Of a stretch of DNA of 64,000 nt, positions 1 through 64,000 are shown piece after piece. The stretch's first letter is position 1. Every line of letters starts with the position of its first letter. This DNA is from Squalus acanthias. Taxonomy: Eukaryota. The notes under the pieces are model-generated. The model was given only the letters and a program-made list of their open reading frames with translations. It searched no databases and was not told where the DNA came from. The DNA is taken from contig CM059427.1 of NCBI GenBank assembly GCA_030390025.1, forward strand, positions 39,680,001 to 39,744,000. Direction: 5' to 3'. Made by a program: the position numbers and the translations under genes.

Positions 1-2752
1 GGGTGTCCTCTTGTCCCTGAAGCCTGACTATCTATTCTCATTATTTAATTAATTTGTAGCTGGCACACTTGCCCCAGAGCACAAATACATGTATTCAGGG
101 CACATCTATTAGTGGTTGGCATGGTCCTCCGAGCATCAAGGGCAAATTTATTAATTGATGGCTGGACTGGTGCCACTGAAACCTGAATGCATAAATGTGT
201 GGCAGGTTCATTAATTTAATGAATTGCTAGCTGGTTCTCTTATTTCTGACTGCAGTACGCAAGTCAGATTTATTTAATAAATTGCTGGTGAACTTGCTCC
301 CCACCACCCGCTGCCCGAAGCCCCATTAGAATTGTTTAGGCCACATTTATTTACTGGCTATTGCGATGCTCCTGAAGACTTTTGCTGACATTTATTTTTG
401 CAATGAACTGCCAGGTGGACCACTGCTCCTTAAGCCCGATTCCAACGTACTGCAGTCACTCTGAAGAGAGACAAGAGGCCTGCCAAGAAGTGGTGGCAGG
501 CTGAGGGAACGGAGACAAGGAAGCAACAGTCAGATGTCCAAAAGAGAAATAAGCAGGAGGATGTAGTAGTGGATGAGGAGCAGACTATGCTACAAGTAGG
601 ATATCTCTATTTTGCATTGATGGGATTGCATTCATGACTGCACATCAGGTTGTGCTGTCAAGTTCATGCTCAAGCACACAAAATGCACAGGAAAAAGCCA
701 ACAGGACTAGAAAAATGACACGAGGTAAAGCAGCAACTGATACAAATCAATTCCAAACACACAACTTGAAGGAAACAAGAATGTTAAATTAAGTATTCAC
801 ATTACTTTTGTCCTTAAAAATTAATACTAACAAAATATTTTAACGTGCAAAATATTATCCTAGAATTCAGTTCAACATCCAAGTTGAATTATTTAACTAC
901 TTTTAATGTAACTACTTTTAGCGTAGGTCAGGTGCTTATATTGTGAAAATGAAGTTACAGAATTTGCAATTTTGTATATTTACAGGTTTCAGACATTGTC
1001 ATGGAAGCTTCAATGCACTGTCACCTTCAGACCACTGGATGGTTCCAACAATTCCCTCAAGATGATAGTCGACCCTCAGTCGAGTCGGAGGTCTGAACTG
1101 ATGTATTCTATTGCAGTGAGGAAATTTGGGAGTCTCAAAAGTGTCTCATATCAAACAAACAACTGGCTTAAGAAATGGGCCCTAAAATATTGCAAAACAT
1201 TTTGCAATGTACTCATTTCCCACATTGCAAAGTGCTTACAAGGACATCTAACCTTGCTGTGGTAGGCAAGGTGAAGGGAATCGCATCTGTGCCCTCTGGC
1301 CACTCTGTCCCCATTTTCTGGGTTGGTCTTGTGGAAGATGAACTGAACACTTGAGCAGTGGAAGCCAAGATCAGTTTCCCACATGGGTTTTGGTGCACTT
1401 TTTTAGTTTCTATACTTTCTACATTCACATCAGGTTGTGTGTGTGTGTGTGTTGGGATAAATCTGGTCTGCCTCCAAAAATGAATTAGTAACAATTATTG
1501 ATGATCCTCAAGGTAAAGGATCATATATAGAGATAGAAAGGCAAGAATTTTGCTGAATTGATACCAGACTACGCATAAACTGAAGGTTGATATCGTAGGG
1601 TTTTTTTTAATAAAAGAATGTTGATCTAAAAGCTGACAATTTTAAACCCATGCTGACCAAGTTTTTAAAAATCCATATACATTACTGTAATGTATATTAC
1701 ACGTTGTGAAACAGATGACACTCCCATATGCAAAATAATTGAATAGGGGTTTGATAAAACAATGCAACAGTCACCAGACTGAATGAAGAGGGGATGTCAA
1801 ATCCATGTTTCATAAAGTAGGATGCGACAGCCACTCTGCTCTTCCCAGGTTATAATTCAGGCTCGTCACCATGTTGCACAACATCTTTAAACGGACTTTT
1901 TTTGGTTTAGTACCATGCAAGTCATTGTGTTCTTAATAATCCTAAAATGTTCAAACTGCTTTAGAAAATTTGTTGGCTCATGTCAATTTGTTTAAACAGT
2001 ATTAACGGCTCTAATCGATAGACACGTGTTTGCCAAATACAATTTGTAATTTTGTGAACCGTTCAGTAATCATGCATAAAGCCAATGTAGAGAATGTAGG
2101 TTTATGCTGCAGGTGCTATTTTCTGTTCTATTGCCTGTGCAAAGTGCACATGGGGGGGCAAGAGAAGGGGAGTTTATCTTTTTATGATGTACCACATAAG
2201 TAAAATAGTTAAACTGTTGCCTTTTCCTGTAACTGGTCGCCAAATGTGGTTTACTATTAATCAAACGAGTTCTTGTTGATACTATTTACATTTCCCTCTG
2301 CCACATTGAATTGTAAAATTATGAAGGCAATACAAACCACAGAAGATAGTGTATTTTTCTGCATTCAAAAAAAAACATGAAATTTTCTACAAACTGGTCA
2401 GTTGAAAATTGCTGCTTTACTGAAATATTTTGATAAGTTAATAGAAAGTTAAATGATATATATTTAAGCTGTATGCTATATCTGGCTCATTTATTGCAGC
2501 AAGAAATTATGTACTGAGCACAAACAATGAAGACCAGAGTTTTTCTTGAAATGAGGGGGGGGAAAGTGGCCAGCTGCAAGCCTCCTTCCTCTTGGAATGA
2601 TATATCAGAAGTGGAGAATAACCAAAAAGTAGTGGTACTGTTTTAAAACATTTAATAAAGATATACCCATTAGCCAAGGTTCAACTTTATTAAAGTAAAA
2701 TTGAACAAGTTAATTTTCAATAATTCAAATAAATATACCAAAGTGAGCATAC

Positions 2753-2957
2753 CTATTTCTCTGGAGTTGAACTGTCTGGGGCTGAACATTTGGTAACGAT
2801 GATGTTGCTTGTTGAGAAATCGAGCCTGGATTGGACAAATTGCTTGCGGTATTCTTGCCATTTTGAGCTGAGTTTTCTCCCAAGCTCTCAACAGTTGGTA
2901 AATCATCCAGTGATTTATTCATATTATTCCACAGGTTCACTGGGTCCAGAGCATCAT
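2753..2957 (-). CDS. GRB14: GRB7/10/14-family adaptor N-terminal coding exon, probably GRB14
   Basis: Encodes (D)DALDPVNLWNNMNKSLDDL...NGKN...QPQTVQLQRNR, resembling the recalled GRB10 [20 protein letters not shown]...NGQH...QPVHILAVR. Acceptor ttctttacggttag| (phase 1) and donor AG|GTATGC (phase 2). GRB14 is assigned by synteny: it lies directly downstream of COBLL1 on the same strand in vertebrates. Confidence 0.6.
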
Positions 2958-4939
2958 CTAACCGTAAAGAACAGAAGTTGCATTCACTCACCAACAGCTA
3001 ATGCAATTGTTAACTGTCTCTGCAACTATACAGTACTTTCTTGATACATTAGAACACATGCACTGTGCATGCAGTCCAACTCCAGAATTTCATCTGCTAG
3101 CACTGTATGATGTTACAACAATCTACCATGGCAAAAGTTATTTAAAAAATCCTCTGAAATCAGAAGTCTTAATTTGTTAGCAAATTTGATAAAACCTTTA
3201 CATCAAACCTTAATCTGTTGCTTTGGTTGCATATGCCCCAAGCATACTTTTCTAAACAGTACCTGGAAGCCTCACTACTCAAAACATGAACACAAAAGGT
3301 TTCTAGATGGGGCTACGCAACTTTGCTCTGTAATGAGATCTGGCAGTCTTCCAGACTGTAAGCCAACTGCTTCTTTGTTATGGACCTTGCTCAGAGTTCT
3401 TAACTGAACTTTAACCTGCTAAAAAAAATGTTTACACTTGTAAATTATACTACTCAGGCATTAGAAATATTAACAGCAAGTTGCTAAATTTAGTTCAATT
3501 GTCTATTGACAATTTTTTTGGAAGTATTTTTGCGCAGAGTTTAAATTGGATCATGATCACTGTATAGCTGCGATATGCCAGAAACTGATATCAACTCCAC
3601 CCCTACTCCAGTAGAGTGAAACCTATTGCTGAAAGTTGACATGAACCATGATACACACTTATAAACTGGTCTTGTGGGTTGGTACTTTTCCATTGCTTGT
3701 AGGTGGTTTGTAAAATGTCTCTTTAAAAAAAATCTATTATTTTGAAAGTTAAAAAAAAGGCATTTGAATATTTACACAACTTGCGAGTTTGGGAAAAAGA
3801 CGAAAGCAAAAGGGAAGCTTTTTGTTATTCCTTACATCAGGAACACCTAAAATTATGGGATAGACAGCAAAATATATGAAAAAGTCCAACAAAATGCACA
3901 TAAGATGCTTACATTTACAGAAACAAACTAACTGCTGTATTTTCCCCAACAGAAGCTTAGCCACTTTAATGTTAACAGTTGTATCCAGGCTGAAGTGTAT
4001 GCAGAATCAGAAATATTACAGCACATACTGACTGTTTGGCTCCAAGGCGGCACAGGTGTTTTTCTCCAAGAACCACCGAAATCTAATCTCACTCTTCTGC
4101 TTGCTTCCTACACTTTCTAATTTCTCTTTTTCAAGCAATTATCTAAATTGCTTTTTTTTTTTAAATCTTAAAAAAAAGTTAACTCTGCTTCACCAACAAA
4201 AACAATCTTCAATTGTGGTAGAGAATTCCATATTCAACTGTGAATCCTGTGACCTCATGACTGTTTCGCCAAGCGGTGGAAACAATCCAACACCGTTGAC
4301 CATATTGGAAGCCTTCAGGGTTATGAAGGACTAAATCAGGTCACCCTTCTAACAAGAGTGAAAAAGGCCCAACTGCTCACGTTTCTTCCTAATTAAAACC
4401 CTTTATCCGTAGAAGCATCCTAGTGAAAATGTACATTTTCTATTGGTTTTATATTCTTCCTATAATGAGCTGCCCAATATCTCTGCACAATACTCCAACT
4501 ACAGCCCCAGGTCTTGTACAAGTTTAAGATACCTTCCTGCTTTTGTATTTCTCCCCCCCCCCCCCAGAACAAAACCCCAAGGATTCCACCAGCATTTTGT
4601 TATGACCTTATCTATTTCTGCTATTTTACACCACAAATGCACTAAGGTGCTTCGAAACCTCTTCATTTAAAATCTTACCACTTCAGGTGAATTGCCTTCC
4701 CCTATTCATAACTGCAAATAGATCACTTCACATTCTTTACATTAACAAGCATATGCTACCTATCTGCCTATTCTAGTCTATAACTTCCTGTAGTTTTTCA
4801 CAATCCTCATCAGTTTGCCATATTCCCCAATTTGGCATCATCAGCAAATTGCAATACTGTTCCTTCAATTCTCAAGTCCAGTACATTTATGTATAATTTT
4901 TTTTAATTTAAAGTGGCCCCAACAGAGGAGGAGCAAGAA

Positions 4940-6000
4940 TAGCAACTCTCGACATCAGGCAGTATTCAACCAAGTACAGCACCAAGAAGCCTTCGCAAAA
5001 ATAGAAGTCAAGGGGGGTCAAAAGGGGAAATCATCCAATGGCTGGAGTCATACCCGATGCAAAGGAAGATGGTCATCACAGCCCTAGAACATCACTGCAG
5101 AAGTCCCTCAGAAAAGTATCCTCAGCCCAAACATCATCTGCTTGATCAATGATCTTCCTGCCTTAATGTCATACTTGCTGACTATTTCAGTGTTGAGCTC
5201 CATTTGCAAATTCTTTGATAATGAAGCAGCCCATTTCAGCCTACAAGCAGCATCGAGATAACATCTGGCTTGGGCCAACATATTGTGCTAATGTCTTAAA
5301 CAATTGAAAGCCCAGCCATCTCCTTGACCTTCAATGGCACCACCATTGTTGAATCTCAGACATCTTGGAGGCCCCCCCCATTGACCAGAAGCTTAACTGG
5401 ACCAAGCACATCAACATGGTAGCTACAAAAGCAGGGCAGAGGTTGTACACTCTGCGATGAGTAGCTCACCTCCTCCTGACCCATCAAAGCCTATCCAACA
5501 TCTACAAGGCTCAAGGTCAGGAATGTGATGAAACTGTCCTTAAATGGATTGAGTCATAAAACTCAAGCAGCTCGACGTATCCAGGACACAGCAGTTTGCT
5601 TGATCGGTGCTCCTACCGTTGGGCTCAATATCCGATCGTCCTCCACCACCGGTGCACTGTGGCTGCAGTAGGAGAGATCTACAGGATGCACTGCAGCAAC
5701 TCACTACGGTTACTTCAACAGCACCACACCTCCCACCCCTGTGCAGAGGAGGGTAGCAATTTTGTGGGAACACCATCACCTGTAAGCTCCCTTCAAAGCC
5801 ACACATCATGCTGACTTGGACATGCGTAGCAGCTCCTTTATCACTAGGTTAATATCCTGGAATTTCCCATCCTACATCATTGTGAGGGCATCATCACCAT
5901 AAGGATTGCAGTGGTTTAAAGAGAAGATCCATTGCAATCACATCAGGGCAACTAGGGATGGACAATAAATGCAGCCTTGCCTACATCCCAAGAACAAATT
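4940..6000 (+). mobile_element. Old family-B LINE fragment inserted in an old minus-strand CR1 (about 4300-7130)
   Basis: VLHHRCTVAAVGEIYRMHCSNS motif and 3' end ggacaataaatgcagcc. CR1-like sequence on both flanks. Confidence 0.7.
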
Positions 6001-9000
6001 AAAAACAAACTTGTAGAATAACATCTTTCCAATTCAAGAAACCTCCTTTTTAACCATTATCCTTTGCTTTCAGCCCTCCAACCAGCTCTCTGGCCACGTG
6101 ACCAGACTATTCCCTCAATTCCATGTGCTTTATTTTTGACACAAGTCACTTATGTGGTACCTTATCAAATACTTCATAAATCCATATAAACCACAGTCGC
6201 TCCATTTACTTTATCTAGCTCACCATTATTTTTTCCCAAAAGAATTCTACAAAGTTGCTCACGCATCACCTTCTACAAATCTGAGACAACTGGCTTTGAT
6301 CAACTCATGTTTCTCCAACTGCTGATCAATTTCATCCTGCATTAAGACCAATTGTCCTATAATTTTCTGGCTTACCCCAATTCCCTATTATTAAGTAAGG
6401 AGTCACATTTGCCACCATCTAGTTTTGTAACACAATTTTCCTTCCCACAGAATTTTGGAAAAATAGTCAGAACCTCTACTACTTCTTCCTTAGCTTCTCA
6501 AATGTAAACCACAAATCAGGTCTCGGTGATTTGGTTACACCAATGTAATATCATTTCTGTTTGAATATTAACTGATCCACATCTATCTCTGGTGGCTCTA
6601 CAACCTGAATATCACCTCCTCTGGAAACTGAAGCAAGGTATTTGTCATTATTTCAAATCTCGACTGCAAGCTTGCCTCATCTAGCAGCCCTAACCCTTGC
6701 TTGACCATCAATTTATTTTCTGCTTTCTGACAAATGGATTCAAACCCAAACAAATTGGCTTCAAGCCAACTACATTCAGTACCAAACACCCTGTACTCAC
6801 TCAGCTGCCTTCTTCAGTCAGGCCAGAGCCCCAATCAATCAAAGTCCTTCTGTAGTTGAACACCTGTTCAGTGCTTAGTCCTCCCCAGTTTGGCATCAGA
6901 GTTTTGTTTCTGTCACCACTTCCAAGTAATTTATGTGCATTATAAACAGCAATTGTCACAGCACCGATGCCTGACAAATCCCACTAGTTACCCCCTTCCA
7001 TTCCTATTCACCGCCATATAAACCCACATTTTTCTTCATCTATTCCCACTGTTTTCAATCAATTTCAGAAGCGCGCCATTTATACGTACCTTCCAATCCT
7101 GTGAAACTGTAGTGTGTTCTGGTCAGATCACAACTCGAGTGCCTCGTCCAGATGTGGTCGAGACACATTTGGAAGGGGGGGGGGCGCGCGCAATTCAAGC
7201 CCTAGAGGCTGTGCAGTGAACAGCCAGAAGGTTGTCCCCTTTGCCTCAACTGGTCAGCATCCAACTTTCCTTCCTTACTCTTATGCTAGCTGATGGTTCC
7301 CTCCCCTCAAGCATGCCTAGTTTCCCTTATTATCCCTCAAAAAACACTAAACCCTGCCTTCCTCTCCAGTTAGCACCCAATTGCCAACCTTCCTTAACTC
7401 TTCAAGGCCTATGTATACATAATCACCCAACTTCATGCCCATCTCACACTGAATTCCCTGTTTGAATACCTGTAGTCCAGCTTCAACCCTTCTTACAGCA
7501 CTGAAACAATATCCTCCATAATCGTAACTTCGGTACTTTGCCCTCCTCAGTATTCAACATAGACCACATTATCCTCCTTCAAGGTCTTCCTTCCATCATC
7601 TACAACACCAGCTTGAATTTATATAGCACCTTTAAAACAGTAAAACAGCCCAAAGCGCTTCACACGAAGTTAACAAAATGACACCGAGCCACATAAGGAG
7701 ATACAAGAACATGAGAAATAGCAGGAGTAAGCCATTCAGCCTTTTGAGCCTGCTCGGTCATTCAGTAAGCTCGTGGCTGATCTTCTGCCTTAACTCCACC
7801 TTCCTGTACAATCCGCATATCCCTCGATTCCCTTAGTATCCAAAAATCTATCGATCCCAGTCTTGAACATACTCAACGACTGAGCCTCCACAGCCCTCTG
7901 GGATAGAAAATTCCAAAGATTCACCACCCTCAGATGAAATTTCTCCTCATCTCAGCCCTAAATGGCCGACCCCTTATTCAGAGACTGTGACCCCTAGTTC
8001 TAAACTCACCATCCGGGGGAAAATCCTCCCAACATCTACCCTGTCAAGCCCCTTAAGAATTTTATACATTTCAATGCAATTACCTCTTATTCTTGTAAAT
8101 TCTAAGGGATATAGACCTAGTCTAATCAATCTCTCCTCATAGGACAATTTCCCCCCCCACCCCCCCCGCCCGCCCCATCCCAGGAATCAGTCGTGTGAAC
8201 CTTCATTGCACTCCCTCCAAGGCAAGTATATCTTTCCTTAAGTAAGGAGACCACAACGGTACACAGTACTCCAGGTGTGGTCTCACCAAAGCCCTGTATA
8301 ATTGCAGTAAGGCTTCTTTGCCCTTATACTCCAATCTATTTGTAATAAAGGCTAACATATCATTTGCTTTCCTAATTGCTTCCTGTACCTGCATGTTAAA
8401 TTTGCGATTCGTGTACATTGACACCCAGGTCCCTCTGAATACCAATATTTCAGTCTCTTGCCATTTAAAAAAATATTCTGCTTTTATATTTTTACTACCA
8501 AAGTGGATAACTTCGCATTTCTCCACATTATATTCCATCTGCTATGTTCTTGCCCACTCACTTAACCTGTCTATATCCCTTTACAACCTCTGTGTCCTCA
8601 CAACTTACTTTCCCACCCAGCTTTGTAAGTAAGCAAATTGGATACATTGCACTCAGTCCCCTCATGTAAGTCATTGATATAGATTGTAAATACCGGAGGA
8701 CCAAGCACTGATCCTTGCAGTACCCCACTAGTTACAGCCTGCCAACCTGAAAATGACCAGTTTATTCCTACTCTGTTTTCTGTCCATTAACCAATCCATG
8801 CTAATATATTACCCCCAATCCCATGAGCCCTATTGTGTAATAACCTGTGTGGCACCTTCTCAAATGCTTTTTGAAAAGCCAAATACACTAGATCCACTGG
8901 TTCCCCTTTATCTACCCTGCTAGTTACAACCTCAAAACAGATTTGTCAAACACTATTTCCCTTCCATAAATCAGTGTTGACTCTGCCCAATCATGATTTT

Positions 9001-9070
9001 TAAGTGCCGTTACCATGTCCCTAATAATTTTAACATTTTCCCTACTACTGATGTCAGGCTAACTGATCTA

Positions 9071-10160
9071 TGTGAAGGGATAATTACTAGTCCTAGCCCC
9101 TTTAGGGCTACCCCGGATCAGGTGTATTTCTCAGATGTTCACTTTCAACTAAAGTTTGAGGTAGCCGAATCCTAAAGACGCTTAATTGGGTCCAAAGGTC
9201 TGGACTATCTCTCCCTAAAGGAAAGGAACAACCTGAAAATGTTACCATCCTCCAGATAGCACTTTAATAAGTTTAACTAGACTGTAACATTCCGGATATT
9301 GAGAGAGTCCGGAAAACTCCCCCAGAATTCTGCAACTCCTCACCAAAGAGAGTACAAAGATTGAGTTCGCGAGTTTGATACAGAAGTCTTGAGACAATAA
9401 TAAAACTATATATTTTTAGAAAAGAACTGACATCCAGTTTACAGTTCCAAAAAGAGAAAGCTTACAATCTTATCAGAGAACCTTACTCAAATCTTAACTT
9501 CGCTACAGTTTTACAGTTCTTAGTATTCTACTCAGGATATCCACCAAAATCAAATACCTTTGATCCGAGGTACAAAGAGTTGGAGACTTAGAGCTGCCTC
9601 TGAAGCCGAGAATCGCTTTGCCCGATTAAAGCGAGTCTACTATTCCATTTGAGAGTTCAACATTTATACCCTTTTCCAGTGATATTTCCTTTAAGGTTTT
9701 CTGCTGATGTAAGCTAATTATCTCTAGTCATTTTTCTGCTGACCCCTGCAATTCTTAGTCACCTCAGCTGGTAGCATTACAGAATTATGTCTCCTCTCTC
9801 GGTGTCCTAAGTTTACCATAAAAAACGGTGTGGCAGCAGGTGCGTTTTTTACTTGGTCATTTTTACGAAGGCAGATGTTTGTGCTTCTTTACGAGGTGTA
9901 GATTAGAACACCTTATCCAGGGTGAACCATTGTTTCAGTCCCAAAGATCAGCCTGTCAGGAGCCTTTAACCTTCTGTTTCAATAAGGTTATTGATTCAGT
10001 GTCAACACCTATCTTATCTCAATAGCCAGAATGCTTTCATAACTATTTCATAGTTAGGTTTCTAAATTTCCAAACTCATTTGTCATGTTTTAATAAGGCC
10101 AGAATTCTTTCAAAAGATAATGTATTTTTCTGAATAGGTTAGATGGCTTATTCCTTCACA
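9071..10160 (-). mobile_element. Probable solo LTR (1090 bp) inserted in the CR1
   Basis: TG...CA ends with a 9/10 inverted match (tgtgaaggga / ttccttcaca). On the minus strand, TATAAA at 9668-9663 precedes ATTAAA at 9268-9263. CR1 sequence resumes on both sides. The TSD is unclear beyond TA. Confidence 0.7.
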
Positions 10161-10971
10161 TATGGGTCCCTATTTTCTCTCTCCCTCCTTTCTTGAATAG
10201 AGGGCATACATTTGCTACCTTCCAATCTGGGGACTTTTTTAGAATCTAGAGAATTCTGGAAGATCAAAACCAATGCATCCACTATCTCTGTAGTCACCTC
10301 TTTTAAAACCCTAAGATGTAGGCCGTCAGGTCCAGGGGATGTGTTGGCTTTTGGTCTCATTAATTTCTACAGTACTATTTCTTTACGTTCCTCACTCTCA
10401 GTGGACCCTTGGTTCCCCGTGATTTCCAGAATGTTTTGTCTTCTTCCAAGACGACAATAAAGTATTTGTTTAATGTCTCTGCCATTTTCTTATTCCTCAT
10501 TCATTATAATTTCTCATCTCTACTTGTAAGGGACCCATGTTTACTCGCTATTCTCTTTCTAGAAGCTTTTACAGATTGTTTATGTCTCTTGCTAGTTTAC
10601 TCTCATTCTATTTTCTCTATCAATTTCTTGGTCATCCTTTGCTGAATTATAAAATCCCTCCCAATCCTCAGGCTTACTATTCTTTTTGGCAACATTATAA
10701 GCCTCTTCCTTTAATCTAATACTATCCTTAACTTCTCATTAGCCACAGTTGGACCACTTTTCTTTTGCTTTTTTTATTCCTTAAAAGGAATGTTTATTCG
10801 TTGCTAATTATGAATTATTATTTCAGTGTTTGCCATAACTTATCTACCATCATATCTTTTAATCCAGTTTCCCAATCTACCTTAGCCAACTCGCCACTCA
10901 TACCTACGAAGTTTGCTTTATTCAGATTTACGACCCGAGTTTCAGTCTTAAAAATCACACTCAAACTCAAT

Positions 10972-13333
10972 GGCCCTGAATTTCCGATTGGACGCTTCCT
11001 GCAGGTGGATGCCTCCGATCGGAAAAAAAAATGAACCTACATAGATCCCGAAGCTCAGGTATCCCAGTGGTGCATGGGGTTCCAAAGCGCCCCTGGTATC
11101 ACATGGGCCAGGCGAACCAATGGAAGGGAGTCCCCTTCATACTTCACAGTCCCGTACAGACAGAACTGTCAAAGTATGAATGGGATCACATTTAAAACAC
11201 ACACTAACATTAAATAAATTTAAAAAATATTACATGTAAAATTAAAATGCCATTTTTTTAAAAAAAGTTTATGGGATGTGGGCATTGCTGGCAAAGCCAG
11301 CATTTATTGCCCATCCCCAATTGCCCTTGAGCAGGTGGTGGTGAGCTGCCTTGAACCGCTGCAGTCCGTGTGGTGAAGGTACTCCCACAGTGCTGTTAGG
11401 GAGGGAGATCCAGGATTTTGACCCAGCGACGATGAAGGATCGGCGATATACTTCTAAGTCAGGATGGGGTGTGACTTGGAGGGGAACTTGGAGGTGGTGG
11501 TGTTCCCATGCGCCTGCTGCCCTTGTCCATCTAGGTGGAAGAGGTCGCGGGTTTGGGAGGTGCTGCTGAAGGAGCCTTGGCGAGTTGCTGCAGTGCATCT
11601 TGTAGATGGTACACACTGCAGCCACGGTACGCCAGTGGTGGAGGGAGTGAATGTTTAAGGTGGTGGATGGGGTGCCAATCAAGCGGGCTGCTTTGTCCTG
11701 GATGGTATCGAGCTTCAAGTGTTGTTGGAGCTTCACTCACTCAGGCAAGTAGAGAGTATTCCATCACACTCCTTACTTGTGCCTTGTAGATGGTGGAAAT
11801 GCTTTGGGGAGTCAGGTGGTGAGACATTCGCCACAGAATATCGAGCCTCTGACCTGCTCTTGTTGCCACAGTATTTATGTGGCAGATCCAGTTAAGTTTC
11901 TAGTCAACGGTGACCCCCAGGATGTTGATGGTGGGGGATTCGGCGATGGTAATACTGTTGAATGTCAAGGGGAGATGGTTAGACTCTCGCTTATTGGAGA
12001 TAGTCATTGCCTGGCACTTCTGTGGCACGAATGTTACCTGCCACTTATCAGCCCAAGCCTGAACGTCGTCCAGGTCTTGTTGCATGCGGGCATGGATTGC
12101 TTCATTATGAGGAGTTGTGAATGGTGCTGAACACTATGCAGTCATCAGTGAACATCCCCATTTCTGACCTTATGTTGGAGGGTAGGTCATTGATGAAGCA
12201 GCTGAAGATGGTTGGGCCTGAGGAATTCCTGCTGCAATGTCCTGGGGCTGTGATGATTGACCTTCAACCACCACAGCCAGCTTCCTTTGTGTTAGGTATG
12301 ACTCCAACCAGCCAGTGGAGCATTTCCCTTCCCCCCCCCGCCACCCCTGATTCCCATTGACTTCAGTTTTACTAGGGCGCCAAGATGCCACACTCGGTCA
12401 AATGCTGCCTTGATGTCAAGGGCAGTCACTCTCACCTCACCTCTGGAATTCAGCTCCTTTGTCCATGTTTGGACCAAGGCTGTAAATGAGGTCTGGAGCC
12501 GAGTGGTCTTGGCGGAATCCAAACTGGGCATCAGTGAGCAGGTTATTGGTGAGTAAGTGCCACTTGATAGCACTTCCAATAACACCTTCCATCACTTTGC
12601 TGATGATTGAGAATAGACTGATGGGGCGGTAATTGGCCAGGTTGGATTTGTCCTGCTTTTTGTGGACAGGACATACCTGGGCAGTTTTAAACAAACATTT
12701 ATTTATGAGGCTAAAAATAAACCTTTTTTTTTTATAAAGAGAATTTTTAATTTATAAATTAAGTGATTGTTGAGGCTGCCGTGAAACACGAATTAAGGCT
12801 GAATCCATTTGTGTTAAACAAGAGACTTTTTAATCACAGCATGGCACAAAATGGCAGAACCGAAAAGCCCCCAGAATTCTCTGGGTAAAACCTGAGGCCC
12901 CACCCCCTCCTGCCTAAAAGGTAAGGTGCCTTAAAGGGAAGGGGCTGGAAATTTGTCCACAGACGGAAGAGTGGATTATGCCCGTTTTAGGTGGCGATCC
13001 GCCACATGATCAAATTTTATTTTTCTACTTTTTAAAACTCTTATTTTGATAAAAGCAGGCCTTATGGCTGCTTTTATCAGGCATAAGAATTTGACAGGCT
13101 TTCAGCTGGCGAGAGTTGTGCAAAAAGCGCAACTCTCCACCCGCAGAGGCACTTTTCTTGGGCATGCAGATGATCTGTCAAGAGAATTCTTGACCGATCA
13201 CAAGTGCTGGGTTTTAGCGCATGCACTTCGCACGCCTGAAACCAGCACTTGCACGGCCCCTATGGGTGCGTACACACCTCATACGCATTTGTGGTGGGGG
13301 GTGGGGGGGGGGGGGGGTCGGAAAATCCGGCCG
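10972..13333. mobile_element. Non-autonomous DNA transposon (MITE, PIF/Harbinger-like) split by a LINE
   Basis: Ends ggccctgaatttccga / tcggaaaatccggccg. AAT is duplicated at 10969-10971 and 13334-13336. Confidence 0.75.
11267..12688 (-). mobile_element. 5'-truncated LINE, CR1-group family B (RT region and 3' end)
   Basis: VCPVHKKQDKSNLANYRPISL, QFGFR, ALDIKAAFDRVWH and WADKWQVTF motifs across frameshifted ORFs. Confidence 0.88.
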
Positions 13334-14019
13334 AATATAAAATTTTATGACCACTCTTCCCTGGGGCTCCTCTAATAAAAGGTTATTAATTAACCCTCTC
13401 TCATTGCACAGTACTAAATCTAAAATAGTTTTCTAGATCAGTATGCCGAACAGGCTATCTTGAATGCATTCCATGAACTTGTCCTCAGCACTATTACTGC
13501 ACATTTGCTTTGCCAGTCTATATGTAGCTTAAAGTCCCCCATGATGATTGTATTACCCTTGTTACATGCAGCTCTAATCTCCTGATTTATACTGCGCCTG
13601 ACACTACTACTACTGTTCGGGGGCAAGAAACTACTCCCACCAGTGTTTTCTGCCCCTTGTTTCTTAGCTCCGAGCCAAGATCTTTTCTCTCTACTGTCTT
13701 TATTGCATCGTTTATTATCAGGGCTACCCCATCCCCACTTTCTTTTCCATTTTGCCTATCTCTTCTAAAAGTTAAGTATCCTGGAATATTTAGTTCCCAA
13801 CCTTGGTCACACTGCAACCACATCTCAGCAATGGCTATTTGATCAAGTCCATTTATTTCTATCTGCTATTAATTCATCTATTTTGTTACAAATGCTTCAC
13901 GTATTCAGATATACCATCCACAACCTTGGCATTCTATATTGTGTAGACCCAGTATACTTCATCACAACTTGGGGGGGGGGGGGGGGGGGGGGGGAGGAGA
14001 GAGAAGAGAGAGAAAGAGG

Positions 14020-17000
14020 AGGGTGAACAGCCAGGGGTCATGGTCCAGATCAGTATCAACGACATAGGTGGGAAGAGGTCCTGCAGGCAGATTTTAGGGA
14101 GCTAGGAAAGAGATTAAAAAGCAGGACCTCAAAAAGGTAGTAATCTCCAGATTACTCCCGGTGCCACGTGCTAGTGAGTATAGAAATAGGAGGATAGAGC
14201 AGATGAATGCATGGCTGGAAAGATGGTACAGGAGGAAGGGCTTCAGATTCCTGAGACATGGGACCAGTTCTGGGGAAGGTGGGACCTGTACAGGCCAGAC
14301 GGGTTGCACCTCAACAGAGCCAGGACCATTGTCCTCGCTGGGGGGGGTTTGCTAGTGCTGTTGGAGAGGGTTTAAACTAATTTGGCAGGGGGATGGGCAC
14401 CAGCATGTAGCATTAGAAAGGAGAAACAAGGTGCACAAAGAATTGAGAGACACATAGCACTAGAGTAAGAAATAGTATGGTATGAGGTGGATCAGACTAA
14501 GAATACAAGGAGGTCTAAGATAGGTTTACAGTGTATGTGTGTGAATGCATGAAGTGTGGTAAATAAGGTTGGTGAGCTGCAGGCGCAAATAGCCACATGG
14601 GAATCTGATGTAGTGGCGATAATGGAGACCTGGCTCAAAAAATGGTTGGATTGGGTACTANNNNNNNNNNNNNNNNNNNNNNNNNNNNNNNNNNNNNNNN
14701 NNNNNNNNNNNNNNNNNNNNNNNNNNNNNNNNNNNNNNNNNNNNNNNNNNNNNNNNNNNNNNNNNNNNNNNNNNNNNNNNNNNNNNNNNNNNNNCAGAAT
14801 CAATTTGGTTAGAGTTGAGAAATAATAGGAGGTGCCATTACACTACTCGGTGTATTCTATAGGCCGCCAACTAGTGGGAAGTATATAGAGGAGCAAATTT
14901 GCAGGGAAATTACAGAGAGGTGCAAGAACTATATAGTGATAATGGGGGACTTTAATTATCCTAATATAGACTGGGATAGTGATAGTGTAAAGGGCAGAGG
15001 GGGGAAGAATTTTTGAAGTGTGTTCAGGAGAACTTTCTTGATCAGTATTTTGCCAGCCCAACAAGGAGGCATTGCTGGATCTGGTTCTGGGGAATGAGGT
15101 GGATCAAGTAGAGCAAGTGTCAGGAGGGGAACATTTAGGGAACAGTAATCACAGTATAAGGTTTAGACTAGCTATGGAAAAGGACAGGGCGCAATCTAGA
15201 GTAAAAATACTTAATTGAATGAAGGCCAATTTCAGTGGGATGAGAACGGATCTGGCCCGGGTAAATTGGAATCAAAGATTGGCAGGCAAAACTGTAATAG
15301 AACAATGGGCTGACTTTAAAGAGGAGATTGTTTGGGTACAGTCGAGGTACATTCCCACGAGGGGGAAAGGAAGGGCAACCAAAGCCAGAGCTCCCTGGAT
15401 CCCAAAGAAAGAAAAAGCAGAAAAAGGGCATGTATGACAGATGTCAGGTTGAGAATACAAAATGAGAATCAGACTGAAGAAAGAAAGTTCAGAGGGGAAG
15501 TGAAAAAGGAAATAAGAGGGGCAAAGAGAGAGTATGAGAATAGACAGGCAGCTAACATAAAAGGGAATCCAAAAGTCTTCTATAGGCATATAAATAGTAA
15601 ACAGGTAGTAAGATGAGGGGTGGCCCAATTAGGGACCAAAATGGAGACTGATGCATGGAGGCAGAGGGCATGGCTGAGGTACTAAAAAGAGTACTTTGGC
15701 AGCATCTTCTTCCTTGGTAAAGACAGATGCAAAGTCATGGTTAAAGGGGAGTTTGTGGAGATACTGGATGGGATAAAAATTGATAGAGAAGAGGTACTAG
15801 AAAGGCTAGCTGTACTTAAAGTAGATATGTCACCAGGACCGGATGGGATACATCAGAGAATGCCGAGGGAAGTAAAGGTGGACTGGAGAATTGCAAATGT
15901 TACACCCTTGTTCAAAAAAGGTGCAAGGATAAACCCAGCAACTACAGGCCAGTCAGTTTAACCTTGGTGGTGGGAAGCTTTTAGAAACGATAATCCGGGA
16001 CAAAATTAAGAGTCACTTGGACAATTGTGGATTAATTAAGGAAAGCCATCACGGATTTGTTAAAGGCAACTCATGTTTAACTAACTTGATTGAGTTTTTT
16101 GACGAGGTAACAGAGAGGGCAATGCGGTTGATGTGATGTACATGGACTTCCAAAAGGCGTTTGATAAAGTGCCACATAATAGGTTTGCCAGCAAAGTTGA
16201 AGCCTGTGGAATAAAAAGGGACAGTGACAGCATGGATATGAAATTGGCTAAGTAACAAGAAACAGAGTAGTGGTGAATGGTTGTTTAATCGGACTGGAGG
16301 AAGATATACAGTGGTGTTCCCCAGGGGTCAAAACTAGGACTGCTGCTTTTCTTGATATATATTAATGACTTAGACTTGGGTATACAGGGCACAATTTCAA
16401 AATTTGCAGATGACAAAACCTGCAAGTATAGTGAACAGTGAAGAGGATAGTGATAGACTTCAAGACAGACAGACAGGCTGGTGGAATGGGCGGACACGTA
16501 GCAATTTAACGCAGAAAAGTGCAAAGTGATGCATTTTGGTAGGAAGAACAAGGAGAGGCAATATAAACAAAAGGGTACAATTCTAAAGGGACGCATGAAC
16601 AGAGACCCGGGGGCATATGTGCACAAATCGTTGACGGTGGCAGGGAAAGCTGAGAAAGCGGTTAAAAAAGCATACGGGATCCTGGGCTTCATAAATAGAG
16701 GCATAGAGTACAAAAGCAAGGAAATGATGAACAACCTTTATAAAACACTGGTTTGCCCTCAACTGGAGTATTGTGTCCAATTCTGGGCACCACACTTTAG
16801 GAAGGATGTGAAGGCCTTAGAGGGGGTGCAGAAAAGATTTACAAGAATGATTCCAAGGATGAGAGCCTTCAGTTATGTGGATAGACTAGAAAAGCTGGGG
16901 TTGTTGTCCTTAGAGCAGAGAAGTTTGAGAGGCGATTTGATAGAGATGTTCAAAATCATGAGGGGTCGAGACAGTGTAGCTAGAGGGAACTGTTCCCATT

Positions 17001-17320
17001 GGTGGAAGGGTCAAGAACCAGAGGACACAGACTTAAGGTCATTGGCAAAAGAACCAAAGGTGACCTGAGGAAAAGCTTTTTTTTTTTATATACAGTGAGT
17101 GGTTAGGATCTGGAATGCACTGCCTGAAAGGGTGGTGGAGGCAGATTCAATCGTGACTGTCAGAAGGAAATTGGGCAAGTACCTTAAGGGAATAAATTTG
17201 CAGGGCTCTGGGGAAAGGGTGGGAGAGTGGGACTATCTGAAGTGCTCTTGCAGAGAGTTGGTACGGGCTCGACGGGCCAAATGGACTCCTTCTGTGCTGT
17301 AACCATTCTATGATTCTATT
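14020..17320 (+). mobile_element. Degraded CR1 LINE (ORF1 3' part and ORF2), spanning the assembly gap
   Basis: PRASEYRNRRIEQMNAWLERW, NKVGELQAQI, SPGPDGIH and LEYCVQFWAPHFRKD motifs. Tail ccattctatgattctat at about 17303-17319. Confidence 0.88.
14661..14794. other. Assembly gap (134 N)
   Basis: Run of N. Confidence 1.
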
Positions 17321-18714
17321 ACCTGCCTATATCCCCTGCTTCACCACCTCCAGACTCCAATGATTTCCTTGCTGGATTCCCTTTGTCCACACGACATAAC
17401 ACACCCATATGTCCCAGACTGAGCTCTGCCCTCATTGACAGCCTTCAGCTGCCTGGGTCCAACTCCCTGAAATTGTCTCCCTAAACTTTTCTGCCTCTCA
17501 TCCTTTGATAATCTTCTCGAACACATTTTCAAGCCTTTGGTCACTCCTCCTATCTTTCCTTTCCTGGAACATTTATTTTCCTTATGCCCATCTGTGAAGG
17601 GGTGGTCTCTGCTTCAAAAAGTACTGTATAAATGCAAGTTTTTGTTGCAATCATAAAAAAATGCTATTCTGATTTGTTGAATTTAAAAAAGGGATTTTTT
17701 GGCAAAGGGATTTTTGTCTTTTATTCTAGCTTTCACAAGCTGGAGTGCAAGTGGATAACCAATAGAGGGCACTGTAAGAAAGCAAGGATAAATAGATTTA
17801 TTAAAACAGAACGGACAACGAAGGGGAAATTTAATATCCACTATTTAAAACAATTGCAGCAACCACCCTTTTAACAAGATAGATTTAAAAACAAGAAACA
17901 AAGTACAGCAATTTTGAGAGTTTAGTTCTGATCCTGTAGACTTCAGTCACTTGACAAATATTTTAACCAAAGCCATTTTGTTTTGAGACTAATTTGTTTT
18001 CTGTTCAGTAGGTAGACCTACTTCTCAATCTCTCAAACTGCTCTTTAGCAAATCATTAGGAGCAATGTGACAAAAGCTTGGCAACAACTGCATTCACTTT
18101 CCCACACCTTTGTGGGAAAAGTACCTCCACCCACCATTACAAAATTGATGCTTCAATTGCTACAAGAACACTTGCACAAAGAGTCACTTGTTTAAAAAGG
18201 TAACTAGACACTATAAGAGAGAAATTCACAAGAGCTAGGATAAACAAAAAAAAACATAATTGATAAACTAATGGGATTAAAGCCAAAAAATGTCATTACT
18301 CCAAGAAGGGCATTAAGAGAAATAGGCTGTGTTTTAGTTATAAATATACCAAAACTGGCTGGGTTTGGGAAACCCTTCTTAATCCCTTGACAATCAGGAA
18401 GGAGTGTACTACTTCCTTATTCAATTATGCAGGACCTGAACTTACTCATTTTTTTTTTCCCCCAGTGAGGATTGAATTTTCATATCATTGTTGAAGAGTG
18501 AGATGCAGCTAACAATTTCTAAATCCTTCTATCTCCATTTTGTTAGTGCTGTGGATATTTTTTCACGTTAATCTAGTCAGGCCTAATTTCAGAGCAAGCT
18601 CTCTTCCTTGAAAAGTATTAACTACAGTATTTCTTTTTTTTCTGTAATTATGATGGATAGTCATTTCTTTGGGTAGATTATTTGCAACTTCATATTATAT
18701 AAAAAGAGTTTTGT

Positions 18715-19060
18715 TTTATTCATTCACAGGATGTGGGCATTGCTGGCAAGGCTGCATTTATTGCCCATCCCTAATTACCCTAGAGAAGGTGATCAGCCGC
18801 CTTCTTGAACCACTGCAGTCCCTGTGGTGAAGGTAGTCCCACAGTGCTGACTGTCTTAGCGGTTTGGTGCAACTGAATGGCTTGCTAGGCCATTTCAGAG
18901 GGCAGTTAAGAGTCAACCACATTGCTGTGGGTCTGGAGTCAGATATAGGCCAGACCAGGTAAGGACGGCAGATTTCCTTCCCTAAAGGATATTAGTAAAC
19001 CAGATGGGTTTTTCCGACAATCCGGTAGTTTCATGGTTGCCATTACTGATACTAGCTATT
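18715..19060 (-). mobile_element. SINE-like element sharing the family-B LINE 3' tail
   Basis: 18721-18845 matches the family-B 3' end (11270-11395). The remainder is non-LINE body sequence, also seen in diverged form at about 23530-23690. Confidence 0.55.
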
Positions 19061-22000
19061 TTTTTTAATTCCAAATTTAAAGGACTGTCAGAATGCAAGC
19101 ATCTTAAGAACAAGGAGTAGGCCATTTAGCCCCTCGAGCCTGCACCGAATGAAGACAATTTAATTTTGGTTTACAGAGATCGTTATGTACTATTTAATAT
19201 TGGATTAACATGGTCGATGCTGGAGCCCACCCAACATAACCTGCACCAAAGGTTTATTATATAATGGCCATGTTTTGGGACACTTGTTACCTGCTATGGT
19301 CAATCATTCCAATATTAGTAAAATATGCACTATTTCCTCTCCTTCTGAACATGGCAGTTGACATTAAGACCAACAATATTGCAACTAATAGGTGGACTGT
19401 CAGCTTCAGAACAGAAGTAACAGTGAAGAGTGGGATTTGAGAAGCTGCTGTCTTATCCAAATTACCACTAGAAATTAAAGCCTCAAGCTCTACATTGTCC
19501 AATCTACAATAGATTATTTTGTGTATTTTTTTGTATTTGAAGCTAAGGGATTCTCATGCTTACCCAAAGGAGAGGATTCTGGAGAATGGTATACCCCCTC
19601 GCGCGCCCCCCCCCCCCCGCCATCTCCTTTTGTCATGTTGGAGTCAGTACAGCCCTTCATTCACAGTGCAAGAGTGCTTTTCTGAAGTTAGGGTTAACTG
19701 TACCAGTCAAACATTCCATTTAACATCCTGTGGTCTCAGACAATTTAGAGCCAAATTAGAAACAGTCTAGTGCTATTAATTTGGAATTACTAATGTACTA
19801 GGATAAGACCATGCAAACCGATTTTATTACAGATCCTTAGAACTATCATGGAATGGAAACTTTCATACCATTCGCCGAGACTAAATTTGATTCAAGACTC
19901 CAGATGTGAAAGGAAAATGTTCCAAAAGAAATATATTTAGCGGACCTTTTTTTTTTGCAGCCGGCTCCGTGTTTTTTGCCTCACCCAGTGAGTTTATTAG
20001 CGTTTTCCTGCACTGAGCATGTGGTGTATTGGAATTCATACTCCATGCCCTGGCTTCCTCCTTCCACTGTCCATACACAGAACTCCTTCGGGTCTGCACT
20101 ACCTGGTGCTAAATAGGGGCTCCTCCTCTGCCCGATTTCCCTTCCAGCTGCACCTCCACAGCTAGAGATCCTAGGGATTCTCTGCCCTCCTACTCAAATG
20201 TCAAGATTTCAGTTGGGGGGAAGCAGCTAGGGCTGTGTGCACCAAGGATGCCTGTCCCTTTAAGTTGCTAGTTTTTAAATCCTGTTGCTGCACAATATTT
20301 CCCACACCCCAAGAGGCAAGCTCCAAATCAGAGGCATTTATAATACTTACAGATCAAATTATTATAATTAAGACCAACCCTAGAAATTACAGCAGAGCCA
20401 GTACTTATGAAATCATGCAGATAGAAGTATGGCAGAGTGCAAATTGTAAGGATAACAGCAATAAAACATATTGAAAAGGGCAACATAAATCTAATGCAGG
20501 CAAAATAAGTCTAATGCCGATTGCACTACTCAGGTAGATTATATGGTTGCAATTCCTCCAGAGCAGCTGCATCACACGATAAAGTATGGTCAGTGCACTA
20601 AATATTTTTGTGGTATCCCTTATTTGTGGCACATGACACACAAAGCAAGTGTTGAGAAACTGGAATATCAAACACACTAGATAGTGAAAAGGTGCTGGTT
20701 GCTCTTGAACTACGACAGATACCATGGTTCAATAGGAAAGGTTATACTCAAAACAGAATGTACTGAAGTGCAGAGTTATGTATTTTGGATTTTTAAAAAA
20801 AGCCTGCTACTTGTTGAAATGAACTAGGCTACAAATTTGATACTTAAAATTTCAAATCAGGAAACTATTAAGCCCATCAATATAGTATATTAAAAAATGT
20901 TTCCATCCTGTAACTAGTCAGCATTCCTTTTGGGGATTTCCACGCAAGTTGCGTCTAATGGTAAGTTAAGCCTCGGATGCCTCCAGGTGGCATTCTAATG
21001 GGGCGGAAACCCATTTAGTACATTCAACCCAGTCACAATTTTCAGTCATTAAGCTTTGGCTCTGCAATTCCCTATTACGTAGAATTACAAAGAATATACA
21101 GCACAGAAACATAACCAGTCTGTGCTGGTATTTATACTTCACACGCATCTATTATGATACCGTTTTGAGTTCTGGATCCTGGGTGACCCTGCACCAATCT
21201 GGGTTCTCAAACTCATCACACATTACTGAAGACAAGTAGGTTTTTTGAAATAATTGAAACTGAACCTAGAAATGATAGCAGAGCCAGTACTCATGAAATC
21301 ATGCAGATACAATCTGCCTAGCTTGAACTTCAGTCCCCTTGGACAAAGTAAATTTCAGTCTCCCCACCACTTGGGACCAGGATCCACCTGGAAATAGATT
21401 AACACCGCCTTTAATAAAAGGGCTAAGAAAGAAAGTTAAAAATTATAAGTCTTCAGAGAGAGCAAAAGACCGAGCGCACAAAAATTGGTTCATCTTGTTT
21501 GTGGGACTGGATACCTGGGATTGGCTGCTGTCAGTTTCTTATTCATTTTCTAGCTATTATGCTTCCTTTTGATTCAATCTATGTTCCCTACCTTGTTCCA
21601 ATTTGCTGTCTTCCCAATTTTGCTCAAAGTAAGGAAGAGTTGTTTAAGTGCACACTATACAAGCTAGAACAAAAGCAAACATGATAAAAAGCAAAAAACA
21701 CAAGCCTGAAATTAGAAACATCAAACCACCAGTACAGAAGTTATGAGAATGACAAAACAAACCCACTTCCAAGCAAAAGTGGATATTTTTTTCCCTAGTG
21801 GTAGGAAAGAAACTTAACAGTAGTGCACAATTCTCCTCCACACACCATACCAGCCACCCCGGATGCATAATGAACAGCCTTGAGCTTCCCTACCTTCCAG
21901 GCAGCCCAAGATGAGCCAGCTGTACCGCACTGATCAAGTGTGGTGGCAAATCCCCTTGAATGTTCCAAAAGATACCCAATACAGGCAGACAGCCAAGTTA

Positions 22001-22319
22001 TGCAAAAACTGCTGAGTGCTTTTAGAATCAAGTACAACTGGAAAATCCACCTTTTAGCTGCCAGCCCACCCACCCCTCTCTGCCAAATATTTCAGGTTAT
22101 GAAACTTTTTATCTCCGTAACTCTATACAGCTAGTGAACACATTTGTCTATATAGTAATATGAAGGTTTCCCTTTCTGTACTTCAGACAAAAGATGTGGG
22201 GACTAAAAATCCAGACACAGGATGTGCCCACCTATAGCCTCCAGTGCTGACCCCACCAAAGTATGTGCAGGTCAAGGTGGGGGGGGGGGGGGGGGTGAAG
22301 GGGTCATCCAATTTTAATA

Positions 22320-23530
22320 TTCCAGACTGGCACACCTATGCCAGAATTCTGGCCTCCTTCTGCAGGAGAGAGTTCCACACTTCTACCACCCTTTGTGTGA
22401 TGATGTGTTTCCTAACTTCTCTCCTGAATGGCCTAGCTCTGATTTTAAGGTTACATCCCCTTGTCCTAGACTCCAACAGCGGACAAAGTTTCTCTCTATC
22501 TACATATCTTTCCTTTCAAAATCCTAAAAAACTCAAAATCACCCCTTAGTCTTCTATACTCCAGGGGATAAAAGCCTAGTTTATGTAATCTCTCTTCATA
22601 ATCTAACGCTTGGAGCCCTGGTAACATTCTGGTGAATCTGCACTGCCTCCAAGACACTGTACTCATGTTCAACATTCCCTTTAAGCTGTGCAGCGCTCCA
22701 GGGAAGCTGCGCAGCCGGATTTTCAATGTAAAAACCACACATGCACGGTATTTTTAATAGCCCGTGCAGCCCCTTAAAGGCCCCCAAAAAATTACAAGGA
22801 ACTTTGCTCATGTTGGGAATTTACCATAAGAGGTTTATACAAGTAGAATGTTGTAGGCGCAACACCTGGGGGCAGCATTAAGCAAATTTATTTTTCTCCC
22901 AACCACAATTTATTTACATACAAGTGTAACAGCATTTGTATAAAATTCCAGTGTATATCCCATATTCCCACTATCCAACAGTTGAAGAGTTAAGCCATGT
23001 TCTAAAAGAAAATAATTTGCATTTATGTAGTGCCTTTCAGATACTCATGCCATCCCATAGCATCCCAAAGTTACATGCAGGTACAGCAAGCAATTAGGAA
23101 GACAAATGGTATGTTAGCCTTTATTGCAAGGAAGTCTTGCTGCAATTATATAGGGCTTTGGCGAGACCACACCTGGAGTACCGTGCAGTTATGAAAAGGG
23201 TTTGATGGGGTAAACAGAGAAGATGTTTCCACTTGCAGGTGAGACCAGAACTTGGGGCCATAAATACAAGATGGTCACTAATAAATCCAATAGGGAATTC
23301 AAGAGAAACCTCTACCTAGAGAGTGGTTAGAATGTGGAACTCGCCGCCACAAGGAGTAGTTGAGGCAAATAGCATAGATGCATTTAAGGGGAAGCTAGGT
23401 AAGCACATTGAGAAAGGAATAGAAGGGTATGATGATAGGGTTAGATGAAGGTGGGGGCTCATATGGAGCATAAACACTGGCATGGGCCTGTTGGGCCAAA
23501 TGGCCCATTTCTGTGCTGTAAATACTTCAG
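22320..23530. mobile_element. Short CR1 3' fragments (22320-22650 -, 23060-23530 +)
   Basis: LDYEERLHKLGFYPLEYRRLRGD motif, plus agaccacacctggagtac and a CR1-type 3' end. Confidence 0.7.
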
Positions 23531-23689
23531 AGTGAGTTCAAATCTCACTGTGGCAAGTTGTGAAATTAAATCTGGTCATTTGTGGGCTTGCCACAGAAAA
23601 GAAAAAGATAACGACCATAAAAGCTAGCACACGGTCATAAAAACCCAACTAGCTCGCTAATATATTTAAGGGAAGGAAACCAGTCACCT

Positions 23690-26490
23690 CGACCTCTCTC
23701 TTCAGCAGCACCGACGCACTCTATCTCAAAGCTGTCCGGGTCCACAGTTCCATTTCATCCTTCGACTCATTCGACGCTTGAACAAAAAATGTTTTCTTCC
23801 TTTCAGGTGTCAAGGATCGCAAGCTTCATCAACTCTTGAACACCAACGTCCCTCCGGAACCTTCTTCCCCTTCACTTTCCTCTGACCCCCCTTCTCCCAA
23901 TCTCACCCCCTGCCGCGTTTTCACTATCCCTTCTGACCTTCCCCTTTCTGACCCTGAACAATCAGTCCTCAGCAAAGGCCTGAGCTTCATCCCCTTACGC
24001 CCCCACCTCAATGAATTGCGAGCTCGGCACGATGCGGAGCTCTTTTTCCGCCGCCTTCGCCTCCGTGCCCACTTCTCTGGCCAGGAGTCTACCCCCGTAC
24101 GGCTGACCCTTTCTCCCGCTTTCAGAATTCCCGTTCTACCTGGACCCCTCCCTCTGGCCTCTTACCCTCTCTAGATCTTTTCATTGCCAACTGCCGGCGT
24201 GACATCGGCCGTCTCAATTTCTCTGCTCCCCTCTCACTCCAACCTACCTCCCTCTGAACTTGCAGCACTCCATTCTCTCAGATCCAACCCGGACATTGTC
24301 ATTAAACCTGCTGACAAGGGTGGTGCTGTTGTTGTTTGGCGTACCGACCTCTACTTAGCGGAAGCTGAATGCCAACTCTCCGACACCTCCTCCTACCTCC
24401 ACCTGGACCATGACCCCACTACCGAACATCAAACCACCATTTCCAAGACCGTCACTGACCTCATCTCCTCTGGAGATCTTCCCCCCCACGGCCGCCAACC
24501 TCATAGTTCCCCAACCCCACACAGCCCGCTTCTACCTCCTTCCCAAGATCCACAAACAGGACTGCCCCGGTAGACCCATCGTTTCAGCCTGTTCTTGCCC
24601 CACAGAACTTATCCCTTCCCATCTCGACTCTATTTTTTCTCCCCTTGTCCAGTCTCTGCCCACCTACATCCGCGACTCTTCCGACGCCCTCCGCCATTTT
24701 AACAGTTTCCAGTTTCCCGGCCCCAACCGCCTCCTTTTCACGATGGACATGCAATCCCTCTACACCTCAATTCCCCACCAGGATGGCCTGAGGGCACTCC
24801 GCTTCTTCCTTGAACAGAGGCCCAACCAGTCCCCATCCACCAGCACCCTCCTCCGCCTGGCTGAACTTGTTCTCACATTGAACAACTTCTCCTTTGACTC
24901 CACCCATTTCCTCCAAATTAAAGGTGTTGCTATGGGTACCCGCATGGGTCCTAGCTATGCCTGCCTTTTCGTGGGATATGTGGAACACTCTTTGTTCCAG
25001 TCCTACTCGGGTCCCCTCCCTCACCTCTTTTTCCAGTACATTGATGACTGTATCGGTGCCGTCTCCTGCTCTCGCCCTGAACTAGAACATTTCATTCACT
25101 ATGCTTCCAATTTCCACCCTTCCCTCACATGGTCCACCTCCGACTCTTCCCTTCTTCGACTTCTCCGTCTCCATCTCTGGGGATAGGTTATTGACAAACA
25201 TTCACTACAAGCCCACTGACTCCTACAGCTACCTGGACTACACTTCCTCCCACCCCGCCTCCTGTAAGGACTCTATTCCATTCCCCCAGTTTCTCCATCT
25301 CATCTGCTCTGACGATGCCACCTTCCATACCAGTGCTTCCGACATGTCTTCCTTTTTCCTCAACCGAGGATTCCCCTCGACTGTGGTTGACACGGCCCTC
25401 GACCATGTCCGTTCTATCTCCCGCACTTCTGCCCTCACCCCTGCCCCTCCCTCCCGGAACCACGATAGAGTTCCCCTTGTCCTCACCTTTCACCCCACCA
25501 GCTTCCACATTCAACGGATCATCCGCCGCCATTTCCACCACATCCAGCGTGATCCCACCACCAAACGCATCTTCCCCTCACCTCCCCTTTCAGCATTCCG
25601 CAGGGACCGCTCCCTCCGCGACACCCTAGTCCACTCCTACCACCCCCAGCACCCCTTCCCCCGGCACCTTCCCGTGCAAGCGCAGGAGATGCAACACATG
25701 CCCTTATACCTCCCCTCTTCCCACTGTTCACGGTCCCAAACACCCCTTCCAGGTGAAACAGCGATTTACTTGTACTTCCTGCAATTTAGTATACTGTATT
25801 CGCTGCTCACGATGTGGTCTCCTCTACATTGGGGAGACCAAACGCAGATTGGGTGACCGCTTTGCAGAACACCTCCGTTCAGTCTGTAAGGGGGACCCCG
25901 AGCTCCCGGTCGCCTGTCACTTTAATTCTCCGCTCCACTCCCACTCTGACCTCACCGTCCTCAGCCTATTACACTGATCCACGGTAGCTCAGCGTAAGCT
26001 CGAGGAACAGCACCTCATCTTTCGTTTAGGCACCCTACAGCCCTCTGGACTCAACATCGAGTTCAACAATTTTAGATCATAACCTCGACCCCTATCACAT
26101 TTATATTTTATTTTTTCAATCCACCCTTTTGTTTGGCCCCCCCCTTTTTTTTCCCCTCCCAGAAGCTGGCAGCTGTCCTTCATTCTGCCAGTGCATTTCA
26201 CACTTCATTTAGCCTCAACCTGTCACATTACCACCTCTTGCCTTGATTATCTCTTAATGTCGCTCAATGTCTCTTAAGCTCTCCTTTTGTTCTTTCATCC
26301 CCTCCCCCTTTTCCCAGCTTTATCCTTGCTTTAAATCTATTTCATTTCCTGCTTTTTTCCAGTTCTGACGAAAGGTCCTCGACCTGAAACGTTAACTCTG
26401 TTTCTCTCTCCACGGATGCTGCCTGGCCTGCTGAGTTTTTCCAGCGTTTTCTGTTATTTCGGATTTCCAGCATCCGTAGTATTTTGCTAT
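23690..26490 (+). mobile_element. Penelope-like element (RT plus GIY-YIG endonuclease), frameshifted, with 3' pLTR
   Basis: KPADKGGAVVV, FYLLPKIHK, GRPIVS, FTMDMQSLYTSIPH, GVAMGTRMGPSYA, YIDD and NLVYCIRCSRCGLLYIGETKRRLGDRFAEH across overlapping ORFs 23836-25977. Confidence 0.95.
26361..26397 (+). ncRNA. Minimal type I hammerhead ribozyme in the Penelope pLTR
   Basis: AGTT-CTGACGA-A-AGGTC-CTC-GACCT-GAAA-CG-TT-AACT: conserved core, stem I AGUU/AACU, stem II AGGUC/GACCU, palindromic AACGUU stem III. Confidence 0.85.
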
Positions 26491-27679
26491 CTATATTTAT
26501 GGCTAACTAGTTTCCTCCCAATTCATCCTATTGGTGCTGAAGCAGAGAGTCATCTTTCCATGAATTAACGGATTCTGTCCTCTCCCACTGCAACATCACC
26601 CTCCACTCACCTTGTAACTTACTGTTGAGGACTACTTTAAAATGATTTCATAATGCAAAGATCACTCAACCCCTCTCAGAAATGGCTAAACCAATAAATC
26701 TTCATTTGCTCCATACTATTCAAAAAAGAACAAAGATGAAAGAAAAGAAACAGATCTTCAAAAAAACCTTCATATCTCTTACAAGGTTAAAGCTATTCTT
26801 AGAGACATTTAAAATAATGAAGGAAATTGACAGGGGTGAATAGCAAGAATTGTTCCCCCTTATAGGGAACATAATGTTTGAATTTAAGTTATACCAAATG
26901 TAAGCAAGGTCAAGGAAACAACTTCACAAAATTGCAAGAATATGGAACACAATGCCCAGAAAACCACACAAATAAATTGCTGTTTAAATAAAGGAGATAC
27001 ACTTAACTGGGGAGGCGAGATATAAAAAGGAAATGGTGAAAAGGTAAGCAATTGGGATTAGAAAGATAGAGCTGCTACAGTTAACAAAAATGTAACAGCA
27101 GAGTTGATGAGCCAAATGCCCAACTCCTGTTCCTATATTCCCAAGCCTAACCAATTACTACCTTTTAACTACTTCTTAATCCACACTCCATCCTGTCAAT
27201 ATTCTTGACCTTGCCATCTCCTCTAACCAAATAGACCTCAACTCAATTACTAAAGCTACCTCCAAGTAGCTCACCTTTCTCTTTCATAGCAAACACTTTG
27301 GCTCTCCGCAATTCTATAATAAAACCCAAATTCACCCAACACTTCAATGTTGTTGCCAAATCTGGGGAAAGTCACAGAACCCAACACCCAAGACATAATC
27401 CAAGAAAAAGTTCATCTAATAAACAACTTGTCTCACTTCTGACCTTTAAACTCTTGCAATCTTCTGGTCTTAATTTTTTTTAAAAAGCTCTAAACTGGGT
27501 CGATTGAGTGCACTCGCCTGGCGTGAATGGTCTCGGTAGCCTTATTGCCACGTTAACCACGATGCAACCATATTAAAAGAGGCCAACCACCAGGTGTCCA
27601 AAGCAACCGCCTAACTCAAATGATAGGCCCTTTTTAAACATGGAAATCAGAGTCCTATTATCTAAGTAGAAACCAAACA

Positions 27680-28915
27680 ATTTATAGTGCCTTTAGCATA
27701 GTAAAATGTCCCAAGGCTCTTCACAGGAGTATTATAAAACAATACTTGGCACCAAGCCACATAAGGAGAAATTAGGGCAGATGAACAAAAGCATGGTCAA
27801 GAGGTAGATTTTAAGGAGTGTCTTAAAAAGGAGGAGGGGTAGAGAGGGAATTCCAGAGCTTAGGGCCTTGGCAACTGAAGACATGGCCACCAATGGTTGA
27901 GCGATTAAAATCAGGGATGCTCATGAGGCCAGAATTAGAGGAGCACAGATATCTCGGGGGTGGTGGGGGAAAGGGGGGCCATGTGGGGCTGGAGGAGATT
28001 AGAGAGACAGGAAGGGGCAAAGCCATGGAGGGATTTGAAAACAAGGATGAGAATTTTAAAAATCGAGGCGATGTTTAACCAGGAGCCACTGTAGCTCAGC
28101 AAGCACAGGGGTGATGAGTGAACAGGAGTTAGGACATGGGCAGCAGAGTTTTGGATGGCCTCAAGTTTACGGAGGGTAGAACGTGGAAGGCCAGCCAGGA
28201 GTGCATTGGAATGGCAAGTCTGGAGGTAACAAAGGCATGGATGAGGGTTTCAGTAACAGATGAGCTGAGGCAGGGTAGAGTCAGGCGATGTTGTGGAGGT
28301 GGAAATAGGCGGTCTTAGTGATGGCATGGATGTCTGATTGGAAGCTCATTTCATGGTCAAATATGACACCAAGTTTGCAAACAGTCTGGTTCAGCCTCAA
28401 ACAGATGCTAGGGAGAGGGATGAGTTGATGGCTAGGGAACAGAGTTTGTGGTGGGGACCGAAGACAATGGCTTCAATCTTCCCAATATTTAGTTGGAGAA
28501 AAATTCTGCTCATCCAATACTGGATGTCGGACAAGCAGTCTGACAATTTAGAGACAGTGGAGAGGTCGAGAGAAGTGGTGGTGAGGTAGAGCTCGGTGTG
28601 GTCAGCGTAGATGTGGAAACTAATTGTGTTTTCGGAGGATGTCGCCAAGGGGCAGCATGTAGCTGAGAATAGTAGGGGACCAAGGATAGATCCTCGGGGG
28701 ACACCAGAGGTAACTATAAGGGAGCAGGAAGAGCAACATTGCAGGCGATTCTCTGGCTATAAGATAGATAAGAATGGAACCAAGTGAGTGCAGTCCCACC
28801 CAGCTGGATGACAGTGGAGAAGCGTTGGAGGAGGGTGGAGTGGTCAACCATGTCAAAGACTGCACACAGGTAGAGAAGGACAAGGAGGGATAGTTTCTCT
28901 TTGTCACAGTCACAC
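27680..28915 (-). mobile_element. L2-clade LINE fragment
   Basis: FHIYADHTELYL and LQLNIGKIEAIVFG motifs. L2-type 3' end (taaaggcactataa) near 27680. Confidence 0.8.
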
Positions 28916-29515
28916 CAGATGTAATGATTGCAATTTTAGGTAGGAACTGGTCAGAGCTGCAGGAGTATAGAACACAATGCGTAGCAAGGTTTTCCAGAGT
29001 TTCAGAAGTGCGAGACTATCAGGATAGACTGAAGTCATGGTCCACATTGCAAAGCAACACTTGTATCAGCGAGAGTTTTTTTAAAAAACAAAGCACTTCT
29101 AAGCAAAATAACATTGTAATCTTTTTTAGATTTCAGCATTAAAAAAAAAACTCTGGCAATGACAATTTGAAGTCTATTACTATTCAGTAATTAGATTGTT
29201 ACAGAGCAGTGTCTGAGAAAGGTGAAAGCCCAATACTTTTTCTATTCTGGTATTTAAAAGCACCATCAGCATTTTTCTTTCCCTCCCTCCGGTTGAGAGC
29301 ATAAACCAAGTTGACGAGTTCTTCAACTGAAACTCTTTTTTTAGGTGGACTGTTATTTCCTAGTTAGACTGTTTGCATTGAATATTTCAAGGAGGAAGGT
29401 ACCAAGGCATATATTTGTTTTTATTACTTAATTTCTACAGGGTGTGCGGAGGAAGGAAGAAGAAGAAATCAAAATGTGGCTTCAGGGTTGTTTTTTTTTT
29501 TAAAAAAACACTTAC

Positions 29516-29564
29516 CTGCTGGGAGATATGTGAAGTTGCATCTTCCTCCTCTTAAAATGTCCAT
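29516..29564 (-). CDS. Candidate upstream GRB14 exon end (MDILRGGRCNFTYLPA, phase 1); may be 5' UTR
   Basis: Perfect donor CAG|GTAAGT at 29516/29515. ATG at 29564 gives 16 codons plus 1 nt, in phase with the 2957 acceptor. No transcript evidence. Confidence 0.3.
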
Positions 29565-29724
29565 GATGTGGAGATGCCGGTGTTGGACTGGGGTGGACAA
29601 ATGTGAGAAGTCGCACAACACCAGGTTATAGTCCAACAGCTTCACCTGACGAAGGAGCAGTGCTCCGAAAGCTTGATTTCAAATAAAGCTGTTGGACTAT
29701 AACCTGGTGTTGTGCGACTTCTCA
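29558..29724. mobile_element. 167-bp fold-back element (Penelope-type pLTR derivative) with a 9-bp TSD
   Basis: Perfect 40-bp inverted repeat 29603-29642 / 29686-29725. ctcttaaaa is duplicated at 29549-29557 and 29725-29733. Confidence 0.85.
29643..29676 (+). ncRNA. Hammerhead ribozyme motif in the loop of the fold-back element (stem I possibly damaged)
   Basis: CAC-CTGACGA-A-GGAGC-AGT-GCTCC-GAAA-GC-TT-GA, with palindromic AAGCUU stem III. Confidence 0.65.
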
Positions 29725-29999
29725 CTCTTAAAACGTGGTCATAATTTTTAGAAACTGCTCCGACCTCCCAATGTTTACTGCATTATTCATTTTGATACCA
29801 TTAAACACTCATCCAGCTTGGACAGTGGGGGAGTGGAGTTCTAGAATGCTAAAACTGCTGGCAATGGAAGAACTCTTACATAGAAATAACAAAGTAGAAA
29901 AGGAAGTTTGTCCCAATTAGTCCATGTTGGTGTCTATCCCCCACACGAGCAGCCGTACTAATCCCATGTGTCCACTCCGTTGCCATATCCCCACTCTGT

Positions 30000-31640
30000 T
30001 CCCATATCCACTTGTACATAAACCACCTAACTTATTAAATGTTGCCATGGTCACTGCTTCAAAGTACTAATTCCAATTGTGCATGCCACAACCCATCAAC
30101 CCTTTGTGTAAACTAAAGTTTCACTTTCTCTGTCCTAAATATCTTGCATTTAAATCTACCTCGATGTCCTTGTTTTAGACACTAGTTTGTTTCTGTCTAC
30201 AGGGTCCTATCCCTTCATAATTTTTAAAAACACACCGTAATTATAATGAAAACAGCCCAGTATATCCCACCCACCGTGCCATGTGGCTTTCCTCATAGCA
30301 AACAGTATCCTAGAAAATCCACACTGTACCCACTATTGACTCAACATCCTTTCTATAGGTGTGAAGTTCAAAACGGCACATGGTACTGTAATTGAAGTCT
30401 AAATAAGGCTTTATATAGTTTCACCATTCATCTCAAGTTTTATATTCTAAAAAGCCAGTATTCCATTAACTTGTTTCTTTTTAAAGTGTTATTCCACTTG
30501 ATTTGCTGCTTTTAATGTAGTGATGCTGAATGCCAAATCCCTCTGCTCTTCTAGTCAGCTCCAGCCATTCCCAGCCAAAAGGTATAATAATTACTTAAAA
30601 ATTTTTAAGACCTTAAATTCCACCTGTCACTTATTTGACCATTCTATCATAATATTTCCCTTTCCGCTTCTTGTGGACCCCAGAATTATCTACTATGCCT
30701 CCTATTTCAGTATTGTCTGCAAGTACGGACACCATTCACTCTAGCCCAAAATTCACTGACGTAGTGAACAGAAACAGTCAAGAGATCCTTGTGGGACACC
30801 ACTACCTACTTTCAATCACCAAGAAACTATCCTTAACATCTACTCAGTTTCTTCTTTTCTAACTCAATTTTTAAATCCAATTTCCTACCCTCCCTAATTC
30901 CACACCCCTTAATCTTCAATAGTCTCCTGCGTGGTAACTTGTCAAAAGCTCTCTCAAAGTCCATGTACACCACATCCACTGTATTTTCCCCATCCGTCAT
31001 GTACATCACCTCCTCAAAACACTCAGGTTTGTTGAGCACAATTTCCCTCTGAAATCAGTGTTGGCTGCTTCCAATTACTTTTCTCTTGTTAGATATTTAG
31101 CAATTTTATCTTTACACTAGATGTTAAAAATCACTGGTTTGTAGTTACCCAGTTTAGTTCAGTCCCCCTTTTCTGAAAGTGATTACATTGGCCAATCTAG
31201 TCCTCAGTCACCAATCCACTCAATAGAATCCTGGAATATAATTTGAGGCTTCCACTATTTCTTCCTTCATTTCCCCCTGGATTATTGTACAAGCACTTGT
31301 CCTCAAGCTTAACTAACCTCCCTAATACTTCTATTAAACAGTACTTGCTTTGTATCTCCACCAACTCCTGCTTATCTTTTAACAATTCTCTCTTCACTGT
31401 TCTTTAATTTTGAGATTTTCTCCTCATACTCCCTCTGCTTTTCTAATCCCTCTTATTTTAATCATTTGTAGGCCCCATTTGCCCTCTTCAATGTTAGTTT
31501 GTTTATAACTTCCATTTTCTCCACAGCATTCTTAAAAAAGTAGTAAATAACAATTTTGCAATCTCCTTTCAACAAATATCCCATTGTTGATAGAGTCCCT
31601 AGCTCACTTATTAACCATCTAAAATCTGCCCTATTCAAAT
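30000..31640 (-). mobile_element. Ancient, highly degraded CR1 fragment
   Basis: VDVVYMDFERAFDKLP motif in ORF 30833..31039. Confidence 0.65.
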
Positions 31641-32239
31641 CTTATCCACAAGAAGGGAAAGAATTGCACTAAAAATTATAGACACTAGATATGAACATAG
31701 GGTTTTATATGTTTTTCACAGGTTTCTACAATGTAGACCATGTAGGCTGATAATTTGAAGCAGTTTTAGGATAGGAGTTGAACTATCAAAGTTTATTTTT
31801 ATTATTCGTTCATGGGATGTGGGCATCGCTGGCAAGGCCAAGATTTATTGCCCTCGAGAAGGTGGCAGTGAGCCAATCAAATAATTTGAAGTAAGCAACA
31901 TAAACACTACAAAGTGGAAATTTGATAGGAAAAATATTTTAATTATAATTTGATTTGAATAGCCTGCAGTGCATTTAACTAGTTTTGTGTGTAAAATCTG
32001 TTCATATACATATTTCATTAGGGGGAAAAACATTATAGCTCTAAGTTTTTCCATGTCCTTAGAAGGAGACCAAAGAGTTCTTCCATGCTATAAATTGAAT
32101 TTATGTATAAAAATTATAGAAATGTGGAAGATTTTTTTTTAAACTAAGAAAAGGTACCACCTTGTGCCCATCATTCTAAAACCCCATTTTTGTAGATTAC
32201 TAACATTGAAAATATCAATGCTGAAGTTTCACCACCTTT

Positions 32240-32576
32240 AAAGAAAGAACTTCCATTTATATCGTGCATTTCACAACCTCAAGACATCCCAAACCTTTCA
32301 CAGCCAATTAATTACTTCTGAAGTGTAGTCACTGCCGTGATGTTGGGGGAATAGGCACAAGGTCCCACCAACAGCAATGGGATAAATTGACCAATTTAAC
32401 TGTTTTAGTGGCGTTGGTAGAGGGATAAATGGATAGCTTGGTCATCAGGTGAACTCCCCTGCTCTTTGAATAGTGTTAGGAGATCTTTTATATTCACGAG
32501 AGGGCAGATAGGTTGTATTCTAAAGAGGACACCCGATAGTGCAGTGCTCCCCTGCAGTACAGTCCTAGAGTGGGAC

Positions 32577-32611
<35 letters not shown>

Positions 32612-32630
32612 ACTACTGAACCAAAGCTGG
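32240..32630 (-). mobile_element. Internally deleted copy of the same Deu-like SINE
   Basis: Shares head (LLPLSQKVMGSSPT frame) and tail with the 37079-38256 copy. Confidence 0.7.
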
Positions 32631-35234
32631 TATCTTCAGCAGCCAATGACAAAAAAACCAAGCACATGATAATCTTCTTCCACACTATCCCAACACAAAT
32701 CTTCAATGCAGTGAGCTATGGAGAATTTACCACTAGCAACAGAAACAGATATTCTACAATCACCCACAGCTGATTTTGCCCCTTCATGGGTGCAAATACT
32801 ATATTTAAAATTGAAAGGTCTAACAGACTTTGTATGATGGCAACTTATTGCTTTCGTGGACAAGCCACCAAGGTCATATTCTTTTTGCAAATTAACTCCT
32901 ACAATAGCACTACTTGTGTCTAGGATTTCAGCAAAGTGAAATAGTGGATATGCATTTTCCACACTGTGTCTGCATGAATTGTTTAAAACACCCAACAGTA
33001 TTAGACTTGATGTTTCAAACTTAAGCTGCATTTAAAAATAGCATTGCTACACACTAGGGTGAAGTAATGGTGATAACAAGTCAGTGATGCCAGTAATGGA
33101 GGAGCAATTTGAAGTTATATTATAAATAGCACAAGATTAAAGTCTATTGGCCTAACTGATGTTCTCCCCCCCCCCACCCACCCATCATAGTGTATTCATA
33201 GACATGGTATACACACTTAAATGATAATATTCAGTTAAAGACTAAATACTGAAGACCTGTCTAAAAGCACTCAATTTGTAACGAGAGGTGGCCAGTAAAC
33301 AACTAACTACTGTAGCAGGTACAATAACTGTTCCTATACAAAAGTAATCCCAGTTTGAACAAATAAAAAGTTAGAAGTGTCCAGTGTTTAAGTGTGAAAT
33401 GATTGTTACTGCTACAGAGCAACAAGCTACATTGTTATGCACCTTGTACAATTGTGTACCGAAATGAAAAACCACACAAGGTACAATATGAATCTGCCTC
33501 AAAAGAATCAGTTCAGAACTGCTAGAAGCATATTGGATAAAAAGACCATCTTTCAGTTATCTGCCAGAAATGAAGTGTCTTGCCATAAATACTGAAGTAT
33601 GCTTTTGTATTAGTTACCTGACTGTGTGATAGAAGTATAATTGCTGTGCTATTTTTTTTTATACAGTTACATTGCCTGCCAACAACCACCCCCCCCCCCC
33701 TTTAGATTTGTCAGCCAAGCACCTTACTTTGAAGTGATTTACATTACCACCATTGAAAGTGCCTATTAAAATATTACATATAACTTATTGCACCATACCA
33801 GAGAGATTAAATAAAGCACTCAATGTATTATTCACTCGTGTATGGAGTGGGGAAAAGAAGTGTTTAACATGTAATACTACTTCTTAAAAATCATAGTCCC
33901 CCATCATCTTTGCAAAAAGGTAATGAGAACCTTATCTAAATATTTAAAAAAATACTTGTGGCACTAAAGTAATTTGTAATAAAGGTCTTTAGATTTTCCA
34001 AGTTGAGCTTGATGACATAATAGGTGCCAGTCTTGTTGCATTATCAGTTTCCAAATCCTACCAGCCAGAGAAGAATCATGGAATGAAGGTGCAAGTCAAC
34101 ATCACAAATACCATTTAAGTTAATGGCCTTTATCAACATCTCCAACTTGCATTCCCATAAAAGAGGATTTCTTTCTTCAAACACCACCCACAAATAAATG
34201 AGCAAACAGCCACTTGTTCTGCACACAATTAAAAACTTCATACATAATATGATAAAGCTACAGTCTTAACATAAGCAATAGCTGCTTCTCATTATATTGC
34301 ATGCCATGCAAATAAAATTCAGGTAAATTTAAAAGAATTTAATCTTTGGAGACCCTCTAGATGAAAGGTGTCTTGTATTACACACAATCTCTAACCAAAC
34401 TTAAGATTGACTTCAATGGAAGGAAAATTGGACATGTGTATCACAGGCAGCTGATCCACTACCACCTGTTTTCCACCAAGAAATTGAATTTTACCCCCAA
34501 TGAGACAAAGTACAAACAGCTTGTGATGAGCATATATGGATCTTCTCCCACCCCATCTAACCAATACCACAAACATATTGAATATAAACAAGGTAAAATC
34601 TACAGTTTGAACAAAGTGAATATAAATTGAAGGGAGAGGAGAGAAGTTATATTTGGTTGACATCCATGCACTACTAATCATGTGAAGTTCCTTTGTGCAT
34701 TCTAAAAAAGTTTTTTGAAATAGTTAAACGATTTTTATTCTATGACCTCTCCAAAACACAAATCTTCTAGTTTCCTGATTGGGAAATAATAATTGAGGAC
34801 AAACTACTAAAAGCCAAGCTTTCAATCTGCAAGAGATGGTGGAGGACAATGTGTCAGTTATTCTGCTCCACATTGTGACATAAATATGGAAGCTGTCAGC
34901 CAAAACAGCTAAGCATTGTTGAAAGTTAAAAGCACATTATTGCATCCTGTGGGAGCTTTTTTGGGGAAAATTCAGTTCTTGAAACAGTTCTTAATGCTTT
35001 GAATAATGCTGCCAGAACACCAGACTGAAAATCAAAAAAAAAATTTCAAATCTAATTAAAAAGGCTTTAACAAAAACAAAAGGAGATACAGTGACAAAGA
35101 CACTGACAGCATCACAACCCAAAACATCTCCCAAGATAGTTCAACTTCAAAAGCGAGCCCCTTTAAAATGGCACCTGCAGCCGCTCAGGGAGCTGTGTGG
35201 CGGTGACAGGCTCCCAGAATTGCACTACTCTTAC

Positions 35235-36200
35235 CTGGAAGGGTGAAAGTAGTAAAACAAAAATTAGGGCGGGAGGAAAGCAAAACACAGATTCTTCCTC
35301 CCTCGTTAAACCAAGCCTAAATGCTTCAAGATTCAAAAGGAGCAAAACAAACGTCAGCAATAAGAGTTATCTTCACTTAACGTTAACGAGCTAAAAGTGC
35401 AAATGTTATCAGTCGTGCACTTGACTCGGATACCAAGTATTAGTAAATGCACAACAACTGGCTTTTAAAATGCAAGATTACTCCAGAAAGCTAACAAATA
35501 AAGTTTGCTTCGTTTTAAAGCGTCGCACTTCAACCCGGTTACTATTTTTATTTCAGACGGTCACGACCAGTTCAAGGCGTACCATATGATTTTTTTTTAA
35601 ACTAGTGTCAACCAATAATATTAAAGCTAAATCTGTGAGTAAACACCCTACACAATGCAACGCCACAGATTAAAAACCAGCAGTAACTAAGCCTCTGAAT
35701 TCCGGTCAGCGCACTGGGTGAAGCACTTGAACTTGGGGCTTTTGCTACAGTACAAAGCACCGACACCACTTTCTCTCAGCTCGCTTGAAAGCAAATGGCC
35801 GTAGAACTGCTGACCTTAGAGCGCCTGGAGGTACAACCGAGCCGCTCGCGCTGTCCCGGGGACCTCGCCAGCTCAATGAATGAACGCCAAGCCCAGCTGT
35901 GGCTCGTGAATTTTAACAAGTGTCGCGATACGTAAGCAAAGATCTGACGCAACCCGTCCACTCCCTCACCTGCACCGCATGTGCCTGGAACCTGCATCTT
36001 ACCCGGAGTTTCTGCAGTATATCACTTCTACCAAGATGCACAATCCTTCCGTCGCTGTTTATAATCATCAGCGACAAAAAGATTTCGTATCAAGTTCCTA
36101 TGCAGATTTATCACTCGGTTGGCTAAATCAGTTGACCTATTTATAGAATTATAATAGGTAAGGGTGGGCGAATCCTCACCAGCTCTACCTTTATATCCCT
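35235..36200 (-). promoter_or_regulatory. CpG-rich candidate promoter / non-coding first exon(s) of the downstream minus-strand gene (GRB14)
   Basis: CpG enrichment in non-repeat DNA at about 35400-36080. CTATAAATAG (TATA/MEF2-like) at 36146-36137. GC/KLF box gggtgggcg at about 36162-36170. Minus-strand donors CGG|GTAAGA (36003/36002) and CAG|GTAAGA (35235/35234). Confidence 0.5.
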
Positions 36201-36243
36201 CTGGTTTAATGATTTATCAGTTTCAAATCCTATATGAGTCAAA

Positions 36244-36387
36244 ATATGTTCCTTTTACCTGTTTTGGCATGGTATTTTGCAATTCTATCCATAAATAAAT
36301 AAGTGGTCTCATTATATATGTTCCTTTTACTTGTTTTGGCATGGTATTTTGCAATTCTATCCATAAATAAATAAGTGGTCTCATTAT
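36244..36387. repeat. Tandem duplication, 2 x 72 bp
   Basis: The unit atatgttccttttac...ggtctcattat occurs at 36244 and 36316 with one mismatch. Confidence 0.95.
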
Positions 36388-37078
36388 ATATATTTAACCA
36401 GGGCACACAGGAAGATAGTAAGCAAAGCATAGTAGATTGGAAGTAGGCATGTCAGATTTTGCAGTGGGGACAGGGGCAGGTATGGGTTTTAGCAACTGTT
36501 ACAGGTGTTGCTGGACTTTAGCAGCATTGGCATATGGAATGAGGAGCATTGGCTTACTGGACGATTCCTGGTGTCTGGAGAAGTGGGCTGGGTCTTAAGT
36601 TTTGGCAGCGGTGTGGGCAGTGGCTCCCAGACTTTGGGAACACCGGTGGGAAATACCGGGATCTGTCAACATCAGTGGCAGTACTGGGAGAGGGAATTCT
36701 TGGGAACTGGTAAAATTGTGAGGAAGCTGTCTTGGTCTGGCAGCACCGAGGAAAAGCATTTCATTATTTGGGAGCACTGAAGGAGACATCGGTTTCTATC
36801 AGTACAGGGAGAAGAGGGTCTCAGAGTGTGGCAACACTGGCTAGTTGCAACGGGGAGAGAAGTGATGGGAGTCTAGTAACATTAGAGAGGAGCATTTTTA
36901 CGTCTGGGAGAGGGCACCCAGTGGTCTGAGAGCACTAAGATGAGGACCCCTAGGGTCTGGGAGCTACAAGTTGGGGGCAGGAATCCAGGGCCTGAACTAA
37001 TCCCAGCCTTTACTGGCTCCTGGCATGAAGCTAATTTTAAGTGCAAACTCTGCTGTTATGCTATTTGTGGAGTTTATG

Positions 37079-38256
37079 AAGAAAGACTTGTATTTATATA
37101 GCACCTTTCACGACCTTAGGAGGTCCCAAACACTTTACAGCCAATTAAGTACATTAAGGTGTCATCATTGTTGTAATGTAGGAAATGAGGCGGCCAATTT
37201 GCACACACCAAGATCGCGTGAACAGCCTGAACCAGATAATGGCCTAGAGTTTCCGCTAGTCGCCTGAAATCGGCCAAACTAGCGTAAAAGTTTGCAGAAT
37301 TTTAAACGCAAGTTATCTCAGGCGTAAATCGAGTTTCCCTGATCTTTAATACTTGTTTAAAAAACATGGTGCTGGAAGCCAGCCCCGCCCACAAAACTGG
37401 CCACTCCCCAGATCGAAATAATGAGGATCGCGTGTTTCCACCGATTGCGCCTGTTTGCGAACGTTTGAGGAGGCTCTTCAAATTAAGTTAGTTTTTTAGG
37501 CACACAGGCACTAGTAGGCACGCTTTAAAAGTTTTTAAATATTAAAAAATCTTTAATTTACTAAGAAACTGACTAGTGTACACCAATGAAACTAGCAGAT
37601 GGTTCAGTGTAGCTTTTTAAAGTCATTTTCAGTGATTTAAAATCAGATTATTTGCAGGTAGTGGACTAGACACTCTTATTAAAAATGTTTATTTTTTGTG
37701 ATAAACCCATTTTCAGCTGTATTAATAAAACTATACCAGGTTACCACACTTAAATACATCAATGAATATTTTTTAATGCAAGGGAAAAAAATGAACAATT
37801 ACATTCTATTACTCTGCCTGATTGTGCTGGTTCATGGAAGCGTTCACATTTCTGATTATGCTAATGAGTTTGGGCGGAAACTTGAGCCATAACTTCACTT
37901 CAGAAAAACAGCTCAATTTCTGCCCAGATTGCCGATTGCACCCTAAGCGCAAACTCTACCCCAATCTGTTTTAGTGATATTTGTTGAGGAATAAATATTG
38001 ACCAGGACGTCAGGTATAACTTCCTGCTCTTCTTCGAAATAGTGCCATGTAATCTTTTATGCCCACTTGAGAGAGTAGATGGGGTCTTGGTTTTAACGTC
38101 TCACCTGAAAGACGGCACCTCTGACAGTGCAGCACTCCCTCAGTACCGTACTGGAGTATCAGGCTAGATTTTTGTGTTCTATTCTCTGGAGTGGGACTTG
38201 AACCCATTACCTTCTGACTCAGAGGCAAGAGTGCTATCACTGAACCACGCCTGACA
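37079..38256 (-). mobile_element. tRNA-derived SINE with a Deu-like central domain (SacSINE1/AmnSINE1-like), split by a MITE
   Basis: Head gtggttcagtgatagcac...gggttcaagtccc (A/B boxes), central gagggagtgctgcactgtcagaggtgccgtc and an L2-type tail. Confidence 0.75.
37241..37962. mobile_element. MITE (722 bp) with an AAT TSD
   Basis: Ends ggcctagagtttccgcta / taagcgcaaactctacccc. AAT at 37238-37240 and 37963-37965. The SINE rejoins across it. Confidence 0.82.
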
Positions 38257-39206
38257 CTTACACCACCTGATGCCTAGGAATAGGTTGGGTCACATTAAGT
38301 CTGTAACTCATATACACTCTTTCCTTTCTCTGTCTCTCTCTCCCTTTCTCTGTCTCTCGCACACACACAAAAACACGCTAGTCTATCAAGACAAGAGTAA
38401 AGCTCACCTCAGATAAAAGTCCCACACTTCATGGTTTACATTCTTTTTGCATTCAAAATTAAATTAGCTGACAATTTTCTGTTTTTCTTAATGTGAGTGT
38501 TTAATTGACTGAAACAGAAAAATATCTTTATTATACATGATGGCCAGTCTCCGAAGATGTGGTGAGACTTGAGAGTCCACAGCCCTTATTTGTGACAACA
38601 TCAGGGATGTTTTTTCTTCATTGCAGACTCCAATGGACTGTTTGGCAGTTCATTGGAAATTTTGGCAGCCCCACCTAAGAAGCGGCCAAGGACTATTATG
38701 TGCCTCCTCCTCCATGGAAGCACAGACGCAGCTCTAATGGCCGTAGGGGACAGAATAGACAGCAATCTGTATACCAGCTTTCCAATTCTGGGAGCCAGGA
38801 TACAGGCTACTTTTAGACTAGGCATCTCATTAGTTAGTGGGACACAGATCCAGGGCCCAGTAGAACATCAATGGCTGATACGGACCTGTCTGAGGCTGCC
38901 CTTTTTAGGACAGCAATTATCCAGCCTTCTCCTTCAGAGCACCATACCAGTAGCTCGTAAGAGCTACCGCCAAGGAGCAAGCTACCATGATGGGGGTGGG
39001 GGGCACCTCAATCCCATGAGCCTTTTATAGCACAGGAGCAGCCAACCACAATCCCAGACCTCAGGTGGAACCTAGTGGAAGCACGAGAATGAGAGAAAGA
39101 AAGCAGGTTTAGACAGCCAAGGAAAGGACAGTATCAGGAAAGAATAAAAATAGAAAACGCTGGAAAAACTCAGCAGGCCAGGCAGCATCCGTGGAGAGAG
39201 AAAGAG

Positions 39207-39243
39207 AGTCAACGTTTCAGGTCGATGACCTTTCGTCAGAACT
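39207..39243 (-). ncRNA. Minimal hammerhead ribozyme (inverted pLTR copy)
   Basis: Exact reverse complement of 39743-39779. Confidence 0.8.
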
Positions 39244-39742
39244 GTGAAGAGCCGGAAATCAAATAGATTTAAGGCCAGAGTAAAGCTGGGAAAAGGGGGA
39301 GGGGATAAAAGAACAAAGGGGGAGATGAAGAGACACCGTCCTCGGCCTATTACATTGTTCCACGGAAGCGCAGCGTAAGCTCGAGGAACAGCACCTCATC
39401 TTTCGTTTAGGCACGCTACAGCCCTCTGGACTCAATATCGAGTTCAACAATTTTAGATCATAACCTCAGCTCCAATCACATTTATATTTTATTTTTTCCA
39501 CCCTTTTATTTGCCCCCCCCGCCACCTTTTTTTTCCTCCTAGAAGCTGGCAGCTGTCCTTCATTCTGCCAGTGGCTTTCACACTTCTTTCAGCCTTAATC
39601 TGTCACATTAACACCACCTCTAGCCTTGCATATCTCTTAATGTCTCTTAATGTCTCTTCATCTCCCCCTTTGTTCTTTTATCCCCTCCCCCTTTTCCCAG
39701 CTTTACTCTGGCCTTAAATCTATTTGATTTCCGGCTCTTCAC

Positions 39743-39779
39743 AGTTCTGACGAAAGGTCATCGACCTGAAACGTTGACT
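39743..39779 (+). ncRNA. Minimal hammerhead ribozyme
   Basis: AGTT-CTGACGA-A-AGGTC-ATC-GACCT-GAAA-CG-TT-GACT, with a G-U wobble in stem I. Confidence 0.82.
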
Positions 39780-40024
39780 CTCTTTCTCTCTCCACGGATG
39801 CTGCCTGGCCTGCTGAGTTTTTCCAGCGTTTTCTGTTGTTATTTCAGATTTCCAGCATCCGCAGTATTTTGCTATCGTATCAGGAAAGAATAAATTGGCT
39901 TATATTTACTTTGGAGTTTCTTTATATTAAAATGGAATTTGTGCATCAGCCATGGCTCCGCTGGTGGTACTCTTGCTTGAGTTAGAAGGTTGAGGGTTCA
40001 AGTCCCACTCCAGAGACTTGAAAA

Positions 40025-40300
40025 ACAACAACTTGTATTTATATAGTGCCTTTAACGTAGTAAAACATCCCAAGGCACTTCAGAGGGATGCTCAAGAGGC
40101 CAGAATTAGAGGAGCGCAGATATCTCGGGAGAATGTGGGGCTGGAGGAGATTACAGAGATAGGGAGAGGCGAGGTCATGGAGGGCTTTGAAAACAAGGAT
40201 GAGAGTTTTAAAATCGAGGCGTTGTTTAACCGGGAGCCAATGTAGGTCAGCGAGCACAGGGGTGGTGGATGAACGGGACTTGATGTGAGTTAGGACAGCT
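40025..40300 (-). mobile_element. L2 3' fragment
   Basis: LADLHWLPVKQRLDFK motif and the same 3' end as the 27.7-28.9 kb element. Confidence 0.8.
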
Positions 40301-40361
40301 GAGTTTTACAACCTACGTAAATGTGAGACCACCCAATGAGGGGCAAAGGAATCTGATGTTT

Positions 40362-41005
40362 TGGCCCTGATTTTGCTGTAATAATGGCGAGTTAAACGCT
40401 GAAATCCAGAAGTTGCTGTCAGAGAAACCCTGCTCCTCCACAGGGTGCACTGTTGCAGTCCTCGCTGATAGACTCAGTACTGAAATCACTGTAATAATGT
40501 GAACTTAGGGTACTTACCCATTAGTTCTGCACTAAAAATGTCTGAAAAAGTTAGGGCTGGTGCATTTAGGAGTGAGTTTTAACAGTGTAATAAGTGATCA
40601 TTACTGCTGAACAACCTCTCTGGCCCTGAAAAAAATAATTTTACAAGTGTGAAGTCTCATTTCCTCAGAAGAAAATTAATGTTGCAGATTTTTAATTTTT
40701 TTTTTACTTGTTCATTTGTCTCTTTTATCTTTCTCCCTTAATCCTATCTGTATTTTTCAATCTTTATTTTTCTTCCTGTACATGATTTAAATGTAATTTA
40801 TATTTCCTGTTTTTTACTTCCTGGTTTGCAGTCTGAATGTCTCAGTGAGAATACTTCAATCTGATTGGTTGAAGAGCCTTGCTGTTGCTTTCCCTGTTCA
40901 AAGACACCACATATCCCCTGTAGAGGGCGTCACACTGAAACAGATGTCAATTAATGGAAAGCCCTGCTGACAAGCCCGCAAAAAGTCTCTGGGCAACGAC
41001 AGTTT
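40362..41005. mobile_element. Degenerate MITE-like element of the same GG-terminated class
   Basis: Starts ggccctgattttgc and shares internal organisation with the 37241 and 54400 elements. The right end is not clear. Confidence 0.45.
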
Positions 41006-41009
41006 TCAT

Positions 41010-42560
41010 AAAGTTGGCTTGTGTTCCCTTGAATTCAGAAGGCTGAGAGGTAAATTAATTGATGTGTTTAAAATGACTAAAGGAGTTGATACAGTAGATA
41101 CAGAGAAGCTATTTCTTCTGGTTGGGCAATCCAGAAGAAGGGGGCATAATCTTAAAATTAGAGTCAGGCCATTTAGGAGTGAAATCAGAAAGCATTTTCC
41201 ACACAAAGGGTCGTTGAAATCTGGAATTTTCTCCCAAAATAACTATAGATGCAGGTGCTAAGTCAATTGAAATTTTAAAGTCTGAGATCAACAGATTTTT
41301 ATTAGATAAGGGTATCAAGAGTTATGGATCAAAGGCAGGTAAATGGAATTGCTATAAAGATCAGCCATGACCTAGTTGAATGGAAGAACAGGCTCAAGGG
41401 GCTGAATAGCCTACTCCTGTTTCTATGATGTTCCAAGTGGATACTGGAATGAAGGATTAGTCCTTTATTTTAAGGTGGGACAAGAAGGAACTGAAGCATC
41501 CACATGTATGCTGACGACATCCAGCTGTACCTCTCCAGCACCTCTCTCGACGTCTGCGCTCCCTTTGTGTTGACAGATTGCTTGTCCAATACCACGTCAT
41601 GGGTGAACTGCAATTTCCAAAAGCAGTAGCGACAAAGGTGACTATGTTAAAGAGAAGACATCAGTGATCAGTTGTGTTCGATGTCAGCAGTCACAGAGAA
41701 GACATTTAATCATTTCATCTAAATATTTCTGCCTCCAAGCAATTAGGGCCATCTCCCAGAAATGTTCACATTCAAGCTTTTTTGGATGATGAAGGTGTGC
41801 AGGGCAGAGCAAGTTTCACTATGGGGTATAAATGAGCTGGAACATACTGCAGAGCCTCTCCTGATCACTTAAGGTAGTGAAAACACCACTTTAAGACAGT
41901 TCTCCCATTGATACCTTATTAGATACAGAAAAGCTATTTCCTCTGGTTGGGCAATCCAGAAGAAGGGGACAGAATCTTAAAATTAGATAAGGGCATCAAG
42001 GGATATGGATCAAAGGCAGGTAAATGGAGTTGCTTTAGAGATCAACCATGACCTAGTTGAATGGCAGAACAGGCTCAAGGGGCTGAATAGCCTACTCCTG
42101 TTTCTATGATGTTCCAGGTGGATACTGGAATGAACTCTGTTGTGCCTCATTGTAGTACTCCTCTGCTGCTGTTCATGCAACGCTAAATGGGGTCATTATC
42201 AATGGGAGCAGGGGGGTAGGCCTCATCACCCAAAAGACATCCATTGGCATTACATAGGATATACAGCATAGAAACAGGCCATTCGGCCCAACCAGTCCAT
42301 GCCGACGTTTATGCTCCACTTGAGCCTCCTCCCGTCTTTCCTCATCAACTATCAGCATAACCTTCTATTCTCTTCTCCCTCATATGCTTCTCGAGCCTCC
42401 CCTTAAATGCATCTATACTATTTGCTTTAACCACTCCCTGTGGTAGCGAGTTTCACATTCTCACCACTCTCTGCGGAAAGAAGTTTCTTCTGAATTCCCT
42501 ATTGGATTTCTTGGTGACTATCTTATATTGATGGCCTCTAGTTTTACTCTTCCCCACAAG
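41010..42560. mobile_element. Cluster of short CR1 3' fragments (41010-41430 +, 41920-42110 +, 42255-42560 -)
   Basis: SLEFRRLRGKLIDVFK motif and CR1 3' stem-loop motifs (gaacaggctcaaggggctgaatagcctactcctg). Confidence 0.75.
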
Positions 42561-42877
42561 ACTTCTTCTGTATCCCAGGAGCACTGAGACAAATTGTATC
42601 ACCATTAACAATGCCCCATCTGAGATTAGCTAATTCAACACAGATCAAGAATTGAACCAGTCGCCTTCCTCTCTCCATGGCCTAAATATTGAGAGGATAA
42701 ACTCACTGCGCAATTGGCAAGAGTTTGTGGAAGATGCCTCTCCAAACCATACGACTGAATTTTAGGAAAGTTAAAAATATTAAGACTGGAATTCTGGAAC
42801 AGCTAGCAGTCTTGCAGAGAGCTGAGACAAAGGGACTTACATACACACTCACAGGCATCGAGGAAGAATTTCCATAG

Positions 42878-42996
42878 GGTTCTCCTGATCTCCCACCACA
42901 ACTTTGGCGGAAACGCTGGAAAAATGGTGCAAATTGCTATTTTTAGTTGTTTCTCCAGGGTTCCTGCCAAAGTTACGGTGGGAGATCAGGAGAACC
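42878..42996. repeat. Short hairpin (MITE-like) inverted repeat
   Basis: Perfect 20-bp arms ggttctcctgatctcccacc (42878-42897) / ggtgggagatcaggagaacc (42977-42996), extending imperfectly inward. Confidence 0.8.
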
Positions 42997-44120
42997 ACCA
43001 CAGGAGTTCTAGGCACAGGTGTTTCCAGTTAAGCCTGGAACCACAGGGTAGTAAACCTGTCAAAATAACAAACCTAAGAGGCTAATTGACAGGTAAGAGC
43101 GTTTGCATCAACAACTGTTAAGTAAACAGAAAAGCTTTTAAGAATATATTAGGGTCATGAGATGGCCCTTTGGTTATAGTTTAGGTGCTGGAAAAGCTAA
43201 GGGATATAGCACAGTTTCAAAAGGCCTGCTTGTAATTTGACCATCATACTTGCTGAAAAGATGCCTGTCCAGTTGACAGATTCTTTGGCAAGGATCCATG
43301 TGACAAAGTTAATTCTTTTTCACTTGGCCACTAAGATTTAGTCACAAAAGTGGGTTTGTCCGAGTAGAATTTAAGGTATAAGGATATGCTTTTCCCCAGG
43401 CTAGGGAAAGGAAGGACAAGGCAAGAAAAACTGCATACCTGTAAAGCAAAACAGAGATGGCAGAGAGGACAGAAAGAGCAAAACAAAGAGAAGATTCCAA
43501 GAAAGTGTGAGGAAACTTTCTAGCAAGGACAAAAAGTTCAACAGAACATTTGAAATAGTTCTGCAGAAGCAGAGTGAAATTGTTCAAAGTGAAGTTGTAG
43601 GATTAAGAAACATTAAGAGTTTAAACTGACTGAAGTAAACCTGGAAAATGCATTACAATTGTATTTAATAGCTTACGTCTTTGGGCATAGTGAGAGAATA
43701 TAAAGACAGCATAGCAATACAGAGAAACATGTACATGCAACATTAGCTAAGCCAGAACAAGACGATAACCAAAAAATGACCACCACCACCACAAACAGCA
43801 ACTCGTTGCTGGCGTCCCCAGGATGAAGCTGAGAATCCAAGGGAATATCAAACAGCTGGTGCCTCAAAGCCAATCCAGCAGAAGGACTCACCCAATAGTG
43901 GAGATAGCCTGGAAACTCAGCTTTTAACTTGTCAGCAACATGTCGACCATGAATGATAAGCTTAACCTTGCTAAGCCATATGGTAACCTCATAAATTCAA
44001 CATAGCTTTGTTATTCTGTAATCAAGAGAACCCAGCTGCAACAGAGATGCTGCAATACACTCACATTACATTTGTGCCTATAATTACTTTAATGTATCAA
44101 TTAGTAACTTCTGTTTCAGT

Positions 44121-44222
44121 TCTGTTCTGATGAAGGGTCATAGACCTGAAACGTTAACACTGTTTCTCTCTCCACAGATGCTGCCTGACCTGCTGAGTAT
44201 TCCCAGCATTTTCTGTTTTTAT
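44121..44222 (+). mobile_element. Solo Penelope pLTR fragment
   Basis: Similar to 26361-26460. Flanked by ttctgtttcagt / ttctgttttagt, a probable 12-bp TSD with one mismatch. Confidence 0.75.
44123..44159 (+). ncRNA. Minimal hammerhead ribozyme
   Basis: TGTT-CTGATGA-A-GGGTC-ATA-GACCT-GAAA-CG-TT-AACA. Stem I covaries relative to the other copies. Confidence 0.82.
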
Positions 44223-44997
44223 TTCTGTTTTAGTGTCTACTGTAATTTTCAATGCTTAATCTTGTCATGGTATTAGTTGTGTTAACTTAGATTTTGTGAA
44301 TAGAATATTAGTGTATCTCTGTGCCTAACTTCATCTTTGATGACTTTGGCATTCTTTTCAGGGTTGTACTGTAATTATGTGGTGACTACTTCAATGCATA
44401 ATTATTAACATACATTGGACTAGGTATGTATCAGAAGTGAGCTAAATTAGGCATTTTATAAACCTTAGATATATACAGTAGAAGTTCCGATGTATACTTT
44501 TTAAGAAAAAGGACAAAGTTTGATCCAATTTTTTTTCTTTTGTTCATAGGATGTGGGCGATATTGGCAAAACTGCATTTATTGCTCAACCTAGTTGCCCC
44601 GACAAGGTGGACCTTCTCCTTGAACTGGTGCAGTCTTTGTGCTAATGGTGCTCCCGTGCTGGTGTTAGGTAGGGTATTCCAGGATTTTTGACCCAACTAT
44701 GGTGAAGGAACAGCAGTATATGTCCAAGTCAGGAGGGTGTGTGACCAAGAAAGGAACTTTTGAGATGATTGTGTTCCAATGGCATTACGAGGGTAAAATT
44801 GGTCTGCACCAGTAGCATGAAACGGGCTCATAGTGAATTGACAGCCCATCTTTTCCATTGTCTTCAATAGCAGGGATGAGAGGGCTGTCCGATGAGGAGA
44901 GATTGAGCAAAATGGGCCAATATTCTCTGGAGTTTAGAAAACTGAGAGGTGATCGCATTGAAATGCATAAAAGTGCTTGACAGGATAGATGCTGTGA

Positions 44998-45329
44998 GGT
45001 GCTGTGAGGTGCTGTGAGTATTTGAACTCACTTTCGCGGGCTTTTCTTCACAGGCTGTTGTCGGGAGCGACGAGACCGGAGGTGCTGTGAGGTGCTGTGA
45101 GTATTTGAACTCACTTTCGCGGGCTTTTCTTCACAGGCTGTTGTCGGGAGCGACGAGACCGAAGGTGCTGTGAGGTGCTGTGAGTATTTGAACTCACTTT
45201 CGCGGGCTTTTCTTCACAGGCTGTTGTCGGGAGCGACGAGACCGGAGGTGCTGTGAGGTGCTGTGAGTATTTGAACTCACTTTCGCGGGCTTTTCTTCAC
45301 AGGCTGTTGTCGGGAGCGACGAGACCGGA
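44998..45329 (+). repeat. 4 x 83-bp tandem monomer array in the CR1 5' UTR
   Basis: Units start at 44998, 45081, 45164 and 45247. They are nearly identical (one G>A near the end of unit 2) and CpG-rich. Confidence 0.95.
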
Positions 45330-45774
45330 AGCGGACCAGGTGGGAAGTACCCAGGTGAACGGCATTTAAGGAGGGTGGTGGCTTAAACCCGAGTTCCTAC
45401 AGAGTAGGAACCCCCACCCGCCCTCCTCCTCTAACCTACTAGTCTTTTAGCAGTCTAAAAACAGAGATCACAAATTTTTTGGTCTCAGTTTCTTTTCAGC
45501 AGGGCAGGACGGTTACCGGGAGGAGCGGGAAGTCGGCGTAGGACCAAGGGAACACAAGACCGGGAAGTCAGCGAAAGACCAGGGAGGGAAGACTAACTGG
45601 TAAGTACTTTCCTCAAACCTTCCTAGAAAGTAAAACTAAAACTAGTGGGATTTGGTTAGTTTAAAAAGGAATAAGAGGAGTACAGTATACATTGGTCTAA
45701 GTAAGCTTCGGGAAAACAAAAGTCAATAAATAAACTAAAACTAGAAAATTAAAAAGTAATATAAGGGTTAAGTC

Positions 45775-46722
45775 ATGGCAGTAGAGCTCGGACCTGTGTC
45801 ATGCTCCTCCTGTAACATGTGGGAAATCAGGGACGCTTCCTGTGTCCCTGACAACCATGTGTGCGGGAAGTGTGTCCAGCTGCAGCTCATGTGGGACCGC
45901 ATGACGGCCCTTGAGCTGCGGATGGACTCACTTTGGAGCATCCACGATTCTGAGAGGGTTGTGGATAGCACATTTAGTGAGTTGGTCACACCGCAGGTTA
46001 AGGCCAGCGTAGATAGTACATGGGTGACCAAAAGGCAGAGCAAGGGCAGGAAGGTAGTGCAGAAATCCCCTGGGGTTGTCTCCCTTAGCAACAGGTTCAC
46101 CGCCTTAGGTGCTGTTGTCGGGGGGGATGACTCATCGGGGGAAGGCACCAGCAGCCAGGCTCATGGCACCATGACTGGCTCTGTTGCAAAGAAGGGAGGG
46201 AAAAAGAGTGGCAGGGCTATAGTAATAGGGGATTCGATTGTAAGGGGAATAGATAGGGGTTTCTGTGGTCGCGACCGAGACTCCAGGATGGTATGTTGCC
46301 TCCCTGGTGCAAGGGTCAAGGATGTCTCGGCGCGGGTGCAGAACATTCTGGAGGGGGAGGGGGAACAGCCAGTTGTCGTGATACATGTTGGTACCAACGA
46401 CGTAGCTAAAAAAAGGGAAGAGGTCCTACAAGTAGAATTTAGGGAGTTAGGAGCCAAGCTAAAAAGTAGGACCTCGAAGGTAGTAATCTCTGGATTACTA
46501 CCAGTGCCACGTGCTAGTAAGAGTACAGAGAACAGGATAGTTAGGCTAAATACGTGGCTTGAGCAGTGGTGTAAGAGGGAGGGTTTTAAATTTTTGAGGC
46601 ATTGGAACCAGTTTTGTGGTAGGTGTGACCTATACAAAAGGGACGGTCTACACCTGTGCAAAGATGGAACTGATGTTCTCGGGGTAATTTTTGATAAAGC
46701 AGTTCGGGAGCATTTAAACTAG
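45775..46722 (+). CDS. CR1 ORF1: zinc finger/leucine zipper plus SGNH esterase-like domain (315 aa, intact)
   Basis: CxxC..CxKC, VIGDSIVR, HVGTND and DGLHL motifs. Confidence 0.92.
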   Translation: MAVELGPVSCSSCNMWEIRDASCVPDNHVCGKCVQLQLMWDRMTALELRMDSLWSIHDSERVVDSTFSELVTPQVKASVDSTWVTKRQSKGRKVVQKSPGVVSLSNRFTALGAVVGGDDSSGEGTSSQAHGTMTGSVAKKGGKKSGRAIVIGDSIVRGIDRGFCGRDRDSRMVCCLPGARVKDVSARVQNILEGEGEQPVVVIHVGTNDVAKKREEVLQVEFRELGAKLKSRTSKVVISGLLPVPRASKSTENRIVRLNTWLEQWCKREGFKFLRHWNQFCGRCDLYKRDGLHLCKDGTDVLGVIFDKAVREHLN

Positions 46723-46859
46723 TATGGCAGGGGGCTAGAAACCTATGTAGTGAAATAGAGGAAAGTGAAAGGCAGACAGAAATAAATGGTAAAAGGGTGA
46801 GGAACAAAAAACAAAGGGCCAAACTAATTCATAAAAAATGTGAGCATAAAAAAAGCCTG

Positions 46860-49660
46860 AGGGTTTATACCTTAATGCGAGAAGCATCAGGAACAAGGTA
46901 GATGAATTAGCTGTGGAAATAGAGGTTAATAATTATGATCTAATTGGGATTACGGAAACATGGTTGCAGGGTGAGCAGGGCTGGGAGCTTAACATACAGG
47001 GGTATTCAGTATTTAGGAAGGATCGACAAAAAAGAAAGGGAGGGGTAGCATTGCTGGTAAAAGAGGGGATAAATGCAATTGAAAGGAAGGATATTAACTC
47101 AGTTAATACAGAATCTATATGGGTGGAGCTAAGAAATAGCGAGGGGCGAAAAACATTAATAGGAGTGGTATATAGGCCTCCAAATAGTAAAATAGAGGTT
47201 GGGGAGGGCATCACGAGGGAAATTAGAGAAGCGTGCAATAAGAGCACAGCTGTCATCATAGGTGACTTTAACTTACATATAGATTGGACTAGCCTAATCA
47301 GTAAAAATAATGAGGAGGAGGAATTCCTTGAGTGTTTAAGGGATGGTTATCTGGATCAATATGTCGAGGAACCAACTCGGGAACAGGCTATATTGGACTG
47401 GGTACTGTGCAATGAGAAGGGACTAATTAGTAATCTTGTTGTACGGGGACCCTTGGGTCAGAGCGATCATAACATGATCGATTTCTCACTCGAAATGGAG
47501 AGCGAAGAAATTGACTCAGAGACTAAGGTCCTGAATTTAAACAAGGGGAATTAAGATGCCATTAGACGGGAACTGAGTAGGTCTGATTGGACAACGTTCC
47601 TGGGAGGACTGGAGGTAGATAAACAATGGCAAGCATTTAAAGATAGAATGACAAAATTGCAAAAATTGTTTATACCAATCTGGCATAAAAGGAAATCTAA
47701 AAAGGTGACTCAACCGTGGATAACAGGGGAAATTAGAGACAGCATAAAATCCAAAGATAGGGCGTATAAAATAGCCAAAAAAAGCACCAGAGCGGAAGAT
47801 TGGGAACAGTTTAAGATAGAGCAAAGGAGGACAAAGGGCTTAATCAAGAGGGGCAAAATAGCTTACGAAAGCAAGCTGGCGGAAAATATAAAAACTAACT
47901 CCAAAAGCTTTTATAAGTATATCAAGAGGAAAAGACTGGTGAAAACCAAAGTTGGTCCATTGCAGTCAGATACGGGGGAATATATAACGGGAAATAAGGA
48001 AATGGCAGACCAACTAAATGCATACTTTGGGTCAGTCTTTACGAAGGAAGACACAAAAAACCTCCCTGGGATATCGGGAAAAATAGGGACATTGGCAAAG
48101 GAGGAACTGACGCAAATCAATATCTCTAAGGATATGGTGTTAAGGAAGCTAAAGGGATTGAAGGCGGACAAATCCCCAGGGCCTGATAACATGCATCCTA
48201 GGGTACTGAAGGAGGTGGCCCTAGAGATAGCGGATGCACTAAGTATGATTTTTCAGAATTCATTAGACTCGGGAACAGTGCCCATGGATTGGAGGGTAGC
48301 TAACGTTACCCCACTATTCAAAAAGGGGGGTAGGGAAAAAGCAGGTAATTACAGACCTGTAAGCCTTACATCAGTTGTGGGCAAAATGCTGGAGTCCATC
48401 ATTAAGGATGAAATAGCGGAGCACTTAGCAAATGGGGACAGGATAGGACAGAGTCAACATGGATTTACAAAGGGTAAATCGTGCTTGACTAATCTATTGG
48501 AATTTTTTGAGGGAGTAACTGGTAAAATAGATGGGGGAGAGCCAGTAGATGTGGTGTACCTGGACTTCCAAAAGGCCTTCGACAAGGTCCCACATAAAAG
48601 ATTAGCATGGAAAATTGAAGCTCATGGGATAAAGGGGAAAGTATTGACGTGGATAGAGAACTGGCTGTCAGATAGAAAACAGAGAGTTGGAATAAACGGC
48701 TCATTTTCTGAATGGCAGGCAGTAACGAGTGGGGTACCGCAGGGATCTGTCCTGGGTCCCCAGCTGTTCACAATTTACATTAATGACCTGGATCAGGGAG
48801 TCGGATGCAGCATTTCCAAATTTGCAGACGACACTAAACTAGGAGGGGGGGTGGGCTCAGAGGAGGAGACCAGGAAGCTCCAGAGCGATTTGGACAGACT
48901 GGGTGATTGGGCGGATAAATGGCAGATGCACTATAATGTGGACAAGTGCGAAGTTATCCACCTTGGGTGCAGGAACGGGAGGGCAAATTATTATTTAAAT
49001 GGCAATAAATTGGGAGAGGGGGAAGTACAGAGAGACCTGGGTGTTCTTGTACACCAGTCACTGAAGGCGAGCATGCAGGTGCAACAGGCGGTCAAGAAGG
49101 CAAACGGTATGCTGGCCTTCATAGCAAAAGGGTTGGAATACAGGAACAGGGATACCTTGCTGCAGCTGTACAGGGCACTGGTGAGACCACACCTCGAGTA
49201 CTGTGTACAGTTTTGGTCGCCTCATCTGAGGAAAGATGTTCTTGCCATGGAGGGGGTGCAGCGGCGATTCACCAGGCTGATACCAGGAATGGCGGGATTG
49301 ACCTATGAGGAGAGACTATGTAGTTTAGGGATGTACACACTGGAGTTTAGAAGATTGAGAGGGGACCTCATAGAAGTGTATAAAATTCTGACAGGTCTAG
49401 ACAGACTAGATGCAGAAGGAATGTTTCCCTTGGCGGGTGAGAACAGAACTAGAGGACATAATTTAAGGATAAGGGCTAAACCATTTAGGACAGAAATGAG
49501 GGGGAATTTCTTCACTCAGAGGGTGGTGAACCTGTGGAACTCATTGCCACAGAGGGCAGTGTACGCCAGCTCATTAAATATATTTAAGAGGGAATTAGAT
49601 ATATTTCTACAGGCAAAAGGGGTTAAGGGTTACGGAGAGAAGGCGGGGACGGGATACTGA
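46860..49660 (+). pseudogene. CR1 ORF2 (APE endonuclease plus reverse transcriptase) with one in-frame stop and a probable 1-nt 5' frameshift
   Basis: YLNARSIRNK, ITETWL, GDFN, SDH, PQGSVLGP and FADD motifs. ORFs 46913..47554 and 47648..49660 are in the same frame and separated only by TAA at 47552-47554. Confidence 0.93.
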
Positions 49661-51214
49661 ATTGGAGGATCAGCCATGATCTCATTAAATGGCGGAGCAG
49701 GCTCGAAGGGCCGGATGGCCTACTCCTGCTCCTATCTTCTATGTATCTATGTATCTATGCTGAGAGGTTGTTTCCCCTGGCTGGAGAGTCTAGAACTAGG
49801 GGTCATAGTCTCAGGATAAGGGGTCAGCCATTTAGGACTGAGAGGAGAAATTTCTTCACTCAGGGTTGTGAAGCTTTGGAATTCTCTAGCCCAGAGGGCT
49901 GTGGGTGCTCAGTAGTTGAGTATATTCAAGACTGAGATTGATATATTTTTGAACACTAAGAGAATCAAGGGATATGGGGGCAGGGCGGGCAAGTGGAGTT
50001 GATGTAAAGTTCAGCCATGATCTTATTGAATGGCAGAGCAGGCTCGAGGGGCCGTACTCCTGCTCCTATTACTTATGTTCTTAAATTGGGTGCAGTGTAA
50101 AGCGGGCTGCTAATTCACTATGAGCCCGTTTCGTGTGGCTGACGTAGACCAATTTGATTCCATACTATTCTTGTCCTTCTAGGGGATAGATGTTAGAAGT
50201 ATGGAAGGTGATGTTGAAGTAAGTTTGGTGAGTTGCTGCAATGCATCCTGTAGGTAGTACATATTGCAGCCATAGTATGCCAATGGTGGAGAGGGTGGAT
50301 ATTGAGTTCAGTGGTAGGGGCACCGATCAAGTGACCTGCTTTGTGCTGCATCATTGGGAGCTTCGTGTGCCTTGTTGTCATCATGGCAAATAGTGAGTAT
50401 TTCATCACACTTTTAAATCTTGCAGGTGAAGTGCCTTTGAGGGATCAGGAGGTAAGCCACTCATCGTATGCCTCTGCTGTATTCTTGGAGCCAAAGTTTT
50501 GGTATGATTGATCCAGTGATGCTCATCAATGGTGACCTCTAGGATGTTCATAGTGGGGACACAGCAATGCTGCTGTCATTGAAGATCGGGGGAGGTATTT
50601 AAGCTTTTTCTTGTTGGAGATGGGCATTGCCTGAGCTGTTTCATTATTGGAGGAATTGTGAGCTGAAAATGATGGATTCATTACATTGTGACAGTGGTAC
50701 AGTCATCAATGAAGCAGCTGAAAGTAGTTGGATTCCATGTGGTGAAGGTGCTCCCATAATGCTGTGAGGTAGGGAGTTCCAGGATTTTAATCGAGCAATG
50801 ATGAAGGAACAGAGACAGATGTCCAAGTCAGGACACAATTTTGTTATGGCACTAAAGATGCCTTGTTCTCAAGCATAGTTATTCTTACCTATTAACCTAT
50901 ATAGTGTAATTCAGATAATATATTGCTTACAAAGTAGGTGTGATTTCGCAATTACCAGAATCATACCACATTCTTTTTCGTCATCATAGAAGCATTTTTG
51001 TTCTTCAGTTTTGAAACCCACAGGAAACAGACGTTATGTAGGATAAAGCAGTAAGGGGGTAATTTTCTCTTTTGCTTTCACTGGAAAGGAAAATCGGGAG
51101 AGGTGTTTAATGTGCAGCCAATCCGATATCGCCCATTTTACACTATTGTCAAAAGTTAAAATTACTTCCTATAACTTTCAAGTCACTAAACAACACCCTT
51201 GAAGACAGCACATT

Positions 51215-51974
51215 GGCCCGAAAATTAGACCTAATACGGGAGATTACGCACTGTGTACTCTCGCGTATTAGGTCCCGAAGTGCCGGTTTCCTGCATGCAC
51301 TGTGCATGCGCGGGAAACCGGCACTTCGGGTATTGCGAAGGGGGGCGGTTCCTAAGTGAACCGCGTGCGCGCTACAGGTTGTGCGCACGCAGCGCACTTA
51401 GTTTTTTTTTCGGGTTTGAACGCACAGGTAAGTGTTGAAGATTTTACACAAAGAAAGCAGGCGTAAGACCCCCTTTTAACAAGGTAAGTAGTTAATTAAG
51501 TATTTAAAATGTTTTTCAACAGGTTTATCTTTTTTAGAGACTTTAAAGAAAGGTAAGTTTATTTTTATAACTTTTAAAAAGAATTTAAATTTTTCAAAAA
51601 TTTAAATTTTTGTTTAAAGTGGTTAATTTATTTAACTATAGTTATTTTATTAATGTGATGGCTTTTTTTAAAATTTAATTGAGGTTTAGCTGTTCTTTTG
51701 GGGGCTTGTTGTATTCATAGTTTTGACAGCTCTTCCTGTCAAAACTATGAATGAAAGATGGTGTGCTGCCATTGGCTCTAACTGGCCCATGTGATCCCAG
51801 AGGTAGCATCGAACTAACTGCGCCTCTGGGACACGCACACACTGCGCGCCGGCACCAGGGAGAGGCCCAGGAACTAAAGTTCGTGTGGGCCAAAACCATA
51901 AAGGTAGGCGCGGAGTGCGCTATCGCGGGGGATCCTTACCCCCGCGGCAACCATCGAAATCCAATTTCTGGGCC
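51215..51974. mobile_element. MITE (760 bp), CpG-rich arms and AT-rich core
   Basis: Ends ggcccgaaaatt / aatttctgggcc. Flanked by ATT / ACT. Confidence 0.78.
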
Positions 51975-53099
51975 ACTATTTCTGTAAGTGTTACATCCTG
52001 TAATGTTTTTTTCCATTAGGCTTTGTTGATTGGCTTAAATAAATCAGAACTGAAAATGTTGGGAACATACTAATCAAATGAAAAGAAAGTGACTAGACAA
52101 CTACCAATGAGAAAGAATGCCTTGTAAGGACTTATGGAAACAACAAATCTTGAATGACCAGTCAGGAGAACCTATAAAATAAAACAGGAGGCAAACTAAT
52201 CTCATTGCAAAAAAAAAAAATACAAGTATTTCTCCGCTATTTTTCCCTAGTAATTGAAATTTCCAATATTAAAAATAAGCAAAAAAATACATATTTAATG
52301 ATTAAATTTAGCAATATAATTTTCTTGTGTGTATTTTAATACCTTTTACTTGAAGTTCCCAGCTGTCTAAAAAGCCTAGCTTCAACTTGCTATTTTTCCA
52401 GACAGAATAGTTGGACAGTTATCAACCGGACCTCTGCATTCTGATTGTGTAGCTTTCAGAATTTCCCAACATTAATCAGTAGGTTTCTCTTAAGTAAGAG
52501 TGTTTCCCATCCTCCTCTGAATATTTCACTTTGTTTTTCCAAGTGATTTAAATTTAAATATTAGGTTCCTTTTGTTAGGCTGTTTTCACATCAAGCTCTT
52601 TCCCTCATCATTTCAGAAACTTATCTTTTAAATGCCCCAAATGGTTTTGTCTTTCTCTTACCAGTTTAAAAGATGCGTTTGTATAAAAACTTAGAACTTG
52701 TCTAAACAATGAACTTTTGAGCATTTAAGAATTTTTAAAAATTGTTTATAGAAATTTCTGTTTATTAAAAACTGTACGGGGCCAATTTTCTTCTGCTATA
52801 TGCTCAGGATGTGCTTAGTTCTAGGGCACAAAGCAGAAGAAAAAGGGACAGAAATATGTTGCGATGGGTCCCTGGCTCCTTCGTGTTATTCCAGGATTTT
52901 CTGGGGCTCACTGGGCATGGTGTTGCATTCAAAGCAGGTGCCGCCCTGGAAATGAGGTGAAGAGGCAAATCCTACCATCTTATTTTCTTGTTGGTGCATG
53001 AGACAGGCACCTTTTTGGAAGGGCACCCAGAAGAAATCGACCCCTCGGTGACATTAACTGTCGGCAATGAGCCCGTTTTCCAATGTATGATGATACACA

Positions 53100-53900
53100 G
53101 CTTTATCTCTCAGCAACCACCCTCAACTTCACGAGTACCAGGGTGGTGCCAGTGTTTGCCTGACCTTGTGTGGTGTACGAGCCAGAAATGTCTTCCTATT
53201 AACACTGATGAGACTGAAGCCCTCCTGCTCAGCTACTACAAAAGCTCTGTAACCTCGCCCAACTCAATCCCCTTCACCAGCTACTTGCTCAGCCTGAAAC
53301 AACCTTGGAATCCTGTTCAACTCTCGCCAAACTTCCATTCCATCTATTTTATTTATTAATTTATTTATTTAGGTCATTTTACTTACACCTCCTGAATATC
53401 ACTTTGTGCTTACCTGGTTTCTATGAGTGCTAAAATACTTATCCATATTTTTATTACATCCAGCTTTGACTTCTTCAGAGCTCTCAACATCATCCTGAAC
53501 TTCACCTAAACTCCAGCTCACAGTTATGTCCCCTCATCCTATCTTAAACTAAGTCTTGCTCACCTAATACCCATCTTGCTTACTATAGTGAATTTAAAAT
53601 ACTCACCCGCATTTAGAAAGCATTACCCCATCCTACCCTGCAACTTCCTTCAGTCCAACATCCCGACTATGCTTTTCAATCTTCTGACTCTGCATCCCGG
53701 TTTCCCCCAACGCCATCATCAGTGGCACAGCTTTCAGCTAACTCGGTCCTATTTTCAAACTTCCTCCTAAAACCTTTGAATCTACTCTCTCCATCTCCAA
53801 AATCCTCCTCCGAACCCATCTCCTCCACAATGCGTTTGATCATCTCTTAACTCTTTATCTATGTTTTTTGTTAAAATCAGTATGTAAATACAAGTTACTG
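53100..53900 (+). mobile_element. Old L2 remnant
   Basis: Degenerate similarity to the L2 at 27.7-28.9 kb, ending in taaatacaagttactgttg. Confidence 0.5.
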
Positions 53901-54399
53901 TTGTATTATATTGCTCATTACAGCAGAGATCTTAATATTGGAATCAATAGAGGTGCTAGTACATTGGTGGTGGACAATGTGCTTGCAGCCTGCTGAGCTG
54001 ACCTAAAACTATAATGCAAGCTCACTTCATCTACATAATATTGAGGAACTCCCAGTGCCCAAATATGCTGGAAACACACTGTATTCAGGGGGTGGGTTAC
54101 TTGGCACCTCAAACAGTTCCCAAAGTATTCTCCATGTAATGTTTGTTAAAGATGTGGACAGATAATCAAATAGCTACTCTGCAGTTCAAGAAGCTACAGT
54201 GAACTCACCCATTTAAACCTATTATTTACATCAAGTAGTCTTTAAGATGAACCTGAAAGGCTTTGGGACAAATAATCCCTGTAATACACTAGTGAACAAA
54301 ACAATGAAATGAGTATCCCTTAGAAGTCAGACTTTCTGAAACAGTATAAGGAGATAATGGGACTACTCAAAATTCAGTGTTCAGAAACCAAAACAAGAT

Positions 54400-54809
54400 G
54401 GTCCAGAATTTGCGTTCGGGATGACGGCGAACTGGCAGCGTTTGCCATCATTCCAACCTTTGAAACTGACCGCAACTTCGGGATTTGGCGCATGCGTAGG
54501 CGCATGCAGAAATCCCGAAGTTGCGGTCCGTCACTGATAGCTCCGAAACTGGCTGCGTGGTCTCCCCCCGTGCCAGAGTCAAAATCTCATAAATCATTGA
54601 AAAAGTTATGATTTTCTTCCTTCTTCACGGTCTGTGAGAATTCTGCCTTTTGATTGGCTGCTTAGACAGCCTGTTGACGTCACATCAGTTAGAACAAAGG
54701 AGTCCTCACTACAGTTCGTTGAATTGAATTGAAAGTCAGAAAACCCAAACTTCGACACAGGGATTGTGAGATCCTTGTGCAAAGCGTACTTCTGGGCAAA
54801 TTCTGGGCT
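54400..54809. mobile_element. MITE (410 bp) with a GAT TSD
   Basis: Ends ggtccagaatttgc / gcaaattctgggct. GAT at 54397-54399 and 54810-54812. Confidence 0.78.
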
Positions 54810-54948
54810 GATAAGTTCTCAAACATCCAGTATATGAGCCCAGTTTGGGATTAGGACAAGAGGAGACAGCAACTAAAGATTTATCAATATGGAGAAGGGC
54901 AGAGCATCCTACAATTCTTGATGGTACAATATTATCAACTATAAAGTT

Positions 54949-56345
54949 CTTTGAGGAAGTAACATATAGAGTGGATAAAGGGGAACCAGTGGATGTAGTG
55001 TATTTAGACTTCCAAAAGGCATTTGACAAGGTGCCACACAAAAGATTATTGCTTAAGGTAAAAAATCACGGGATTGGGGGTAATATTCTGGCATGGATAG
55101 AGGATTGGCTATCTAACAGAAAGCAAAGAGTTGGGATAAATGGTTCATTCTCAGACTGGCAATCAGTAACTAGTGGTGTTCCACAGGGGTCAGTGCTGGG
55201 TCCCCAACTCTTTACAATCTATATTAACGATTTGGAGGAAGGGACCAAGTGTAACATATCAAAATTTGCAGATGATACAAAGATGGGAGGGAAAGTAGTG
55301 AGTGAGGAGGACATAAAAAACCTGCAAGGGGACATAGACAGGCTAAGTAAGTGGGCAGAGATTTGGCAGATGGAATACAACACTGGAAAGTGTGAGGTGA
55401 TGCACTTTGGCAGGAAAAATCCTAGAGCAATTTATTATCTTAATGGCAAGAAACTGGAGAGTACTGAAGTGCAAAGGGATCTGGGGGTCCTGGTGCACGA
55501 AACTCAAAAGGTTAGTATGCAGGTGCAGCAAGTGATTAAGAAGGCAAATGGAATGTTGGCTTTCATTGCTAGGGGGATAGAATATAAAAATAGGGAGGTA
55601 TTGCTTCAGTTGTACAAGGTATTGGTGAGACCGCACCTGGAATACTGCATACAGTTTTGGTGTCCTTACTTAAGGAAAGACATCCTTGCTCTCGAGGCAG
55701 TGCAAAAAAGGTTCACTCGGTTAATCCCGGGGATGAGGGGGTGGTCATATGAGGAGAGGTTGGGTAGATTGGGACTCTACTCATTGGAGTTCAGAAGAAT
55801 GAGAGGCGATCTTATTGAAACATATAAGATTGTGAAGGGGTTGGATCGGGTGGATGCGGGGAGGATGTTCCCGATGACGGGTGAGACTAGAACTAGGGGA
55901 CATAGTCTTAGAATAAGGGGCTGCTCTTTCAAAACTGAGATGAGGAGGAACTACTTCACTCAGAGGGTGGTAGGTCCATGGAATATGCTGCCACAAAAAG
56001 CTGTAGAAGCTACATCATTAAATAAATTTAAAACAGAAATAGACAGTTTCCTAGAAGTAAAGGGCATTAAGGGTTACGGGGAGCGGGCAGGAATTTGGAC
56101 ATGAGTCTAGGTTCGGATCGGTCATGGCCCTGTGGGTAGTGGAGCGAGCCCAGGGACCGTGTAGCCTGATTCTGCTCCTATTTCGTGTGTGCAATTCTGT
56201 TAGATGCAGGAGATGGTTCTGTGATAGATAGTAGATTGGCGGTTAGGATCAGATCAGCCATGATCTTATTGAATGGCGGAGCAGGCTCGAGGGGCCGATT
56301 GGCCTACTCCTGCTCCTATTTCTTATGTTCTTATGTGTTCTTATG
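54949..56345 (+). mobile_element. Young 5'-truncated CR1 with an uninterrupted RT C-terminal frame
   Basis: YLDFQKAFDKVPH, PQGSVLGP and FADD, open to the stop at 56104. (TTCTTATG)n tail. TSD taaagtt at 54942-54948 and 56346-56352. Confidence 0.92.
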
Positions 56346-57811
56346 TAAAGTTTATTTTCTGTGACTCCCTCCCCTTCCTCTCTCTTGAAGGCATTGAATT
56401 CATGCAGTACCACAGATGCCAGCCCAATGTGGGTTTAGAGATACCATTTTGATTGCAAACTCCAACACAGATGAGCCTCATCATATTCTCACTAGATATC
56501 CACACATGTATACTTTCCAGCAGTAGTTAGTAGATAGCGTTCCACAAAGGGATTTTCTTCCTTCTCCATAGCCCAGGGGAACTTGGGCCACTTTCAACAC
56601 CCCCATCACCAATCTGCTTGAAATCAGCCAGCTCAACACAGACTTGGGATCACATTTTCCTGGTCTGTTTGGCCCAGCTACTCACTGCCTTAACAAACTG
56701 AGCTATCAGGGCAGCCATTTTTAAGTTTGATTGTTGGAAATAAAATGTAATATAGAGAAACTTTACCCAGTGATCCTGTGAGTAAGACAAAGATGTTGGC
56801 ATGGGGAAATGTGGCTCTTTGTATGTTGTTGGAAGGATTATCTTGCACTTCATAACTATCAGTACAACTCCATTACTAACAAAATCTACTTAAACTTTTA
56901 ATTGTGGACTTGAACCTCTACAAACATACTGCAACAGTCTTATCTCCAGTAACTCTACAATTGAGATTAGCACATACAGTTAAGTAGGAAAGTAATACTC
57001 AAAATTAGTACATTACTTCTAACGCAGGAAATTGCATCAGCTTCCATTTATTTATAATCTTTCAGATCTCCAGTATTTGCTGCTGAAAAATTAATTCACG
57101 AACAAACTAGATAGAAATTGATCCCTCTAGTTTAACATTGAGAATGTAGATTGAAAGAAAATTTGGAAGGATAGGACTTAGTTTCAAATATGTATTATAT
57201 ATGCTGCTAGTGTACAAAAATGGAAACATTGAATATTGCAGGGCTTATGAAGTTGTTAATTCTTAAATACAGTGCTAAATCAGAATATATATTGCAAATC
57301 TGAAAGTAGACATATCCAACTATAACACCAAGTGATACGGACAGTGTTTTTACTTCAACATAAATATTCCACAAATTTTGCAAAGACAAGCATTACTTAT
57401 CAGCTAACTTAAGCCATTTTATACATTAGATTTCCCTTCCCCCCCCCAAAAGATAGCTTTCCAAAGATTGAATAAAACATTGAATACATACACATTGAAT
57501 GGATTGCTTCAAACAGTGATCATTAGATACATAGTTTTCAATTATTTAATTTTACTTTCACATTAAGAAGCAAAAAAAAGCATTTATCTGAACTACAAAT
57601 TTCTTCACAAGTGATTCATCAACTGATATTTTTGGATCAAAATTATCTTTGAAATATTAAAGGTGGAAGATATATATCAATTTTAATCCATTGCATGTAT
57701 TCCTTGGTATAACACTTTATATAACAGATATCCTTATAACAGTTTAGTAACAGAACAAGCTAGTTTCTATCTACAAAAAGCTTCCACCAAATATCTGATA
57801 TGTTTTCTTTG

Positions 57812-57817
57812 TTTATT
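57812..57817 (-). terminator. Candidate COBLL1 polyadenylation signal AATAAA
   Basis: tttatt on the + strand about 75 nt after the stop codon. Another candidate lies at 57047-57052, so the 3' UTR could be longer. Confidence 0.4.
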
Positions 57818-57890
57818 ACACAATCAAGTACCTATTGATTTGGCTTTGAGTTTGCAGTAAAGTGCAAGCCAAGTGGTCCCATAAATGCTT

Positions 57891-57962
57891 CTACTTGGAG
57901 GAGAAGAAAGGATTCATTGCAGAGCTTCCATTTAGAGACATAGTTTTGGGAACAACAGAGAC
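57891..57962 (-). CDS. COBLL1: COBLL1 terminal coding exon (VSVVPKTMSLNGSSAMNPFFSSK*)
   Basis: Acceptor gtaatttcag| at 57963/57962 (phase 0). 23 codons plus TAG at 57893-57891. Aligns with the recalled human C-terminus VTIPSNTISVNGRSRLSHSMS. Not in the ORF track in this frame. Confidence 0.8.
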   Translation of the reverse strand, partial: VSVVPKTMSLNGSSAMNPFFSSK

Positions 57963-58578
57963 CTGAAATTACGACGTGGAAATACAACACTGCTGAATGT
58001 TCACCAGGGAAATCAAAATATTGGTTGGTTTGTTTGTGGTACATGTTTGAACAACAATTGGAAGTCATATCATTAAACTATACAAGCCTGAAAGTTTGAA
58101 GACAAAATTTGGATTTAAAAAAATATGGCAAAATAGATATATTTTTCAATTGCATTTAAAATATTTTTAGTCCTCGTTACAATAATGTTTTCACTATTAT
58201 TGCATCTTTATGTACAGCTTAAAATTTGTATGCAAAAATGTAGATTTTGTACTGAATTCATAATAAAGGTGTGAACTTGAGATTGGTTTGATTATAAGTG
58301 CACATAATTTTCACATATAACATATAGTATTTGTATCTTCAGGTTCACAAATACAGTTGAGTTATCACATCAAGTCAATTTTGAGACAGGACCCCTCATA
58401 TTCCAGTGAAATGCAATATGTAGTGCAAGAAAAAGATACTGATGACTGTGTACTGTAACCATTTAATAATCGCTGGTCAATTTCTCAGTTGTAATTGGAT
58501 AAATTTCAAAATATAGTTGATCAACTTAGTTTTAGTAAATTATTAGTGCATGTATTACACTGTGGTAAATGTGTCCAC

Positions 58579-58782
58579 CTTTTTAAGTTTGGCAGCGCCT
58601 TCTCCTGAGCGAATAGCATCCAGTACAGCTTGATGAATTTCCCCTGGGTCACTGATTTGGGAAATTAAAGTAGGCTTTGACTTTCTTAAAGGAGATGGGA
58701 ACGGTGGTTGGATGTGCTGTGTCTGGGTTTCTGCCGCTTTATTGTAGCAATCCTTTTGCGTTTCTCTTTCAGGAGACCTAGT
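58579..58782 (-). CDS. COBLL1: COBLL1 penultimate coding exon with the C-terminal WH2 actin-binding motif
   Basis: Encodes TRSPERE...SDPGEIHQAVLDAIRSGEGAAKLKK, matching the recalled human SDPEQMRQSLLTAIRSGEAAAKLKR. Acceptor cttttacag| is phase 0, compatible with the upstream donor. Donor AAG|GTGGAC. Confidence 0.9.
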
Positions 58783-61387
58783 CTGTAAAAGATTACAAGA
58801 CAACTGCAATTCAGAATGCATTAACTTACTGAAAAATTCTGAAAGTGCAGAGACTAATATCAGATTTGAATCTTCTGCATCATTTCCAAACCGAAAGATA
58901 AGCAGCCAACCTGCTCTAATGTTTATGCCAGAGAAGCCCAGTGAGATGCACCCTTGAATTTTGCTTTCAACTTTATAAGGAAATGCCTGCCTCTTCTTCC
59001 CAGTGAGCAGCATATGCTCACCTTTTGAACCGACATTCTAACCACTACAACACAGTGAATTATTGCACTGAAATGCTGCACAAATTAAATGTTATAATGA
59101 AGCAGCCCGTGAGTTGGGAAGCATAGCTTATTCTTAGATTATAGGATAATTACAGCATATGGTAGATAATAACCTATAAATAACCAGGATCATTTGTAAT
59201 TTACTTCGAAGCACCAAAGCCAAGATTAAGCATACAATGTTGTCCTATGCAAACAAAAACGTACATATTGAAGGAATACGTGTAAATGAAACCATCATTG
59301 CCCTTTCTTGAAATTTCATCTTTTAAAATCATAACTAATGAAAAAACACATTGAGTAACTTGAGATATATTATATATATATATAAATAAAAAAGGAGATT
59401 TACTTATGTGTGACTGGCCTTCCAGCCAAAAGCTGACTTTTTTGTATCATTGCAGAAAAGGCATGGTTGATACAAGCAGATTTTTCAACACCTTCCGAAC
59501 GTCCTGCCACTCTCCAATTCTCTTGGGAGTCTCTCAAATCACTTTCAATGCTATCTTTAGGTTATTACAAATTATGGTTGTAAAGTCATTTGGCCATTTC
59601 CTCCTTTTTGTAAACAAATCTGTGACTTTTTTTTAAAGTAGTGGCAGCATAAATTCAGACTTAATAAATTCCACAATTAATATTTTTCCTAAAATTATTG
59701 CTTTCTGCTTTTGTTGGGTTTTTGAGTGCAGCTGTTGGCAACCCGGTGAACTGATGTCAGGACTAAGTGCCCACCTGCCTTGCAAAGGAACTCTTTAGCC
59801 TGTAGATACAGCTGTTATGATGAAAGATAGAGACAACTATAAGCACAGTCTCGAGACCATTCCTTCTGATTAGCCACCATTGGGGAAATTTCACTTAAGA
59901 AGGTAGAGTCTTACTGGTTAATGCAAAAAAGGTTTCTTGTGAAATGGTGCAAATATCTCCAAGAGCCTTCACTCCAAAACTAGAGATGACCACCAATTGC
60001 AATCCTTACAAGCAAGTCCAGTTGTACTTCTGGCCCCTTTAGTGTAACTGATCATGTAGGTCTAGACGTTTGTATTATTCCACTGATAGCTGCACTGCAT
60101 TATATAAAGTCTGGACTAAGAAGAATGTCCTGAAGTTGTGAACTTAGAACTTCCTGACATTTATTTGGAATTTCTTGACATTTAGTAAGAGTCCCGATTT
60201 TTTGAAGATTTATATAATCCTTGCAGTGGTATCTTTGCCCCATTTATGAAGGATGCCGACACAGTTAATTGTCAAGGTACAAGCACAATTATATTTTTTG
60301 GCGGTTTAGTTGTCGAGTTACAGACAAGGCAAATGTGAAGATTTTGAGTGGGACTAAGCCAGAATTATTTGTCTGCTACCTTGCCTGCTAATTGGAAATA
60401 TCCAATGTCAGTGGTATTTGCATCAAGGTATAACTTGCTCCATTTGGGACTTTGCATATGGTTGCTTCTTGCAGCAGGATTATAGACCATGTCACTATTG
60501 TGATCATTTAAAGACTGCTGTGGACTGCAGTTTTGTACAATAAAATGGTTGTTGCCTTGGGTATAGGATCTATATTACTGTCACGGCTGTGGCTTTCTAT
60601 GTGGGAAATAGGTAACTGAAGAATTACCTTATTTGCTTTTTTAGTATTGTTGGTATTTGTATTGTTAAAGCCATGGACGTCTCCAGAGCTACAGTTGTCA
60701 TAATCATACAAAACCTATAGCTGTAGAGGTGGTATATGAAGCATCTAAAAAGACATCTAAATCTCACTTGGGCTCCAGGACTGGAGCTTCACAGTATCCT
60801 ATTTTGATACCACTTTTCACAGGAGAAATTCCAGCCGTAGAAATGTATTCATGAAAGACAGCTCATGGTTCTCCCAACAACAGCCCCAGCACATGCGGCA
60901 ACAGGTTTTGAAGGGTTACCATCCTTTCAAGAGTTAAGTAAATGCTATGCCATCTCTTACTCCTATGAAGCATCATAGTTGCCTATCTTGAGCATAGTGG
61001 CCACTTTGACACAGATAATATGGACAATTATGGCAGGTGCTTGTAACAGAGTTTTACTTTTAAAACTCCCACTGTTGCCTTAATTCCAGGACTTCATTCA
61101 GTTGTTTGAACTGACATTGAAGAAAATTATTTGGGTCACCACCAACAGTGACTCTACTTGAGGAGCAGATGATCAAAAAATCATTCAAAGCACAAACCAG
61201 CAAAAAAAATCAGACATGTCAATGGCAAGTGAAAGACAACTGAATAAGGGGTAGTTTTATCGCCTCTTACACGAACAGCTATCCTTTAAAATTTATTGGC
61301 TTATATTTTATACCAGCTCATTGTCCACATACTAAAACTGCGAATTAAGTTAATTGGTGGTCAGGGAGAGCTTATTTAGCATATTTA

Positions 61388-61736
61388 GGTCCCGTTCCAA
61401 ATTTGGTTCGCGTCTGCCTGCAGCATGCTGGAGTCAGTTTTCTCAGGTGCACAGCAGCTAAAATAGTGGTCTTTACTTACCTGAATGTGGAACCAGGAGG
61501 AGCCACCCCCCCCACCCCACCCCATTGCCTCAGCTCTCAGGCTTATCTACTCCCCCGCCCCATGACTGGGGAGCTGCCTCCGGGGCTGCGGCGGGTGCTC
61601 ACAGCTCACCAGTACTATTCAAATGAGGCTGGCGGACCAATTTCCCATGGTTCTGCCATCAACCTCTTTAAGCATGTGCAGCACGCACTGCACCTGGATC
61701 ATGCGCAGATTCAGGTGCGATCCAATTTCTAAGCCA
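61388..61736. mobile_element. Degenerate MITE in a COBLL1 intron
   Basis: aaatttggttcgcgtctg...gcatg / catgcgcagattcaggtgcgatccaattt imperfect inverted ends. Confidence 0.55.
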
Positions 61737-62316
61737 GAGCGTTTTGAGGTAGTTGTGCTTCAGACTATCGAAGTATAAAAATGGCAGCCAGTTCAAGCTC
61801 ATTTCTTCTGAACTGGACCAAGGAATTTATTTGCATTTGCCAATCTGCAAACTTCTCTCAGCAGGAGCAGTTAATGCATTATTTTCTTCAGGATGCTGCT
61901 ATTTACATCAATTAGGCCTTATGGCCTTAAAAGGGCAGGCCAAATTAAACACAGATGACCTTAGCAGTAGAATAATAGATTGTGCATTACATGGTTTAAT
62001 ATTCCTATTATTATACAACAAGGCTCATGTTAAATCACATGATGCAATGTCCCAGGAGATCTTCTGTTCAAAATCACTACACTTTTTTTTACACAAATTT
62101 CTAAAAAGAGCTTAATACTTGATTCAAATCAAAATTCTCCAAATCATTGCAATACTGAAAAGAAGTAATTGCATCACTATGATCAAGCACTTATTGGAAT
62201 TTAAGCTGCATTTGTCAAATTATAAGAATAAAAGAACATTTAAAACTACATGTAGATCTAGTTATCTGTTGCAAGTCAAACATCAGTAAATAATCCTCCA
62301 TTGTTGTAATAGTTAC

Positions 62317-63968
62317 CTGTTTTAATATGTTGCTGTAATTAGACTCTTTAGGAATTGATGAAGGTAGATGCAATTCTCTGTCTGCATGGTTAGTGGGAGA
62401 AGACAGGGGTGATGAATCTGTTTCAGCAGGCTTGGGTTTAAAGGAAGATGTTGTATTTGTTTGAGTTTTCCTGACTGCTGAGGACACCGCAAGAGCAAAG
62501 GGTGATGGCGAGGTAGTGGTGTATGTTTTTGCAGCAACAGTAGTTCTGAGAGCTTTTGTGTCACTTAATTTTACACGTATGGATGGCTTGCTTGCTACTT
62601 TTGGAGGTCTTGAAGATCGAGATGCAGATTTCTCACCAGATTTGGACAATTCTTTCTGGGGATTCTCTTCAGGAATACTAGCAAATTCTGGTGGTGGAGG
62701 AATTATGACATCTACATCATCTGCATTTGTAGGACTAACTTCCTGAAATGGCACTCCATTTTCTTCCTGTGTTGAAAATGTTTTCTCTCCATCGAAGCTA
62801 GATTGGGAAGGTAAACTAGAACTTCTAGCAAGTGCAGAGGTAACATATTGTCCCGAGCTCCTTTTATGTAGCTGGAGGAAGACGGATCCAGGCTTCATTT
62901 TCCTATCTGAAGTACTCTCGGTTCTTCTATTAACTATTACCTTGGGTTGTGCAGATTCATTGTCAGCTAACAATTTGGGAACTGTTGCTTCTGGGTGATA
63001 GGATTGGGTTGTAGAATTAATGGGCACCCATTTTACAGTTTTATCAAAGTGAGCCTCCTGGTGAAAAGCAGCCAGCTCGCTTGTAATGCTTGATAGAGGT
63101 TCTTCTGTTGTATTAGACGGCTTTGTTGACTTTTTTGAAGTGTCAGACTCTGAGGCATAATCAGAAGTGGGAGTTTGTTGATCTACTGTTTCAGCTTCCA
63201 GCATGCTTCCTGATGCAACAAATGCTCCCTTTTCTAATGACTTTGAAGGCACAATTTTATAGGTAGTCATTCCAATCTTTGGTATATACTCTCTTGTGAT
63301 TTCATTAGAAGGTTTAGGCTTAGGCTCGGATTCACACTTATATATTATTGGAATCTTTGTTGGACTTTCTGGACTTTTAATTGTATCTTTGGTTGACAAT
63401 GGTCCATGAGAGTCAGTGATTGTTAAAGATTCTGTAGCTGGTTGGTTAACAACAGATGGTATACCTTGCTTTCCAGTGAGTCCCTGTCCAGTTGGGTCAG
63501 TAGACTTAGTTGCAGCAGACACACAATTTTGTTGCTCAGAAGACACTGGCAGAGTGAAATTATTGACTTGTGGGTGTTGTACACTTCCAGAAGTATTTTT
63601 CAAAGTCGTATCAGGCGATGGGATAATGGTACCATTCACTGTCTTACTACTTCGAGCATTCTGAAAATCCAGTGTTTTAACAACTTCTTCAGAATTAATT
63701 TCTTCAACTTTCATCTCATTAACCTCCGGTTTGTCAGAATGTTTTTGCTGGTCTTTAACAGCTACATTGGATGACTGAAAACTAGCAGAATCTTTTGGCA
63801 CAAGACTTGTTCTTGTATCTCTAGAAATGTTCGCCACTTCTAAAGCCTGGGTCAACTTTTCTGCTATTCCTTTATCTGGTGGAATCATGGATCTTAAGCT
63901 TGACATTTCATCAGAATCTTTCTGATGCATCTCACTGTTTGTATCTTCTGCAATTGCTGGTTCTTCAA
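62317..63968 (-). CDS. COBLL1: Cordon-bleu protein-like 1, large internal coding exon (1652 nt)
   Basis: ORF 62215..63930 contains motifs recognisable from vertebrate COBLL1: KPKPSNEITREYIPKIGMTTYKIVP, KPGSVFLQLHKRSSGQYVTSA and PSPFALAV. Acceptor ttatgttttag| at 63969/63968 (phase 1, frame open to the ATG at 63930). Donor CAG|GTAACT at 62317/62316 (phase 0). Confidence 0.92.
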
Positions 63969-64000
63969 CTAAAACATAAGCAAAGAATCTGATCAGTTTA

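Follow-up and report, generated by a model that had tools for sequence, protein, structure and literature searches.

Minimal hammerhead ribozymes in terminal repeats from two abundant families of Penelope-like elements in Squalus acanthias, likely the first bases of an element RNA that is probably copied mostly uncut

The hammerhead ribozymes of Penelope-like elements (PLEs) constitute a known motif class, whose extra base, palindrome, and model of cleavage as a dimer have been published (PMC4209133); dimer-cleaving PLE hammerheads are also attributed to Lunse et al. (2017) in the summary given by PMC6765202, and the role of these motifs has been called unclear (PMC8557442). Internal priming has been shown for an Anolis element, the Poseidon PAc (Frangieh et al., 2024; PMC11167929), whose hammerhead was reported to cleave only with protein and not to be needed for insertion in vitro. 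In Drosophila virilis, the pLTR of Penelope contains a LINE-like internal promoter with its initiator, the start being located 46 nt before a 75-nt intron (PMC2377424), and the end of that intron meets helix I (PMC4209133). A CX2-5CxxC linker is given for the EN+ elements Neptune and Nematis (PMC8557442), and type I hammerheads tied to PLE pLTRs occur in the non-LTR retrozymes, which have been reported in one chondrichthyan (bioRxiv 10.64898/2026.07.22.740005). Among the papers listed by our literature search, which covered few subscription papers, none dealt with the ribozymes of shark PLEs or placed a start of transcription at the motif; Lunse et al. (2017) may already report shark motifs or a U4C core change.

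We analysed a window of 64,000 nucleotides of the S. acanthias genome (assembly GCA_030390025.1, contig CM059427.1, positions 39,680,001–39,744,000), in which a first-pass annotation had placed four minimal hammerheads, whose positions, strands, and stem and loop letters we could reproduce. A scan of both strands for CUGANGA followed by GAAA gave 14 matches, with a clean stem II in five: those four plus another at 29646, from a second family, which the annotation had missed. The five motifs are the following, the family names A and B being ours:

26361..26397, plus strand: hammerhead copy 1, of family A, with the predicted cut falling between 26393 and 26394; the 10.1–11.1 pair is A-U
39207..39243, minus strand: hammerhead copy 2, family A; inverted arm, not independent of copy 3
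39743..39779, plus strand: hammerhead copy 3, family A; direct arm
44123..44159, plus strand: hammerhead copy 4, family A; first U junction-derived, last A a sporadic change; the 10.1–11.1 pair is G.U
29642..29674, plus strand: fifth minimal hammerhead, family B; G10.1–C11.1, AGCU palindrome, CUU site

All four 37-mers of family A follow the same order—stem I arm, CUGANGA, an unpaired A, stem II, GAAA, CG, UU, stem I arm—with a stem II of 5 bp and a 3-nt loop, and a stem I of 4 bp. The core positions C3, U4, G5, A6, N7, G8, A9, G12, A13, A14, A15.1, U16.1, and H17 are present in all five motifs of the window, and the extra A after the core, to which the annotation had drawn attention and which trait had already been published (PMC4209133), occurs once in each of the four copies. 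At 15.2–16.2 a palindrome without stem-loop III is found, being CG in family A, which combines ACGU with a GUU site, and GC in family B, which combines AGCU with a CUU site. The search of Rfam that the annotation had proposed as a check matched no curated hammerhead model to the window at E≤5, which outcome would be expected because the motif lacks stem III. G10.1–C11.1, a highly conserved trait and not a strict criterion, is present in family B and absent from the four copies of family A. The family B motif at 29642 is likely dead because the 3' arm of its stem I is short by 2 nt. The shark motifs resemble the PLE hammerheads of PMC4209133 in the core, the unpaired base between 9 and 10.1, the 4-bp helix I, the palindromic 15.2–16.2 without loop 3, the place in the pLTR, the preponderance of single truncated copies, the opposite-strand pairs, and the covarying families, but differ in the 5-bp helix II, the A-U or G.U at 10.1–11.1 of family A, and a lineage with C at position 4 (U4C).

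The insertions that carry these motifs in the window are:

23932..26491, plus strand: decayed 5'-truncated Penelope-like element of family A, with RT, Cys linker, GIY-YIG, and pLTR with tail; 5' end approximate
39131..39894, no single strand: one short family A insertion, with an inverted arm at 39143–39335 (minus) and a direct arm at about 39334–39876 (plus)
44109..44234, plus strand: family A stub of about 100 nt, which starts at the ribozyme 5' arm
29562..29727, no single strand: family B fold-back stub, in which an inverted tail meets the direct copy at stem I's 5' arm; ends approximate

Within the decayed element, which hammerhead copy 1 terminates, a Pfam search covering 21 of the 53 open frames of the window placed RVT_1 in 24359–25183 (E 7.8e-6) and GIY-YIG in 25630–25974 (E 2.3e-4), both below the Pfam cut-off, and tblastn with an 877-aa relative covered 23932–25887 in four main pieces and three frames. 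The initial identification was right in that the motifs are minimal hammerheads belonging to Penelope-like elements and have a stem III that is palindromic. The arms of a single insertion, 99% identical and flanked by an 18-nt target duplication (39131–39148 and 39877–39894), carry copies 2 and 3, which are not independent of each other. The stub at 44109 has 12-nt duplication-like flanks with 1 mismatch (44109–44120 and 44223–44234). No copy in the window is accompanied by the same-strand partner that a whole element would have; they are dispersed or inverted, with no head-to-tail tandem array of hammerhead units among them, and are best explained as dispersed, mostly decayed insertion products, in contrast to the tandem-arrayed non-LTR retrozymes (bioRxiv 10.64898/2026.07.22.740005).

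A whole element is represented by a locus elsewhere in the genome (L281), in which two identical motifs of family B, separated by 3,136 nt, enclose an 877-codon open frame whose ATG lies some 90 nt beyond the cut site; the closest named relatives of its protein are shark proteins, at 80–92% identity. The single ORF with RT plus GIY-YIG at the C terminus, the pLTR, the inverted 5' copy, and the optional tail are those of EN+ Penelope-like elements, and both families have a C-x4-C-x2-C linker between RT and endonuclease, which linker is absent from Poseidon as described in PMC11167929. The RT, the Cys linker, the C-terminal GIY-YIG, the inverted 5' copy, and a tail of 30–40 nt are shared with Neptune and Nematis (PMC8557442), a likeness of linker and domain layout; the proteins of families A and B are only 32% identical to each other. 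With PAc (PMC11167929) the shark families have in common two 3' end points—a short one and a 'tail'—and a hammerhead upstream of those end points, whereas the PAc motif overlaps the start of the ORF and that of family B precedes the ATG by about 90 nt. In short, these are type I hammerheads of minimal form, sited in terminal repeats that belong to two abundant families of Penelope-like elements.

As to that abundance, the family A pattern is not a chance occurrence, because it matched exactly at 40,682 places across the 3.71 Gb of the genome, against 0 for the reversed control; a loose descriptor gave 110,890 matches versus 215 in the control. Downstream anchors numbered 51,015 for family A and 90,712 for family B, the latter obtained with an anchor that replaced an earlier pattern catching a minor subfamily alone (1,016). 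The copy number is more than 10 times the 4,000–9,000 given for coelacanth and Xenopus in PMC4209133, the descriptors being different. Among copies selected by the downstream anchor alone, and not by the ribozyme, that reached past the motif, 34 of 55 in family A and 40 of 57 in family B retained core, stem I, stem II, and palindrome, from which letters it is possible that some copies are catalytic.

The compensatory covariation that the annotation had read from stem I does not hold among the four window copies. AGUU/GACU is a one-sided change, and in UGUU/AACA the first member is a junction product and the second a sporadic mutation: AACA occurs 200 times genome-wide (all loop variants) and TGTT 1,230 times, and among the first 30 AACA loci TGTT was present in two, both junctions and one of them copy 4 itself, while among the first 30 TGTT loci AACA was present in none, about 29 of them being truncation junctions in our reading. 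Since the two almost never occur together, we dropped the notion of U-A compensation in stem I. The U that opens UGUU in copy 4 derives from TTCTG, duplicated where the insertion joins its target; the letters upstream are host flank, for which reason a distal extension of stem I, hinted at by copies 3 and 4, was also dropped. The idea of selection on RNA structure nevertheless stands for the master lineages, on the basis of subfamily comparison, though not for the cited stem I variation, which arose at or after insertion. In a pool of 409 copies, enriched by targeted searches and not random, the third pair of stem I in family B (n=190) was C-G in 146, U-A in 36, U.G in 5, and other in 3, and stem II exists in C-G, U.G, and U-A forms between subfamilies; the compensatory change between family B subfamilies is real, amounting to few inherited events.

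Within the motif, N7, loop II, and N17 vary, and the remaining core is fixed apart from U4C. The 29 variants seen in at least 3 copies all have the unpaired A between 9 and 10.1; 26 of them keep the core plus the stem-closing context, and 2 carry U4C. At 10.1–11.1 the usual G-C is replaced by A-U (114) or G.U (59) in 173 of 178 family A copies, with other letters in 5. In one family B subfamily, a C occupies position 4 in 79 (hand count) of the first 100 of 1,509 copies, and U4C amounts genome-wide to 3,782 exact copies, most of those listed falling into a handful of loop variants and mostly into one lineage. A spread of the U4C lineage to about 3,800 exact copies, which comprise several loop variants, the loss of G10.1–C11.1 in family A, and the resemblance of the sequence upstream of family A to a branch point, pyrimidine tract, and AG might suggest that cutting is no longer needed and that the motif has been retained for a promoter, splice-acceptor, or protein-binding role. 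We hold that explanation to be very improbable, since the rest of the core does not vary among the 29 recurrent variants; compensatory changes of stem II persist within the U4C lineage itself; U4C, which lowers activity in vitro, yet permits the infectivity of a viroid in vivo (PMC3088659); and none of 9 joints listed from contigs whose RNA origin is a guess was of the GT..AG type, although contigs cannot show absence. We likewise discarded the idea that templates were spliced and end at the AG within AGUU: the target-duplicated stubs have no upstream exon in common, and the same 9 joints include no GT..AG case.

The role of the motif is best approached through the 5' ends of the copies, which we placed in 100 listed anchor matches per family from the first 3–7 Mb of one contig, none selected on the ribozyme; segmental duplicates were retained in this sample, as were the two arms of insertions with an inverted copy. 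About half of the 200 copies were stubs or fold-back arms. In family A, 37 of the 100 copies started 15–44 nt upstream of the cut, 3 at 5–14, 5 at 45–99, and 50 further up; in family B, 34 started at 25–54 nt, 11 at 5–24, 6 at 55–99, and 46 further up. Only 8 of the 200 (5 in A and 3 in B) started near, at, or past the cut. The short-copy ends cluster at or inside the 5' half of the ribozyme and drop upstream of an A, the modes lying 3–4 nt upstream of C3 in family A and 7 nt in family B, at or beside the A of CCAGTTC or of TCACTTC, respectively. The initiator consensus is YYANWYY, and both sequences are called initiator-like here because they fit it. Genome-wide boundary counts, for which four mismatching flank letters were required, with flank codes that differ in match chance, were 190 at −34, 493 at −33, and 406 at −32 in family A, and 142 at −37, 686 at −36, and 1,584 at −35 in family B, the last being the commonest junction and dominated by fold-back microhomology. 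Two observations count against a sharp start at these positions: the edge of family A is broad, with ends from −18 to −36 and not at a single base, and in L281 the first base of the whole element precedes the proposed start by about 10 nt.

In family A, 57 of the first 100 loci (hand count) had a G immediately ahead of A(−33), against a background of 38% (p 9e-5), the corresponding values being 38 of 100 before the −32 boundary of the same family and 15 of 93 before an internal boundary of family B. In family B, the untemplated letter between a fold-back arm ending in GTGAAG and A(−36) was G 10 times and A once, and fold-back microhomology accounts for most of the G's that precede −36. Among 40 inspected family A loci, the target-duplicated cases had the G within the duplicated target in 5 and as an extra letter in 3, and G ends 8 of the 10 called inverted junctions. 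Untemplated cap-derived G has been described for L1 and SVA (PMC4859970), and the excess before A(−33) is suggestive of a capped RNA start. Should the RT instead stall or switch template in the palindromic structure of the RNA or cDNA, ends would pile up there with no transcription start; the many short copies that are fold-backs joined via stem I or stem II microhomology, and a spread of the ends over about 25 nt, agree with such stalling. We nonetheless judge it unlikely, because the ends lie on the 5' side of the structure, opposite to the side on which the RT would enter, the counts fall sharply just upstream of the A (from 686 to 142 in family B and from 493 to 190 in family A), plain target-duplicated stubs share the same end point, and G is in excess at −33.

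Efficient cutting of a dimer, according to the model of PMC4209133, would give a unit-length RNA whose circle served as the template, and to that model correspond the whole ORF flanked by two motifs in L281, the fact that a re-ligated circle would also yield copies spanning the cut, and the 236 family B starts at the cut versus 80, 93, 99, and 91 at neighbouring boundaries, an excess of 2.4–3x. These starts, however, include about 28 stem I fold-backs in the first 100 (hand count) and inverted junctions in 13 of 20 inspected, and represent roughly 1% of copies at most. In family A, 139 starts at the cut compare with 146 at −3 and 154 at +3, most of the control loci inspected resembling nested insertions of another element; a small excess may accordingly be hidden there because the controls are inflated. 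A circle, moreover, would have neither an end at −33 or −36 nor a cap. The footprint of the cut site is not clear in family A, and weak and confounded in family B. We assign the circular template only a low probability, lower than that of stalling.

We consider it likely, on the evidence of these insertion ends, that the hammerhead constitutes the first 33–40 bases of a capped element RNA and is uncut in most of the RNAs that are copied. Transcription would start at the A of AGUU in family A or of ACUUCAC in family B, and the transcript would contain, in order, the 5' hammerhead, a leader of roughly 90 nt, the ORF, and the second hammerhead. These families would resemble the Penelope of D. virilis (PMC2377424) in having a LINE-like promoter, with its initiator, inside the pLTR, with the difference that the shark start would fall at helix I itself. 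Internal priming by the RT would take place 55–110 nt beyond either hammerhead: a copy begun at the 5' repeat would run off the RNA end and give a stub or a fold-back, while priming at the 3' repeat would give the long copies, with uncut RNA as template as in PAc (PMC11167929). The predicted monomer fold of family A buries the core—nearest-neighbour folding, outside whose model the core itself lies, favours other folds—and cleavage would need two copies paired via ACGU or AGCU, would probably be assisted by protein, and would be slow. Its effect would then be on the fate of the RNA, through removal of the capped leader, trimming, or circularising, and it would not be a prerequisite for reverse transcription.

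More tentatively, and with less than even confidence, the hammerhead could be viewed as the 5' leader of a capped mRNA, which dimer cleavage would decap, thus acting as an off-switch or timer, with weakened cores being favoured or tolerated. If this were true, tens of thousands of stubs would record the start, some with a copied cap G, and U4C and the A-U or G.U at 10.1–11.1 would be weakened cores in lineages that then spread. The motif class being known, the value of these families resides in a testable mechanism: more than 100,000 natural insertion records would constrain the role of the ribozyme, with templates mostly uncut and 5' ends at its front edge, and they provide natural core variants with copy-number histories, which variants could be assayed side by side.

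Directly before stem I of the family A hammerheads lies a pyrimidine tract followed by CAG (window 26330-26362 and 39715-39744; likewise at loci L001 and L017 elsewhere in the genome), and in some subfamilies this stem is also preceded by CTAAC, which arrangement resembles, as judged from sequence, a 3' splice site. In the D. virilis Penelope a 3' splice site lies at helix I; among contig sequences alone, no spliced family A form was seen.

The surroundings of the cut site also harbor a GC-rich element, with ends of the type AAAATT..GCC, whose insertions recurrently lie no more than a few bases from the family A cut site, as in about 10 of 12 and about 7 of 12 loci inspected (L328-L338 and L340-L351; also L003 and L181); this element possibly has a target preference for GTTAAC.

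With respect to ribozyme variants, the minus strand of locus L106 bears, at offset 349, a family A-like motif with the canonical G10.1-C11.1 pair and a 4-bp stem II, which motif may represent an older state preceding the G.U and A-U pairs at 10.1-11.1. At locus L281 an opposite-strand copy sits upstream of the near-whole family B element. The features are:

L281:3895-7064, nearly complete element of family B, in which two identical hammerheads flank an open frame of 877 codons
Window 26410-26476, conserved hairpin GAUGCUG..CAGCAUC (predicted fold), downstream of the cut
Window 45772-49935, CR1-like LINE with GDSL/SGNH esterase-type ORF1, AP endonuclease and RT
Window near 8000-9000, CR1-type fragment
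Window near 16000-17300, CR1-type fragment
Window near 28400-28756, CR1-type fragment
Window near 54815-56336, CR1-type fragment
Window 44997-45410, tandem array of near-identical units, 83-nt period

In one contig of sequencing run X9, of either DNA or RNA, the tail end is joined back onto the ribozyme 5' arm (window 39877 to 39746), as would be expected for a head-to-tail stub dimer. The predicted hairpin, for its part, encloses the shorter of the 3' end points, and would be a candidate structure for RT binding or priming.
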